DNA of 64,000 bases, from positions 1,144 through 65,143 of the forward strand of contig DJVR01000045.1 of assembly GCA_002441285.1 (NCBI GenBank), written 5' to 3'. Of this stretch, positions 1 to 64,000 are shown piece by piece. The stretch is from Candidatus Atribacteria bacterium UBA6251. GTDB lineage: Bacteria > Atribacterota > Phoenicimicrobiia > Phoenicimicrobiales > Phoenicimicrobiaceae. Positions within the stretch are counted from its first letter, which is position 1. Each line of letters opens with the position of its first letter. The translations under genes and the position numbers were made by a program. The notes under the pieces are model-generated. The model made no database searches and was not told where the DNA came from. It was given only the letters and a program-made list of their open reading frames with translations.

Positions 1-163
1 ATTTATTTAAGATAGAAACTTCGAAATAAATCAGATAAATAAAGATATAATATAATTTTTATCTAAATATTTTAGCATAAAATTATAGAGAAAAACACCC
101 CCATATAATCCGAAAAAAGTTTTTATACCTCATACTTTGAATTTTAAATAATAATTATGAAAT

Positions 164-958
164 TTAAAAAATACATTTATCTAAAGTTAGAATATAATAA
201 GTCAAAAGTATAAACAATTCTACTATTTCATTTATCGCTCCAATAATATCTCCATTTATTCCGCCTATCTTTTGTTGACTATACCACAATATCAACCAGA
301 CTATTGTTATTGCCATTAAAATAAAATAAAAAAAATAATGATTAAAAGCCAAAAATCCTATTCCTACCATAATAAGGGTGGCCAGGATAAATTCTTTCCA
401 GCTAAGATAGTCCATAAATAATTTACCCATACTATTCTGGGAATGAGCTGGTTTACCCAAGTAAGCAGCCATTACCATGCTCCAACGGCTTATTACCGGT
501 GTAAACAACAAAATAGTCTCCTGAGATAAAGGAAAACTCTCCACTAACAGGATAAATTTTAATAGCAAAAGTGAAAATAATGCCAGTATACCTTTTGCCC
601 CTACTGTACTATCCTGCATAATTTTAAGTATCTCTTCTTTATCTTTTCCACCAGAAAAACCATCAACGCTATCCACGAAACCATCTAAATGTAATCCCCC
701 ACTCATCCAGATCCAGATTACCAGGATTAAGGCGCTACTTAATAGAGGGGGAAAAGTAGCGTAAAAAAAGATTTTCTGGAAGATTACTAAAAAAAATCCT
801 ATACCTAATCCTACCAGAGGGAAAAAAACCATTGAGGATGCAAAATCTTTATTGCTTATCTGTTCTTCTTTATTCGAATCTTTTTTAAACATTAACTTAG
901 TAAGAGGAAAGATGGTTAAAAAACATGTAGCTAAAGAAAAATTTTTAAACAAATTCAT
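164..958 (-). CDS. cobS: adenosylcobinamide-GDP ribazoletransferase (cobalamin synthase)
   Basis: 264-aa polytopic membrane protein with a CobS/CobV-like sequence (N-terminal FLTIFPL, HLDGFVD motif). It is the last gene of the cobC-cobT-cobU-cobS string. Confidence 0.85.
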   Translation of the reverse strand: MNLFKNFSLATCFLTIFPLTKLMFKKDSNKEEQISNKDFASSMVFFPLVGLGIGFFLVIFQKIFFYATFPPLLSSALILVIWIWMSGGLHLDGFVDSVDGFSGGKDKEEILKIMQDSTVGAKGILALFSLLLLKFILLVESFPLSQETILLFTPVISRWSMVMAAYLGKPAHSQNSMGKLFMDYLSWKEFILATLIMVGIGFLAFNHYFFYFILMAITIVWLILWYSQQKIGGINGDIIGAINEIVELFILLTYYILTLDKCIF

Positions 959-965
959 TTATTCA

Positions 966-1517
966 TTATCCTTTTATCTTTAAAGGTATTCCGGAAACCA
1001 GAAAAAAAACTTCATCAGCTTTATCTGCTATTATTTTATTCACCTGTCCTAAAATATCTCGATAGATTCTCCCTAATTTATTTTCAGGAACCAGACCCAT
1101 CCCTACTTCATTGGAAACAATAAGCACCTGAGCAGGTACCTGATAAGCAATCTTTACCATCTTTTTGGTCATAACCAGAATATCCTCTTCCAGTTTAGAT
1201 GATGGTAATTCTTCTTGGTTTTTCAGTAGTAATAGATTAGAAATCAGCAAAGTTAAACATTCAATAATGATTACTCCCTTTCTAAAACCTAAGTAACTGA
1301 TTAACTGGTTTACTTCTTTAGGTTCCTCAAAAAGCTCCCAATTACCCGGTCTTCTTTTTTTGTGCCTCTCAATCCTTTCTTTCATCTCTTCATCCAAAGG
1401 TTGAGCAGTGGCAATATACGCCACATCTTGATTAGAATTTAAGGCTATTTGCTCTGCAAAACTACTCTTCCCGCTTCTTGCTCCTCCAGTAATAAAGATT
1501 AATTTTCCTCTTGGCAT
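966..1517 (-). CDS. cobU: adenosylcobinamide kinase / adenosylcobinamide-phosphate guanylyltransferase
   Basis: 183 aa with the P-loop ITGGARSGKSSFAE typical of CobU/CobP. It lies 7 bp upstream of cobS. Confidence 0.85.
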   Translation of the reverse strand: MPRGKLIFITGGARSGKSSFAEQIALNSNQDVAYIATAQPLDEEMKERIERHKKRRPGNWELFEEPKEVNQLISYLGFRKGVIIIECLTLLISNLLLLKNQEELPSSKLEEDILVMTKKMVKIAYQVPAQVLIVSNEVGMGLVPENKLGRIYRDILGQVNKIIADKADEVFFLVSGIPLKIKG

Positions 1518-1755
1518 AAAATTCCCTCTTCTTTTTAATCTTTCAAAAATCTATTTTTAGTTTTTGAGCACTTTACATTATGCCTCTACATTTGCTTAGA
1601 CAGGAGAGACATCTACCCTCCGGTATGGACAATAGTTTCTGATTTTCTTTACTAACTAACTTTCTAACTATTTTATTATTACCCATAACTTATTATTAAT
1701 CACATTATTTTGATCCGATACTTGACAATATCTATTTGATAGTTTTTCCTATTTA

Positions 1756-2844
1756 CTAATGACTAAGCTTATCTACTCCAGCCTCCGTAAAAGTAGCCAT
1801 CTCTTTTAATACTTTTAAAGCAGCTTCTATTAAATTTACCCCTAGGGTAGCTCCTGTTCCTTCTCCTAAACGTAAGTTGAGATCAAACATCGGTACTTTA
1901 CCCATAAACTTTAAGGCGACTTGGTGCCCCTTCTCTTGAGAATTATGACTGGCTAAGAGGTAATCTCCCACTATAGGAGCTAATTTTAGAGCAATCAAAG
2001 CACTAGCACAAGATATAAAACCATCCATAACTACCGGTACACGATGAGAAGCTGCCGCTAAAATACATCCCGTTAAACCTCCTATTTCAAAACCACCTAA
2101 CCTGGATAAAACATCCAGAGGGTCACCCGGATCAGGCGAATTTACTTTTAGAGCCTTCTTGATTACCCTTATTTTCTTTGCTAATTGCAGGTGATCTATA
2201 CCGGTACCACTACCGGTAACTTCTTCTACTGGAGAGGAAGTAAGACAAGCAACTATAGCACTACTGGCAGTGGTATTGGCAATTCCCATTTCTCCTAAAC
2301 CTAAAATATCAATCTTTTTTTTCTTAAATTCATTTTCAAATACTTCAATACCAGCCAGGATAGATAGCTCAGCTTCTTTTCGACTCATAGCTGGTCCTAG
2401 AGCTATATTCCTGGTTCCTTTGGCAATCTTTTTTATGATTATTCCCTGTTCCAGGGTAGGAAAATCTTGAGCCACTCCCATATCTACCACTATCACTTCT
2501 GCACCTATATGTCGGGCTAAAACATTAATAGCCGCTCCTCCCCGAATAAAATTCTTTACCATCTGAAAGGTCACAATCTGGGGATACGCACTCACTCCCT
2601 CCCCGGCAACTCCGTGGTCTCCCGCCATTACAATGATAGTTTTTCTTTCTATGAAAGGAAAAAGATTACCAGATATTCCCACCACCTGACAGGCAATATC
2701 CTCTAATCTCCCTAAACTCCCCTTTGGTTTAGTAAGCAGATCTAATCTTTCTCTAGCTTTTTTCATCAATTCTAAATCCAGCGGCTGAATACTTTCTATA
2801 GTTTTGGTTATTTTTTCTCGCATCTTTCTTTCTCTGCCCTTCAA
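1756..2844 (-). CDS. cobT: nicotinate-nucleotide--dimethylbenzimidazole phosphoribosyltransferase
   Basis: 362 aa with CobT-family sequence (LTKPKGSLGRLE, GEMGIANTT, GEGTGA). It overlaps the cobC stop by 4 nt. Confidence 0.9.
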   Translation of the reverse strand: MKGRERKMREKITKTIESIQPLDLELMKKARERLDLLTKPKGSLGRLEDIACQVVGISGNLFPFIERKTIIVMAGDHGVAGEGVSAYPQIVTFQMVKNFIRGGAAINVLARHIGAEVIVVDMGVAQDFPTLEQGIIIKKIAKGTRNIALGPAMSRKEAELSILAGIEVFENEFKKKKIDILGLGEMGIANTTASSAIVACLTSSPVEEVTGSGTGIDHLQLAKKIRVIKKALKVNSPDPGDPLDVLSRLGGFEIGGLTGCILAAASHRVPVVMDGFISCASALIALKLAPIVGDYLLASHNSQEKGHQVALKFMGKVPMFDLNLRLGEGTGATLGVNLIEAALKVLKEMATFTEAGVDKLSH

Positions 2845-3503
2845 TCTAAACCTGATTGCTGGCTAATCCACCAATCTTCCAGATGAGTAGTATCATTAAT
2901 TAACCTTACGAAAGCCTGCCCTTCATAATAATTAATTATATTTAAAGCAGTAGAATGCTGTTCAATATTCCACATATACTTTAAGTTAATCTTTAAGGCA
3001 TTACATAAAATAACCCTGATAGTCCCTCCATGCACAACTAAAGCAATAGTTTTATTAATTCTTTTCTGATTATATTTTCCTACCAGCGTATTTAACTCCT
3101 TCATAACCCGCTTATTAAAATTGGATAAACTTTCCCCTTCCGGGAAATGCACCTCTTCCGGGAGATTACTCATCCAAAGTTTAATCTCAGTATTTGCTCC
3201 ATATTTCGCCATAATCTCCTCAAAAGTATACCCTTCCCAGGCTCCAAAGTTTATCTCCCTGAAATTAGAATTAGTAATGATATCAACTTGATGATTTTTG
3301 AAGATGATCTCGGCAGTATGTTGGGATCTTCGTAAATCACTACAATAAACTTCATCTACTGGCAATTTCCTCAAACGAAAGGCAAGTCTTTCTGCCTGTT
3401 TTATCCCCTGGTCAGTTAAATTAACATCCTGAGAACCAGAAAATTGTCGCCTGGCGTTACCTTCACTCTCTCCATGTCGTATCAAAATTAACTTTACCGC
3501 CAT
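2841..3503 (-). CDS. cobC: alpha-ribazole phosphatase (histidine phosphatase family)
   Basis: 220 aa with the N-terminal RHGESEGN catalytic motif of the histidine phosphatase superfamily. It is the first gene after the B12 riboswitch and sits in cob context. Confidence 0.75.
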   Translation of the reverse strand: MAVKLILIRHGESEGNARRQFSGSQDVNLTDQGIKQAERLAFRLRKLPVDEVYCSDLRRSQHTAEIIFKNHQVDIITNSNFREINFGAWEGYTFEEIMAKYGANTEIKLWMSNLPEEVHFPEGESLSNFNKRVMKELNTLVGKYNQKRINKTIALVVHGGTIRVILCNALKINLKYMWNIEQHSTALNIINYYEGQAFVRLINDTTHLEDWWISQQSGLD

Positions 3504-3573
3504 TACTTACGCTTTCTCCTTTTCTTATTGTTTTAAATTTTAAATTATAAAAAAATCAAATATAAAAGAGCAC

Positions 3574-3775
3574 AAAAAATATCAATCTCTTTTTCCACGA
3601 AGAGATGACTCTATCTTTATAAACTGTTAGGTCTCCTGGCTTAGGGGTCATTCTAACAGCTGTGCCTTCCCATCCGTAATTTGCTTTGATTGTCGGACAG
3701 TGGCCTATTACAGCCTTCGTCGCCCATTACAGTAGCGGGACTGCGGTGGATTTTCACCACTCTTCCCTTAATTAG
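3574..3775 (-). promoter_or_regulatory. cobalamin (B12) riboswitch with intrinsic terminator expression platform
   Basis: The minus strand reads AAGGGAAGAGTGGTGAAAATCCACCGCAGTCCCGCTACTGTAA ... AGGCCACTG (B12 box) ... GGGAAGGC ... AGCCAGGAGACC. This is followed by the hairpin ATCTCTT/AAGAGAT (3585-3606) and a U-run, about 70 nt upstream of the cobC start. Confidence 0.9.
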
Positions 3776-4207
3776 TTTATTACAAAAAGAATATTTATTA
3801 TTGGTAAGGCAAAATTATACCTCTTCACCCTTGTAAAGTTTTACTTTTTAGTTTTCAGTCCTAATATAAGCTTAGTATAACTTATCTTATTAACTTTAGT
3901 AAATATTAATATATAAATAATAAACTAAAAAGATCTTAGGAATCCTCTTTTTTGGCTAAAATTAATAAATACATAAAATACCCGAAAAGCAGGATAATAA
4001 ATTTTCAATTTTTAAAAAAATAAAAGCTAAGCTTTAAGCATACTATCTGTCCATACTCCAAAAGGGAATGTCAATCTATTCACTAATTATTTATTGAGCA
4101 TGGATATCTAAAAAAATATAATAAAGATATTTTTTTAATTTATGTTTTTAGTTAATCCTAAATAACACTTTTTTCCTTTGATTAGCTTACCATTACTAAA
4201 TTATTCC

Positions 4208-4873
4208 TTAACACCTCAATAAATGCCCATTCCTTTTTAACCACTCCTGCTGCTTTTGATAATCTGTCATCAACATTTTCACCTTACTCCAAAATGCCTT
4301 CGAATGGTTCTTTTCAACTAAATGAGCCAGTTCATGAACCACTACATAATCAACCACTGGTAAAGGCGCCATAATCAAACGCCAAGAGAAATTTAGATTT
4401 CCCTTACCGGAGCAAGAGCCCCATCTTTTTTGAGCCTGGGTAATCTTAATCTTATTGTATTGAAATCCATTCTTTAGGGCATACCACTGGACTCTTTCGA
4501 ATATCTTTTCATAAGCCCTTTCCTTATACCAATCCATAAAAATTTCTTTAGCCTTGGATGAATACTTTTTGGAAAGATAGAATCCATTTTTAAAATTAAG
4601 AGGTACTTCTTGATAGTCTACTAAGTATAAGCGGTAATATTCTCCTAAATAAAGAAATTCTTCTCCATTAATAAATGTCTTCTTAGAAAAGTGTAAATTT
4701 CTTAACTCTATCTCTCTTTTCTTCTCCTCAATCCAATTTTGATGCCTTAGAATAACTCTATCGATAATTTCATCACTGACCCCCAAAGGTGCCCTTACCA
4801 CTAAAGTAGCATCTTCATTTAGCTGGAGAGAAATAGTCTTTCTCTTGGAACGGATTATTTTTTTAATTGCCAT
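4208..4873 (-). CDS. YgjP-like M48/DUF45 zinc metallopeptidase (orphan copy)
   Basis: 221 aa with an HELAHL zinc motif. It is clearly paralogous to the ygjP-like gene at 37029-37739 (shared NLNFSWRLIMAPLPV.DYV.VHEL.HL). No hsd genes are adjacent. Confidence 0.75.
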   Translation of the reverse strand: MAIKKIIRSKRKTISLQLNEDATLVVRAPLGVSDEIIDRVILRHQNWIEEKKREIELRNLHFSKKTFINGEEFLYLGEYYRLYLVDYQEVPLNFKNGFYLSKKYSSKAKEIFMDWYKERAYEKIFERVQWYALKNGFQYNKIKITQAQKRWGSCSGKGNLNFSWRLIMAPLPVVDYVVVHELAHLVEKNHSKAFWSKVKMLMTDYQKQQEWLKRNGHLLRC

Positions 4874-5057
4874 AATTTTTTCCTGGACTTAAATTTCTTA
4901 AATTACACCTAAATTTCCAATAGCCCTTTCATTTTCCTCCTCACTTAGACCAAAATTGCCTTTCTGCGCTGAATAATTTTTCACAACTTGTAGGAATATG
5001 CACTATCCTTCTATATCTTAAACTGGGAATAGATTGTGGGACAATTTTAGTGACTAA

Positions 5058-5977
5058 GGGGTCAAGTCTTGAAATATCACTTTTTCTCTCCCTCCTCGAT
5101 TCTTTTAATCACTTTGCTCACTGTTGTATAATGCACACCAATATATTCTGCTATTTCTTTTAAGGTATAACCATACCGTAGGCAAGCCTTATACATTGCT
5201 TGGTTTTTTGTCTTCTTGTCTTTGTATTTTAAAATTTCATTTAAGGGCGGTCTGGTTACATAACGCTGCTTTCTGGATATCTCCTTTAAATTTTCTTTAC
5301 CTCTTATTAAGTGTTTTATCTCATCAATAAAATTCTCTTGACCAAGAAACAATTGCCCCTTTATGGCCTTTAAAGGTGATTCTGCTTTTATCCCGGAGAG
5401 TACGAAGGCTTGATATTGTCTAGAGGCTGCTTTTCGCTCTTTGTCAAATTGAGAAAGTATCCAATCTGTGGTTAAACAGGGAATCCCTTTATGGTTGATA
5501 GTTGCCTGATAACTACTCCATCTCCAGTCTCTTGGGTCTTTTACTATTTTTGCCCTTACCGGGTTCAAGACCACATAGCGACAGAGTTCCAGTAAATAGT
5601 TATCTTTATCCACCAGAATCGCTTTGTATCTGCCTTGAAAAAGATGGCCAACTCTTTTATGTCTTTTATTGAATCGTTGGGTATACAGACCATTTAATTG
5701 TCTCATCCCTTTGGATAAGTTACCATAAGGGGTTTCAATAAGCAGATGATAATGGTTGTTCATCAGACAATAGGCATGTAATATAAAGTGATATCTTTTT
5801 ATCACAGAACATAAGACTCTGAGAAAATCAGCAAAGTCCTTCTCGTCAAGAAAGATCGCCTGCCTGGCATTTCCCCTGGAGGAGATGTGATAGAGGGCTC
5901 CATTAAATTCTATCCGTAATGGTCTGGTCATGTTGTCAATATAGCATATACTTTTCTATATTTCAAGACCTGACCCC
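5058..5977. mobile_element. RAYT/IS200-like unit bracketed by a 19-bp inverted repeat
   Basis: GGGGTCAAGTCTTGAAATA (5058-5076) and TATTTCAAGACCTGACCCC (5959-5977) are reverse complements apart from one mismatch. They immediately flank the transposase ORF. Confidence 0.6.
5077..5931 (-). CDS. IS200-like Y1 (HUH) transposase / REP-associated tyrosine transposase with C-terminal HTH
   Basis: 284 aa with the HUH motif NHYHLLI, the downstream Tyr region LCRYVVLNPVRA, and a C-terminal HTH (LKEIAEYIGVHYTTVSKVIKR). Confidence 0.75.
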   Translation of the reverse strand: MTRPLRIEFNGALYHISSRGNARQAIFLDEKDFADFLRVLCSVIKRYHFILHAYCLMNNHYHLLIETPYGNLSKGMRQLNGLYTQRFNKRHKRVGHLFQGRYKAILVDKDNYLLELCRYVVLNPVRAKIVKDPRDWRWSSYQATINHKGIPCLTTDWILSQFDKERKAASRQYQAFVLSGIKAESPLKAIKGQLFLGQENFIDEIKHLIRGKENLKEISRKQRYVTRPPLNEILKYKDKKTKNQAMYKACLRYGYTLKEIAEYIGVHYTTVSKVIKRIEEGEKK

Positions 5978-6098
5978 GTTATTATTTTTAAAAACTTTAT
6001 GGATTCTTTCATCTTTCTTATTCATAGAAACCTCTCTGGACAATACTGTATACACACTATAATAAATGTAAACACTTTTGTCCAGTTTTTATTTTTTA

Positions 6099-6317
6099 TC
6101 ATCTCCCACACTTTTTAATTCTTTCTCTTACCCACTGCCAATCAAGTTTTCCGTAGTTAAAAAATGATTTGAAATTGTCTTTCAACCATTCATAATAATC
6201 ATCTTCAGCATACTTACAGAAAGTCTCTACAAGTGCTTCTTTAGAAATATCTTCAGGTGTTTCCATTTCCTCAAATTCTTCATCTAAGAATTCTCTTACA
6301 ACTTTTTTGTCAAGCAC
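6099..6317 (-). CDS. small strongly acidic hypothetical protein (72 aa)
   Basis: The ORF lies 36 bp downstream of the PD-(D/E)xK gene on the same strand. It is rich in D/E (LDEEFEEMETPEDISKE, AEDDYYE). No family was recognised. Confidence 0.5.
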   Translation of the reverse strand: MLDKKVVREFLDEEFEEMETPEDISKEALVETFCKYAEDDYYEWLKDNFKSFFNYGKLDWQWVRERIKKCGR

Positions 6318-6353
6318 GACACTTCCTCTCCTATTACTGACTAACCTTTCGCA

Positions 6354-7232
6354 CTACAAATATCTTCCACTAATATAATCTATATAATTTCTATGTGTAT
6401 CCCGATATTTCTTTGCTAATTTAATAATTAAATCCTGATAACTCATAGCATGAAAATGAATGCCATCATCTTTAGTTATCCTAATAAATTCCTCTATTTC
6501 CTTATGGTGTTTTGCACTCTCTGGTCCAATCGTATCATACCAAAGATAAAGAAGTCGGAATTTATTCTTACCAAACTTTTCTTTCAATCCTAAAATGTGT
6601 TTTACTAATTGGGCTGGGTGTAAATGGGTAAATATATTATCATCGGGGCTTATTGTTCTTGCAAACTTTAATAAATTTTGTATATCATCCCACACTTTAT
6701 CTAATTCAATATATTTGGTAGAAATCCCAGAATGTGTTCTTGAATAATAAGCTTCTGAAAATTTACATTCTATTGCGAAAACTTTAAATCTTGATTCCGG
6801 AAAATTATTAATAACAACATCAATATTCGGACTACGTAAAAATTTTTCATTTATCGAATACTTAGCTTCAAAATTGATATCCCGAGAGGAAGTATCGCCT
6901 GCATTACAAAATCCACATGCAGTAGCTATAGCAGGAACTTGATTTATCTTTTTCCAGTATTGGAAAATATTCACACCCAATGCGGATGAAGAGTGAACTG
7001 CCTGCATCTTGCAAGGATTTCCGCTTAATTCCCCTCCATCAGCTTTTTCTAAATTCTTTAGTACTGCACTCATTAAAGGTTCAAATAGATTATCATCTAA
7101 CTTTTTAGTATATACTTTACGGCCACGGTTACCCTTACTCCCGATAAGCCCTATATTATTGCGATACGCCCATTGGATTTGCTTGGATATAATATATTCA
7201 TTTGCTTTCATAATTATTCTCCATTGTTTCAA
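6354..7232 (-). CDS. PD-(D/E)xK-type nuclease-like protein
   Basis: 292-aa ORF whose likely start is the MKANEY Met at 7211. It carries an E...PNIDVV...FAIECKFSE pattern that fits the E-PD-ExK nuclease core. Otherwise it is unrecognised. Confidence 0.5.
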   Translation of the reverse strand: MKQWRIIMKANEYIISKQIQWAYRNNIGLIGSKGNRGRKVYTKKLDDNLFEPLMSAVLKNLEKADGGELSGNPCKMQAVHSSSALGVNIFQYWKKINQVPAIATACGFCNAGDTSSRDINFEAKYSINEKFLRSPNIDVVINNFPESRFKVFAIECKFSEAYYSRTHSGISTKYIELDKVWDDIQNLLKFARTISPDDNIFTHLHPAQLVKHILGLKEKFGKNKFRLLYLWYDTIGPESAKHHKEIEEFIRITKDDGIHFHAMSYQDLIIKLAKKYRDTHRNYIDYISGRYL

Positions 7233-7278
7233 CTTATATTATCAATTATTATTAATAAAATCGTTGCCCTGTGACATC

Positions 7279-8010
7279 TTATAAATCTATCGTAATAACT
7301 ACAGGGTTATGGTCACTGTATTTTCGGACTTTATCATTATCTACAACTTCGCAATTTATTAATTTTTTTGAGATTGATTTACTAACAAAAAAGTAATCAT
7401 TTTGCCATTTTACTTTGCTTTTATGGTGTCTGAGGGTTTGAACAGGAAATTTTTTATTTGATAATTTGAAACAATCATTCAAATTGAAATCTTCTAGCCT
7501 ATCAAAAAATATCTTGTGAGAATCATTCTTTTGTATTGGGTCTAATTGTACGCTGGCATTTAAATCTCCACCCAAAACGATATTCCTTTTACCGTCTAGA
7601 TGACCATTAAATATACAGGTTAAATCTGAAAGCATTCTATGAAGATTTGTTATAGAATAACCTTTTGTAGGACCATTACTTTCCATGAGACCATACAATG
7701 AGATAAAGGTTAATTTTTTACCCTCTATGTTAGTATTGGCGATTGAAAAAGCACCTTTGAATTCTGTTTTTATAATTTCTTCAGTCAGTTTATGTTTTTT
7801 ACTATATACGCCTGAACCCCAAGGACGATTACTACCAATCTCATTCCAAACAAGATGTTCTTTATCATCTTCGATTACCTTTGAAGGTCTAGCTTCTTGA
7901 AAAAAGATAATATCTGCGTCGATTTCTTTGAGATAATAATCCCATACTTCTTCAAAATATTTTTTATATTGCCAATAAGCCATATTCCAGGTTGCAATTC
8001 TTATTTTCAT
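7279..8010 (-). CDS. endonuclease/exonuclease/phosphatase (EEP, ExoIII-fold) family nuclease
   Basis: 243 aa with the catalytic set IATWN, IIFFQE, GGDLNA and a C-terminal SDHNPVVITIDL. Confidence 0.8.
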   Translation of the reverse strand: MKIRIATWNMAYWQYKKYFEEVWDYYLKEIDADIIFFQEARPSKVIEDDKEHLVWNEIGSNRPWGSGVYSKKHKLTEEIIKTEFKGAFSIANTNIEGKKLTFISLYGLMESNGPTKGYSITNLHRMLSDLTCIFNGHLDGKRNIVLGGDLNASVQLDPIQKNDSHKIFFDRLEDFNLNDCFKLSNKKFPVQTLRHHKSKVKWQNDYFFVSKSISKKLINCEVVDNDKVRKYSDHNPVVITIDL

Positions 8011-8049
8011 AATATATCTCCGGTGATGTTTAAAGAAAACGGGATGTTC

Positions 8050-8991
8050 CTATTTATTTAGGGAACTGTTGTCCTTTGTCACATTCTTAGCCGAAGCAAT
8101 ATTTCTAATCTCAATTTCATCTAAACAATTTTCTAGTAATATATCAAGTGAATGAAATCCTAAGAACCATAGCCCTGCCGCAAATTTTAATGGATCTATG
8201 TCAGTATCCTTACACTTCTCGATAAGATATTGCTTAATTTCTTCGATACCCTTATCATTGCAACCTAATTTATGAGCTATTTTACTTACCCAAGTATCCA
8301 CCGGGAATGCCCACTCGTAATCTTTATTTACTATTCCCGAGTTTATTAATCCAACATCCCTAATGGTGAAAGTCGCAATTTTATCTGAAATGGCTCTCAT
8401 TTTCGTTAGTTCTTCATATGCAGTTTTCACCCCAGAATTGACTATTGTATTTCTTATGAAATTGTAAATATTTTTATTATCATCTGAAACAAACTTCAAA
8501 ACATCTAAAACCATCATTACGTCCTCATCATTACCTAAGAAAATCTTCTTATTGTAAGTTTCATTGCCCCATTTTACTTCAATTTTTTCTGGAGTAATTA
8601 AGAGTTTTATAATTGGATTTTCTTCTGCTATCTCGTTCCTGAAATCTCTATGCTTAATGCTGTTTCCTCTGCCAATTTTTTTCTCTCTTTTGAATTTCAA
8701 AATACACTTTTTGTTAAAATACTTCTTCTGTTCTTTGATTTTCTCATAATCTCTATCCAAACTTTGGTTAGAGATAGAAAAATAATCTTCTAAGGTTTTA
8801 ATAGTAAAATAATAGTATTCGCTAGATAATTTATCTCGCCTTCCCCTCATAAACGAATGACTAAAAAAGAATTTTAGTGCTTCCCACCAGTTTTCCCGTA
8901 AGTTTTCTTTGTTCCAAAAATCAAGATATTTTCTACAATATCCTTCACCAAGCCATTCAATATTCCTTATGGTTTTATTGTAATTTTTCAT
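8050..8991 (-). CDS. HhH-GPD superfamily (Ogg2/AGOG-like) DNA glycosylase-like protein with novel N-terminal region
   Basis: 313 aa. The C-terminal half shows an HhH-like MRAISDKIATFTIRDVGL, an Asp loop FPVDTWVSKIAHKLG and AAGLWFLGFH, which resemble archaeal Ogg2-type N-glycosylase/DNA lyases. The N-terminal ~190 aa are unrecognised. Confidence 0.45.
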   Translation of the reverse strand: MKNYNKTIRNIEWLGEGYCRKYLDFWNKENLRENWWEALKFFFSHSFMRGRRDKLSSEYYYFTIKTLEDYFSISNQSLDRDYEKIKEQKKYFNKKCILKFKREKKIGRGNSIKHRDFRNEIAEENPIIKLLITPEKIEVKWGNETYNKKIFLGNDEDVMMVLDVLKFVSDDNKNIYNFIRNTIVNSGVKTAYEELTKMRAISDKIATFTIRDVGLINSGIVNKDYEWAFPVDTWVSKIAHKLGCNDKGIEEIKQYLIEKCKDTDIDPLKFAAGLWFLGFHSLDILLENCLDEIEIRNIASAKNVTKDNSSLNK

Positions 8992-9026
8992 ATTCTAAAT
9001 ACCTGCGTATTATTTTGGCAAACTTG

Positions 9027-9150
9027 ATAGAAAATAGGGGCAACACATCCTATTTTTTCTATAATACCTAAAGTTTCAATCATCTAATTAAGAAACTTCT
9101 CAGATCCTATAAGTTTTCCGCCAAAAGTGGCCGAACTCTTGACTTGGTAC
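9027..9150. repeat. direct repeat copy 1 (hairpin plus decayed gene-3'-end remnant)
   Basis: Hairpin ATAGAAAATAGG...CCTATTTTTTCTAT, then ACCTAAAGTTTCAATCATCTAATTAAGAAACTTCTCAGATCCTATAAGTTTTCC. This aligns with 10352-10535 at roughly three quarters identity by eye, with a ~55-bp deletion relative to copy 2. Confidence 0.6.
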
Positions 9151-9239
9151 ACCTTCCTTATTTATCTAATTTAAAAGTAAAATATTAATTTTCTAAGAAA
9201 ATGGGATGTGTTACTATTTTAATAATATAATCATAAGGA

Positions 9240-10147
9240 TTAGTCACAATTAAGACTTTCCCAGTCAATATCTTTACGAGGTAAATTGTTATTTAGTGGT
9301 GGAACTTCTCCATGCATTTTAAAATAGCACTTTAATAATCGTTCCTCCTCCTTCTTAATTTCACTTTCATTCCGCAACTTCTTAAAGGAATATTGGATTT
9401 TACAATCATTGTACCTTCCCATAAAGTTAAAGTTGGCATATTTCTTTTCGTGTATAAGCCACACAAAACTGACGGTCCTCTTTAATTTTGCTCTCTGGAA
9501 ATGACGAACCCTGTGCCTTGGCAAGCTTCATCCACTCCCTGAGGATACCCCAGTAGATAGACTGCTCGCGATGAACCAGTAACTTATTAACCCGTCCAAA
9601 GATGTTTCTAAATTCCCAGTAAACGATGAAATCCCAGGGAGTATTCTTGAATCGAACCAACTCGCTCATGTCATGCAGTGAAATCACATGGATGGGTACC
9701 TGTGCTGAGCTGAACAGTGATGGCTCGAGTTCTCTCGGATCATAGGGTTCAGAATCATGCTTGATGACTATTATGCCATGGTAATACTTTACACCCAACG
9801 AGGACCACGATACTTTTCCTCGCCAAGAATTTCTAATATTAGGGACCGAGCCGCTAACAAGTGACTGATAGTTTCTCATTATCTGATAAGTGCCTTCCCT
9901 CAATTTTGCACTGATCCAGTCTTTGCTGGTAGGTTCAACTTTGTTACGAGTTTTAGCTTCGAATATTAGACATACATCCCCGAATATGAATAGCACATCG
10001 CCCAATTCCTGACCCTTGTACCCAGGGTTTGAGGAAGGTCCAAAAACCAAGCAAGTGGGGAGCTAACAGGTAGTAAAGAACATTATCTGTTCGTTCGCCG
10101 ACAGGCATTCTTAGGAGCCTTGCCTTCACCGAATCATCTAGAAACAT
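9240..10147 (-). pseudogene. frameshifted nuclease-like gene (PD-(D/E)xK/NERD-like core)
   Basis: Three overlapping ORF pieces (9953-10147, 9427-10050, 9240-9524) lie in different frames on the same strand. The middle piece carries GDVCLIFEAKT (D...ExK). The segment is visibly more GC-rich than its surroundings. Confidence 0.6.
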
Positions 10148-10351
10148 ACTTAACCCAACCTTAATTAACGATATTTTTTGCCTAAGGATTTGTGTAACCT
10201 GCGTGCGGGCTGAGCTGTGCAGATATTTTTTGAATTAAATCAAATTTCTGATAACGAATCCAAACTTCCTAAACCTGACGCGCCCTGTACTTCAAGTTAA
10301 CACAATTATTATGCCATATTTCTTCATTCTCTAAATGTTATATCAACTAAT

Positions 10352-10535
10352 GGATGTTCCATCTTATAGAAAATAGGAACATCCTATTTTTTTATGGTTT
10401 AGCTTTCCATTTTACGAGGTCTTCCTTTAGGACGTCTATCTATATTAAAACCTAAAGCCTCAACCATCCGATTAAGAAACTCCTCAAACCTTATAGTTTT
10501 TCCATTAAAAGCTACAGAATTATTGAACTAACATA
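10352..10535. repeat. direct repeat copy 2 (alternative hairpins plus remnant ORF tail)
   Basis: GGATGTTCC...GGAACATCC and AAAATAGGA...TCCTATTTT hairpins. On the minus strand a remnant tail reads ...FNGKTIRFEEFLNRMVEALGFNIDRRPKGRPRKMES*. It is homologous to 9027-9150. Confidence 0.6.
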
Positions 10536-10655
10536 GCTTATCTATTTAGTACTTATGGTAAGAAAATATGGTCCTATTTACTCAAACACTAAAAAAATTA
10601 TTTATTCTTTAATTTATTAGAATGTTAAAAATATTTTGTAATAATATTGTTATAA

Positions 10656-10889
10656 TTAATGTTCCTTATCTTTTGATGGACAAGGATCATTACCATAGCT
10701 ATCTTTGCTTCTTATTTTACCTTCGCGATTTTGTATATATAATTCAGATTTTTGATTTTCAGCAATTCTTTTAGCAATATCTATTGCTTCTTTTTGAGTT
10801 TTTGTAACTTTTGTTGCTCTTTTATTCCCTTCTCCTTTAATAGCCCAACCTTTAGGATGTACGGTTACCCATTGATTTTTCTTTGTCAT
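10656..10889 (-). CDS. DUF2188-family small protein
   Basis: 77 aa (WVTVHPKGWAIKGEGNKRATKVTKTQKEAIDIAKRIA...YGNDPCP) that matches my recollection of the DUF2188 pattern. Confidence 0.6.
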   Translation of the reverse strand: MTKKNQWVTVHPKGWAIKGEGNKRATKVTKTQKEAIDIAKRIAENQKSELYIQNREGKIRSKDSYGNDPCPSKDKEH

Positions 10890-10919
10890 TTTTTATTAAC
10901 TCCTATTAAAATAATTTAT

Positions 10920-11432
10920 TCAAGGAAAAACCTTAATTTCCTTTTTACTATATTTTTCAAGAAATTCAGAAGGTGTAAATATTTCTTTTCTTATTCCACA
11001 TTCTTCTCTTATTCGCTTTAACTGAGCTCTAAATTGGCGTAGATATTTATAATCAGTAGTTAAGTAATAATTCGAATAAATTGTTGAAACAATAAAATTT
11101 TTTGAATCAATCCCGTCTTTATCTTGCATTATTTTTATTAGACAATCTATTTGTTTGTCTAATATTTCATTATGTTTTTTAGTTACTACAACTGGCCATA
11201 ATCTCCATGCAGATCCCATCTTTTTTCTTACTGCTTCTCTTTTGATATTACCTGAACCCGATTCTTCAATCATAGTAGTAGAAATTGGAATACCAATCTC
11301 AAAAATACCTTTATGATCTAATTCAATTATCTGAAGAAATGCATTATTATCTTCCATTTTATTATCTGGTAAATTTGAATCAACTAAATCGCCTAGTACA
11401 AAGTTGTCTACTGTAATAGGAATCTTATCCAA
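10920..11432 (-). CDS. hypothetical protein (170 aa)
   Basis: ORF co-directional with res/mod, 30 bp upstream of the DUF2188 gene. No family was recognised. Confidence 0.5.
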   Translation of the reverse strand: MDKIPITVDNFVLGDLVDSNLPDNKMEDNNAFLQIIELDHKGIFEIGIPISTTMIEESGSGNIKREAVRKKMGSAWRLWPVVVTKKHNEILDKQIDCLIKIMQDKDGIDSKNFIVSTIYSNYYLTTDYKYLRQFRAQLKRIREECGIRKEIFTPSEFLEKYSKKEIKVFP

Positions 11433-11508
11433 TTTTTATATCCCATTATTATCTTTATTTCAAAACCTTTAAAATTAATATGATTATTGCCTAATAGAAG
11501 ATCTGTGT

Positions 11509-12312
11509 TCAGCTACTATATCTATCTTCTCTTTTCTTTAATTCCTTTTCAACTTCTTCTTTAATGGCAACTTCGGTTAAAAGTTTATATTTTGAATCTT
11601 TTGGTCTTCGAAAGGGAACCTTGGTATCAAATATATCTCCAAATAATGAATTCATTAACACAATCCGATAATCAAATAAATAGCATTGAATAGTAAAAAG
11701 ATTATCACTTATTTCATCGCATTTCTTAGTAAACTCAGAATTGCCTTTTTTGGTTAATAAATCTTTAATTGTTTTCTGAAAAAAGTATTTTTGAAAATCA
11801 ATAATTAATTCTTTAACATCTTCGGTTTTAAACTGAATATACTTTTTTAAGTGGTCAAATTGAATTACCCCGATTTCATTTGATTCAATAATCAAGCTAA
11901 GATTTGATATGCCTTTTAAAATGTTTACAACTTGTTGATTTATTTGAAAATCAATTTCAACTTTATTGAATTTTTGTATTTCTGAATATTTTTCATGCAA
12001 TAATAATTTACTCTTTAAATCAATATAATAAACCGAAATATTACCTATTAAATGTGAAAAGTTATAAATCTCTTTATTTATTTCTCTAAATGCATCTATT
12101 TCTAAAGATTTTTTAAACTCTTCTTTCTTAGCAATTTGATTATCTCTTCTGTTTTTTTGTAAATAATTTATTGCTATTAGTAATGCGATTAACCATCCAA
12201 CGATATTACTAAAATTAGTAAATTTTCCATGATAAAAATATTCTATTATCCCATAAGTTAATATAATCAATAAGGATATGAATATAAAAATATTATCCCA
12301 AAATACTTTCAT
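11509..12312 (-). CDS. hypothetical membrane-anchored protein (two N-terminal TM helices)
   Basis: 267 aa with hydrophobic segments IFIFISLLIILTYGII and IVGWLIALLIAINYL, followed by a helical soluble region. It starts 31 bp after the res stop. Confidence 0.55.
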   Translation of the reverse strand: MKVFWDNIFIFISLLIILTYGIIEYFYHGKFTNFSNIVGWLIALLIAINYLQKNRRDNQIAKKEEFKKSLEIDAFREINKEIYNFSHLIGNISVYYIDLKSKLLLHEKYSEIQKFNKVEIDFQINQQVVNILKGISNLSLIIESNEIGVIQFDHLKKYIQFKTEDVKELIIDFQKYFFQKTIKDLLTKKGNSEFTKKCDEISDNLFTIQCYLFDYRIVLMNSLFGDIFDTKVPFRRPKDSKYKLLTEVAIKEEVEKELKKREDRYSS

Positions 12313-12343
12313 AAGCCCATCTTTCTTTAATAGCTACTTCTTT

Positions 12344-15172
12344 TTACTTAACCCAAATTACTCCTTTTTGTAAATTGCTGAACCATAGATCGTAGTCCAT
12401 TGGTCTTAATAGTTCAAATGTGTAAAGGGTAGAGATGTCATCTTGAAATTCTTCGGAGAAATCGATAGGATTTGCTGATCTTAGTTTTTCATTCAATCTT
12501 TTAAAATGGTCTTTCCCCCATTTTTCTTTCGCGCGGGTAATTTCTTCCTGGTCTTCATCAGATTTAATTTCTACTGCCCGGATGATATTATTTATGCCTT
12601 TATCTTGTAATTGACGCAGGTCAGTTAAATTTATTTCCGGATTATCAGAAATTAATCTATCTATATAGCTTTCTAAATTTATTTTAACAAAGAAATCGGG
12701 ATTAAAACTCCTGCGGGTACGGTCTTTCCCTCCTTTAAAAAATTCATAATCAATGCTGTAAAATCCCATATCTCGAGATTTAATCCAGGAGGTTATATAT
12801 TTAGCATTTTCAATCAAATTGAAAACAAAAAATCTTTCTGGCTCATGAGAAACAATCACTAAATTTTGAGGAGTTTTAAATACGGAAGTGTTAACCACAT
12901 AAAGTAGTTTATCTTTTATTAGCCGGTGGAAATAGTCTGATTTTTCTTGGGGTATAAAGTCATATAGACTTAATTGATTGCTGGGCTTTTCTTTGAATCT
13001 TTTTACTAAATAATCAATAACAAACTTATTTTCTTCCTCTAATTCTCCCTGATAATCTTCGGAGATAAACACACTTGTATATTTTTCCAGCTCTCCGGAA
13101 CGGACACTTGAAGCCTCCATATCTTCAGTCCTAATCTCTTTAAAATTACCATCTATATTTATTCTTTTTGCCTTCTTAGTACCCTGAGGAAGAAATTGAT
13201 TGAAAAATAGATCTATTTGTTTGTGGTTATTTTTTGATAATTTATCCTCTCGAAACCCAGCATTTTTCATAGCAATTTTAATTATTTTTTCTATATCATC
13301 AATATCAGGTAATCTGTCTATAATCATTCCCTCTCCAAAATCAAAATGCTTGTTTTCAAATTGGCGATATTTGAATCTATCTGCTATTTCTGAAGCCACT
13401 TCATCAATTGAATAAAATTCCTTGGTTAGATTAAATCTTTTTTGGTCTAATAGATAATCCACTTTGAGATTTAATTTTTCCGAAGGGCAGGTTAAAATTA
13501 AGGTTCTATCCCTAAGGTCTTGCTTTAAAGCAGGAGCTCCCTCTATTTTCTCACCTGGTAGATATTCTAAATTAAAGAGATTAAAATTATATTTTGCCCG
13601 AGGACTATTTTTAAAAACATGAGATACAAAACGGGTTTCACAATCAGTAACTGCAAAAAGTAACTCTTTAATATGTTCGGCAAATTTCTCATGGTTAGTT
13701 ACGGTAACTACCGGATATCTTGCTTGAATTAGACTGTTTGGTACTTTTCGAGGTAATCTTAACCCTCTCCCTAAAACTTGTGAAATTAAAAGTTTTGATT
13801 TAAATACTCTTTCCTCCATGGGAACAATCTGATAAACATTATCTACATCCCAACCTTCTGATAATTTATTTACTGCAAAGATAAATTCTACTTTGCCTCC
13901 CGGCTTTTCAGGATTGAGCTCTTCTATCTGTTCCAATTTTTCCTGATAATCATCATCAGTAGGTTTGCTGATTACGCAAATTACTTTTTCTCTAGCCAAC
14001 GAATATAATTGGGAAATCGATAAATCTTGATATTCTGGCCGGGTATTCTTTAAATATTCACACAAAGCTTTAATAAATTCCTCAGTATTTTTCTGGGCAC
14101 TTGCCTGAGTAGGATTAATGAAGATAGTAATTGGTTTTAAACGAGAGTTCCCATTTAACTTATAAGAATAATTTTCTTTGTTTTTATCGTGGGTAATTAA
14201 TATTTGTTCAAACTTTTGAAATTGGGAGACAGTTTCCTTTTCTCCCTCAATTTTGGTATGGATAATGGAATTTATTATTTTAATATATTTCTCTTCTATT
14301 GCATCTTTAATAGAATAATTACAAATTACGTCAGCAAAATATTCATCCTGATTATAGGGAGTACCAGTAAACCCAATATGTCTTTTTATTTTTGGTTCCT
14401 CTCTCAAAAATTTCATCCATAGGCGCTCATCTCTATTTTCTCCTCTTCCCCCTTCTTCTATAACATAAGCATTGCCACTAAAGGATAGATGGGAGTAGGC
14501 ATGATGTACTTCATCACTTAAAACTAAGATTTCATCGGTCTGGGAAAATAAGGTATCTCCAATTGAATTTCTATCTTTATTAAAAACTGCGTTAATATTC
14601 TCAATAACAATTGAATTATCTACAATAGGATGATTCTCATCTAAAAGACTAATCGGGATATTACAATATTTTGGGGGAAGTTTTTGTTTTAATTTCTGAG
14701 CAGTCTGTCCATAAAGATATTCTCGAAATTTTCCTCTCAATCCCCTTTCAATTACCGTAGAAGAAGGACCCAAAACCAATACTCTTTTTACTTTTCCTAA
14801 AATAATCGATAGATAGGCTAAAGCAAACATTACATAGGATTTTCCAGTACCAGTAGCTAGATGCACCACTCCAGATAATCTATCTGGCAAAGGTAAATGC
14901 CTTATAAAATTCTCTTCACTCTGAAATCTTTGTTGAATCGCTCTTTTTTTTGCAAAATTTTCTCGAGCTAACTCGGAAATATCCTTATAACTTCCTCCCC
15001 AAAGATAAATCATCAACTCTTTGATTGCTTTAAACTGATAATCCCGGCTGCCCACTAATTCTCTAACAAAATCTTCTACTTCAGAAAAATCAAACTTATC
15101 ATAATTACATTTACGAACATCAATATCCAAAGTATGATTTGATAAATAAATTTTTTTAACTTTTTTCGGCAT
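12344..15172 (-). CDS. res: type III restriction enzyme Res subunit (SF2 helicase plus C-terminal PD-ExK endonuclease)
   Basis: 942 aa with Walker A LATGTGKSYVM and the DEAH-type box LSDEVHHA. The C-terminal nuclease pattern is NPDFFVKI...AVEIKSDED. It lies 20 bp downstream of mod. Confidence 0.85.
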   Translation of the reverse strand: MPKKVKKIYLSNHTLDIDVRKCNYDKFDFSEVEDFVRELVGSRDYQFKAIKELMIYLWGGSYKDISELARENFAKKRAIQQRFQSEENFIRHLPLPDRLSGVVHLATGTGKSYVMFALAYLSIILGKVKRVLVLGPSSTVIERGLRGKFREYLYGQTAQKLKQKLPPKYCNIPISLLDENHPIVDNSIVIENINAVFNKDRNSIGDTLFSQTDEILVLSDEVHHAYSHLSFSGNAYVIEEGGRGENRDERLWMKFLREEPKIKRHIGFTGTPYNQDEYFADVICNYSIKDAIEEKYIKIINSIIHTKIEGEKETVSQFQKFEQILITHDKNKENYSYKLNGNSRLKPITIFINPTQASAQKNTEEFIKALCEYLKNTRPEYQDLSISQLYSLAREKVICVISKPTDDDYQEKLEQIEELNPEKPGGKVEFIFAVNKLSEGWDVDNVYQIVPMEERVFKSKLLISQVLGRGLRLPRKVPNSLIQARYPVVTVTNHEKFAEHIKELLFAVTDCETRFVSHVFKNSPRAKYNFNLFNLEYLPGEKIEGAPALKQDLRDRTLILTCPSEKLNLKVDYLLDQKRFNLTKEFYSIDEVASEIADRFKYRQFENKHFDFGEGMIIDRLPDIDDIEKIIKIAMKNAGFREDKLSKNNHKQIDLFFNQFLPQGTKKAKRINIDGNFKEIRTEDMEASSVRSGELEKYTSVFISEDYQGELEEENKFVIDYLVKRFKEKPSNQLSLYDFIPQEKSDYFHRLIKDKLLYVVNTSVFKTPQNLVIVSHEPERFFVFNLIENAKYITSWIKSRDMGFYSIDYEFFKGGKDRTRRSFNPDFFVKINLESYIDRLISDNPEINLTDLRQLQDKGINNIIRAVEIKSDEDQEEITRAKEKWGKDHFKRLNEKLRSANPIDFSEEFQDDISTLYTFELLRPMDYDLWFSNLQKGVIWVK

Positions 15173-15192
15173 TTTTTATATCCTGCCTTCTC

Positions 15193-17328
15193 TTAAATTT
15201 TAGTAATTTTACTCTCATTACCATGTTTATCGATGGCAATGAGATAACTATTTTCCTTAAGATTTTCTACCTTGACTATCCCTTCTTTACTTATCTCTTT
15301 TTTATAAATGGCTAAATCCATATTAAATATTTTTCCATTATAATTTCTATCAATTAATAGCATAGATAACCCTTCTAAGCCTTCAAATCTTTTTTTACTT
15401 TTATCTAATATTTCTGTTTTAAATTGCGAAATCCTAAATCCTCCGCTTAGTCTTTCTACTTCAATCTTTATATCTTCGTTAAAATAGAACTCCGTGGAAG
15501 AAATTAATCTATTAATCTCTTCTTGGGAGCTAGGCTGTTCTTCAATCTGGAAATGACGGGATATATCCTCTAATACTTTATAAGGAAATTTTAATAGTTT
15601 GAAATTAACATCTTCATTATTACTGTTCTTTAAAGTAGTATTAGTTATGACTGTACAGGACTCTGGTGTAACTATATAATAATCCCCTTTTAATCTACCT
15701 CCTGTAGCGACAATAATTTCTTTCAGATAATCTTCGTCTATTTTAATATCTCTAAGATAATCATCTTTCCAGACGGGGTAGACTTCTACAGGATTATTAT
15801 CTTTTTCGGCATATATATTAGAAAGTTTATATTTTGAGGAATAATCTTTTTCGTCTCTCGCAATACCAAATAATCCTAATACAAAATTAATATAGGCGTC
15901 TTTATTTTTTCTTAAATTCATAATCCGGGAAAAATCATAAGCACCAGCAGAAATTATGGAAAAAGGCTGGGGCGGTTCCCCGTATTTTTCATTACTTTTT
16001 GCCTCTTGTCCTAATTTCTTAGAAGCAGCAATATTCCAAATTCTTTTCTGCATAGTGTAAATTGCGTGTTTACCAAAATCACACATAATCCAGCGCCGGC
16101 CTAATTTCTCAGCTACAGCAGCAGTAGTTCCGCTTCCAGCAAAAACATCCATAACCAAATCGTCTTCTTCGGAACAAGTACTAATTATTCTTTCAAGCAA
16201 TTCTTCTGAATTTTCTGTTGGATAGCCAGTAATTCTTGAATAACCTTTTATATCTGTCCAGTCTGTGTTAGACAAAATATAATCGCGGGGTGGTATCCAA
16301 TACTTTACACTATTGTAACTATTCAAATGTTCTTCTTTTTTTACGAATTCCTTAGTTTTACCAGTTCTTTTCCAATAAATATCTAATGGTAAATTCTGTT
16401 GTTTATATTCCCCATAATTTTTAATAGCTGCTTCTGTCCTTTCTTTTTTCCATAACCATTGCCCTTTTTCTGGCTTAATTTCAAATATTTTATACCTCAA
16501 GTTTGGTCTATTGGTTGGTTTCCAAAAAGTATGCCAGTAACTTTTTGCATTATCTCCAGCTTCTTTCATAAAGGCTTTAAACCTTGAACTTGTTTTTTTT
16601 GAATACCAATAAATACTATCTGTAGCAACATTCATAGATTTTTGAGTTTCAAATTGTGTATTCAATGCACCTTGCCTAGTTCTACTAACAATTATTTCGT
16701 TTCTAAAATTATCTCTACCAAATATTTCATCAGCAATTACTTTTATATAATGTCCAAAATGATAATCCATTCTTATAAAAATTGCTCCATTATTACTCAA
16801 TATCTCTCGTAAATAAATCAATCTTTCTCTTAAAGCTTCAATATATTCAGCGCCCATTAATTTCGCACTGTAACTCATTTCTCCATTGCTTCCACCATAC
16901 TCATCACCGGTACCGAATGGTGGGTCTATATAAATCAATTTCACTTTTCCTTTTACTTTATCTCTAATTAAAGGGTCCTGGTTTAAATAGCAGGTCTTTA
17001 AAAATTGCAAATTATCTCCTTGTACTATCATATTGTACCATTCATTATCTTTGGTTTCTCCGAATCTCCTCACTATTTGCAAAGGGGCAGCACCTCCGGT
17101 AAGAGCAGCCTGTGCTAGAATAACTGATTCCGGTCTTTTGCCAGCATACTCAATAGTGGGAATCTTAAATTTATTTAATTTCTGATAATCAAACTGCCCT
17201 TCTCGTTGAAGTTTTTCAAAAAAACCAGGAGATAGTTTAACCAGCAAATTTTCCGGAATTTCTGTTTGATTATTTATACATTCACTCAGTTTCTGCAAAT
17301 CATCTTCACTAAGATTTATCTTTGTCAT
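15193..17328 (-). CDS. mod: type III DNA methyltransferase Mod subunit (beta-class N6A/N4C MTase)
   Basis: 711 aa. Motif IV IYIDPPFGTG lies upstream of motif I VMDVFAGSGTTAAVAEKLGRRWIMCD (beta permutation). The mod-res gene order is typical of type III. Confidence 0.85.
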   Translation of the reverse strand: MTKINLSEDDLQKLSECINNQTEIPENLLVKLSPGFFEKLQREGQFDYQKLNKFKIPTIEYAGKRPESVILAQAALTGGAAPLQIVRRFGETKDNEWYNMIVQGDNLQFLKTCYLNQDPLIRDKVKGKVKLIYIDPPFGTGDEYGGSNGEMSYSAKLMGAEYIEALRERLIYLREILSNNGAIFIRMDYHFGHYIKVIADEIFGRDNFRNEIIVSRTRQGALNTQFETQKSMNVATDSIYWYSKKTSSRFKAFMKEAGDNAKSYWHTFWKPTNRPNLRYKIFEIKPEKGQWLWKKERTEAAIKNYGEYKQQNLPLDIYWKRTGKTKEFVKKEEHLNSYNSVKYWIPPRDYILSNTDWTDIKGYSRITGYPTENSEELLERIISTCSEEDDLVMDVFAGSGTTAAVAEKLGRRWIMCDFGKHAIYTMQKRIWNIAASKKLGQEAKSNEKYGEPPQPFSIISAGAYDFSRIMNLRKNKDAYINFVLGLFGIARDEKDYSSKYKLSNIYAEKDNNPVEVYPVWKDDYLRDIKIDEDYLKEIIVATGGRLKGDYYIVTPESCTVITNTTLKNSNNEDVNFKLLKFPYKVLEDISRHFQIEEQPSSQEEINRLISSTEFYFNEDIKIEVERLSGGFRISQFKTEILDKSKKRFEGLEGLSMLLIDRNYNGKIFNMDLAIYKKEISKEGIVKVENLKENSYLIAIDKHGNESKITKI

Positions 17329-17348
17329 AATATTCCCTCTTTTTTATT

Positions 17349-20300
17349 TTAATTTTCTTTAAAACTTAATTTTTTAACTAATAAATTATTTAAAATATCC
17401 AATTTTGTTTGATTTTTTTCTTGAGGAAGTAGAATGAACTTATTAATCCTTAAAAAACTATATCCGTAGCTTTCCAATTCCAGCTGGCGCTGGATATCGT
17501 ATTCAAGATATTCCTGAGAAAAATTATGTTTAGTAATTATTTCAGGATTTTTAGTATGATATTCTATTCCATCATATTCTAATATAAGAGATTTTTCTTC
17601 TCCGTGATGGGAAAAGATTATTAGAAAATCCACCCGATATTTAGGGATATATTTATTGTATGTTTTTTGTATATATTCCCCGATGGGGAATTGGGCAATT
17701 ATTTTTATTTTGTTCCGATTGGTTTTATAAAAATCAGTCTGAATTAATAAATTATAGAGGTCTTTTTCTGCAGGAGAACCAAATATTGTCTCATCAGTTA
17801 TATAATTATCAATAGCACTTTTTTGAATTTCTTGATAAAATTTTAAGGCATCACCCATGCGTGTATTAGAATACTCTTCCAAAGGCATACTGTGTACTAT
17901 AACCATAGTATCTTTAGCCCGGCTAAATCCTACATTTAATCTTTGCATCTTTAAACTGCGAATAGAATCTGCTCTTCCTTCTATTACCGGATAGATAGTA
18001 CGTAGATCTGCATTACCAATTGTTTTATCTTCTACCAAAGAATAATAAACTATATCTCTTTCTTCTCCCTGCACATCACCTACAAACCAGATTACTAATT
18101 TATGTTTTTTAGATAATCGATGGTAATTAGGTAATTCTTTTCGTAATATTTCCTCCATTCGATATTTTTGTTCTCTAAAGGAAGTAATAATACCAATTGT
18201 ACCTTTAAATCCATTGGCAATTATGTTTTGTATATCTTCTTTTATAGCTATTATTTCATCTAAGTTAACATTATTTCCTGAATTGCCTTTGGTATCCACT
18301 TTAATAAAACGTAAAACTTCATTAATGGGTTTAGTTCGAATGCGGTTAACGATTAAGGGAATCTGGCTGGGTCGATAGAAATATTCATTAGAATATTCAA
18401 TTATCTCCGGGAAACTCCGGAAATGAATATCCAAAGAAGTACTATAATTTTTTAGAGCTTTAGCAAAATTGAGCGTAGATGTCCGAATACTAAAAGTTTT
18501 TAACCATTCTTTAGTACCTTCTTCGGGCTTGTATATTGGCTCAATAAATTGCTCGTCCGGATTTACATCTAATGATGCTTCGGCTGTTATTTTTTCTTTT
18601 TCTTTTTCATCAAAGGCTATCTGATAATCTTTAGCATAATTATCTAAAATTTCTTTAAAATATTGATCTGAATATCTCTTGCTAACATTATATGCCCCCA
18701 CTGCTCCATATTGATATTCGTCACCAAAGACTACCATTTGCTTGGCCCTTAATAATAGAGAGATTGATTCGGCAATAGATACCTGAGAAGCTTCATCTAT
18801 TACTAAAAGGTCAATAGAATCTTCTTCCATTGGAAAGTATTTGGAAATTAAATCTGGTTCGGCAATAATGCAGGAAATATTTTCTAATAGAACTTTTAAT
18901 TCTTTAGGTGTCAATCTTTTGCCTGCTTTCATGCTAACGATAATTCTTTCTTTTTCAGTGGAAAAATTATTGAGATTTTTTATCCGCTGGTCATTAATAT
19001 TTTCTAATTTTTTATGGAGTGTTTGGTAATATTCTTTGATGACTTCTTGGTCAGGGAGATTAAATACTTCTTTTTGATTTAATTCTGTAAATAATTGGAT
19101 ATAATTTAAAACTTTATTGGGAATATCTTTCTCTGAAAATAACTCGTTTAAACTTTGTAAATCATCAAAATATATACCTACTTCTGATAGAATTGATGAA
19201 AAATATTTCTTTAAGATTTGCAGAGAAGAAAGGGTGTCGGAGTTTAAATTATCAATCAAATCTTTTATTTTACTTAACAGATGGAAAAGTTGTTTAATGT
19301 CTTCTTTAGTTAAATTTAATGATTGTAATGCTGGTGTTAACAATTTACGATTCGAAATATAGGTTTTAATATCTTTTAATTTAGAAATTCCAGATTTAAG
19401 TTCTTTTATAGTAATTGTTGATTTTTCTTTAGAGGCTAAATAAAAAATATTAGTTAATATACTATCGTATTCCAATTTTTCTAATAAATTTAAATTATTA
19501 TGGAATTCTTGATTATTTTTTATTTTCATTTTTATGAACATAGAACGGTATTTTAATTTTTCTTTATCTGTAAAAATTAAAGAATCGGGTTTTAAATTTT
19601 CGGCTATCTTAGAAAATAATTCTGAAAATTGGTCGAGATTTTTAAAATCATAATTCTTTAGATTATTTACTTCTGTTTTTTTTAGCGGTAAATTTTTTAT
19701 GTTTTGACAAGCGGTTAACCAATCAACTATTAGGCTTGATTTTTGGTAAAGAAAATTTAATTGATTTAAACTTAAATTACTTAAATCGTTTTCTTTTATT
19801 TTAATGATAAGCTCTCTTATAAGATCAAAATTAATATTTTCGTCTTTTTGTAGCTTATGAGGAGATTGATTTTCTTTAATTATGGATTTTTCTTGTAATT
19901 CTTTTTCTATTTGTTCGAAATTTAATAATTTAGAAATATATTCTTGGTAATTTTCGGAATTAGCCCAAAAATCATTATTCTGTTCTTCAATAATTTGATG
20001 CCAATTAGCAAGGTCCTTTTCAACCGCTTCTTCATTAAATTGATTAACTCTTTTATTTGATGCTGAAATAACCGGGTCAGAGAGTGTATTCTCAAAATTG
20101 TTAATGCTAATATCGTCTCGAGATATTCTTAAGATAGAAGGCTTAGACTCCGGATGCAATGCTCTAAATTTATCAGTCATCATCCGGTCAATTACATCGA
20201 GGGCTGCTTTTTTGTGAGAAGTAACCACAATTGATTTATTTTTCTGATTGGCCCAATAAGTAATCGCAGCTATTGTATAAGATTTTCCTGTTCCGGGGGG

Positions 20301-21665
20301 ACCATCTACTACAATTATATTATTTTGCTCATTTTCCAAAGCAATAAGTATTCTCTTTTGAGGATTATTTAAAGAAAGGGGGATGGTGGATAATAAATTA
20401 TTTACTGATTTCCGAGGGTAATGTTTGTTGAATTCTTCATCTACTTTGTCAGTTGTATTTTTAACATTACCAGAAATATAATTTTTAATAAGGCCGAGAA
20501 ATTTATCACCTTTTCCTGCATCAAGATGGGTAATTAATTCTGAATAATCTAATAATTTGCGGTTTTCTTTCTGTACTACCTGCAGACCGATGCGAAAGCT
20601 TATATTTGGATAATTGGGTAACTGAAATGATTTAAAACAATATACCAATAAAAATTCATCAAATATATTGTAGGTATTCTGTAAATGGTTTTCTATACTT
20701 CCTAAATAATATTTGGCATCTATGAATCTGGCTGCACGAGGAGTAGTTAAAATATTTTCGAACTCAAAAGAATTAATAGCCGGGGTATTAATAATCACTA
20801 TATCGTGTTTACTTCTAATAATTAATTTGTCAGCCAATTCGTCAATTTCAATTTCTATGAGAAAAAGAGGATACTTATCAATTTTTTCTTTTTTTTCTTC
20901 TTTTTCTAAATATATTTCATGAAAAAAGATATAGGCATTTCCTATCCCAACAAAGGGAATATATTTTCTAATAGTGCCATATAGGTCGAATATAGTAAGG
21001 TCAAACGATGCATCTAATATCTGCTTTTTTATTTGGGAAAAATATTTTTCTACATTGTTTTCTTTCTGTGCTATTTTTTGTAAAGAATCAAATATTTCTT
21101 GCTCAATACTTTGAGGATTTAAAGTTGATAAGGGCTTGCTCTTGAATTTTAATTCTGTCTTTAATTTTTCTATCTTTTGTTTTTGCAATTTGTAGAGAAT
21201 TTCTTTGGCGGTATTTCTAAAGGCTAAGTTGAATTTTCGAGAGCCTTCTGAGAAGATCTGTTTTCGAAATTCCTTTTTTTGTTCTATGTTATCAACTACT
21301 TGATTCCCTTCTTCTCCTGATAATATAATTTTGTTTCCATATAATTTTAGTAACCTATCCTCAGATTGTTTAATGCAGCTTTTGAGATATTCTAAATTGT
21401 AATCAGATTCGAGTTTATCAATTAATTTTTGTTTAAACTCGTCTTCGCTTACACTAACTTTGTAATCTCCTCTTTTTATTTCAAAACTAAACTTTTCTCC
21501 TTTTTTAATAGAATCCAATATTTTTTTCTGAAAATCTGGAAAAACAGATAAATCTGAGGTTAAAGAATCATCAGTCCATTTATAGTCTATTTTCTTTTGA
21601 AAATTAAAGCGGGTTTCGGTATAAGTGGCGAAGTAATTTAAAATGCTCTTGGCAAATTTTTTCAT
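17349..21665 (-). CDS. SF1B (Upf1/DNA2-like, AAA_11/AAA_12) helicase fused to a C-terminal DUF559/Vsr-like endonuclease domain
   Basis: 1438 aa with Walker A VVDGPPGTGKSYTIAAI, Walker B LLVIDEASQV, GDEYQ, VQGEERDIVYYS and RLNVGFSRAKD. The C-terminus KYRVDFLIIF...LILEYDGIEYH...SYGYSFLRI is DUF559-like. The N-terminal ~440 aa are unassigned. Confidence 0.8.
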   Translation of the reverse strand: MKKFAKSILNYFATYTETRFNFQKKIDYKWTDDSLTSDLSVFPDFQKKILDSIKKGEKFSFEIKRGDYKVSVSEDEFKQKLIDKLESDYNLEYLKSCIKQSEDRLLKLYGNKIILSGEEGNQVVDNIEQKKEFRKQIFSEGSRKFNLAFRNTAKEILYKLQKQKIEKLKTELKFKSKPLSTLNPQSIEQEIFDSLQKIAQKENNVEKYFSQIKKQILDASFDLTIFDLYGTIRKYIPFVGIGNAYIFFHEIYLEKEEKKEKIDKYPLFLIEIEIDELADKLIIRSKHDIVIINTPAINSFEFENILTTPRAARFIDAKYYLGSIENHLQNTYNIFDEFLLVYCFKSFQLPNYPNISFRIGLQVVQKENRKLLDYSELITHLDAGKGDKFLGLIKNYISGNVKNTTDKVDEEFNKHYPRKSVNNLLSTIPLSLNNPQKRILIALENEQNNIIVVDGPPGTGKSYTIAAITYWANQKNKSIVVTSHKKAALDVIDRMMTDKFRALHPESKPSILRISRDDISINNFENTLSDPVISASNKRVNQFNEEAVEKDLANWHQIIEEQNNDFWANSENYQEYISKLLNFEQIEKELQEKSIIKENQSPHKLQKDENINFDLIRELIIKIKENDLSNLSLNQLNFLYQKSSLIVDWLTACQNIKNLPLKKTEVNNLKNYDFKNLDQFSELFSKIAENLKPDSLIFTDKEKLKYRSMFIKMKIKNNQEFHNNLNLLEKLEYDSILTNIFYLASKEKSTITIKELKSGISKLKDIKTYISNRKLLTPALQSLNLTKEDIKQLFHLLSKIKDLIDNLNSDTLSSLQILKKYFSSILSEVGIYFDDLQSLNELFSEKDIPNKVLNYIQLFTELNQKEVFNLPDQEVIKEYYQTLHKKLENINDQRIKNLNNFSTEKERIIVSMKAGKRLTPKELKVLLENISCIIAEPDLISKYFPMEEDSIDLLVIDEASQVSIAESISLLLRAKQMVVFGDEYQYGAVGAYNVSKRYSDQYFKEILDNYAKDYQIAFDEKEKEKITAEASLDVNPDEQFIEPIYKPEEGTKEWLKTFSIRTSTLNFAKALKNYSTSLDIHFRSFPEIIEYSNEYFYRPSQIPLIVNRIRTKPINEVLRFIKVDTKGNSGNNVNLDEIIAIKEDIQNIIANGFKGTIGIITSFREQKYRMEEILRKELPNYHRLSKKHKLVIWFVGDVQGEERDIVYYSLVEDKTIGNADLRTIYPVIEGRADSIRSLKMQRLNVGFSRAKDTMVIVHSMPLEEYSNTRMGDALKFYQEIQKSAIDNYITDETIFGSPAEKDLYNLLIQTDFYKTNRNKIKIIAQFPIGEYIQKTYNKYIPKYRVDFLIIFSHHGEEKSLILEYDGIEYHTKNPEIITKHNFSQEYLEYDIQRQLELESYGYSFLRINKFILLPQEKNQTKLDILNNLLVKKLSFKEN

Positions 21666-21754
21666 GATTATTAATTTATTCTCCTATTTTTATTAAATTT
21701 TATAATGTTACTTTTAATAATTTTGGTAATAAATAATGATATTATTATCTATTT

Positions 21755-23083
21755 CTAAAAATCCTCTAAGGATTTATTACTTTCATCAATTTTTTCTATT
21801 AAATCCTTCAGCTCTTTGCTTGTATATACTATGGACAGATTAATACTATCATCTTTCCCCCACAATACTAATTCTATCTCTGTATCAGCAGTCTCCCATC
21901 TTGAGATAACATTTAAATGCCCTAAACTAATAGCCAGTCCCCAATTTTTTGAATCATTCCTATAAAGATTGTTGTTCCAATTTTGCTGGTCTATAAGTGG
22001 AGTTCCATATTTTTTAGTTAAGTTTTCCTTCAAATTAGAATATTCCGAAATATAATCATTTTTGTTGCTAAGGGATTTATCAAAATAATAAAACCAATAC
22101 GCTGTTTGGGTAAGTTTTCCATTTGCAAATTCATATAAAATATAACATGGAATTCCATTAGCATACCCTTGAAAAATCAATATATTATCTTTGCTATAAT
22201 CCTTTAAAAATATACTTACATTTTCTTCACATTGTATTACCTCTGTTTGGTTCATTCCCCAGTTTGTTTTCCTAAAGTTATATTGTTTTGCTAATTCTAC
22301 ATCTGTCTTAGAAATTATTTGTGATTGACTTGCTTTACTAATAGTGCTCTCATTTTTTTCTTGTTTATCTTTTTCTTTTATTTTATCTATCAAGTAATTT
22401 ATATTTTCATTTTCTTTTCTTGCAGCTGTTTCCTTAATGATTTCTTTAGTCCCTTCACCAACATAGCTCATTTCCGGGAATTTTTTTAAAATACGTTTTA
22501 CTATTTCACTGCCATATTTTTCTATGTCAGATTTTCTGGTAGAGGTAAACCCTGCCCCTTCCCAAACTTTTTCACAAGACCTAGATAAATTTTCTAAAAA
22601 ACTGATATATACATAAGGATAGTAGCGATTTTTTGTTACCGTAATACTGGTCCAAGAGCCACTACCAAAAGTATAGACATTACCAGAAAAATGAGTCATT
22701 CCTATATGACCGGAATAGGTAGTGGTTTTATTATTCGACTGATATATTGGTATACTTTCAGTAGTTTTAGCAAATTCATTGCTGGAAAATAAAAAAATTA
22801 CCAAATCTGCTTCTAAAAAATTTTCCTTATATTTATATCCTTTTTCTTCTAATATTTGAATAATTTCTTTTTGCAGATGTTTATTAGGTAAATAATTGGG
22901 ATATAATTTGATCTTATCATCTTCATAAAAACCAAAGGACCTATATAAACTATAATTGGTAAATGGATTATCGTGAGTTTCGATATTGTAAAAAGTAAAC
23001 AATGAACAGTAACTTAGAGGGGTATAACTTATCAGTATCAAAAATATTAATATAATAAAGGTTAATAAATATTTTCTTTTCAT
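21755..23083 (-). CDS. hypothetical secreted protein or lipoprotein
   Basis: 442 aa with an N-terminal signal-like segment MKRKYLLTFIILIFLILISYTPLSYC. No family was recognised. Confidence 0.55.
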   Translation of the reverse strand: MKRKYLLTFIILIFLILISYTPLSYCSLFTFYNIETHDNPFTNYSLYRSFGFYEDDKIKLYPNYLPNKHLQKEIIQILEEKGYKYKENFLEADLVIFLFSSNEFAKTTESIPIYQSNNKTTTYSGHIGMTHFSGNVYTFGSGSWTSITVTKNRYYPYVYISFLENLSRSCEKVWEGAGFTSTRKSDIEKYGSEIVKRILKKFPEMSYVGEGTKEIIKETAARKENENINYLIDKIKEKDKQEKNESTISKASQSQIISKTDVELAKQYNFRKTNWGMNQTEVIQCEENVSIFLKDYSKDNILIFQGYANGIPCYILYEFANGKLTQTAYWFYYFDKSLSNKNDYISEYSNLKENLTKKYGTPLIDQQNWNNNLYRNDSKNWGLAISLGHLNVISRWETADTEIELVLWGKDDSINLSIVYTSKELKDLIEKIDESNKSLEDF

Positions 23084-23507
23084 AATATCTGAATCTCCTT
23101 AATAATATATTATTTTTTAGAGATTTTTAATTTGAGGTAGCAAATAACTGTGAGCAATAAAGGTAAATCATAACAGGATTGATGAGTTTGTACTCTACAT
23201 TTCCTTTCCCTCCACCATCATAACAAGGATACAGCAAGCTCTAACCTTCTTATTACAGGTGATAGACTAAATACAACAAAGAAATTATTATATTTAGTCC
23301 ATGGTAGTTTGACTACAGTATGTCAGCAATTGGTAAATAAAAATTAATTTTAGGAATTATAATTTCCGATTATTAATACGACAAAAGACTGGGGAAATCC
23401 TTTTTTTGAGAGAAAACTTATTAAAAAATAAGAAGCACCTTTATATATGCTCGGGTTTGCCAGCTATAGTTGTGCGAATTTTTTATTTGCTTGGTGTTAA
23501 CTAATAA

Positions 23508-23591
23508 GGTGCAAAATTTGCACCTGACTTAGTTCAAAATTTGGAGGGGGGTAGTTCAAATTTTGCACCAGGGGTAGTGCAAAATTTGAAC
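23508..23591. promoter_or_regulatory. array of four palindromic (G/T)TnCAAAATTTGnA(C) sites
   Basis: The sites are GGTGCAAAATTTGCACC (23508-23524), AGTTCAAAATTTGGA (23531-23545), AGTTCAAATTTTGCACC (23553-23569) and AGTGCAAAATTTGAAC (23576-23591). Centre-to-centre spacing is about 22-23 bp. Confidence 0.5.
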
Positions 23592-23651
23592 AATAACAAT
23601 AACCATATAAATAATACCAATATAACAACAACAAAAGAAGAGGTTGCTGTT

Positions 23652-23828
23652 ATGGTTAACTCTAAAAAATTAAAAGAAAAAGGCACTGAGAAGATAGTAG
23701 TCCTGAAGACTATAAGATCAATTCGGGAGAAAATAAGAAAAGCTAACAGAGAATCCACCTCTTCACAGAAAAATAATGAACCTAAACCAAACATTATTTT
23801 TGAAAAAGAAAAATTCAAGGTCCACTAA
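23652..23828 (+). CDS. possible small basic protein (58 aa)
   Basis: ATG at 23652 is preceded by GAAGAGG. The product MVNSKKLKEKGTEKIVVLKTIRSIREKIRKAN... is K/R-rich. The upstream part of the 95-aa track ORF is low-complexity sequence overlapping the palindrome array. Confidence 0.3.
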   Translation: MVNSKKLKEKGTEKIVVLKTIRSIREKIRKANRESTSSQKNNEPKPNIIFEKEKFKVH

Positions 23829-23848
23829 GAAATTCAAGGTCCACTAAG
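23811..23848. repeat. perfect 19-bp tandem duplication AAATTCAAGGTCCACTAAG x2
   Basis: 23811-23829 and 23830-23848 are identical. The first copy contains the stop codon of the small ORF. Confidence 0.9.
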
Positions 23849-23931
23849 TATCGATCATCATAAAAATCTTTAACTTAGTAAATCAACCCCTCCTGAACAA
23901 GATACCTATAATATTGTAATTTTATAAATTT

Positions 23932-25248
23932 TTAATTGCTTTTGGTAGACACAGAAAGTTCTTTAAGATAAAGATGAGGAAACTTATATTGTCCGTTAAT
24001 CCATCTTGCTTTATCTCCTATAGCAACTATATTTTTTAAATCGGTTAACGCATTCCCAGCAATCATTATATCTTTAATCCTTCCTACCACCTTGCCTTGC
24101 TCTATTTTAAATCCTAACTGTACACTGTTGGAAAAGGCTCCACTTAAGATATTTCCTTGCCCTAAACCCAGTACCTGATCGATAATAATACCCTCTCGAA
24201 TATCTTTAATCATTTCTGAGAAGGGTACTTTCCCTTCTTCCATAATTAAATTATTAATTTTAGGAGCAGGTTCACTTTCTATACCCGATCTTATTCCATT
24301 GCCAGTGCTTTCTACCCCCGCTAAACCGGCTGTTTGTAAATCATAGTAAAAGCTTTTTACTACTCCCTTCTCCACTAGAGGAAATCTCCTGGTCTCTATT
24401 CCTTCGTCATCAAAAGGCGCACTACCTAAGGCAAAATCTATGGTCCCATCATTATAAAGACTAAATAATTCACCCCATAGTTTATTACCTAGTTGATTGG
24501 TGAAAGGCGATATCTTCTGATAGACCATCTTTCCATTCAAACCACTAAGAATGGGCAAAATCAAGGTTATGACAGCTTTGGGAGTAAAAATAACCGGCAT
24601 TTTCCCACCCTTAATGGGAACAATCTTTTTGCTCCATTGTAGATTCTTAATTATTTCTGCTTTTAGCTCCTCAATATTCAGGTTATCATTGCCGAAAGAA
24701 ATGGAATCATATACCATCAGGATATCTTTGGTTTCAACTTTTTGGGCCATTATTGAACAGGAAAAGGTGGTCTTCTGATAAGTAAAATCTTCATCCTGGC
24801 TATTAACATACTCAATCTGACTATAATCCTGCAAAATATTTAAATCGATGCGTAGATGTGGATCAAAATCTCTAAATTGATCAATCAACTTCTCTCCTAT
24901 TCCCACCATTTCTTCTACACTTTTATTTTTAACTCTCTTATCGTAGATTTCTAACCTCTTTTTGGATTTTGTTTCCATTTTTGGAGGGAAATTAAAAGCG
25001 GATACTGCTCCATATTCTGAACTAGCTATAGCTTTTTCTAAAATTGAATCAAAATCTCCATTACCGGATAAAGAAGAAAAGCCTAATCTACCCTGGTGGA
25101 TTATTCTTAAAGCCAAACCTTCTTGTTCCGCAATATCAATAGATTTTAGTCTGTTTACTTCAAAATTAACTGGAATAGTTTTACTTTTTACCTTAAAAAG
25201 TTCGGCAGAATCTACTTTTTTTCTGGCTCTTTCCAATAATTTTTTCAT
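23932..25248 (-). CDS. pmbA: metalloprotease PmbA/TldE
   Basis: 438 aa with PmbA/TldD-family sequence, immediately downstream of tldD (1-bp gap). Confidence 0.8.
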   Translation of the reverse strand: MKKLLERARKKVDSAELFKVKSKTIPVNFEVNRLKSIDIAEQEGLALRIIHQGRLGFSSLSGNGDFDSILEKAIASSEYGAVSAFNFPPKMETKSKKRLEIYDKRVKNKSVEEMVGIGEKLIDQFRDFDPHLRIDLNILQDYSQIEYVNSQDEDFTYQKTTFSCSIMAQKVETKDILMVYDSISFGNDNLNIEELKAEIIKNLQWSKKIVPIKGGKMPVIFTPKAVITLILPILSGLNGKMVYQKISPFTNQLGNKLWGELFSLYNDGTIDFALGSAPFDDEGIETRRFPLVEKGVVKSFYYDLQTAGLAGVESTGNGIRSGIESEPAPKINNLIMEEGKVPFSEMIKDIREGIIIDQVLGLGQGNILSGAFSNSVQLGFKIEQGKVVGRIKDIMIAGNALTDLKNIVAIGDKARWINGQYKFPHLYLKELSVSTKSN

Positions 25249-25249
25249 T

Positions 25250-26620
25250 TTATTTTCCTCCTACGACTACCTTCTTGATTCTAAGATGAGGGCTACCAAA
25301 AGATACTGGCAAAGGACTTTGTCCATCTTTCCCACATCCACCACCAGATTCAATTATCTTTAAATCATTACCTATGCCTTCAATATTAAGCAAGGTAGTA
25401 AATAGATTTCCACTTAATACCACATCCCTTATCGGTTCAGCTATCTTTCCATTTCTGATCATATAACCTTCTCCCGCACTAAAGGTAAAATTCTCAAAGG
25501 TGGTCATTCCACCATAACAATCACAAGCATAGATACCCTTGCTGATACCAGATAATAAATCTTCAAACGAATTTTTTCCTGCTTCAATATAGGTATTGGT
25601 CATTCGCACAATCGGTTTATAGTGATAATTAAGGGCTCGCGCATTTCCGGTAGGCATCTCTCCCATTTTTGCCGCAGTTTCTCGAGAGTGAAGTCTTCCT
25701 ACCAGAATTCCATCTTTGATTAGATAATTCTTCCTGGTTTTTACTCCTTCATCATCATATTTTGCTGAGCCTAAAAGATGAGGAATAGAACCATCGTCAA
25801 CTACATTAAGCCCTGAATTTCCAAACTTTTCTCCTAATTTCATCATTTTTCTCATTCTTTCATCTTCATACAGAAAGTCGGCTTCGCTAAGATGACCAAA
25901 GGCTTCATGGATGAATACACCCCCTAATCTCTGATCTACTACCACAGTGTATTCGCCCCCTTCTACTGGTTCTGCTTTTAGAAGGTTTACTGCTCGTTGA
26001 GCTGCTTTCTGAGCTTGAGAAGAAAGATTCTCTGCCCTTTGAAAACCTTTAGTCGAACCTATACTTTCATTAGCCATCTGCACATTATCTCCATCCCGAG
26101 CAATAGCAGTAAAACTGATACTTATGAAGGGTTTTTCTTGTTCAAGGTAGGTTCCTTCAGAATTGGCATAATAAATAGTAGAAAATCTATCCGCATAATT
26201 TACCCTGGAAGATTGAATAGTTGGATGATAACTCATAATCAGATCATTATAATTCTGCATTAATTCTTTTTTTACCCGTAAGTCTATTTTTCTAAAATCA
26301 CCTTCTAGCTCTTGCTTGATTATTTCTACTGCTACGGTAGTACTGGCTAATTCGCTCTTCCCTTTCCCAATTAAACTGGCTATCTGGATAGCTTCCTGGA
26401 TCTTTTCTTCCAGATTGTCTAACTGGTTAAAACTAATAAAGCCCCATCCTCCTTTGACCAGAGCACGAACATTTCCTCCTATCTGTTGAGAAGAACTAAT
26501 CTTTTCCAGTTTATGTCCCTGAAACTGAATAGCAGTATTCTCAGTTTTTTCTATTCTTATTTCTAAAAAATCTGCTTTGTTTTGATGTTTGGTTAAAGCA
26601 CGAGATAAAATTTCTCTCAT
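25250..26620 (-). CDS. tldD: metalloprotease TldD
   Basis: 456 aa with the HEAFGH zinc motif and TldD-like sequence throughout. Confidence 0.85.
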   Translation of the reverse strand: MREILSRALTKHQNKADFLEIRIEKTENTAIQFQGHKLEKISSSQQIGGNVRALVKGGWGFISFNQLDNLEEKIQEAIQIASLIGKGKSELASTTVAVEIIKQELEGDFRKIDLRVKKELMQNYNDLIMSYHPTIQSSRVNYADRFSTIYYANSEGTYLEQEKPFISISFTAIARDGDNVQMANESIGSTKGFQRAENLSSQAQKAAQRAVNLLKAEPVEGGEYTVVVDQRLGGVFIHEAFGHLSEADFLYEDERMRKMMKLGEKFGNSGLNVVDDGSIPHLLGSAKYDDEGVKTRKNYLIKDGILVGRLHSRETAAKMGEMPTGNARALNYHYKPIVRMTNTYIEAGKNSFEDLLSGISKGIYACDCYGGMTTFENFTFSAGEGYMIRNGKIAEPIRDVVLSGNLFTTLLNIEGIGNDLKIIESGGGCGKDGQSPLPVSFGSPHLRIKKVVVGGK

Positions 26621-26661
26621 TATTTTTTCTCCTTACCCTTATAGACTATTATTCTAATTCT

Positions 26662-26709
26662 TCTAATTTTCTGATCCTCTAATTTTCTGATCCTCTAATT
26701 TTCTGATCC
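26662..26709. repeat. 16-bp tandem repeat TCTAATTTTCTGATCC x3
   Basis: Three perfect copies (26662-26677, 26678-26693, 26694-26709) lie in the yhaM-tldD intergenic region, 42-89 bp upstream of the tldD start. Confidence 0.9.
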
Positions 26710-26750
26710 TCTGAATGTTTAAACAAGATATTTACCTTTAAAAATTAAAT

Positions 26751-27749
26751 TTATCCTTCCTCTTCCTCTTTATTTAAGCTATTCCGAAATATTATTTCCT
26801 CTTCCAGATAAACTGGACGCTCTAACCACCAGATCCATTTGCTCCATTTTTCTTGCAAATCCTTATTTTCTTCTTTGATATTAAGAAAACCACTAATTTT
26901 AGCTTCCATTTCATCAGCATAATGTAAGGCAATAGCAGCTAAAATGCTGGGTAATTTGGGTGAACCAAATTCCAGATGTCCATGATGACTTAAAATAGTA
27001 TGCTTTAACATTAACTCCAAATCTGGGGGAAATTCGGGTAGACTTTTAATCTTTTCGGAAATTATTTCTAATCCCAAGGTAATATGACCTAATAATTTAC
27101 CTTCATCGGTGTGGTCAATGACCTGTTCATAGGAATATTCTTTAATTTTACCTATATCGTGGATTATGGCGGAAGTTATTAAAAAATCCTTTTCAATCTC
27201 TGGGTAAATCCCCGTTATTGCTTCACAAATAGTGACTACCTTCAGGGTATGTTCCAGTAAGCCACTTAAATAAGGTTGGTGCACTTTAGTAGCTGCTGGA
27301 GCTTTTTTAAATTTATCCACAAAATCAGCATCCTCAAAAAAGCTTTCTAAAAGCATTTTCAGATAACGGTTCTTGACGGAAGCAATCTTTTCTCTCAAAA
27401 CTTGCATCATTTTGTTTGGATCTTCTTTAGAGCGGGGCATATAATCAGAATAATCCAGGGGAGTAGCCTTTATTAGAGAGGAAATAGTAGCCTGCAGACT
27501 CCCATCTTCTTTTTGTTTGGTTACATATCCCTTTACTTGGGCAAATTTAATCTTTCTAAATTCTTCCAACTTATCTCTGGGAACATCCCAGATTATAGCC
27601 TCCATCTCTCCGCTACAATCCGCCAGCTTAAAAAATAGATCAATAGTCTTTTGATCTCGTCTTACTTTAAATTCTTTTTCTTTTAAAAAAAATATATCTT
27701 CTATGGGAGAATTTAAACTTAAATCTATTATTTTTTGTTTCTTACCCAA
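26751..27749 (-). CDS. yhaM: OB-fold plus HD-domain 3'-5' exoribonuclease YhaM family
   Basis: 332 aa with an N-terminal OB-like region and an HD domain (AIIHDIGK, LSHHG). Confidence 0.65.
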   Translation of the reverse strand: MGKKQKIIDLSLNSPIEDIFFLKEKEFKVRRDQKTIDLFFKLADCSGEMEAIIWDVPRDKLEEFRKIKFAQVKGYVTKQKEDGSLQATISSLIKATPLDYSDYMPRSKEDPNKMMQVLREKIASVKNRYLKMLLESFFEDADFVDKFKKAPAATKVHQPYLSGLLEHTLKVVTICEAITGIYPEIEKDFLITSAIIHDIGKIKEYSYEQVIDHTDEGKLLGHITLGLEIISEKIKSLPEFPPDLELMLKHTILSHHGHLEFGSPKLPSILAAIALHYADEMEAKISGFLNIKEENKDLQEKWSKWIWWLERPVYLEEEIIFRNSLNKEEEEG

Positions 27750-27877
27750 AATTAATTCACCACCTTTAAAAATCTTTCAGGAAAATGGGGACAGGCTGTT
27801 GCTATTTTCTAAATTTACCTCTGCCCTCCTTCCCTTTTTACCTCGATTTATATTATCATTGATACTGGATATAATAC

Positions 27878-27906
27878 TTGACAATAATCTTAATTTTCTT
27901 TATGCT
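27878..27906 (+). promoter_or_regulatory. putative sigma-70-type promoter for tRNA-Leu
   Basis: TTGACA (27878-27883), a 17-nt spacer, then TATGCT (27901-27906), about 55 nt upstream of the tRNA. Confidence 0.35.
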
Positions 27907-27961
27907 ATTCTCAGTAAAACTCAGGTAATTATCTACCTATTTTAATTAACCTTTAATACTA

Positions 27962-28047
27962 GCCGAAGTGGCGGAATCGGTAGACGCGCTACGTTCAGGG
28001 CGTAGTAGGTGTATGCCTGTGGGGGTTCAAATCCCCCCTTCGGCACC
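27962..28047 (+). tRNA. tRNA-Leu (anticodon CAG)
   Basis: Acceptor GCCGAAG/CTTCGGC; anticodon stem-loop CTACG-TTCAGGG-CGTAG; long variable arm; T-arm GGGGGTTCAAATCCCCC. Confidence 0.9.
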
Positions 28048-29068
28048 TTTGCCGATACTCAGACAATACCTCGATAGTCCTATTCATTTCCCATTCTTCT
28101 CCTACAGTAAACCTGATAAATCGATCTTCTAAGCCTGAAAATTCATCCTTCCAGCCGGGTAAAGTATAGATATTTTTTTCTTTTAAATACCCCCAGATCT
28201 CCTCAGACTCTTCTTTGTTCCGCGCCTCTACTAAAACAAAATTTGCCTGTGAAGGATAAGCAAACCATCCCAGTTGGTTAATCTTTTGAGTAAAATCATC
28301 TCTAACCTTTTTAATTTTATCCCAAATTTTTTGATAATAATCCAGGTATTTTAGAACTTTACCAGCTGCTTTTTCAGCTAATCTATTCACTCTAAAACAT
28401 TGCCCATAAGCTGATATCTCTTTTATATTTTCCGCATTGGAAATAGCAAATCCTAATCTCAGTCCAGCTAATCCAAAATTTTTAGAAAAACTTCTTACAA
28501 TGATCAAGTTTTTATATTTTTCTATCAATCCTATGCTACTTTCTCCAAAATACTCATAATTACATTCATCTATCGCCACTATCCCTTTAGCTTTATTTAA
28601 TATTTCCATAATCTTTTCTCGAGAAATTCCCGTACCAGTAGGATTATTAGGATTACAGATCCAAACCAGAGATGCCTCTTTTAATTGGGAAGAGGAATAA
28701 TGAAGGTTATATTCTTTATTTTGTAAACAAGGGACCAATAATTTAGGTAGTTTTGATCTATCTGCACTAGCTTCATACTGGGAAAAGGTGGGAATAGGAA
28801 TTAATACTTTCCCGGGATATGCGCGAGTAATCATCTCAATAACTTCATCTGAACCATTAGCAGGCAAAATATTATCTACCTTCACCCCGGTATAATTCGC
28901 CAAAACTTCCTTGAGTTCATCATAGCCCCCTCCAGAAGGGTAGCGGTTAATTTCTTTTAACTCCTCAGCTAATTCTTGTAACAGCTCCTCAGGTAAGGGA
29001 TATTTCAAATAAGAGTTGGTTAAAAATATCTTTTTCCGGGCATAAGCATAATTTTCTTTATTGCTCAT
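27995..29068 (-). CDS. class I/II PLP-dependent aminotransferase (histidinol-phosphate aminotransferase / CobD-like)
   Basis: 357 aa with the PLP-lysine region RSFSKNFGLAGLRLGF. The last ~17 codons are the antisense of the tRNA-Leu gene. Confidence 0.7.
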   Translation of the reverse strand: MSNKENYAYARKKIFLTNSYLKYPLPEELLQELAEELKEINRYPSGGGYDELKEVLANYTGVKVDNILPANGSDEVIEMITRAYPGKVLIPIPTFSQYEASADRSKLPKLLVPCLQNKEYNLHYSSSQLKEASLVWICNPNNPTGTGISREKIMEILNKAKGIVAIDECNYEYFGESSIGLIEKYKNLIIVRSFSKNFGLAGLRLGFAISNAENIKEISAYGQCFRVNRLAEKAAGKVLKYLDYYQKIWDKIKKVRDDFTQKINQLGWFAYPSQANFVLVEARNKEESEEIWGYLKEKNIYTLPGWKDEFSGLEDRFIRFTVGEEWEMNRTIEVLSEYRQRCRRGDLNPHRHTPTTP

Positions 29069-29456
29069 TTAATGAGTTATTCTTCTCCTTTTCAATTCTT
29101 CTTAAATCTGCTTCTTTTAAACCAAAATAATGTCCTATTTCATGGATAACTACTTTCCTGATTGTCTCCCTTATCTCGTCTTTATTTTTGCACCTAATTT
29201 CAATCGGTTTCTTAAAAATAATTATGGTATCCGGAAGAACATTTCTATACCAGATCCCTCTTCGAGTATAAGGAACCCCTCTATAAACTCCTAAAAGACC
29301 ATAGGGAGAGGCAATATTCATCTCTCTGAGAAGCTCAAGAGAAGGTAAATCTTCAACCACTACCGCAATATTCTCCATCTTTTTTCTAAATTTTTCTGGC
29401 AATGAACTTAACGCCAGTTTAATTAACTCTTCAAATTCGTGCTGATTAATTTCCAT
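29058..29456 (-). CDS. small zincin-like metallopeptidase family protein
   Basis: 132 aa with the HEIGHYFG motif. Confidence 0.6.
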   Translation of the reverse strand: MEINQHEFEELIKLALSSLPEKFRKKMENIAVVVEDLPSLELLREMNIASPYGLLGVYRGVPYTRRGIWYRNVLPDTIIIFKKPIEIRCKNKDEIRETIRKVVIHEIGHYFGLKEADLRRIEKEKNNSLNEQ

Positions 29457-29940
29457 TTACTTTTTTCATCTCTTTTGATAGATCATCAATAAACTTTTTC
29501 ATCTTCTCGTAATAAATATTTCTCTTTATTTCTCTGGAGGTCACTTCCAGTAAGGAGAGTGGTTTCTTCCCGCAAATTTCTTCCATCTCCTTAAAAACCT
29601 TACTGTTGTCAGAACTTAGCCCCGAATAGAAAAAAGCTACCTGTGGGAAATTTTTTTTATGAATATTTAAATAAGTACGGATAGGTGCTGATATATTTCC
29701 TGCCCAGATTGGAGTCCCAATAACTATCAGCTCATAAAGGGAGGGATCATGCTTCACCTCCTTAAGTAAAGTAAGTCTTTTCTGCATAGCATCATTACCA
29801 GCACTTAAAAACCCCAATATGCCTTTCCTGGATTTAGTATCTAAAATTTCTTCTAAGTCAAATTTTAAGGCTGTAGAGATTTCCTGGGCAATCTTTCTGG
29901 TATTACCACTTCTGGAATAGAATACTACCAATCCTTTCAT
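29446..29940 (-). CDS. flavodoxin-family protein
   Basis: 164 aa with the N-terminal VVFYSRSGNTRKIA FMN-binding loop. Confidence 0.7.
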   Translation of the reverse strand: MKGLVVFYSRSGNTRKIAQEISTALKFDLEEILDTKSRKGILGFLSAGNDAMQKRLTLLKEVKHDPSLYELIVIGTPIWAGNISAPIRTYLNIHKKNFPQVAFFYSGLSSDNSKVFKEMEEICGKKPLSLLEVTSREIKRNIYYEKMKKFIDDLSKEMKKVNGN

Positions 29941-30074
29941 TAATATCCTCCTTTTTATTTTTCCATTACAAATTTCTTATTGCCACTAAAATTCTCTAAA
30001 TCTCTAAGTAGTATAAAAAATTTTCACAGAACAAGCACTATACATTTAATTTTATCATATTATTATAACCAAGC

Positions 30075-30115
30075 AAGATGTAAAAAAAAGTGCCAGGCAC
30101 TTTTTTTTACATCTT
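30075..30115. repeat. 41-bp perfect palindrome in the divergent flavodoxin/lexA intergenic region
   Basis: AAGATGTAAAAAAAAGTGCC-A-GGCACTTTTTTTTACATCTT. The right arm abuts or overlaps the lexA -35 TTGACA (30114-30119). Confidence 0.85.
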
Positions 30116-30120
30116 GACAT

Positions 30121-30132
30121 AAACATATGTTT
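30121..30132. promoter_or_regulatory. putative LexA operator (SOS box) in the lexA promoter
   Basis: The palindrome AAACATATGTTT (AAC-N4-GTT core, Cheo-box-like) lies between TTGACA (30114-30119) and TAAAAT (30137-30142). An identical 12-mer is at 31634-31645. Confidence 0.65.
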
Positions 30133-30175
30133 GTATTAAAATAGAGTTAAGTTAATCAACGAGGAGGTTCGAGCT

Positions 30176-30787
30176 TTGGCCAGAGAAAGATTATCCCCTA
30201 ATCATCTCAAGACTTTCCGGTTAATTTGTAAAAAGATTAACGAGCGGGGTTATCCCCCTACGGTCAGAGAAATTTGCCAGGAGGTTGGGGTAACCTCTTC
30301 CGCTACTGCACATAAATATCTCAATATTCTGGAAAAAAGAGGCTATATCAGAAGAGAAAAAGAGAGATCCAGAGCTATCAAGATTATTCCCCGCACTACA
30401 GGATTGCCGGTAGTAGGAAGTGTAGCCGCTGGAGAACCTCTTCTGGCTTTAAAGAACATCACTGAAATTATCCCTGTACCGGAGGAGCTCTCCGGCAATG
30501 AGGACAGCTTTATGGTAAAGGTAGAAGGTGATAGTATGATTGGAGACCATATCCTCGACGGAGACTACGTTATAGTTAAACCTCAGCAAGATGCGGAGAA
30601 TGGAGATATAGTCATAGCCCTCTTAAATCAGGAAGAAGTTACGGTTAAGAGATTATATAAAGAAAATAATCATATTATCTTACAACCTTCTAATCCTCTC
30701 TACCAACCTATCATCACTAAAGAAGTAATTATCTTAGGTAAAGTTACTGGAATATTAAGGAGATTAAAGGGAGGTAAAAAGTATTAA
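30176..30787 (+). CDS. lexA: LexA repressor
   Basis: 203 aa with an N-terminal wHTH, the Ala-Gly cleavage site VAAGEP, the catalytic Ser in GDSM and the Lys in VKRL. TTG start with a GAGGAGG RBS. Confidence 0.9.
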   Translation: MARERLSPNHLKTFRLICKKINERGYPPTVREICQEVGVTSSATAHKYLNILEKRGYIRREKERSRAIKIIPRTTGLPVVGSVAAGEPLLALKNITEIIPVPEELSGNEDSFMVKVEGDSMIGDHILDGDYVIVKPQQDAENGDIVIALLNQEEVTVKRLYKENNHIILQPSNPLYQPIITKEVIILGKVTGILRRLKGGKKY

Positions 30788-30789
30788 TT

Positions 30790-31599
30790 ATGCTCTATAT
30801 TGGTACCTCTGGTTTTAGTTATAAAGACTGGATAGGCCACTTCTATCCCGAACATACCGAGAAAAAAGAGATGCTCAAACTATATGCCCAGACATTTAAG
30901 ACAACTGAAATTAACTCTACCTATTATACTATACCTCATCCTTCTGTTTTTTATTATTTGCAACAAAAGGTCCCTGCTGACTTTAAATTTGCGGTAAAAG
31001 CCCACCAGGAGATGACCCATAGCCGGGAAGAAAATCCCAGTATTTTTAATGATTTTAAAGAGTCTATCCAACCCCTGATAGAATCAGGTAAGCTTGCCTG
31101 TGTACTGGCTCAATTCCCCTATTCTTTTTATAATACTCCTCTCAATAGGGATTATCTTCTCCGTTTTAAAAAAAGAATGGAAGCTTTACCCTTGGTAGTA
31201 GAATTTAGAAATGCTTATTGGATAAATGAAGAAACTTTTAGAATTTTAAAAAATAACGACATCGGTTTTTGTTGTGTAGATCAACCTGCTCTCAAAGGCT
31301 TGATCCCCCCTATTGCCGAAGCTACTTCTAACCTGGGTTATATCAGATTCCACGGGAGAAATAAAGCTAACTGGTGGGAACACCAAAAAGCCTACCAGAG
31401 ATACGATTACCTTTATACGGAAGAAGAATTAAAAGAATGGGTACCAAAGATTAAAAAGATTGCCGAAAAGACTGAAGACCAATATATATTTATGAATAAT
31501 CATTACCAAGCTAAGGCGGTAAAAAATGCCTTAATGCTAATTAAACTACTCCGAGAAGAACTCAAAATCAGAAAAATTAAAGAAAAAGAGGAATACTAA
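30790..31599 (+). CDS. DUF72 (YecE-like) family protein
   Basis: 269 aa beginning MLYIGTSGFSYKDWIGHFYP, characteristic of DUF72. It starts 2 nt after the lexA stop. Confidence 0.8.
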   Translation: MLYIGTSGFSYKDWIGHFYPEHTEKKEMLKLYAQTFKTTEINSTYYTIPHPSVFYYLQQKVPADFKFAVKAHQEMTHSREENPSIFNDFKESIQPLIESGKLACVLAQFPYSFYNTPLNRDYLLRFKKRMEALPLVVEFRNAYWINEETFRILKNNDIGFCCVDQPALKGLIPPIAEATSNLGYIRFHGRNKANWWEHQKAYQRYDYLYTEEELKEWVPKIKKIAEKTEDQYIFMNNHYQAKAVKNALMLIKLLREELKIRKIKEKEEY

Positions 31600-31633
31600 A
31601 GAAGAGGAGATTATTTTTTTTACCTCTAAATGC

Positions 31634-31645
31634 AAACATATGTTT
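31634..31645. promoter_or_regulatory. putative LexA operator upstream of dnaE2-dinB
   Basis: The same AAACATATGTTT 12-mer as in the lexA promoter, about 140 nt upstream of the dnaE2 ATG. Confidence 0.6.
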
Positions 31646-31784
31646 TTATTAATCATTAGGGAATAGTTGTTAATTGCTAATGGTTAGTTATTAGTGAATA
31701 GTGATTAGGGAAAAATACTGATCCTATAAATTGAAGGATTAGAGAATTGATAAATTAGTCGATCAATAGAAAGGATTTTAAAAG

Positions 31785-34700
31785 ATGAATATGGTGCATC
31801 TGCATGTCCATTCTCAATACAGTATGCAAGATGGTCTGAGCAGTATTGAAGAATTAATTAGAAAGGCTCTTAGTTTTAAAATGTCCGCTCTGGCTTTAAC
31901 TGATCATGATGGCCTTTATGGAGCAATTCCCTTTTATAAGCAGGCTCGTAAAGTCGGGATAAAACCCATTATTGGCTGTGAATTAAGAGTTAAAAATGAG
32001 CTAGCAAGTGGAAAAATCTATCATCTAATCCTTTTAGCTAAAGATCAAAAAGGATACCAAAATCTCTGTCAGTTGATCACCGGAGCACATTTATCCCATC
32101 CTGACTCTATCCCGGCCCTGGAGAAAGATATTCTACCCCAGCATAGCCAGGGAATTATTGCCTTAAGTGGTTGTAGTAGAGGAGAAGTAAATCAACTTCT
32201 GAGGGCAGAAAATAACAAAGAAGCAGAAAAAACTGCTGACTACTATCGACAGATATTTGGACCAGGAAATTTTTATTTAGAATTGTCTTTCCATGGCCTT
32301 CCTCAGGAAAGAGAAATTAATCACCGCCTGATCGAGCTAGGTAAAAAACTTAACCTTCCTTTAGTAGCTACTAACAATATTCATTATTTGGAAAAGAATC
32401 AGGCTTCTATTCAGCGTATTTTAAATAAGATCGCCAATTTAGGAACCAGGGAGAGATTTTATCATCCGAGGCTGGAAAGCGAGGAATATTACTTTAAATC
32501 TCCTGCAGAGATGAATCAGATATTTTCCCATCTTCCCCAGGCCCTAAAAAATTCAAGAGAAATCGCCGAAAAATGCAACTTATCCCTGGAACTGGGCAAA
32601 ATTCACCTCCCCACCTATCCTCTGCCTTCCCCTTATTCTTCGGCTCACGATTATTTGCAAGAACTCTGCCGGAAAGGGCTGAAAAAGTATTACCCTTCTC
32701 CCCCTCCAGAAGTTAAAAATCGCCTGGAATATGAATTAAAAATAATTAACCAGATGGGATTTGCCGGTTACTTCTTGATTGTCCGCGATATAGTTCACTT
32801 TGCCAAACAACATAATATCCCAGTAGGGCCGGGAAAAGGCTCTGCAGCCGGCAGTCTAGTCTCTTATCTCCTGAATATCACTGAGGTAGACCCGATCAAA
32901 TATCAACTCTTTTTTGAAAGATTTCTCAACCCGGAAAGAATAGATCTTCCAGACATAGATATCGATTTTGGCCAGGTAGGAAGAGATAAAGTAATCTCCT
33001 ATATCTTCAAAAGATTCGGACATAATCGCGTTACCCATGTGGGTACTATCACTACTTATGCTGCCCGTTCAGCCATTCGGGACACCGGGAGAGCGCTGGG
33101 TTTTCTTCCTCAGGAAATAGATAAACTTACCCGATTAATGCCTATCTTTACCTTCCCGGGAATAATTAAGGCTTCTTTAGAACAAATACCTGAATTACAA
33201 AAGCTCCCCCAAAATAAAGAACCCTTAAAATCTTTATTCTCCTTTGCTCAAGCCATTGAGGGTAAACCTCGACATCTTTCTGTTCACTCTTCTTCTGTGA
33301 TTATCTCCGACCAACCCCTCTCCACGATAATCCCTTTGGAAGTTTCTAATCGGGGAGAAATAGTTAGTCAATACGAGAAGGAAACTATTAAAGATTTAGG
33401 CTTATTAAAGATAGACCTTTTGGGTTCCCGCGCCCTCGCGGTAATTAAAAAAACTTTGCAAAAGTTAAAGGAAAAAAATATCTATCTTAATCTTAAAAAT
33501 ATTCCCCTTGATGATAAGTCTACCTTTTCTATCCTGCAAAAGGGTCAGACCCTGGGAGTATTTCAGGTAGAAAGCTCAGGAATGGCTTCTCTGCTGAAAA
33601 AACTTTCCCCTGCTCATTTAGAAGATTTAATTGCTGCCCTATCTTTATATCGTCCAGGACCACTGAATAGCGGAATGACTGAACTCTATCTCAAAAGAAA
33701 ACAACAAAAAGAAAAGGTTGTTTATTTACATCCCCAATTAGAATCTATTTTAAAAGATACTTACGGAGTTATTCTCTATCAAGAACAGGTTATGCAGGTA
33801 GTTTCTACTTTCGCCGGCCTCAGTCTGGGAGAAGCTGATCTCTTTCGTCGCGCCATCAGTTCTCGTTCACCAGTAGAAATGGAGAAGCAAAGAAATAACT
33901 TTCTTAAAAAAGCTATTCAGCAAGGAAATTCTAAAAAAGAGGCAGAAAATATCTTTAACCTTATCTCTAAATTTGCCCACTATGGTTTTAATAAAGCTCA
34001 CAGCACCTCTTATGCCTTAATCTCCTTTTACACCTGCTATCTCAAAGTACACTACCCTGCTTACTACTTTGCTTCTCTACTCAGCTATGGTATGGGTTAT
34101 TATTCCACTGACCGTTATATTCAGGAAGCTCGCCGCTTTGGAGTAAAAATACTCCTCCCCGATATCAATAAAAGTGAAGACACTTTTACCGTAGAAGAAG
34201 GCGCCATTCGAGTCGGGCTGAGTCAGGTAAAGGGAATGGGAGCAAAACATTTGGAATCCATCCTATCCTTACGCGAAAAATATCAAGGCTTTGCTTCCTT
34301 ATATGATTTTTGTTGCAAGATTAACGGCTCAAGAATAACCCAGTCCTTAATAGAAAATCTAATAAAGGTGGGCGCCTTTGATTTTACTGCTTACCCTCGT
34401 GCAGTATTGTTAACCCTTCTACCCCTAACCTTAAAAGAAATCAAAAAAAGGGGTAAAGAAGGGATGCAGAGGCAGATATACAAAAGAGAAGAAATTCCCT
34501 CTGTCGAACTTTCTATCTCAGGATCTATCCCTGTTTATCTTTTTTCTAAATTCCGACAAATGAATTTAGAAAAAGAGGTACTCGATTTATATATCAGCGA
34601 TCATCCTTTAAGTAAATACAATGGAAAACTACCTTCTTCCCCTCTTACCAGTTCAAATCAGATAAAAAACACCAGTGCTGGTCAATCTATCCTTATAGCT

Positions 34701-34976
34701 GGAATATTAATCCAGCTGAGAAGGCAGTTCACCAAACAAAAAGAGGTTATGGCTTTTCTCCTTCTGGAAGATAAGGCAGGTCTATTTGAAGTAATTGTTT
34801 TCCCCTTAATTTATCAGAAATACTCCTCTCTTTTTTATCCGGAAATCCCTCTTTTGATCGAGGGGATGGTAAATAAAAAGGATGGTGATTACAAAATAAT
34901 TGCCCGCAAGATAACTAATATTAATTTGTATCTTGGAAAAGAAAAAGTAAAGATAATAAAAGATATAAACAATTAA
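31785..34976 (+). CDS. dnaE2: DNA polymerase III alpha subunit, probable error-prone DnaE2 type
   Basis: 1063 aa with an N-terminal PHP domain (HLHVHSQYSMQDG) and a Pol III alpha core. It is short for a replicative DnaE, lies behind an SOS box, and is followed by a Y-family polymerase gene. Confidence 0.75.
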   Translation: MNMVHLHVHSQYSMQDGLSSIEELIRKALSFKMSALALTDHDGLYGAIPFYKQARKVGIKPIIGCELRVKNELASGKIYHLILLAKDQKGYQNLCQLITGAHLSHPDSIPALEKDILPQHSQGIIALSGCSRGEVNQLLRAENNKEAEKTADYYRQIFGPGNFYLELSFHGLPQEREINHRLIELGKKLNLPLVATNNIHYLEKNQASIQRILNKIANLGTRERFYHPRLESEEYYFKSPAEMNQIFSHLPQALKNSREIAEKCNLSLELGKIHLPTYPLPSPYSSAHDYLQELCRKGLKKYYPSPPPEVKNRLEYELKIINQMGFAGYFLIVRDIVHFAKQHNIPVGPGKGSAAGSLVSYLLNITEVDPIKYQLFFERFLNPERIDLPDIDIDFGQVGRDKVISYIFKRFGHNRVTHVGTITTYAARSAIRDTGRALGFLPQEIDKLTRLMPIFTFPGIIKASLEQIPELQKLPQNKEPLKSLFSFAQAIEGKPRHLSVHSSSVIISDQPLSTIIPLEVSNRGEIVSQYEKETIKDLGLLKIDLLGSRALAVIKKTLQKLKEKNIYLNLKNIPLDDKSTFSILQKGQTLGVFQVESSGMASLLKKLSPAHLEDLIAALSLYRPGPLNSGMTELYLKRKQQKEKVVYLHPQLESILKDTYGVILYQEQVMQVVSTFAGLSLGEADLFRRAISSRSPVEMEKQRNNFLKKAIQQGNSKKEAENIFNLISKFAHYGFNKAHSTSYALISFYTCYLKVHYPAYYFASLLSYGMGYYSTDRYIQEARRFGVKILLPDINKSEDTFTVEEGAIRVGLSQVKGMGAKHLESILSLREKYQGFASLYDFCCKINGSRITQSLIENLIKVGAFDFTAYPRAVLLTLLPLTLKEIKKRGKEGMQRQIYKREEIPSVELSISGSIPVYLFSKFRQMNLEKEVLDLYISDHPLSKYNGKLPSSPLTSSNQIKNTSAGQSILIAGILIQLRRQFTKQKEVMAFLLLEDKAGLFEVIVFPLIYQKYSSLFYPEIPLLIEGMVNKKDGDYKIIARKITNINLYLGKEKVKIIKDINN

Positions 34977-34997
34977 CCAGAAAGGGTCTAAAATAAA

Positions 34998-36209
34998 ATG
35001 ATGAGTGATAATCATCGTCTACCTATAATTCATCTGGATCTGGATGCATTCTTTGCTTCCGTAGAGCAAAGAGATAATCCGATTCATCAAGGAAAACCTC
35101 TAATCGTAGGTGGAATTAGTGATGGGGGTCGGGGCAACTTACAACGCGGGGTAGTCTGTGCTGCCTCTTATGAAGCCCGAAAATACGGTATCTATGCAGG
35201 CATGCCTATCTGGGAAGCACACCAGAAATGCCCGAAAGGAGTCTTTCTTCCTGCCCGACTAAATAAATATATCAAGGAATCCAGAAAATTCTTTCAGATC
35301 TGCAGTGATTATACTCCGCTAATCGAGCCTCTGGGTCTGGATGAGCTCTTTTTAGATATATCAGGTTGTGAAGCACTCTTTGGCTCGAGTGAAATTATTG
35401 CCAAAAAAATCAAAGAAAGAGTAAATCAGGAATTAGGACTTAAGGTTTCAGCGGGGATAGCTCAAAATAAACTTTTAGCCAAAATAGCCACTAATCTGGG
35501 AAAACCTGATGGCTTCTTTACCCTTTATCCTGAAGATGTCCCCAAGATTCTCTATCCTTTACCCTTATCTTCTCTCTGGGGTATAGGTAAGAAGACAGAA
35601 GAACGATTAAAAAAATCGGGTATCTATCTAATAGGTCAATTAGCTCAAATTCCTGAACCTGTTTTGGAAAATCTATTGGGGAAAAACGGAAAAAGACTAA
35701 AACTTCTTGCTCAGGGTCTGGATAACAGCTCGGTTACTATTCCCACTAGTAAAAAATCTATCAGTAAAGAAACGACTTTTAGTGCCAATATAACTGAAAG
35801 AAATATCTTAATCAAAGAACTACTAAAACTTTCTCAAGAAGTGGGTTATTATGCTCGCAAAGAAGGTTATCAAGGGAGAACTGTTACCTTAAAATTAAGA
35901 TTTCATAATTTTACTACTCTAAACAAATCGATCACCCTGGAGAATCCTACCCATATTGATGAAAACATCTTTAAAATAGCCCTAAAACTTCTTGATAAAA
36001 TAAAAATTAAAAAAGGAGGAGTAAGATTGCTGGGTATTAAGCTTTCTAATTTAACCTGTTCCAACCAATTAATACAACTAAATTTACTGAATAATAAAGA
36101 GAATAAATGGGTCCAGCTTACCTATACCCTGGATCGGCTTAGAGAAAAATATGGATTTACAGCTATAACCAGGGCAACTCTCTTAGAACAAGAAAAAATA
36201 GAGGATTAA
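34998..36209 (+). CDS. dinB: Y-family DNA polymerase IV
   Basis: 403 aa. IHLDLDAFFASVEQRDNP and GLDELFLDISG retain the catalytic D/D-E residues. It starts 21 nt after dnaE2. Confidence 0.85.
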   Translation: MMSDNHRLPIIHLDLDAFFASVEQRDNPIHQGKPLIVGGISDGGRGNLQRGVVCAASYEARKYGIYAGMPIWEAHQKCPKGVFLPARLNKYIKESRKFFQICSDYTPLIEPLGLDELFLDISGCEALFGSSEIIAKKIKERVNQELGLKVSAGIAQNKLLAKIATNLGKPDGFFTLYPEDVPKILYPLPLSSLWGIGKKTEERLKKSGIYLIGQLAQIPEPVLENLLGKNGKRLKLLAQGLDNSSVTIPTSKKSISKETTFSANITERNILIKELLKLSQEVGYYARKEGYQGRTVTLKLRFHNFTTLNKSITLENPTHIDENIFKIALKLLDKIKIKKGGVRLLGIKLSNLTCSNQLIQLNLLNNKENKWVQLTYTLDRLREKYGFTAITRATLLEQEKIED

Positions 36210-36418
36210 GAATTTTTATGGTACAAGAAAACTATAATAATATAAAGATATAAATCCTTTTTAATTCAAGTTTTTGTGGCTTAATCAATTCTATCAAGTA
36301 TCTATGGCCTGTTGATTATTAAATATAAATTTCTTTTGCCAATAATATTTAGGTAATACCATTCTTAACTTGCATTTAGAACCTTGAAAAACTGTTGATA
36401 TTACAATATATTTAGAGT

Positions 36419-36880
36419 ATGAAAATCTGCCCTCACTAAGGCAGTAAAAAATGGTGGCATCTTGCAACCGGTCAAATCAGGTATAGTAGCTGTGGCCTGA
36501 CCAGAAAAATGTCTAAAAATGTCTGGAAAAAGACTCGCATTTCACCTTACTGGGAAGGCAGGTTGGTGGATTATTTCTGTCTTGGTGTATCGGCTTATCG
36601 TCTGAGATTTCAAGTACCTTACAGCCAATTGACCCTCCAGAGATGTTTTAGAATGTTTAGAAAAACTATTTAGCAGGATACCATCAAAGACTTGGAACCT
36701 CTTTCTGGAGAGATCAAAATGGATGAAACCATGTTCGGTGGCAGAAGACCTGGAAAACGTGGCTGGGAAGCAACCGGTAAATAGATCATCTTTGGTAGCT
36801 ATCAGAGAAAGGGGAAAGTCTTTACTTTTCTTATCTCATTACGGGCCAAAGAGACCCTGCGACCCTTAAAAAAGTGATTT
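36419..36880 (+). pseudogene. IS1595-family (ISXO2-like) transposase remnant
   Basis: The reading MKICPH*GSKK... has a stop inside the zinc ribbon. It continues ...GEIKMDETMFGGRRPGKRGWEATGK*IIFGSYQRKGKV, with in-frame stops and truncation. Confidence 0.65.
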
Positions 36881-36965
36881 CAAATAACGGTTTGCGGATA
36901 CAAGAAGTTGCGTGATGAGCAATTTGGGGCAATCTTTGATTTCCTTTTTATCCGCTGTTAGATGA
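36880..36965. repeat. attC-like structured repeat, copy C
   Basis: TCAAATAAC-GGTTT-GCGGATA ... TATCCGC-T-GTTAGATGA. This gives an outer box (7/9 complementary), an asymmetric bubble and a perfect 7-bp inner box. It shares the ...CCGCTGTTA... end with copies A and B and sits just 3' of the ygjP stop. Confidence 0.5.
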
Positions 36966-37028
36966 TCCAAAGGGCAAGGTTGTAAAGCAAACGCAGAGTG
37001 CCAGAGCCCACCTAAATTGATTTTCATG

Positions 37029-37739
37029 TTATAACCTTAACAAATAGTTGTTCTTCTTCAGCCAGTCATTATATTTTTCATAGTCAGGGAGCAACATTTT
37101 AACCTTATTCCAGAATGCTTTCGTATGATTTCTCTCTTCAAGATGAACAAGTTCATGGACAATAACATAATCTATTACGGGCAAAGGAGCCATAATAAGT
37201 CTCCATGAAAAATTCAAATTTCCATTAATAGAAGAAGATCCCCATCTTTTTTGTGCACCTGTAATATTTATCTTATTGAATTTAAAACCTTTTTTATTTG
37301 CATAAATTTTAATTCTTTCTGATATTTTTTCGTAAGCCATCTTTTTATACCATTCAACAAATAAATCTCTTGCCTTCGGTAAGGTATCTTTTGAAAGATA
37401 AAATCTATTTTCAAATTTCAATGGTACTTCCATATCATCCACAATTTCTAATTTGTAGTATCGTCCAAGATAGAGAAAACCTTCACCGCTTATAAATTCC
37501 TTGGGAACAAATTTTGGGTCTCTTAAGGCTATTTCCATTTTCTTTTGTTTAATCCAATCTTTGTGTTTAGATACAACTCTCATAATGGTTTCATTGCTAA
37601 CATCAAAAGGCGCTTTTACAATTAGTGTGGCATCATCTGTTATCTGTAAGGCTATACTTCTCCTTTTTGTTCTTATGATTTCTTTTATTTCTATATCTCC
37701 TACATTCATAGTCCTATCTCCTATATATATGCCCGGCAA
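37029..37739 (-). CDS. YgjP-like M48/DUF45 zinc metallopeptidase (type I R-M associated)
   Basis: 236 aa with an HELVHL motif. It overlaps the 3' end of hsdR by 26 nt. Confidence 0.75.
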   Translation of the reverse strand: MPGIYIGDRTMNVGDIEIKEIIRTKRRSIALQITDDATLIVKAPFDVSNETIMRVVSKHKDWIKQKKMEIALRDPKFVPKEFISGEGFLYLGRYYKLEIVDDMEVPLKFENRFYLSKDTLPKARDLFVEWYKKMAYEKISERIKIYANKKGFKFNKINITGAQKRWGSSSINGNLNFSWRLIMAPLPVIDYVIVHELVHLEERNHTKAFWNKVKMLLPDYEKYNDWLKKNNYLLRL

Positions 37740-40700
37740 GTTCCATCAATCTCTGGGCAATAACATTTCTTTTGTCAAAAATATTTGAATAGACATAAGG
37801 TGCCTGTTCTTCTCTTACAGATAGTATTTCTCCTTTACCCGTTTTATCAGTCTTTCCATATTTACCCAGCAGATGGGATATTATATATGCCTTGAGCTTC
37901 TTTTGTTTTGAATTGCTCTCCCAAAAGCCAACCACCTGAATCTCCCTACTTATAATTTCTATTATATCCCTTGTTAATTCAACCAAATGATTAATCTCCT
38001 TTTCACTCATCTCTTGGATAGAAATTTTTCCATATATTTCTTGCTTTAAAAGTCCAAAAAACGGCATCTCTTTCTTGGGGTCAAATCCAAAGATTTGTTC
38101 AGCTTCTCTTCCCTTTTTCAGTGATTCTCTGATAATTTCAAGTTCTTTTGCAAGAAGTTTCCAATTCTCTTGGTATGCTTCAAGAATCTGTTTCAGTCTA
38201 TCAGAAAATCGCTCGTAAAACTCAGGGTCTTCTTCGTAGTGTTTTCCTATATGCTCCACAATGGCACATTTGAGTTCTTCAGCTTTCGCTTTGTCTGACT
38301 TCTTCTTTAATTTTGTAATAAATTTATCTTCTAAAAGGGGGGTTGGTGGTATTTTAGGATTCACTCCTTTTGAAATAAGATACTCTTCAACAATCTCTCT
38401 TATCTTTTTACTTGCATCCCTTATGCTTAGTTTATCATCTCTGTATCTACTTCTCGCCGATTCCGCTATAAAACTAAGAACCTTTAAATCAGTAACATAT
38501 TTTAATACCTTTGGGTCGGGGAGCACAGTATCTATTGCTTTATTAAATTTTCTTACAAGCATGATGAATTCATTTCTTACTTCTTCATCAACCAAAAGGT
38601 CTATGCATTCGTCTATATTATCCCTCCAGTTTTCTATTTTATATCTCTTAAAGAAATCATTGATAAGATTGTGTTTGAATTTTAATTCATCAATACTTTT
38701 GGCTTTGTTTTTGACAACTTGTGTGATCTCCTCTATATCCTCATCAGCATAAATAGCAAGAGCCTCTCTTAAATGCTTTAAGACTCCAACATAATCTACG
38801 ACAAAACCACAAGATTTGTTTTTGTAAACTCTGTTCACCCTTGCAATTGCCTGCAACAGATTATGTTCTTTTATCACATTATCTAAATACATAACTTGTT
38901 CAATTGGTGCATCAAAACCAGTAATCAGCATGCTCTGAACAACCAAAATACCAACCTCACCTGAGATACCGCCATCGTCAGTTTTATCAAAAGGAAGCTT
39001 GAAACTTTTTATTATCCTTTCCTGCTTGTTTTCGTCTGTATAAGGGTGATATTCAGGTGGATCGTTTGCCAGTCCTGATATAACTACACCAACTTTTAAT
39101 TTCTCAAGTTGAGATACATCTATCCTGTTTGCGTTGTCTTTTCTTAACCCTTCTATTTTTTTCTTTAATGCATTTTCAAGGGCTTCTTTATATCTAATAG
39201 CCGCAAGTCTTGAGGCAGTTACTACCTGAGCCTTAAATCCATTTGGAAAAACATGAGTGACATAGTGCTCTATCATATCATTTGCCTTATCTCTTATCAC
39301 ATTTATATCTTCCAGATATGCACACCATGTGTATCTTCCTATAATTTTTGCTTTCTCTTCTGCCTCAACTATTGAGAAGACTTCTTCAAACTTTGCATTT
39401 GCTGCCTCTTCATCGGAAAGCTCTGCACCATGAACTCTTCCTTCATAAACAATGTCAACCGTTACACCATCTTCAACCGATTGTTTTATATTGTATTTGT
39501 CTATATACTCACCGAAGGTCATTTCAGTTTTCGCAATTGGTGTACCTGTGAACGCAACTTTTACAGCATTGGGCAGGGCTTTTTTCAAATTTGCCCCTAA
39601 TAGTTTATACTGAGTCCTATGGGCTTCATCAATCATAATAAGAATGTTGTGCGAGGTATTAAGCACAGGGAACTCTCTTTCAAGTTCTCTCTCCTGATAC
39701 TTGTGAATCATGCCCATAACCAGGTCTGGAGTATTTGTTCTCAAAAGTTCCTGAAGTTCTCTTATACTTCCTGCAAGATTTACAGTGAAACCTACACTTT
39801 TTGATGTTTCATTTAATTGCTTCTGCAAGTCTTTTCTATCTGTTACAAAAACCACCTTGAAGTTGCTGAGTTCAGGGTTGTGGTAGAGTTCCCTCACAGC
39901 ATACATCATTGTTAAAGATTTTCCGGAGCCCTGAGTATGCCAGATAATCCCCCCTTTTTCTTCTGGAGTGCTTCCTTCTTTTATCTTCTTTACCATCTTC
40001 TTAACAGCCCTGAACTGCTGGTATCTTGGTACAACTTTGATAACACCAGCCTTGGGGTCTTCTTTAAAGATTGTAAAGTTGTGAAGTATATCAAGAAGAT
40101 TCTCCTTTGTTAATACTCCCTGCGTTAATACCTGCTGGCTTGTTATGTTTTTATCTGGAGTTATATCCGAGAGTTTATAAGGATAAGGGTCTTTCCACTC
40201 AACAAAATGCTCATATTCTGTGGTTATAGTGCCATATTTTGCCACCTGGTTTGAAGTAGCAATCATAAAGAAGTTATACCAGAAGAGTTTTTCATCCCCT
40301 TCCTTTACCCCTCTTCTATTGGAATACCTCATAAGCTGAGTAATCGCTTCTCCAATGGGGTCTGCAATGGCTGGAGATTTACATTCCACAGCCACTAATG
40401 GCAAGCCATTTACGAATAAAACAACGTCTGGAACTATATGTTTCTCCGTTCCTGAAACATTTACTTTAAACTGAGATATGGCAACAAAGGAGTTATTTTC
40501 AGGATTTCTGAAGTCTATAAATCTAACCGTTGGACTTTTCTCTCCTGTCTTACGGTTTTCTGAGACAGAAGTATTTTCAAGAAGTAAATCATGAATCTCA
40601 TGGTTTGCCTCTAAAAGAGAGTTTGCTTGAGGTGTTGTTACTCTTCGGACAACCTCATTTATCTGGTCATCTTCAATCCATGGATTTATCTTTTTGATTG

Positions 40701-40917
40701 ATTGTCTTAAAACATTTTCAAGAATCACTTCTCTAAAACTTTCACGGAATTTTATGCTTTCGCCAAAAATAGGCTCTTCTTTACTATCAAAACCTTCAAT
40801 CTCTTTTACATCTTCAGTGTCTGCTTTATTCTGCCTGTAAATTTTCCAGCCAAGTTTTTGAAGATGGGCAAGAAAGGGATTTTCAGCGTAATGTTCTTCA
40901 TCAAGCAGTGTGAACAT
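37714..40917 (-). CDS. hsdR: type I restriction enzyme R subunit
   Basis: 1067 aa with HsdR N-terminal nuclease features (VVLFVNGLPLVAVECK), SF2 motifs (WHTQGSGKSLTM, MIDEAHRTQ) and a C-terminal helical domain. Confidence 0.9.
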   Translation of the reverse strand: MFTLLDEEHYAENPFLAHLQKLGWKIYRQNKADTEDVKEIEGFDSKEEPIFGESIKFRESFREVILENVLRQSIKKINPWIEDDQINEVVRRVTTPQANSLLEANHEIHDLLLENTSVSENRKTGEKSPTVRFIDFRNPENNSFVAISQFKVNVSGTEKHIVPDVVLFVNGLPLVAVECKSPAIADPIGEAITQLMRYSNRRGVKEGDEKLFWYNFFMIATSNQVAKYGTITTEYEHFVEWKDPYPYKLSDITPDKNITSQQVLTQGVLTKENLLDILHNFTIFKEDPKAGVIKVVPRYQQFRAVKKMVKKIKEGSTPEEKGGIIWHTQGSGKSLTMMYAVRELYHNPELSNFKVVFVTDRKDLQKQLNETSKSVGFTVNLAGSIRELQELLRTNTPDLVMGMIHKYQERELEREFPVLNTSHNILIMIDEAHRTQYKLLGANLKKALPNAVKVAFTGTPIAKTEMTFGEYIDKYNIKQSVEDGVTVDIVYEGRVHGAELSDEEAANAKFEEVFSIVEAEEKAKIIGRYTWCAYLEDINVIRDKANDMIEHYVTHVFPNGFKAQVVTASRLAAIRYKEALENALKKKIEGLRKDNANRIDVSQLEKLKVGVVISGLANDPPEYHPYTDENKQERIIKSFKLPFDKTDDGGISGEVGILVVQSMLITGFDAPIEQVMYLDNVIKEHNLLQAIARVNRVYKNKSCGFVVDYVGVLKHLREALAIYADEDIEEITQVVKNKAKSIDELKFKHNLINDFFKRYKIENWRDNIDECIDLLVDEEVRNEFIMLVRKFNKAIDTVLPDPKVLKYVTDLKVLSFIAESARSRYRDDKLSIRDASKKIREIVEEYLISKGVNPKIPPTPLLEDKFITKLKKKSDKAKAEELKCAIVEHIGKHYEEDPEFYERFSDRLKQILEAYQENWKLLAKELEIIRESLKKGREAEQIFGFDPKKEMPFFGLLKQEIYGKISIQEMSEKEINHLVELTRDIIEIISREIQVVGFWESNSKQKKLKAYIISHLLGKYGKTDKTGKGEILSVREEQAPYVYSNIFDKRNVIAQRLMELAGHIYRR

Positions 40918-42256
40918 TTTCTTCTACCTCGTTTATTAAATGATTAACTCTAACTTTGCCAGTAAGCAAATCCTCCATAAGCCCTTGCTTTAATCTCTCA
41001 AGTTTTTCCTTGTATTTTTGTTCTTTTTCTATGGTTTCGTCAATTTGCGAGAGAATTTCAGCAATGAGTTGTTGTTCGGGGAGGGAGGGGAGAAGTATTA
41101 ATAAATATTTTAATTTTGAAGCATTGAATCCTTCTTGAGCACTTCCAGATAAGTTCGTAAAGATTTGTGTCCAATAATAATAGGAATTGAAAAAATATCC
41201 TAAAAATTGCGGATTAACAATATTATTATTTGTTCTAATTCGTATAAGATAAGATGCAAAGATGGAATTTGGCGGATTTTTAATTATATAACTTTTGCCT
41301 GTTGTGGCTCCCGTTCTTGAAAACACTATATCACCATCTTCTAATTTGTATTTCACAATTAACTTTTCATTTATTTTACAGAAAGGGACTAAATCCCAAT
41401 TAACATTATTATCTTGTATATCAGTAATACGTAAAAATTTTGGTCCTAACTCTTTATTTATTGCGGATGAAGTATATCCGTATTGGATAGAATTTACTAT
41501 ATTCTTTCCCAATCTCACAACTCCCCACTCCTCCGGTATTCTTCCAAGTGGTGAATCTTTGAATTTGTGTGTTTTTTCGCTCCTTATGTTCCAGTTTTCA
41601 TCTACGCCCTTGGTCATTAAATCCTGCATCAAGCCCTGTTTTATGCGTTTATATTTTTCTATGATTTTGTCTGTCTTTTCTATAGCATTGTCAACGGTCT
41701 CAAGTATTTCGGCAATTTTGCGCTGTTCGGGGAGGGGAGGATAATTTAACTCAAAATCTAATATATCCATATCATTAACGCTTGGATATGTAGTACCTGT
41801 CTCTCTCTTTCCCAAATGATCTAAAAATACCTTCCTTGATAGAGAATAAAATAAGAAGTTATTGTTCTGTGAATTTAATACCAATAGCGCAGGACTAACA
41901 TAAAGAACCTCTTCTTTAATTTTAGAAATTGCCCCACGCGTTGGTCTAACTTTTGATATTACAATATTTCCTGTTTTAGCCTTCAAGCAATGCTCCGGTG
42001 CAGTTTTTTCTTTTATAGTATATTTTTTGGAACAAATATCTATATCTCCAATTTCTAAATAAGGATAAGATTTCTTTTTAGAAATACTTTTAATAATCTC
42101 ACAAACCTCCCCCAACCTTACCCTTCTCCACCCTTCAGGCAGTTTTTCCATCTCATTAACTTTTGCCATTGAAATATCACTAATTAAATTTTTGTGTGAT
42201 GAGTCTTTGAGCCTTTGCGTATTTTCGCTCCTTATCTGTGCGTTTTCATCATTCAT
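40901..42256 (-). CDS. hsdS: type I R-M specificity subunit
   Basis: 451 aa with two target-recognition halves, each followed by the conserved LPEQ(R/Q)xIAEIL helix. It overlaps hsdR by 17 nt. Confidence 0.9.
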   Translation of the reverse strand: MNDENAQIRSENTQRLKDSSHKNLISDISMAKVNEMEKLPEGWRRVRLGEVCEIIKSISKKKSYPYLEIGDIDICSKKYTIKEKTAPEHCLKAKTGNIVISKVRPTRGAISKIKEEVLYVSPALLVLNSQNNNFLFYSLSRKVFLDHLGKRETGTTYPSVNDMDILDFELNYPPLPEQRKIAEILETVDNAIEKTDKIIEKYKRIKQGLMQDLMTKGVDENWNIRSEKTHKFKDSPLGRIPEEWGVVRLGKNIVNSIQYGYTSSAINKELGPKFLRITDIQDNNVNWDLVPFCKINEKLIVKYKLEDGDIVFSRTGATTGKSYIIKNPPNSIFASYLIRIRTNNNIVNPQFLGYFFNSYYYWTQIFTNLSGSAQEGFNASKLKYLLILLPSLPEQQLIAEILSQIDETIEKEQKYKEKLERLKQGLMEDLLTGKVRVNHLINEVEENVHTA

Positions 42257-42298
42257 AATTCACTCTTCATCATTCCTTTGCATAACATGACATAAATT

Positions 42299-42347
42299 GT
42301 CCCCTTTATGTCCCCTTTATGTCCCCTTTGTCCCTTTTGTGTCCCTT
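42299..42347. repeat. degenerate ~11-bp tandem repeat (GTCCCCTTTAT-type, about 5 units)
   Basis: GTCCC restarts at 42299, 42310, 42321, 42330 and 42341. The tract spans the 3' end of the AlbA_2 gene and lies 43-91 nt upstream of the hsdS start. Confidence 0.8.
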
Positions 42348-43688
42348 AAGAACATAAAAAGTGCCTTTTCCTGTTGTTCCTTGTTTTATCAATAACCCTA
42401 TATTAACTAACTCCGTTAAATCTCTGCTTGCTGTTTTTTTAGTGGTTACATTTATTTCCTGATACTCCCTATTCGTTATCTTCCCTTTCTCCTTCACATA
42501 CATAACCGCCTTAATCTGCCTCTCATTAAGCCCCAGTTTTTGTAGATACTCCTCCGTATAGACATTTTTCAAAAATACCAGTGTAAATTCTGTATGGTTT
42601 GCCTCAATTTTAAATTCTGGAAGTCCCGCCTCTTTTAAGGTCTTCATCATCCTCTCAATCCCCGAGCCAACGCTTTCAACAACACCCGCAAGATAGAATA
42701 TATTGAAAATCGTTGGATTTCTCGGAATGGATGTATGGGAAGTCAGTAGTTTTTCAGTAACCCAGTCTTCAGGCAATCCTCCAACATTGTAAAACAATAT
42801 CCTGTCGTCATAGACCTTTATCTGCACGTTGATTGGCCTCAAATAATCCCTGTGGAGCAGGGCATTGGCGATAGCTTCCCTGATTGCTTCCAGTGGATAG
42901 TCCCAGATGTCCTCTCTCTCAAAACCCTTAATCTCATATCGTACATTTATGAAGTTTTTAATCGCTTCCTCTGTTTCTCTAAATTGATTGAATAAATTTC
43001 CCTCTATCCACCTGTCCCCGATAATCGTAATATCATCCTTTAATCGGACAACGCGAACCCTTGCATAATCAAAGTATTTTTGTGGATTCTTTCCGAATAA
43101 AAGCATGCCTGCGTTGTTGATTTTGCCGTTTTCCGTAAGCCCTAACTTCTCAAAAACTTCTTCTATCGGCTCATCAACATTAAAGACAGCCAATCGTCCA
43201 TTTGCTCTGGCAGTTCGCAAAAAATTTCTGACACTATGCACATCAATCTCATCAATCTTAAAATCTCTCTCTGAAAGGCGTTCCCAACGTATGTCTCTTT
43301 GAAAAAACCTCTTAAGTTCTTCAAAGTTCATTTGTCTTGTTGTATTTCCTACTCGTTTATAATACCTACCCTCAAAAGAAATAGGGATTTCAGATTTTAT
43401 TACATCAATTTTTAAAATAGATTTTCCATCTACTTCAAAAATCTCAAAATTGGGAGCAATACCAAGTTTATTTACAACACCATTGATGATATTCTGATAA
43501 GTTTTATCATCAATTTCTATTCCATTTATCTCACCCTTATCACCCACTCCTACAATAATTACACCACCATAAGAGTTTGCAAATGCAGATATAGTTTTAA
43601 AAATACTTTCGTTGAAAACTTCTTTAAACTCTAATTTATTGCTTTCTCCACTTTTACCCAATTTAAGAAAATCAGTTTTCTTTATCAT
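42306..43688 (-). CDS. AlbA_2 (Schlafen-like) DNA-binding plus ATPase-like plus wHTH protein (COG2865-type)
   Basis: 460 aa beginning ESNKLEFKEVFNESIFKTISAFANSYGGVIIVGV (AlbA_2), with a C-terminal wHTH (ITNREYQEINVTTKKTASRDLTELV). This is a common insert in type I R-M operons. Confidence 0.7.
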   Translation of the reverse strand: MIKKTDFLKLGKSGESNKLEFKEVFNESIFKTISAFANSYGGVIIVGVGDKGEINGIEIDDKTYQNIINGVVNKLGIAPNFEIFEVDGKSILKIDVIKSEIPISFEGRYYKRVGNTTRQMNFEELKRFFQRDIRWERLSERDFKIDEIDVHSVRNFLRTARANGRLAVFNVDEPIEEVFEKLGLTENGKINNAGMLLFGKNPQKYFDYARVRVVRLKDDITIIGDRWIEGNLFNQFRETEEAIKNFINVRYEIKGFEREDIWDYPLEAIREAIANALLHRDYLRPINVQIKVYDDRILFYNVGGLPEDWVTEKLLTSHTSIPRNPTIFNIFYLAGVVESVGSGIERMMKTLKEAGLPEFKIEANHTEFTLVFLKNVYTEEYLQKLGLNERQIKAVMYVKEKGKITNREYQEINVTTKKTASRDLTELVNIGLLIKQGTTGKGTFYVLKGHKRDKGDIKGT

Positions 43689-43724
43689 ATCACCACCAAA
43701 AATTCACCATTCATAAGTCATAAT

Positions 43725-46208
43725 TCATAATTCATAATTATTATTGTATCCCAATTTCATCAAAAACTCATCCAGCTTTTTGACTTCCTCATCTCTCTCT
43801 CGTTTTAGTTCACTTAATGAAATCTTATACTTATCCCAGAGATTTTCGAAAATCTTTATAACTTCCTTTTTCTCAGCATTCAAATATTTGTTTAGTTGCT
43901 CATCAATGAGTTGATAAAACTTTTTAAGCAGCAATTCCTTTGACTCCTGCTCAGTCAATGTTTCTTTTTTCTCTATTATTTTGTCTTCTAATTCTTTCTG
44001 TTTATTGCCAATTTCTTTCTTGAATTTTTTCAGTTCTTTCTCTTTACTTTCGATCCTAAAAATCAAATCTTGCCATTTTTTAGCTTCCTTTAAGGCTGAG
44101 TCGCTTTGGCTTGTTCTTAAATCCCTGACCACGTCCTCCAAGTATTTCTTTACCTTGTTTGCTGTTTTATTACCCAGTTCTTCCTCATCCCAATCTTCTA
44201 CTTCCTCAAGAATTTCATTTAATTCACCTTCAACCTCTGCATCCTTGCTTTCCTGTTCTTCAATACTCTCTATTTCTTTGTTAAAAAATTCTTTTTTTAT
44301 CATTTCATCATCTATGAGGTTTTTACTCCAACCAACAGAAACTATACTTTTAAAATCATATATTAGCTCCTCCCACCAGTTTGCGAATATGCCAGATATT
44401 TTAAATTCATCAAGCACGTCAAACGGTAAGAGTTCATCCTTTAACTTTTTCACAGCATCATTTCTAAAAATCCATAGATTGTTGTTACCGTAAAATCTTT
44501 CAACCTCAGGCTTTACCTCATTCCACCAATCCAATAATTTTTGTTTATGCTCTAAAACTTTAGCTTTTAGCTTCTCATCATCTTCAATAATCTCCTTAAT
44601 CTGGTTCTTATCACTAACATTTTCTTTAAACTCAAGATATTTCTCATACTTTTCTTTCAAAAAAATTTCTGGCAAGATTCCAAATTTTAACAATTGTTTT
44701 TCGTAAAGTTTAACTTCTCTTTTTGGCACACCACCAACAATATGCGCAGAAACATCTTCAATCTCGGGTTCTGGTGAATTATCCACATACCTGCGAATGT
44801 TCAGGTTAAAATCATTTTCTTTAATTTCCTTAATATCAACACATCTTGAATATTTTGGTATCTCTAACTTATTCTCAAACACAGTGGTGATTTTCTCAAT
44901 ATCTTCAGGTCTCAAATAGTTTTGATTTCGTCCCTCACCGTATTCCCTATCCGCATTGATGAATAAAATCTTGTTTTTCAAGTTTTCCGGTTTTTTATTC
45001 TTTTTGATAACAATCACACAGGCGGGAATACCTACATTATAAAAGAGTTTGGCGGGTAAACCGATAATAGCCTCAATAATGTCATCCTTAACCATTCCTT
45101 CTCTTATGACTTTCTCCTGACCGCCCCTGAATAAAACACCGTGAGGCATAACGGTTGCCATAATGCCACCATTTTTAAGGCTGGCAACCATATGTTGCAA
45201 AAACATTAAATCGGCTTTCTTACCTGTTTCTGGGGTAAAACCATACTTGAATCTTGCAGGAAACTGCATGTTAGTGCGCGTATAATTCTGTGAAAATGGA
45301 GGATTGGCTAAAACCCTATCGAATTGCTTGACATAACCATTTTCTAAAAACATGGGATTGGTTAAAGTATCTTCATTTTCTATATGTGCGTCTGGAATAT
45401 TATGAAGAATCATATTCATTTTGCATATTGACCAGGTCAGACCATTAAGTTCTTGTCCGTAAAGGGCTATATTTTGGGGATTTTGTCCAAGTTCTTCTAT
45501 ATATTGCTGCGCTTCAATAAGAAAACCACCAGAACCGACTGTAGGGTCATAAATTGTCATGTCTTTCTGTGGTTTTATAATTCTGACCATCAATTTCTTT
45601 ACAAAAGCAGGAGTATAAAACTCGCCACCTTTTTTCCCTGCGGAGTCAGCAAATTGTTTAAGTAGATATTCATAGGCAGCGCCAAGCAAGTCAGGAAACT
45701 CAAAGTCTTCATTTGTGAGCCTATATTTATTAAAATGGTGAATCAGGTCAATGAGTTGTTGGTCTTTAAGACGGGTCTTACCTTTTAAAGCATTAAAGTC
45801 AATGTGCTTTAAGACACCATCAAGTTCGGGGTTTTGTTCTTCTACTGCTGCAAGTGCCTTATTTAATTGATTACCGACATCTTCCTTTAAATTAAGAATA
45901 TTTTCCCATCTTGCTCTATGAGGAACAAAGAATGTATCGCCGTATGAATTGGGGTCTTCCAAAAATTCATTAAGCCGATCATTTGAAAGGTGTCTAAATC
46001 TTGCTTTTAATTCCTGCCTTCTCAGTTCAAAAACATCTGAAACACGCTTTAAAAAAAGCATCCCAAAGATGTATTCCTTATATTCAGAAGCATCCATCTT
46101 TCCTCTAAGAATGTCCGCGGCTTTAAACAGATGTGTCTCAAGCTGTCTTAAGGTTATCTTTCTGTTATTCATACTATAATTTCCTCCCCCTATGCAGTTA
46201 TCCTCCAA
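43725..46208 (-). CDS. hsdM: type I R-M DNA methyltransferase M subunit with long C-terminal E/K-rich extension
   Basis: 827-aa ORF whose likely start is the [12 protein letters not shown] Met at 46172. Motif I is [14 protein letters not shown] and motif IV is LANPPFSQ. The final ~300 aa are coiled-coil-like. Confidence 0.9.
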
Positions 46209-46240
46209 TTCTAAAATCTTTTGACAGCGGGCTTAGGCAT

Positions 46241-46354
46241 TTCCTATAACGTCCCGTGCATATATGTCGTTTTCACCATAGCGACAGCGTAGGTGAAAAT
46301 GTGGCAAAGCTCAAGCCCGTACTCAAGAGCAGCATATATGCGCTGTTATAGGAA
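46241..46354. repeat. attC-like structured repeat, copy A
   Basis: TTCCTATAAC-GTCCCGT-GCATATATG ... CATATATGC-GCT-GTTATAGGAA. This gives a perfect 10-bp outer box and a perfect 9-bp inner box around an asymmetric bubble (7 vs 3 nt), with an internal TTTTCACC/GGTGAAAA hairpin. Confidence 0.55.
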
Positions 46355-46594
46355 GTGCGGGCATGATTTAGCAAATTTCGGCACGGCTGCCGTATTATTT
46401 TTGCTCATTCTTTTCTGTAATATCATACTGATGATAGCAAAAATAAAAAATAATAGGCCAAACCATACATGTAAATGCACTATTAATTGGTTTTTTGGGC
46501 TTGTGCCTAAAATATAATTGATAAAAAGTGGAATTGTTGTCACTAAAGTTACAAGAAATGCTAAAATTCTACCAATATCAATGATCTTTGGCAT
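46346..46594 (-). CDS. small two-TM membrane protein (82 aa)
   Basis: ATG at 46594 behind a GGAGGT RBS. The product is MPKIIDIGRILAFLVTLVTTIPLF...VWFGLLFFIFAIISMIL. Its 3' end runs into repeat A. Confidence 0.4.
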   Translation of the reverse strand: MPKIIDIGRILAFLVTLVTTIPLFINYILGTSPKNQLIVHLHVWFGLLFFIFAIISMILQKRMSKNNTAAVPKFAKSCPHFL

Positions 46595-46617
46595 TTCTTT
46601 ACCTCCAATTATTAAAA

Positions 46618-46836
46618 TCAACTTACAAAAATTGTTTTTTTATCTGGTTTAGGTGCTCTGATAACCATAAAAACCAGATCCTTTTTACTTTCATTATACC
46701 AACAATTAAGGATGCCCTTTGGGCTTTCAACCAAAGTATTTTCTTTTACATTTAATTTTTCACCTCCTATTTGTACTATAACCTTCTCCTTTCAAAACAT
46801 AAAACGCAACATCAACAGGAGGTAATATGTTTTTTT
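46618..46836 (-). pseudogene. cupin-fold gene remnant (frameshifted, N-terminally truncated)
   Basis: One frame reads ...DVAFYVLKGEG. The adjacent frame reads KVIVQIGGEKLNVKENTLVESPKGILNCWYNESKKDLVFMVIRAPKP*. Removing one base would join them into a typical cupin beta-barrel sequence. Confidence 0.35.
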
Positions 46837-47055
46837 AGTAGCTGGCCGAACAAGAGCTTAATTATTGTAATCATTACATTTTTAGTATCATATAAATTTC
46901 TTGCATCAACATTATGTGCCGTTTCCATAATTGGAGTTTCTTATAGTTTTTAGTTTGAATCATCCTATAATTCCTCCTTTTAAATTATCTTCTCCTGCCA
47001 AAATATAACAAATTGTTTCTAGCCAATCAAGGATGTCGGCATATTTCTATATCTT

Positions 47056-47149
47056 TGGCCTGCATTTCCGATAATGTCTTCAGCATATACGAAGTTTCGG
47101 CATAGCCGAAATTTGGGTGAGGGCGTACGCCCGAACCGTATGTCCGCTG
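47056..47149. repeat. attC-like structured repeat, copy B (more decayed)
   Basis: TTCCGATAAT-GTCTTCA-GCATATACG ... CGTATGTCC-GCT-GTTATGTACA. It aligns with copy A, has internal hairpins TTTCGGC/GCCGAAA and GGGCG/CGCCC, and lies directly 3' of the 587-aa gene. Confidence 0.45.
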
Positions 47150-47168
47150 TTATGTACAGTGCTCATTA

Positions 47169-48932
47169 TCATTTTGTATCTCCCTCTTCCTTCACTAAAG
47201 CTAAACACAACAAGGTATGAAACACTCTATCCGCAGTGGCCTGACTGAAAGTTTCTATAAGACTCATACCATGACACACATTATTGCGAAGATTCCATCC
47301 TCTTGGATCAGTAAATAAAACTCTTAAATAAAGGCACAAATATTCTCCGAACACTTTTATTATATACTCATCCCTTAACAACTCGTCCAATGTTCTATAG
47401 TTAAATCCCCCAGAACGTGAAGACTTTAAAACAGATAATCCGATAGTCTCTGCTAAATTTCTAACTAAAGCTTCAATCTGTGGGATCAAAATATGTAGAG
47501 CAATCTCAAATTGACTATTCAAATAAGCTTCAATACCTATTTCAAACAATTTTTTTCTTCTTTCATCAAAAATTGGACATTCATATAGATAATTAACTAT
47601 ATCCTCAGTATTTATATTAAACTTTTTAATAAATTTATTTATTGTTTCTCTTAGGAAAAATGATCCAAATTGCATGTTTTGTGAGATTTGAAGACCTATG
47701 TGTCCATCAATGTCTTCTTCTAATGAGCCAACGGCAGCAATCTCACGTCCCTCTTCATCAATGATTTTACGAGTAAAGAGGAAAGAAATAGAGGCTTTCT
47801 GAGACAGGTCTTTTAATTGTTTTGTAACTTCATCTTTTTTAGGAACGTAATAGATAGCAATTCTTTGACATGCCGTTTTAAAATCTCCATCAATTAAACT
47901 GTTAATAAACTTCTCAATTTCATTCTTTGGAATTTCCTTTGATACCTCAAGTCTTTTCATTTCTGATGGAATATTTTTTGATATTCCTCTTATTTTAATC
48001 AGAAGTTTATTTGCTTCTCTCTTTAATCCATACTGTAAATAAATGTGGTATAATTCTTTTAACCAAGTAACTCCTGCTAAAGGTGATGCTTGCTTTGCTA
48101 CCCTTTGGACCATGTCACCATATTCGAGTAATATATTTTTTGCCTTAGAAGATTCTTTATTTTTATAATAATCCGCTAACAACATTGCTGCTTTTTTGGT
48201 GGCCCAATGATTATTCCCTTTTAATAATCTTTCAAATCTATCCTCTAAATCTTTGATAATTTTTTGCTCTTCCTCTTGCGTTATCTGAATTTTTTTACTC
48301 TTTAGAAACAGTTCATAAGAAAACCCCCATAGACCTGGTTTATCATCTTCTGCTATTTTTTCTTCATAACTGATAATATTATTTTTTAACCTATCTATCC
48401 TCTCTTTATCGTTAATGGTTAATGCAAGAGATAAAGCGCGCTTCAACTTTTCTATCACATATACATCATGTTTATACAAATCTTTTTCTGCAATTTCTAT
48501 AATACTATCTACAAAGATTTTGGCAATTGAATAATGCGGTTTTCGTCTGTTAATTTTTTCTGAAAAATCCCAAACCAGATTAGAATATCTTTGCCTAAGA
48601 ATGGGATGTTTAGACTCTTTGGCCCTTTTTCCCCAATAAGAAAGAATTTCTGGAGTTACTTTTTGGATGCTTGGATATTCAACCATCTTTCCTTCTTTGT
48701 TAGGTAGGACAAACATAGGGCCAAAGTAAGTACCCCATCCTGATTTATCATTTGGGTAATTTTCTGTAAAATCAAAAGCCATTTGTTCCCAGAGCAGAAT
48801 TTCTGGTGGGCTTTGTTCAAATTTTTCTTTTATAAAGCTTTTAATTCTTTCAGATATTTCATGCTCCGATATTTGTTCTGATAGCGACTCCAGTTGACTC
48901 AGGAACTCTCTTATTTCCTTATTTATACTCAT
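47169..48932 (-). CDS. large hypothetical protein with C-terminal HEPN-like Rx4H motif (DUF4209-like)
   Basis: 587 aa. The C-terminal region FTDPRGWNLRNNVCHG contains R-x4-H. The protein is alpha-helical throughout with no other recognisable motif. Confidence 0.5.
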   Translation of the reverse strand: MSINKEIREFLSQLESLSEQISEHEISERIKSFIKEKFEQSPPEILLWEQMAFDFTENYPNDKSGWGTYFGPMFVLPNKEGKMVEYPSIQKVTPEILSYWGKRAKESKHPILRQRYSNLVWDFSEKINRRKPHYSIAKIFVDSIIEIAEKDLYKHDVYVIEKLKRALSLALTINDKERIDRLKNNIISYEEKIAEDDKPGLWGFSYELFLKSKKIQITQEEEQKIIKDLEDRFERLLKGNNHWATKKAAMLLADYYKNKESSKAKNILLEYGDMVQRVAKQASPLAGVTWLKELYHIYLQYGLKREANKLLIKIRGISKNIPSEMKRLEVSKEIPKNEIEKFINSLIDGDFKTACQRIAIYYVPKKDEVTKQLKDLSQKASISFLFTRKIIDEEGREIAAVGSLEEDIDGHIGLQISQNMQFGSFFLRETINKFIKKFNINTEDIVNYLYECPIFDERRKKLFEIGIEAYLNSQFEIALHILIPQIEALVRNLAETIGLSVLKSSRSGGFNYRTLDELLRDEYIIKVFGEYLCLYLRVLFTDPRGWNLRNNVCHGMSLIETFSQATADRVFHTLLCLALVKEEGDTK

Positions 48933-48972
48933 TTTCGGCCATCCTTATTTATTACGGAGCATTGCACATAAC

Positions 48973-49314
48973 TTAAAATAACCGAACTATTTCGTTTATG
49001 CCTCCAAATTGGTATATTTTGCGAAATACTTCGTTTATACACCACTCTGGCGAAACCTCAAATTGTAACTCTTTGTTGTCATTTACTTCCAAAATCCAAA
49101 GAGCTTTTAATCCGTCCAATATCCCGCCCGCTACCGTGAGTATAGATTTCCGTTGTTTTTGAACTCTTATCTCTTGAATATACCGTAAATCTATACCACC
49201 TTCTAAAAAATAGGTAGCAAAACTATGACACAAAGTATGAACAGTAACATGTTTAGCAATACCTGCTTTTTGGCTGGCATTTTTCAAAATCTTCTCTACC
49301 GTTCTTGTTGTCAA
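48973..49314 (-). pseudogene. tyrosine recombinase (XerC/D / IntI-like) C-terminal remnant
   Basis: It reads ...KHVTVHTLCHSFATYFLEGGIDLRYIQE, where the box-II Arg is replaced by Cys. A short deletion and frameshift then removes the LLGH. The true continuation KSSKTTEIYTHGSGRDIGRIKSSLDFGSK* is in another frame and ends at 49079. The N-terminal two thirds are absent. Confidence 0.75.
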
Positions 49315-49343
49315 ATGGCTATTCTGCTTTGATAAGAGGAAAG

Positions 49344-50345
49344 TTATAATTTTTTATCTTTTTGTTCTTTCAAGGCTTTTAATATTTTGTCAGGGGTTAT
49401 GGGAAGATCATAGAACCTTATTCCAATAGCATCAAAAATGGCATTAGCAATAGCTGGAGCGGTAGCAATAGTCCCTGGTTCACCAATACCTTTAGCTCCA
49501 AAAGGACCATCAGAGTCTTCTTTCTCAATTAAGCAGGTTTCAAATTGGGGCATATCCATAGCAGTTGGAATTAAATAATCAGTTAGATTGGCATTAAGGG
49601 TAACGCCATCTTTCAGAACTTGTTCTTCCATTAAAGCCATACCTATACCCTGCATAGCTCCTCCTTCTATCTGACCTTCCACATTTTGGGGGTTAATCGC
49701 TTTTCCAATATCCGCAGCAGTATAAATTTTTAATACCTGTACATTGCCAGTTATAGTATCCACTTCTACTTCAGCGATCTGAGTAACAAAAGTATAAGCT
49801 ACATATACTTTTTCTCCTCTCCCTGTTTCTGGATTAGGTTTATTTGTACGAGGGAAGAATGATGCCTCTGCTCTTAAAATTTCCCCTTTTTCTTTTACTT
49901 TCTGGGCTAATTCCCAAAAACTTATTTTATTATTCGGCTGGTCAACTCTAAAAACATAACCGCCTTTTACACTTAGTTCTGCATAATTACTTCTAAATTC
50001 TATACTTGCATAGTGATAGATATTACTTAATAGCGCTTGGGCAGCATTTTTTACTGCATTACCGGTAAAAAAGGTTTGCCGGGTAGCAGAAGAGGAGCCA
50101 GCATTTTTGGTTAAATGAGTATCCCCAGGAATAATTCTGATAACTTCTGGACTCACTTTCAGCACTTCCGCAGCAATCTGAACTACTACAGTAAGGACCC
50201 CCTGACCTACATCGGCAGCCGCAGTTCTCACTAAAATCTTATTGTCTTCTGCAAATTCAATAGAGGCAACAGAATAATCTGGAAAGCCTTCTCCATAACC
50301 AAAACCAAACATAATAGTGGCAATACCTCGCCCGAATCTTTTCAT
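49344..50345 (-). CDS. molybdenum hydroxylase Mo-binding subunit, C-terminal half (NdhM-like)
   Basis: 333 aa with the aldehyde oxidase/xanthine dehydrogenase MoCo-binding C-terminal region (GAKGIGEPG). Its ATG overlaps the upstream stop as ATGA. Confidence 0.8.
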   Translation of the reverse strand: MKRFGRGIATIMFGFGYGEGFPDYSVASIEFAEDNKILVRTAAADVGQGVLTVVVQIAAEVLKVSPEVIRIIPGDTHLTKNAGSSSATRQTFFTGNAVKNAAQALLSNIYHYASIEFRSNYAELSVKGGYVFRVDQPNNKISFWELAQKVKEKGEILRAEASFFPRTNKPNPETGRGEKVYVAYTFVTQIAEVEVDTITGNVQVLKIYTAADIGKAINPQNVEGQIEGGAMQGIGMALMEEQVLKDGVTLNANLTDYLIPTAMDMPQFETCLIEKEDSDGPFGAKGIGEPGTIATAPAIANAIFDAIGIRFYDLPITPDKILKALKEQKDKKL

Positions 50346-51613
50346 CTGGATTCCTCCTTCCAGTTAGCCATCCTAGCTGCTTCTTGAATAGTATCCTTTA
50401 CTCCTACACTGGTATTCAAGATTTGTTGGTTAGGAGTAGAAGAACCTATTTCATAAGCATTCTGCAAACGAAATCTAACTGGATCAATACCTAACTCAAA
50501 AGCCAGGATATCCATCTGAGATTCATATGCAAATGCCATCTGAGTCGTTCCAAATCCTCGCATAGCTCCCGCATAAGTATTATTAGTATAAATAGTATAA
50601 GCAACTCCCTTAACATTAGGCACATTATAGGGTCCAGTACAATGATACAACCCCTTACGCACTACTGCTGGTCCACTGGAAGCATAAGCTCCTGTATCTC
50701 CAATTACTTCTACCTGCCAGGCAGTAAGATAGCCTGTTTTAGTTGCTCCAGTCTTCGCCCGAACAATAAAAGCATGTCGTTTAGATTGAGTAATCATAGA
50801 CTCCTCTCTGGTATAAGTAAGCTTAACCGGTCTTTTAGTTAACATTGCTGCTAACGCAAGATGAAGATGTACAGAAATATCTTCTCTTTTGCCAAAGGCA
50901 CCCCCAATTGCAGGTTGTATGATCCTGATCTTTTCCTTAGGCAAACCCAGAGCTTGAGCCATATCGGCCTGGGTATCATGAATCCACTGGGTAGCAGCCC
51001 AAATGGTGATAACTTCAGTTTTCGCATCAAAAACTCCTAATCCGGACTCAACTTGAAGAGGAATATGATCTAAAAAACTAGTTCGATATTCTTTGTCTAC
51101 AATAAGATCTGCTTGGGCAAAACCTTTTTCTATATTGCCTTTTTCTAAATAATGAGTAGCCAGAATGTTTCCATTATTATGAATAGGAGGCGCATCTTTT
51201 TCTATCGCTCGAATAGGGTCTGAGATTACTTCTAATTTTTCTACCTCCACTTCGATGAGTCTTAGAGCCTGTGAAGCTATTTCTTTATTCTCTGCAATTA
51301 CTATTGCTAAAGCATCGCCCATATAACGCATCTTTTGGCCTATACCTATTAATACTGGTTGATCTTTAATTATTAAACCGAAGTTCTTTACCCAAGGGAT
51401 ATCAGCCGCCGTAATTATTTTTACTATTCCTGGTAATTTTTCTGCCTTACTAATATCCAGTTTGCGTAAAATAGCATGAGGATGAACCGCTCTTTTAATT
51501 TTTAAATACAACATACCTTCGAAAGATAAATCATCTGGATAAAGGGCTTTGCCAATAACCTTTTCTTTGGAGTCTACTTTAATAATATTTTCCCCCACAT
51601 ACATTTTAGACAT
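50342..51613 (-). CDS. molybdenum hydroxylase Mo-binding subunit, N-terminal half (NdhL-like)
   Basis: 423 aa with the a/b-hammerhead and first MoCo domain of the XDH family (GGAFGKRED, MRGFG). Confidence 0.8.
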   Translation of the reverse strand: MSKMYVGENIIKVDSKEKVIGKALYPDDLSFEGMLYLKIKRAVHPHAILRKLDISKAEKLPGIVKIITAADIPWVKNFGLIIKDQPVLIGIGQKMRYMGDALAIVIAENKEIASQALRLIEVEVEKLEVISDPIRAIEKDAPPIHNNGNILATHYLEKGNIEKGFAQADLIVDKEYRTSFLDHIPLQVESGLGVFDAKTEVITIWAATQWIHDTQADMAQALGLPKEKIRIIQPAIGGAFGKREDISVHLHLALAAMLTKRPVKLTYTREESMITQSKRHAFIVRAKTGATKTGYLTAWQVEVIGDTGAYASSGPAVVRKGLYHCTGPYNVPNVKGVAYTIYTNNTYAGAMRGFGTTQMAFAYESQMDILAFELGIDPVRFRLQNAYEIGSSTPNQQILNTSVGVKDTIQEAARMANWKEESR

Positions 51614-52121
51614 TTTTTTCTTTCCCCTTTTCCTCTTCTAATTGCTGAGTTAACCTTTTTGCGGCCAGATTAATAGCCTCTATAATCTTTTTATAACCAG
51701 TACATCGACAAAGATTACCAGAAATTCCTCTTTTAATCTCTTCAATATTAGGATGGGGGTTTTCTTCCAACAATTTTTTAGCAGCTAGCACCATTCCAGG
51801 AGTACAAAAACCGCATTGCACGGCTCCCGTTTCTATAAAAGCTTCCTGAATAGGATCTAATTTACCCTTTTCTCCTAGACCTTCAATAGTAATTATCTCA
51901 GCTCCATCCGCTTGAGGGGCTAAAACCAAACAGGATGCCACTAATTGATGGTTCATTATTATCGTACAAGCACCACATTCGCCTTTTCCACATCCTTCTT
52001 TAGTTCCAGTTAAATGAAGATCATCTCGGATTAAATCCAGTAAACGAGTAAAAGGAGTAGTCTCGATCTTTCTTTTTTGTCCATTAATAATAAATTCAAT
52101 GGTTAATTTATGGGTAGACAT
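51606..52121 (-). CDS. [2Fe-2S] small subunit of molybdenum hydroxylase
   Basis: Two cysteine clusters, CGKGECGACT and CGFCTPGM...CRCTGY. The probable start is the MSTHKLTIEF Met at 52121; the track ORF extends to 52157. Confidence 0.85.
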   Translation of the reverse strand: MSTHKLTIEFIINGQKRKIETTPFTRLLDLIRDDLHLTGTKEGCGKGECGACTIIMNHQLVASCLVLAPQADGAEIITIEGLGEKGKLDPIQEAFIETGAVQCGFCTPGMVLAAKKLLEENPHPNIEEIKRGISGNLCRCTGYKKIIEAINLAAKRLTQQLEEEKGKEKNV

Positions 52122-53011
52122 TTGTCCCTCCAGCAAGAATATATCTCTTCCAGACAATGAATCATTATTCTTCTGGCTACTTCTTTTCGATATTCTTTAG
52201 TTCCTCGGATATCGTCAATAGGTGAAATTTTGTCTTCCACTAATTGCGCCAGTTTAGTAAAATTCACCTGGCTAAAAGTTTTGCCTATCATTTCCTCCCT
52301 CACCTCTTTAATCTCCAGTGGTGTAGGAGCTATCGAACTGAGACAAACCTTTGCTCCTTGAATAATTTGATTATCCTCGCTCATTTTCACTACCATTGCC
52401 AAAGCAATGGTAGAAATAGCTAAAGCCTTTCTTTTTCCTACTTTAACCCAGCTACTATAACAATTTTGAGGAGGTAAAGGAAGGATTATCTGAGTTAATA
52501 ATTGATTGGGCTTAAGAATGGTTTTTTTAGGCCCAGTAAAAAATTGCTCAGCAGGTATGATATTCTTTTCATCCGAAGAGAGTAATACCAGCTTAGCTTC
52601 ATAAGCTATTAAAGGGGATAAAAGATCTCCAGCTGGAGAAGCATTTACTATATTGCCCCCTATAGTTCCTCTATTTCTAATCTGGGGAGAACCTATCTCT
52701 GCTGCTGCTCTGGACAAAATTGGGAAATAATTTTTTATCTGAGGAGATTTTTCTAATTGGCTATGAGTGATCATTGCTCCGATAGAAACCTCGGAACTGT
52801 TTAATTCTATCTTTTTTAATTCAGTAAGATTCTTTAAATCCAGCCAGCCGGCAATTTCATATAAGCGGTCGTGGTATTGAACTAATAAATCACTCCCCCC
52901 GGCAATTATTTTAATTTCTTTTCCATACTTAGATAAAATTTCTAAGGCTTCCGGTATTTGCTGGGGAGAAAAATACTGACCCTCTTGATTTTTCAAGTGA
53001 TGATTATCCAT
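52103..53011 (-). CDS. FAD-binding medium subunit of molybdenum hydroxylase
   Basis: 302 aa, CoxM/XdhB-like (IIAGGSDL, TIGGNIVNASPAGD). Confidence 0.85.
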   Translation of the reverse strand: MDNHHLKNQEGQYFSPQQIPEALEILSKYGKEIKIIAGGSDLLVQYHDRLYEIAGWLDLKNLTELKKIELNSSEVSIGAMITHSQLEKSPQIKNYFPILSRAAAEIGSPQIRNRGTIGGNIVNASPAGDLLSPLIAYEAKLVLLSSDEKNIIPAEQFFTGPKKTILKPNQLLTQIILPLPPQNCYSSWVKVGKRKALAISTIALAMVVKMSEDNQIIQGAKVCLSSIAPTPLEIKEVREEMIGKTFSQVNFTKLAQLVEDKISPIDDIRGTKEYRKEVARRIMIHCLEEIYSCWRDKCLPIN

Positions 53012-53157
53012 AAGGTTTTATCAACCATCCTGTATATATGTTTATTTTAACATTATAAACCTTCTTTTCAAATAGAAAGTTATAAAAATTAGCTTATCTC
53101 CTTTTTATCACTCAAATCACTCTATTCTTCATCTTTGAAATCAATCAACTTATCCTT

Positions 53158-56100
53158 CTATAAACTGGAATAAAACAGATGAAGATAATTTTTCAAGATA
53201 CTGGAGATTAGAAAAATGACTTGCTGTTCTTCTTGATTATTTATTTCTTCCAAATTTTGATGACCAAAAGTGATCAATTCACCTTTTTTATCATAGTTCA
53301 ATTTTAGGTTTTTCTTTCTTAATCTTAAAGTAATTAAATAATTATTTTCTTCTCTTTCCATAAAAAAGCCACTATTGTTACTATTTTGAAAATCTTCTCT
53401 ATTAATAAAAAGAGTAAGTTTATCCCGATATGGTTGGCCCTGATAAGGGCAAAAAGTAGCACAATTTCCACATTCATTACAAAGGGCATCCAGGTGTAGT
53501 ATTTGATAAAAATCTTGAAAAATGTTTTCTTTATGTAATTCTATAGCCACGTTAGCTCGGTTAGGGCAAACATCTACACATTTATTGCAGAGGATTTTAC
53601 AATTTAAACATCTTTCTGCCTCTTGCTGGATAAATAAATTCTCCTCCTTACCTAATTTCCCCAGGATAATTCGTCCTTTTTTCTGGTAAATTTCTTTAAG
53701 GAGACCTTTCTTATCCGGATGAAGAGAAATATCCTTCACATTTATGCTTTTCTTCAAGGAGTTTTCCCTTTTAATAATCGCTTCTGCCACTTTACGGGCA
53801 TCAGCGATCGCTTGAACTACGGAAGAAGGACCACGATAGACATCTCCACCTATAAAGACATTATTCAAATTTGTTTCCAGGGTTTCGGGATCAACTTCTA
53901 ACTGATTTTTCTGATTAATATTTATACCTTTTTGCCTCAAAAGGGAAATATTCGGTTTCTCTCCAATGGCACTGATTATTGAATCTACTTTAATCTCCAT
54001 TTGTTTATCGGTAGGAATAGGTTTTCGACGACCACTCTGGTCTGTCTCACCCAAAACCATTTGACGACATTTTAATATACCATTGGACCAGAAAGACTCT
54101 GGAGCTAAGAGGGAATAGAAATTTACTCCTTCTTGAAGAGCAAGCTTAAACTCTTCTGGATAGGCTGGCATTTCCTGCTTAGTCCGACGATAAAGGAGGT
54201 AAACTTGCTCTACCCCTTGGCAGCGTAAAGCTGCCCGAGCACAATCCACGGCAGTATTTCCTCCACCAATTATCGCTACTTTTTTACCTAACCAGATATT
54301 CTTTCTTCTCTGATTAAAAGATGATAAAAAATCAAGGGCTTCATAGATTTTTTTATTATCACCTGATAAAGATAATTTCTGAGAAATCCCTGCTCCAATT
54401 CCAATAAAGATATATTTATATCCCTGCTCTTTTAATTGATCCAGGGAAATCTCTTCTAATTCTCCTGGTTGAAAATTAACTCCCATTTTCTGGATTATGG
54501 AGATATCTTTCTCAATGGCTTCCCCAGGTATTCTAAAACTTGGCAAGACCTGACCAACTACTCCTCCGGGAGATTCGCTCCTATCCCAAATAGTTACTTT
54601 AAAACCAGCTTGAGCTAAAAAGTAAGCCACAGATAATCCTGCTGGTCCTGCTCCAATAATCGCCACTTGAGCTCCTAAGGGTTCAAAGGGTTCACTCTCT
54701 CTTATAGGAAGCTTACTTTCTGCCTGTTCTGCCACTATCCTTTTCACTTCTCGAATATTTACTGCTTGATCATAGTCCAAGCGGGTACAATTATCTGCAC
54801 ACTTCTGTTCACAAATATATCCAGTAATATGAGGAAGAGGGTTTTTTAGATAGATAAGTTGCAAAGCAGTATTATATTCCCCCTTCCCAGCATAAAAAAT
54901 ATATTCCGGAATATCTTGCTGAATTGAACAGGAAAAAACACAAGGAGCTACATAACAATCCATAAGGGGCAATTCTTTATCAATCTTGCAACTCTTATTC
55001 CCCCTCCATTCTTTTCGGTAATACTCTTCTTCTTTTGCCTTTTGACTTAATCTCTGTAATTTGGTTAGATCAATCCCTTCACTCTCTCCCTGTTCGCTCA
55101 TACTTTCCTCTAATCTTCGAGCCATTTCTCCCATCCTTAAATAACCTCCGGGTTTTAGTAAATCAGTAACCAGGGTAATGGGCGAAATACCTGTGGCATA
55201 GATCTGCTGAATATTTATTTGCGAGGCTCCTCCAGCATAGGAGATAGGAAGTTTACCTTGAAATTCGCGAGCTAAATAATAAGCCAAAGTAATGGTAAGA
55301 GGAAATAAGATACGTCCGGATAAGTACATTTCTTCTCCCGGGAGCACCTCTCCCTTATTTACAGTAGCTAAAGTATTAGATAATTTTATTCCCAAGTGAA
55401 GATTACTCTCCTGAGCAGATTCTGCTAGATTAGTCAATATGGACTTTGCTTCCCCCCATTGTAAATCATTTTTAAAACTAGATTCCTTTAGAGTAATATA
55501 ATCAAATCCCAATTCATCCAGTAAAGTTCTTACCTTATCTAGCCCCAACAAGGTGGGATTTAATTTAATATAGATAGATAATTTTTTCTCTTTCAGAATA
55601 TATTTCCCAATCGCTTCGATTTCATCAGGAGGACAACCATGCATAGTAGAAAGAGTAGCAGAATGAGCAATGTGGGGCGAGATCGTTCGCGAAATACCTT
55701 TTAAAGATTCAATTTTATCTGGAGAAGAGATAGTCTCCTGCCAATCTTCCTTTTGTAACCAGGTTTCTAACTCTTCTAGATAACGATTAAATTCCTGATG
55801 GTGAGATGAATCGGTTAGATTACTAATAAAAGATTCCATCCCGGGTGATTGAATACCTTTCAGGTCATAACCTATGCTCATATTAAAGACAAAAGAAGGC
55901 TTTAAGTTTGTTCTAAAACCAAAAGCTTCCTCAATAAAATGTAAGAGAATCCAGGCTTTAGCATATTCCTGATAAGCTTGTTTTAAAGATAGTTCGGTAG
56001 ACCATTCGGTATTATAACCTTCATCCCGAATATCAATACAGGGTTTATCTATAGTTAGATTATCTAATTTTTGTACTGTTTTTAACTCAATAAAACGAGC

Positions 56101-56328
56101 TCCCACCAGATAGGCAGAAATAATATTCTGGGCTAATTGAGTATGTGGTCCAGCTGCCGGACCCAGAGGTAGAGCACAATTTTGATCAAATACCTTGCTT
56201 ACCCTTTGGGTTTTTTTACGAAAAAAACATGATTCTGGAATACCAAAAATAGTTTTATGCTGTAAATATTCATTGACTATCCAGTATAATAAATCTCGAA
56301 AAGGAATTGGTCTCATCTTATCACCCAT
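53158..56328 (-). CDS. ygfK: YgfK-like Fe-S flavoprotein (putative selenate reductase subunit YgfK family)
   Basis: 1056 aa with an N-terminal DPD-like TIM region, a GltD-like FAD/NAD(P) domain (VAIIGAGPAGLSVA, VAIIGGGNTAVDCA) and C-terminal 4Fe-4S cysteine motifs (CLNCKILCNKCVDVCP, CNECGNCATFCP). Confidence 0.75.
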   Translation of the reverse strand: MGDKMRPIPFRDLLYWIVNEYLQHKTIFGIPESCFFRKKTQRVSKVFDQNCALPLGPAAGPHTQLAQNIISAYLVGARFIELKTVQKLDNLTIDKPCIDIRDEGYNTEWSTELSLKQAYQEYAKAWILLHFIEEAFGFRTNLKPSFVFNMSIGYDLKGIQSPGMESFISNLTDSSHHQEFNRYLEELETWLQKEDWQETISSPDKIESLKGISRTISPHIAHSATLSTMHGCPPDEIEAIGKYILKEKKLSIYIKLNPTLLGLDKVRTLLDELGFDYITLKESSFKNDLQWGEAKSILTNLAESAQESNLHLGIKLSNTLATVNKGEVLPGEEMYLSGRILFPLTITLAYYLAREFQGKLPISYAGGASQINIQQIYATGISPITLVTDLLKPGGYLRMGEMARRLEESMSEQGESEGIDLTKLQRLSQKAKEEEYYRKEWRGNKSCKIDKELPLMDCYVAPCVFSCSIQQDIPEYIFYAGKGEYNTALQLIYLKNPLPHITGYICEQKCADNCTRLDYDQAVNIREVKRIVAEQAESKLPIRESEPFEPLGAQVAIIGAGPAGLSVAYFLAQAGFKVTIWDRSESPGGVVGQVLPSFRIPGEAIEKDISIIQKMGVNFQPGELEEISLDQLKEQGYKYIFIGIGAGISQKLSLSGDNKKIYEALDFLSSFNQRRKNIWLGKKVAIIGGGNTAVDCARAALRCQGVEQVYLLYRRTKQEMPAYPEEFKLALQEGVNFYSLLAPESFWSNGILKCRQMVLGETDQSGRRKPIPTDKQMEIKVDSIISAIGEKPNISLLRQKGININQKNQLEVDPETLETNLNNVFIGGDVYRGPSSVVQAIADARKVAEAIIKRENSLKKSINVKDISLHPDKKGLLKEIYQKKGRIILGKLGKEENLFIQQEAERCLNCKILCNKCVDVCPNRANVAIELHKENIFQDFYQILHLDALCNECGNCATFCPYQGQPYRDKLTLFINREDFQNSNNSGFFMEREENNYLITLRLRKKNLKLNYDKKGELITFGHQNLEEINNQEEQQVIFLISSILKNYLHLFYSSL

Positions 56329-56362
56329 AATTTATCTCCTTTTTTAAATAAATAGTTTTATA

Positions 56363-57580
56363 TCATACCCTTTGTATATTCATCCCAGACCAGAAGAAGA
56401 ATTCAATTACCAGTTTACTATAATCTCCTTTACTAATCAGATGATGATTACCTAAAGAATTTTTTAAGAAATAGTCCACTCTTTCATCTAATCTGAACTT
56501 AATCTGAGTTCGACATAGGTCTGGTGAATTTAAGTTTTCTACTATCTCTCCACCCGATATAAAATATTTTTCTCCTTTAGCCGATAGTTTAAAAATTGTA
56601 CCTCTTCCTTCTTGAATAATTCCCCTTACTCCCACCCCTAAACCAGATTCAAAGTGGGTATTAAGAGAAAATTTTTCTGCCATCTGCAAAGGTAAAGTAC
56701 AATGCGCAAAGGTTACTGTGTTTCGGGATATATCTATACTGGAAGGGTTAGCCATAAAAACTGGTTCATGAGTTAAATAGTTTAGCAGGAGCATTGATAA
56801 AAGAGCGGGTATATCACCCTCGCAACCTGCTATAATACCCTCATCATTCAATAAAGCTAAAGCCAAACAGGCAGTATCTTGAAAATTTTCTATCAAATCA
56901 AAACATCTAATGGTAAGACCAGAAAGTTTGAATCTTTCGATCAATGATTTTAGACTGGTATAAATCTTTAATGCTCTCTGGATGGAAGAAGGATTAAAAT
57001 CTTGATCCTTAATTAATTTCAATTTAGGAGGAATAAAATGATTTTCCTCTTTTATTTCCTTAAATAATTCCTCCATTTTAATATCTATTAAAGAGACTCC
57101 CAATATTTTTTTAATCCTTCCATAATTAACCTCACTGGAAATAAGCCAGTCAGAAGGATGACCAATAACTCCCAATCTAGTAGAATCTAATTTATTCTTA
57201 ACCTGAAAAAATTTTTCAATTTCTTTTATCCTCTTAGCAATGTAATCACTATCTCCATGGATAATCTCTGCTCTTTCCCCTTTTTGCCTTAAGAAAGTAG
57301 CAATCTCTAATGAAGCAGCTAAAGAATTGTGTCGGGAACTGGCTAATAATAAAAATGGTCCTTTTATCTCGGAAAAGAGAGATTTAAATTTCCCTTCTAC
57401 TCCCCCGGTTTTGATAAAAATTAGGGGAAGATATTCTTTATGACTAAACTTTTTTATCTCTATTTCCTCTATTCTTTTACCCAATTTTTCTTCTATGGAA
57501 GGTATAAAATCTTTTAAACTTTGGTCAATATATTCCTGATTATGCAAAACCGAAGAAAGATTAAACAAACCTATTCTCAT
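56363..57580 (-). CDS. hypothetical protein, possibly L-fucose/L-arabinose isomerase-like
   Basis: 405 aa. A GCEGDIPAL segment is reminiscent of the sugar isomerase family, but the assignment is weak. It is the first gene of the hydroxylase string. Confidence 0.3.
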   Translation of the reverse strand: MRIGLFNLSSVLHNQEYIDQSLKDFIPSIEEKLGKRIEEIEIKKFSHKEYLPLIFIKTGGVEGKFKSLFSEIKGPFLLLASSRHNSLAASLEIATFLRQKGERAEIIHGDSDYIAKRIKEIEKFFQVKNKLDSTRLGVIGHPSDWLISSEVNYGRIKKILGVSLIDIKMEELFKEIKEENHFIPPKLKLIKDQDFNPSSIQRALKIYTSLKSLIERFKLSGLTIRCFDLIENFQDTACLALALLNDEGIIAGCEGDIPALLSMLLLNYLTHEPVFMANPSSIDISRNTVTFAHCTLPLQMAEKFSLNTHFESGLGVGVRGIIQEGRGTIFKLSAKGEKYFISGGEIVENLNSPDLCRTQIKFRLDERVDYFLKNSLGNHHLISKGDYSKLVIEFFFWSGMNIQRV

Positions 57581-57818
57581 CCACTCTCTCCTTATTCAAT
57601 ATTTATTGCTCATTAATTCACTATAGTAAACTTTGATCTCCTTATCTTAATTCTACATCACACCCTCTATTTCCTTCATTTGCATAAAAAACTTTAATAA
57701 GTTTTTTCTGGTTATTTTTTTAAAAAGAGAAGACACTTCCTGAAAAAAATATAAATTTTCTTTTTATGATCTCTTTCAGGAAATTAAAAATTTACTTTCA
57801 ATCTCTAATTTAGTCCCC

Positions 57819-57847
57819 TTGTAAAGTTTACGAATAAAAATTATAAT
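57819..57847 (+). promoter_or_regulatory. putative promoter of tRNA-Sec/selAB
   Basis: TTGTAA (57819-57824), a 17-nt spacer, then TATAAT (57842-57847), about 30 nt upstream of tRNA-Sec. Confidence 0.5.
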
Positions 57848-57877
57848 TAATTTAGAATTTTAAAGTTATAATAACAA

Positions 57878-57976
57878 GGGAGCGGATAGGTCCTGGTGGG
57901 CCTTGCGGACTTCAAATCCGTGGGCGGCAATTAATATTAATTGCCGCGGTGGGTTCGATTCCTACCCCTCCCGCCA
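57878..57976 (+). tRNA. selC: tRNA-Sec (anticodon UCA)
   Basis: 8-bp acceptor (one C.C mismatch); 6-bp D-stem AGGTCC/GGGCCT with a 4-nt loop; anticodon loop CTTCAAA; very long variable arm GCGGCAATTAA-TAT-TTAATTGCCGC; T-arm GGGTTCGATTCC; encoded CCA. It lies directly upstream of selA. Confidence 0.9.
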
Positions 57977-58009
57977 ACTTCTATAAATAAAAGAAGGAGC
58001 TTTTTATTT

Positions 58010-59425
58010 TTGAACCAAAAAATTGTCCAAAAAAAACATAATCATCAAATAAATCTAATCCTTTCTCAGATACCTAGCGTAGAAATACTCCTACAGAATG
58101 AGGAATTAAAAAAATTAAGTACTAAATACTCCCGTAAAGTCCTCGTTCAAGTAATAAGAAAAGTCCTCTCTAGAGAGAGAAATCAAACCAAAAAAAGTGG
58201 TAAAACCTATTCTAATTCCGAGAGAATAAAAGAGATAAAAACATCTTTAGCCCTGGAAAACCAAGATTATTTAAAAAGAGTAATTAATGGTAGCGGAGTA
58301 ATATTACACACCAACCTGGGTAGAGCGCCTTTAGGGAAAGAAATTTTGGAAAGAATTACTCCCGAGTTAGAAAATTACCTTAATCTGGAGTATGATCTGA
58401 GAGAGGGAGTTAGAGGAAAAAGAGGGATAATGATAGAAAAATTACTTTATCTACTCACCCAAGCTGAAAAGAGTTTGGTAGTAAATAATAATGCTGGAGC
58501 AGTATTCTTAATCTTAAGTGCTTTAGCTAAAAACAAAGAAGTAATTGTCTCCCGTGGTGAGTTAATTCAAATTGGAGGAGGATTCCGTATCCCCGAGATT
58601 TTAGAACAAAGCGGCGCTCACCTCAGAGAGGTAGGGACAACTAACCAAACCTTTATTGAAGACTATGAAAAAGCAATTAATGAAGACACTGCCCTCCTCC
58701 TAAAAGTGCATCAGAGCAACTTTCAGATGGAAGGCTTTACCTATCAGGTGGAGATCAAAGAACTGAAAGAATTAGGAGAAAAATATCATTTACCCGTAGT
58801 AGTAGATTTAGGCAGTGGAACATTTTTAAATACTGAAAATTTTGGTTTAAAACATGAACCTACGGTGCAAGAAAATATCCAAGCTGGAGCTGATATAGTC
58901 TGCTTTAGTACCGATAAATTATTAGGAGGTCCACAAGGAGGAATAATCTGCGGTAAGGAAAACTATATTAATACTATCGCTACCCATCCTCTCTTTCGAA
59001 CTCTTCGAGTAGGAAAAATCACCCTGGCTTTCTTACAAGAAATATTATTGTGTTACTTAAAAAAACAGGAAATTAACCATATTGCCCTCTGGAAAATGAT
59101 CTCCTATCCCCTGGAGCAGATAGAAAAAAGAGCTAAATATATTTCCCAGAAGCTTAATCAGGAAAATATTCCAACTTTTATTATTGAGGGAGAAACCACT
59201 ATAGGCGGTGGCGCCTTACCCGGACAGACTTTACCTACCAGATTACTCTTGATTAAACCTCTGGTCTCGGTAGAAGAATTTTCTAAATACTTACGTCTTT
59301 CATCTCCTCCCTTAATTGGGAGAAAAGAAAAAGAATATTTTGTCCTGGATCTTAGAACTATAGATCCAGATTTAGATGAAATGATTATAGAAATTATAAA
59401 ATCAGTTTGGTTGAAAATAAAATAG
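58010..59425 (+). CDS. selA: L-seryl-tRNA(Sec) selenium transferase
   Basis: SelA sequence with the PLP-lysine region [16 protein letters not shown] place the start at TTG 58010 behind AAGGAG (57993-57998), because the track start at 57941 lies inside tRNA-Sec. Confidence 0.9.
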
Positions 59426-59454
59426 TTAAAACATATAACCACAAAGAGGATTTT

Positions 59455-61329
59455 ATGTTTGTTTTTGGTACTGCTGGACATATTGACCACGGGAAAACTG
59501 CTTTAATATATGCCTTAACCGGAATAGATCCTGATCGTTTACCTGAAGAAAAAAAAAGAGGTATGACTATCGATCTGGGATTTGCCTGGCTAACTTTACC
59601 CTCGGGGGAGAAAGTAGGGATTGTAGATGTTCCTGGGCATGAAAACTTAGTTAAAAATATGATAGCTGGAACTACTGGTATTGATGCGGTAATCCTGGTG
59701 ATTGATGCCAAAGAAGGATGGATGCCCCAAACAGAAGAACATTTTCAAATAATCGAACTCCTTGGCCTACAATCTGGCATTATAGTAATTACTAAAATAG
59801 ATTTAGTAAATCGACCTAGATTAGCCGAAGTTGAAGAAGAGATTAAAAAAAGAATAAAAAAGACCATCTTTTCTCAGGTACCTATAATAAAAACCAGCAC
59901 TATAAACAATATTGGCTTAGCAGAAATAAAACAGAGCATCCAGGAGTTACTTCCTCAGATAAAACCTAAAAAAGATATTCAAAAGCCCCGAGTATATATT
60001 GATCGGGTTTTTACTATTAAAGGAAGTGGAACGATCGCTACCGGAACATTAATAGGAGGGGTCCTGCAAAAAGGGATGGAACTAAATATATTTCCTGGGG
60101 GACAAAAAGTTCGTTTGCGTAACCTTCAAGCCTATAAAGAAGAAGTAGAAATTGCTTATCCAGGCAGCCGAGTTGCCCTCAATTTACCCGGAATAGAAAA
60201 AAGTGAATTACAACGGGGAAATATAATTTTCGCCAATACACCAGTAAAAACTAGTAAAAATATTGATGTATATTTAAAACTTCTGCCTCCTTTTTCTAAA
60301 TCTCCCCTACCCTCCGGATCTATAGTAAGTTTCTTTACCGGTACTAAAGAGACTTTTGCCCGCCTCTTTTTTTTAAACACCCCATTACTCCAGGGGGAAG
60401 AGGTAGTTCTTACTCGACTTAAACTCCAGGAGGATTTATTCACCTTTCTAGGTGATCGCTTTATTTTAAGGATACCCAGCCCTCCTCAAAATCTGGGTGG
60501 TGGCATCATTTTAGATCCTCTTGCCTATAAATATCTTCCTAAGAAAAAAGAAGAAATCAATCTTTTAAGTAGACGGATAAATCTTGACTTAAAAGAATTG
60601 ATCCTGACGGAATTATATAAATTAAAATATTGTAAAAAAAATGATTTATTATCCTCGAGTAATTTTTCCGAGGAAGAAATAATGATTATGGTAAATATTT
60701 TAAAAAAGGAGAAGAAGTTATTCTCTTATCTCTCTTGGATAGTAGAAGTAGATTTCTGGCAAAACCAGAAAATAAAATTTTTACAAAAATTAAAAGAAGA
60801 GTATCAACTTGCTCCTCTATCCAATAGCTTCTCTATAAATAAATTACAAAAAATTTTTTCTTATTTGCCTATAGAGATATTTAAAGGAATAATTGATAAT
60901 TTAAAAGAAGAGAATAAAGTTGGCATAAAAGGAGGGATGGTGTACTTAACTACCTATAAACCAAAAATCTCTCCTATCCAAAAAGAATATATAGAAAAGA
61001 TATTAGAAATTATTAAAGCTAATCCTGCTCAACCTTTAGAAGAAAAAAATCTTCTAGCTGAGATAGAAGAAAAGAAAGAAATATTAGAATTTTTGATACA
61101 GCAGGGAGAAATAGTCAGGTTAAGTGAAGGAATTTTGCTTGAAAACAAAACTTATGATATGATGAAACACAAATTAATAGAATTTTTAAAACAAAATGGT
61201 TCTTTATCTATTGCTCAGGTAAGAGATTTACTCGGATTAAGCCGAAAATATATTATTCCTTTATTAACTAAAATGGATGAAGAAAATATTACTCGACGGA
61301 AGGAAAATGTTAGAATACTAAAAAGATAA
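59455..61329 (+). CDS. selB: selenocysteine-specific translation elongation factor
   Basis: GTPase motifs [14 protein letters not shown] and TKID, plus C-terminal winged-helix repeats. ATG 59455 behind AAGAGGA is preferred over the track start at 59407. Confidence 0.9.
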
Positions 61330-61367
61330 ACTTAAAGGAAAATTAATTATTACAGAGGAGAATAAAC

Positions 61368-62408
61368 TTGGTAGAGATAAAAAGACTAACTCAACTAGTC
61401 TCAGCTGCCGGTTGAGCAGCTAAATTAAATTCTCAAGATCTCGGTGAGATCTTAAAACCTATTAAAGTATTAAAGGATGAAAAACTGTTAACTGGTTTTG
61501 AAAGGTATGAAGATGCTGCTGCTTATCATTTGAATGATGCTCAAGTTTTGCTCTTTACAGTAGATGTAATCACTCCTATAATCGATGATGCTTATACTTT
61601 TGGAAAGATTGCTGCAGCTAACGCCTTAAGCGATATTTTTGCTATGGGTGGAAATCCCTTAATGGCTTTAAATATTATTGCCTTTCCCGAGAACCGTTTA
61701 GAAGACTTAAAAGAAATTCTCCAGGGAGGAGCTGAAAAAATAGCTGAAGCAGGTGCTTTATTAGCTGGTGGCCATACCATCAAAGATCGGGAACCGAAAT
61801 ACGGATTAGCAGTAATAGGTTTAGTCCATCCTCAAAAAATCATCTTTAATCATAATCCCCAACTTAATGATTATCTAATTTTAACCAAACCTTTAGGTAC
61901 AGGAATAATATCTACTGCCCTTAAGGCGGAAATGGTAGAAAAATCAGATCTTGATCAAGCTATTTACTGGATGTGTAAATTAAATAAATTATCTCCAGAA
62001 TTATTAAATTTACCTATTCATAGTATGACTGATATTACTGGTTTTGGTTTAATAGGTCATTTAAAAGAGATGTTAAACCAGGATGGAATGGAAGCAGAGT
62101 TATGGTTAGAAAATATTCCCTATTTAAAAAATCTAGATAAATACATTTCTGCCGGAATGATCCCAGGAGGAACCTTAAAAAATAAAGAAATCTTTTCCTG
62201 TTTAGTAGAAAAAAAATCTCCTATTCCTGAAGAAAAGGAAATAGCCCTTTATGATGCCCAAACTTCAGGAGGACTACTTTTATCTATAAGCCCGGAAAAA
62301 GAAGAAAAAGCAAAAGAATTACTCCTGCAACAAGGTTTTACTGAAAGTAAAATTATAGGAAAAATTGGCTCAACTTCTTCTCCAGGAAAAAGGATTATTT
62401 TAAAATAG
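61368..62408 (+). CDS. selD: selenide, water dikinase (selenophosphate synthetase), Sec-containing form
   Basis: TTG 61368 (RBS GAGGAG) opens LVEIKRLTQLVSAAG-U-AAKLNSQDLGEILKP..., in frame with the 61530-62408 track ORF. The TGA at 61413-61415 sits exactly where SelD has its catalytic Cys/Sec (GxG[CU]xxK-like loop). Confidence 0.85.
61435..61453 (+). promoter_or_regulatory. putative bacterial SECIS hairpin of selD
   Basis: AAGATCTC-GGT-GAGATCTT is a perfect 8-bp stem with a GGU loop. It starts 19 nt after the UGA. Confidence 0.6.
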
Positions 62409-62460
62409 ACTGGTTTATTTTTAATCACTAATTTACTTTTTAATAAAATTCTGTTAAATT

Positions 62461-63150
62461 TTGGATATTGCAAAAATAAAGAAAGATAATTATTTTTACT
62501 TTAGAAGGGAGGTGATTATTATTACCAGAAAGATTTTTTTAACTATTAGCACAATATTTTTTGTTTTTCTCATTACAAGTGGATGTTATTTATTCAACCT
62601 CCCACCAGTTATTGAATCAGAACCGGTTACCACTGCTAAGGTAGGCAGTCTGTATACTTATGAGGTAGAAGCAAGCGATCCGAATAATGACACTTTAACT
62701 TATTTCCTACTGGATTCTCCCTCGGGAATGAGTATTAATTCTACTACTGGAGAAATTAGTTGGACTCCTACTTCTGAGGGAAGCTTTGAAGTAATCGTAG
62801 AGGTTTCCGACGGTAGAACCACAGATACTCAGACCTTTACTATCAATGTTACTGAACCACAATTAGCCTCCATAGAAGTTCTACCCAGTAGTATGACTAT
62901 TTATGCTGGTCAGAGTAAAGCTATTAGTTCCATTACTGCCTCTTACGATGATGGTTCCTCGAAAGAGTTAGCCTTTAGTGACTGTACTTATTCTTCTAAT
63001 AACTCAAAAGTGACGGTTTCAAACGGTACCGTTTATGTTTCTTCAACTTGTTCAGCCACTACAGCTACAGTTACAGTAGCTTATACTGAAAATGAAATAA
63101 CTAAAAGTGATACTATAGCCATTATAGTTAAGACTACCGGTGGTGGTTGA
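62461..63150 (+). CDS. secreted protein or lipoprotein with He_PIG-type Ig domain and Big_2-like domain
   Basis: Signal/lipobox-like FLITSGC. The segment VIESEPVTTAKVGSLYTYEVEASDPNNDTLTYFLLDSPSGMSINSTTGEISWTP is typical of the putative Ig domain. The start codon is uncertain (GTG 62512 is possible). Confidence 0.6.
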   Translation: MDIAKIKKDNYFYFRREVIIITRKIFLTISTIFFVFLITSGCYLFNLPPVIESEPVTTAKVGSLYTYEVEASDPNNDTLTYFLLDSPSGMSINSTTGEISWTPTSEGSFEVIVEVSDGRTTDTQTFTINVTEPQLASIEVLPSSMTIYAGQSKAISSITASYDDGSSKELAFSDCTYSSNNSKVTVSNGTVYVSSTCSATTATVTVAYTENEITKSDTIAIIVKTTGGG

Positions 63151-63304
63151 GGAGGATAATAATTTAACCAGTAGTTTACTGGTAAGATTAAAAAGGGGGA
63201 AATATTATTATTTTTATCTATAAAAAATAATATTCTCCTCTTTACATTTTTATACTTCTTTAATATAATGTGGAGTTACAAACTCTATTTGGAAGGAAAT
63301 TAGA

Positions 63305-63610
63305 ATGAAAATAAAGCTAACTAATCGAGCTTCAGAAGAATTAAAAAAGATTCTAACTGAGAAAAATGAAAAAAATCAAAAAATAAGGATTAACTTAAAA
63401 GGTATAGGATGAGGCGGCCCTAGATTTAATCTTGCTCTGGATGAGCAGAAAGAAGATGATGAAAATATTGAAGTAGAAGGTATAACCTTCCTGGTAAGCA
63501 AAAAGTTACTTTCCCAATTTCAGAATTTTACTATTGATTATTCAAATTTTTTTCTCCAGAGAGGTTTTTCCATTTACGCAAATGATCACTATACCTCTGG
63601 TTGTGCTTAG
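63305..63610 (+). CDS. HesB/IscA-like selenoprotein (in-frame UGA)
   Basis: This gene is not in the ORF track. The ATG at 63305 follows GGAAGGA. The product is MKIKLTNRASEELKKILTEKNEKNQKIRINLKGIG-U-GGPRFNLALDEQKEDDENIEVEGITFLVSKKLL...YTSGCA*. The TGA at 63410-63412 replaces the Cys of the IscA/HesB G-C-x-G site. Confidence 0.7.
63432..63448 (+). promoter_or_regulatory. possible SECIS-like hairpin of the HesB-like gene
   Basis: TTGCTC-TGGAT-GAGCAG is a 6-bp stem including one G.U pair. It starts 19 nt after the UGA, the same spacing as in selD. Confidence 0.35.
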
Positions 63611-63647
63611 AGACTAACTTTTTACTCATTTTGATTAGTAAATAAAA

Positions 63648-63682
63648 AGGGTACATCCTTTTTAAAAAATAGGATGTACCCT
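63648..63682. terminator. bidirectional intrinsic terminator hairpin
   Basis: AGGGTACATCCT-TTTTAAAAAAT-AGGATGTACCCT is A/T-flanked and lies between convergent genes. Confidence 0.7.
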
Positions 63683-63710
63683 AAAATTGTCCTGATTCGC
63701 ACTTTTTATT

Positions 63711-64000
63711 CTATTCCCATGGTCCAACAATACCCTGCGCTGCCCATTCCATAGTAGTTAATTCATAAACTGACATTCTGCTACCCTCTGGAACCCTCAA
63801 TTTCCCTTCTCGATCGTAAACTGGTCCATTGAAAGGATCAAAGACCATAGAAGGATCAGACATCTGTTCTAAGCGTTTCATAACCAGATCATAGACATTA
63901 ATCTCTCCTAAGACCGGATCATTTACCTTTTTGGCTTTTAAATCATCTTCAAAAAGTGGATTAATTAACATCCCTGGTTTTGCGCCAATCTCTACCGCTT
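63711..64000 (-). CDS. 3' end of an unidentified gene (partial, runs off the window)
   Basis: The frame stays open upstream of the track Met (…AVEIGAKPGMLINPLFEDD…) to the window edge. The family was not recognised. Confidence 0.5.
   Translation of the reverse strand, partial: AVEIGAKPGMLINPLFEDDLKAKKVNDPVLGEINVYDLVMKRLEQMSDPSMVFDPFNGPVYDREGKLRVPEGSRMSVYELTTMEWAAQGIVGPWE

Follow-up and report, generated by a model that had tools for sequence, protein, structure and literature searches.

A strain-specific defence island that probably represents a defunct integron-like platform for gene capture

The 64,000-nucleotide stretch of a Caldatribacteriota genome analysed here (the window) contains a 12,982-bp strain-specific island, 36349..49330, that holds a recombinase remnant, an attI-like site and three gene cassettes. 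We put at roughly 80% the probability that this island is a no longer functional copy of an integron-like platform for gene capture. The platform is integron-like yet is not a classical integron, because its recombinases are without the IntI-specific insertion and its recombination sites are non-canonical; the integron-like reading proposed in a preliminary description of this DNA is therefore supported with "integron" used only in a working sense. The features on which the argument is built are the following (coordinates, strand, identity).

36349..49330, no strand: strain-specific island, from the empty-site comparison with GCA_054682955.1
36440..36875, + strand: interrupted transposase-like reading frame between site C and the island border (translation)
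36877..36961, + strand: cassette-end site C, 81.1 bits, the copy nearest to the family consensus; predicted junction 36887/36888
37029..37739, - strand: YgjP-like metallopeptidase, last gene of cassette 3 (Pfam PF01863, 188 bits)
37714..40917, - strand: hsdR (Pfam HSDR_N, SWI2_SNF2 and ResIII; PADLOC REase_I)
40901..42256, - strand: hsdS (Pfam Methylase_S; PADLOC Specificity_I)
42306..43688, - strand: AlbA_2/Schlafen and HATPase_c_4 protein, inside the R-M operon (Pfam)
43725..46208, - strand: hsdM, first gene of cassette 3 (Pfam N6_Mtase and HsdM_N; PADLOC MTase_I, 1236 bits)
46239..46349, + strand: cassette-end site A, 55.3 bits; fold -24.2 kcal/mol, z = -5.7; predicted junction 46249/46250
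46346..46621, - strand: sole ORF of cassette 2, 91 aa, membrane-like (ORF list; sub-threshold Pfam match to DUF4079)
47064..47153, + strand: cassette-end site B, 50.5 bits plus pattern match; predicted junction 47074/47075
47169..48932, - strand: cassette 1 gene, 587-aa DUF7380/DUF4209 protein (Pfam; PADLOC candidate PDC-S39, 152 bits)
48957..49057, - strand: attI-like site (nhmmer profile, E = 1.1e-9); two imperfect palindromes, then AAG/TTATGTGCAAT (here and in the motifs below the slash marks the predicted crossover)
49079..49329, - strand: C-terminal pseudogene of the platform tyrosine recombinase (translations, NCBIfam, tblastn)

The borders of the island were defined by a related Caldatribacteriota MAG, GCA_054682955.1 (locus L139), in which the site is empty. 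Its flanks are 89-93% identical to the window on both sides, homology ends at window position 49331 and restarts at 36348, and 58 unrelated bp replace the island. The truncation of the recombinase remnant falls at the island border. The remnant has lost ~253 N-terminal codons, carries one frameshift and has the box-II arginine replaced by cysteine (HTLCHSFAT), so that translations and tblastn agree with the truncated, frameshifted and mutated fragment described earlier, and it stands at the head of the array, oriented like the cassettes, again as described. The remnant aligns by tblastn to residues 254-315 of the relative P0037 (relatives are 355 aa long) and matches NCBIfam NF040815 and TIGR02249, both at ~1.7e-22. 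With ~250 codons missing, a frameshift and the loss of a catalytic arginine, the array in the window must be regarded as frozen. A point against the platform reading is that gene order is identical in all eight contigs that carry the window locus (8/8), which gives no sign of recent cassette movement here. Between site C and the other border, the translation of 36440..36875 (...DETMFGGRRPGKRG...) is broken by stop codons; it gave no Pfam match, and its earlier designation as an IS1595 remnant was not confirmed. Taken alone, the window is a modest result: a frozen strain-specific defence island.

The three repeats that close the cassettes (C, A and B) are real, homologous and the sole copies within the 64-kb window. 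The left-end pattern ATTTCCNATAAYG-N6-GCATATA, with at most three mismatches, matched exactly three places in the window versus 0.04 expected by chance, and a covariance model of 109 family copies, run over the entire window with filters off, found the same three places that the preliminary description had picked out, the next-best match being the reverse strand of copy A at 16.6 bits. All three share one orientation, and each follows the 3' end of a gene block on the minus strand, as originally placed. The perfect outer and inner stems ascribed to copy A were confirmed by folding. The original coordinates of copies C and A needed slight refinement, while copy B had been set ~8 nt too far left; of the two sets of G/TT junctions originally offered, the first choice (36957/8, 46345/6 and 47139/40) falls at the wrong end of the repeat and the mirrored alternative, listed above, is correct. 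At site B, where the + strand is the folding (bottom) strand, the crossover triplet is AAT rather than AAC; T occupies this position in 6 of the 109 family copies.

Together with a crossover predicted in the attI-like site between G 48972 and TT 48971-48970, these junctions delimit three cassettes. Cassette 1 (48971 to 47075) carries one gene, previously called a HEPN gene; the gene is present, its Pfam families are DUF4209/DUF7380 and its PADLOC match is the defence candidate PDC-S39. Cassette 2 (47074 to 46250, 825 bp) looks decayed. Cassette 3 (46249 to 36888, 9,362 bp) is a five-gene type I R-M system, and both Pfam and PADLOC bear out the earlier naming of its genes (ygjP, hsdR, hsdS, AlbA/SLFN and hsdM). 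Neither the ORF list nor the covariance scan showed any trace of an internal site and there is no room for one, which upholds the proposal that the whole system is a single cassette.

At least 120 contigs of subsurface and sediment metagenomes matched the pattern of the structured site; among the hosts are Atribacterota, Dehalococcoidia, Desulfobacteraceae, Omnitrophica, Spirochaetota and Thermoplasmatota. Family sites are ~74-112 nt long and consist of an outer R stem (ATTTCnnATAAC with GTTAnnnGAAnT), a spacer that on the folding strand reads GNNNN (5 nt) in the 5' arm and is just one T in the 3' arm, an L stem of 11 bp (GCGGATAAAAG with CTTTTATCCGC; 94% paired, no bulged base) and two inner hairpins, one with a GAA loop, that give the centre a conserved three-way junction. 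In the hand-drawn structure 86% of cells are paired. Its covariation score of 0.174 compares with 0.082 in shuffles (0/500 reach it) and 0.03-0.05 in slid controls, and the L stem and each of the inner hairpins contain compensatory changes; the invariance of ATAAC and GTTA in the 109 copies holds by construction, since both were set by the search pattern. The strand antisense to the cassette ORF is the more stable in 103/109 copies, by a mean of 2.7 kcal/mol, and the folding strand has 2.0 G:T pairs per site versus 1.0 on the other. This is the bottom-strand bias of attC sites, in which more G:T pairs, greater stability and a GAA loop have been described as seen here (PMC5027507), and the family sites are also of attC type in being imperfect palindromes within the 57-141 nt range, with AAC/GTT, one per cassette 3' end and co-oriented. 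However, in canonical attC geometry each arm has 5-6 unpaired spacer nucleotides and the L'' arm carries 2-3 extrahelical bases (PMC5027507), whereas the family sites have a 5/1-nt spacer and no extrahelical bases in the L stem. Rfam returned nothing at the window repeats at gathering thresholds and nothing at E <= 1 for eight loci with consensus copies. A covariance model from seven published archaeal attCs was silent on the window, but this silence carries no information, since the same model also missed the attCs of a positive-control class 1 integron. Our literature search found no description of this site and recombinase family.

The intact relatives of the pseudogene are ~350-aa tyrosine recombinases, related to IntI and XerA, with an extra N-terminal domain of ~70 aa. 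Of the solved structures, the integron integrase 2a3v matches them best; their catalytic and core-binding domains align continuously, end to end, with the XerA structures 4a8e and 5hxy. They score 244-250 bits on NF040815 (cut-off 220) and 218-233 bits, in two stretches, on TIGR02249 (cut-off 265), 30-45 bits short. Residues 179-238 of VchIntIA (2a3v) have just 18 counterparts in them, showing that they lack the additional domain specific to IntI (~35 aa close to patch III, an insertion of ~40 aa); because the window fragment begins after this region, its original state is deduced from these relatives. No recombinase carrying the insertion was found among ~140 loci. Several homologues from archaeal MAGs are labelled "site-specific tyrosine recombinase/integron integrase" by NCBI.

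At 10 recombinase loci, as well as in the window, the stop codon of the recombinase is followed by a conserved attI-like site of ~100 nt ending ..GAG/TTAGGCGAAAT. With the window left out, an nhmmer profile of 9 other loci matched a single place in the window; owing to its palindromes, the site also drew a weaker, overlapping match on the reverse strand (E = 9e-4). The site ends in G/TTRRRYGAAAT, as expected of an integron attI, which adjoins the integrase gene and carries G/TTRRRY, and it shares this extended motif, together with a CGGATA core (read by eye), with the cassette sites. The order recombinase gene or remnant, attI-like site, opposite-strand sites was found in L020, L043, L050, L055, L028, L129, L131, L133, L134 and L136. 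In all 26 of 26 loci that hold both site types the orientation is consistent, and insertion-less recombinases with an attI-like site head arrays in ~21 non-redundant loci, their orientation never varying. Counting against the platform reading, two recombinase loci with a strong attI-like site, L130 and L132, had no cassette site detected within the contig.

The most serious alternative, though we consider it improbable, is that the island is an ordinary integron remnant or CALIN whose attC sites were served in trans by a classical IntI, the insertion-less recombinase being a mere neighbour, for instance a Xer paralogue. In its favour, the sites have AAC/GTT triplets and R boxes of GTTRRRY type, they show bottom-strand bias and each cassette has one, the recombinases miss the TIGR02249 cut-off only narrowly, and CALINs are common, with cassettes that can be mobilised in trans (PMC9668308). 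If the sites are presupposed to be attCs, the window (A and B 0.8 kb apart, A and C 9.4 kb apart, three co-oriented sites within 10.3 kb, and a recombinase pseudogene) can be set against the CALIN definition of at least two attCs within 4 kb without a functional integrase. It resembles a CALIN in having three co-oriented sites and no working recombinase; unlike a CALIN, it retains the recombinase pseudogene and the attI-like site, and its sites are non-canonical. Against a bystander role stand the lack of any insertion-bearing recombinase among the ~140 loci, the fixed position of the insertion-less enzyme and its attI-like site at the head of the arrays, and the motif that unites attI-like and cassette sites. 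Moreover, in the VchIntIA structure the IntI insertion contacts the extrahelical bases, and the family sites have none.

Compared directly with classical integrons (IntI1, VchIntIA), the platform likewise has a tyrosine recombinase beside an attI-type site ending in G/TTRRRY, and co-oriented cassettes, mostly of one ORF, that each end in an imperfect palindrome with AAC/GTT. It shares with them the better folding, G:T-richer antisense strand with its GAA loop, the occurrence of one cassette next to an attI-like sequence in one place and behind a different cassette site in another, and a cargo of accessory and defence genes like that of sedentary chromosomal integrons storing defence systems. 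It differs in the missing insertion of ~40 aa and the additional N-terminal domain; in a recombinase transcribed towards the cassettes, with the attI-like site past its stop codon, unlike class 1 integrons; in sites with a 5-nt/1-nt spacer, no extrahelical bases, a conserved 11-bp L stem and a branched centre; and in multi-gene cassettes of up to 9.4 kb. Also close are archaeal integrons and the "reverse orientation" integrons typical of Spirochaetota (Ghaly et al. 2022, PMC9668308), which are similar in habitats and hosts and in R-M and toxin-antitoxin cargo; putative archaeal attIs, too, lie immediately downstream of intI (PMC9668308). They differ in that their IntIs are reported to have the additional domain (PMC9668308), and the nine attCs printed in Data S9 of that study have canonical 5/6-nt spacers and extrahelical bases, and the family motifs are absent from all nine. 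We tentatively suggest, as a possibility somewhat short of even odds, that the platform is a distinct, undescribed integron class across anaerobic Bacteria and Archaea, with an IntI/XerA-like recombinase that lacks the I2-bearing insertion and folded sites that have a one-sided 5-nt bulge in place of extrahelical bases.

The end-to-end alignment with XerA would also suit double-stranded Xer/dif-like sites, the units being dif modules moved by a Xer-type recombinase, and the palindromes of the attI-like site do resemble paired ~11-bp arms with a 4-6-bp spacer. We regard this as quite unlikely. The strand-asymmetric G:T pairing and one-sided bulge of the cassette sites would be meaningless in duplex DNA; pdif sites are short (~28 bp) XerC/XerD duplex sites of alternating orientation, and the family sites, at 80-110 nt and all co-oriented, are neither short duplexes of this kind nor alternating. 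XerA and XerC/D with dif are alike in the aligned domains and the NF040815 match; unlike them, the family gene does not stand alone but heads variable cassette arrays, has its own attI-like site and encodes the extra N-terminal domain.

The family arrays behave as cassette arrays. Across 129 loci there are 223 site copies with a median spacing of 1,072 bp (nine within 14 kb in L068), every one of the 61 loci with two or more copies is uniformly oriented, and single ORFs that take up half or more of an interval are opposite to the model strand in 57 of 59 cases (57 vs 2). A cassette common to L041 and L070 loses homology exactly after ...CCTAAC, at the AAC triplet; beyond this breakpoint L041 enters a further cassette site, and the L070 sequence looks like the attI-like site in reverse complement (by eye; not listed by the attI profile). 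This is the trace expected of exchange at G/TT (AA/C) between attI and attC, seen in these relatives and not in the window's own population. REP/REPIN- or MITE-like selfish intergenic elements, which the preliminary description had held out as an alternative, might explain palindromic, intergenic repeats that are very abundant in metagenomes, and a RAYT-like Y1 transposase does lie in the window at 5077-5931. We rejected this identity as very unlikely: the remaining 51 kb of the window holds no copy, none of the 61 multi-copy loci is of mixed orientation, the ORF rule and cassette-like spacing hold, the repeats are linked to the recombinase and attI-like site, and the homology of a shared cassette ends at AAC. 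Just as improbable is that the element works as structured RNA, be it an antisense RNA, a terminator or a stabiliser of the 3' UTR, for although the three-way junction, covariation, G:U-type pairs and location at gene 3' ends would fit one, it is the strand antisense to the neighbouring gene that folds better, there is no U-tract, no Rfam family matches, and the attI-like site, recombinase linkage and cassette breakpoints would be left unexplained.

According to the integron-like model that we favour, an intact platform comprises a recombinase gene, a co-directional ~100-nt attI-like site and then cassettes, each a gene or small operon closed by a site. The strand antisense to the cassette gene would fold into the recombination site, and the recombinase would exchange strands at the conserved AA/C (G/TT in the coding strand), with a folded cassette site as one partner and the attI-like site or another cassette site as the other, so that cassettes could be inserted, excised and reordered as in integrons. 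What is left of such an array in the window is the attI-like site, the PDC-S39 candidate, the decayed cassette and the five-gene type I R-M system in 9.4 kb, probably transcribed by read-through from the upstream xanthine dehydrogenase operon.

Current searches accept an integrase only if it has the IntI-specific domain (IntegronFinder; Nemergut 2008; PMC4889954, PMC2426708), and the IntegronFinder attC model derives from INTEGRALL attC sites. A platform without the domain and with deviating sites, present here on well over a hundred contigs, would escape such filters. The IntI insertion is considered necessary for integron recombination. In the published view, the I2 helix is the innovation that enabled single-strand recombination (PMC7790495, PMC4792948). 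If the proposed mechanism is right, a natural I2-less enzyme with its own sites allows a direct test of this view; if the platform is indeed a new class, either the insertion is dispensable for single-strand cassette recombination or the platform represents a lineage that is sister or precursor to classical integrons. Whole R-M systems are carried as cassettes in the family: in L131, MTase-BsaWI-MTase and MTase-MvaI/BcnI units of 1.7-2.9 kb sit between consecutive sites, alongside the 9.4-kb example in the window. Such cassettes bring deep-biosphere phyla within the concept of the integron as a defence biobank. Recombinase-attI modules are themselves located inside arrays in L131 and L024/L111, which suggests that the platform may itself move like a cassette.

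The three structured repeats of the preliminary description proved to be real and homologous; their left-end pattern occurs at exactly three places in the 64 kb where 0.04 would be expected. All three lie on the same strand and were detected by both the left-end pattern and a covariance model.

Structured repeats in the window
36877-36961, same strand as A and B: repeat C, 81 bits
46239-46349, same strand as B and C: repeat A, 55 bits
47064-47153, same strand as A and C: repeat B, 50 bits

The end of each repeat that reads GCTGTTA adjoins the stop codon of a minus-strand gene. With a covariance model built from 109 copies and run with its filters off, no further family copy was found in the window beyond C, A and B. 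An exact-pattern scan of species-representative genomes returned three more copies (a Bacteroides MAG, a Dehalococcoidia single-cell genome and an uncultured bacterium), and the same kind of scan found the family on at least 120 metagenomic contigs; in the loci fetched for comparison, the covariance model added many further, more divergent copies. A RAYT-like ORF, also described previously, is present at 5077-5931 (minus strand, 284 aa, IS200-like Y1 transposase domain with a C-terminal HTH), and no copy of the family was found near it.

The commonest form of the site is 82 nt long, ATTTCATATAACGTTTTGCGGATAAAAGAAGTTGCCGAAGGCAATTTGGGGAAATCTTTGATTTCCCTTTTATCCGCTGTTAT. RNAalifold applied to the raw MAFFT alignment gave only 3 pairs because the centre of that alignment was misaligned; a structure drawn by hand was used in its place and checked by pair counts on 109 distinct copies. 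Its outer stem pairs ATAAC with GTTAT and has extensions; a bulge of 5 nt on the 5′ arm is followed by a stem of 11 bp and by two inner hairpins. Under this structure 86% of cells are paired, and the covariation score is 0.174 versus 0.082 when shuffled (0/500 as high) and 0.03-0.05 for slid controls, with compensatory changes in both inner hairpins and in four pairs of the long stem. Flank-complementarity matrices gave no clear signal for a longer outer stem past ATTTC/GAAGT, and Rfam holds no family matching the sites. One contig with a cassette site also carries a sub-threshold match to the glycine-GGAnGA riboswitch (L013 151-335; 57 bits, gathering score 110).

A sequence profile collected 223 copies from 129 loci, and the family behaves as cassette-end sites. 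In each of the 61 multi-copy loci the copies all point the same way, and the spacing from site to site has a median of 1,072 bp, the largest interval being that of the window (9,361 bp). Intervals filled to at least half by a single ORF number 59, and in 57 of them the ORF is on the strand opposite to the model strand. The model strand contains 2.0 G:T pairs per site compared with 1.0 on the other strand, and it folds more stably in 103/109 copies. The recombining bottom strand of attC is antisense to the cassette gene, enriched in G:T pairs and often bears a GAA loop (PMC5027507); all three are likewise true of the folding strand of the present family. Given the ORF-strand rule and the G:T and stability bias, the reading originally proposed for the window, minus-strand genes with a site after each, is correct, and the predicted crossover triplet is AAC at the low-coordinate end of each window repeat.

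As first described, the recombinase fragment of the window is truncated and frameshifted and carries HTLCHSFAT. It matches positions 105-153 of the Pfam Phage_integrase model and scores equally on the NCBIfam models NF040815 ('XerA/integron integrase') and TIGR02249 ('integron integrase'). Related recombinase genes stand upstream of the sites, in cassette orientation, in two site-anchored contigs (L020 and L043). Full-length homologues of ~350 aa are very many, some of them in archaeal MAGs under the name 'site-specific tyrosine recombinase/integron integrase', and the intact proteins bear an unannotated N-terminal domain of ~70 aa. Eight homologue look-ups were retrieved, and in six independent loci (L129, L131, L133, L134/L135, L136 and, weakly, L138) an opposite-strand family site follows the first one to three downstream genes.

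The 31 closest homologues of the window fragment (P0001-P0031) are all short, 57-139 aa, and some of them, on long contigs, immediately follow core genes such as ruvB (L137 9880-10212, L138 2623-2955); decayed C-terminal remnants of the platform recombinase are apparently common. A specific recombination site inside the recombinase gene was considered as their cause and rejected: the truncation points of the window fragment and P0008 differ, so that independent decay together with contig ends is likelier. A second, more distant and insertion-less recombinase of ~272 aa, divergently oriented near cassette sites (L011 6137-6952, L085 5611-6519), may be an unrelated Xer or another type of platform; the distant recombinases near sites in L011, L085 and L061 differ in orientation and do not have the N-terminal domain.

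Directly 3′ of the stop codon of every examined recombinase gene with a downstream site lies a conserved region of ~100 nt, here called the attI-like site, in which two imperfect palindromes, each of the form TATATACGAA-n4-6-TTCGGATATA, are followed by ..ACGAG|TTAGGCGAAAT. A profile of this region from which the window sequence was left out matches the window once (48957-49057, E = 1e-9) and also matches about 20 site-anchored contigs. In 26/26 loci with both types of site, the attI-like site occupies the cassette-sense strand and is followed downstream by one or more cassette sites, and in many of these loci the recombinase gene, whole or as a remnant, is still present immediately upstream.

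Past the crossover, the attI-like site and the cassette sites have the motif TTRRRYGAAAT in common. Two loci, L041 and L070, have one cassette in common (95% identity), and their homology stops exactly after ...CCTAAC. Beyond this point L041 continues into the body of another cassette site, and L070 into sequence that by eye resembles the reverse complement of the attI-like site, L070 being absent from the attI-profile matches. Recombination of attC x attC and of attI x attC at AA|C would be expected to leave such junctions. The anatomy of the sites and the comparative junctions suggest that the platform recombinase would exchange strands at AA|C of the folded bottom strand.

The host belongs to the Caldatribacteriota. 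In a related MAG (L139, GCA_054682955.1) the xanthine dehydrogenase gene stands directly beside the imuB/dnaE2-like genes, and homology between this MAG and the window breaks off at 49331 and sets in again at 36348. The interval 36349-49330 (12,982 bp) is therefore an island, which reads as follows on the minus strand.

Features of the island
49329-49079, minus: recombinase pseudogene, cut exactly at the island border
48957-49057, minus: attI-like site (profile match), predicted crossover 48972|48971
1.9 kb, minus: cassette 1, PDC-S39 candidate, ending in site B, crossover triplet AAT
0.8 kb, minus: cassette 2, decayed, ending in site A
9.4 kb, minus: cassette 3, with hsdM, AlbA/SLFN, hsdS, hsdR and ygjP, ending in site C
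After site C, last in this reading: interrupted transposase-like frame

Pfam agrees with the earlier naming of ygjP, hsdR, hsdS, the AlbA_2/Schlafen protein and hsdM between C and A; the genes of cassette 3 overlap or stand 37-50 nt apart, and no internal site was found in it. For the proposed HEPN-motif gene beyond B, Pfam gives a DUF7380/DUF4209 protein. All contigs carrying the window locus have the same gene order and the window holds no other recombinase copy; the array is therefore a fossil, unless it is served in trans by a recombinase encoded elsewhere in the genome. Site-specific insertion of the island as a whole was also considered, and there is no evidence for it, since the empty site of L139 and the window junction are homologous 19 nt past the only GTT. 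The island adjoins an imuB-like (IMS family) gene and a dnaE2-like DNA polymerase III alpha gene (31785-36209), and in L139 the imuB-like/dnaE2-like genes are followed by lexA (11238-17364), an SOS-mutagenesis-type cluster; selA and the xanthine dehydrogenase operon also lie beside the island.

Further features of the window
3609-3807, minus: cobalamin riboswitch, 91 bits
27962-28045, plus: ordinary tRNA
57878-57972, plus: tRNA-Sec, 72 bits

The intact recombinases pass NF040815 (244-250 bits, cut-off 220) and stay below the cut-off of TIGR02249 (218-233 bits versus 265), their match being split into two stretches. Residues 179-238 of VchIntIA (2a3v) have only 18 counterparts in them, whereas their alignment to XerA structures is continuous; despite this, 2a3v is the best-scoring solved structure. 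Published integron surveys pick integrases by the additional domain, the IntI-specific insertion (PMC4889954, PMC2426708). Canonical attC sites have 5-6 unpaired nt per arm and 2-3 extrahelical bases on the L'' arm (PMC5027507), a plan followed by the nine archaeal attCs printed by Ghaly et al. (Data S9, PMC9668308). In contrast, the R'-L' arm of the present family has 5 nt and the other arm 1 nt, and the L stem is without a bulged base. In the VchIntIA structure, the IntI insertion contacts the extrahelical bases; if this contact holds, the absence of both from one system would be coherent. A surrogate covariance model of canonical attC, built from seven of the archaeal attCs (Ghaly 2022, Data S9) with the variable centre trimmed, was dropped after it missed the dfrA17 and aadA5 attCs of its positive control, a class 1 integron. 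We found no description in the literature searched of this combination of recombinase, attI-like site and cassette site, an absence that is no proof.

Cargo of the related arrays (119 distinct proteins, 112 Pfam families) forms, as in known integrons, a pool of varied accessory genes in which defence is clearly represented. SAM-dependent methyltransferases, PEMT/ICMT, DNA methylases and AAA_21/AAA_15 ATPases are commonest, and in L131 consecutive sites enclose whole type II R-M systems as units. In the same locus (8569-11146) the intact recombinase gene is preceded, at 36 bp, by a cassette site, and one cassette further upstream there is another copy of the recombinase, a decayed remnant, with an attI-like site; in L111 (5307-5394, the same region as L024 3091-3178) an attI-like site stands between cassette sites. 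For recombinase-attI modules inside arrays, the platform may insert like a cassette or the arrays may be tandem. Two archaeal contigs with proteasome and exosome gene neighbours (L129, L130; 10001-11200) carry the recombinase and attI-like site after a DHDPS gene, sharing this chromosomal position with wholly different downstream cargo, a SnoaL cassette versus a glycosyltransferase/radical-SAM cluster. The attC sites of classical integrons are targets of IS1111-attC elements; in the Dehalococcoidia genome (L007 563-1338) a transposase-like ORF, presumably of the IS110 family, lies ~180 bp upstream of a cassette site.
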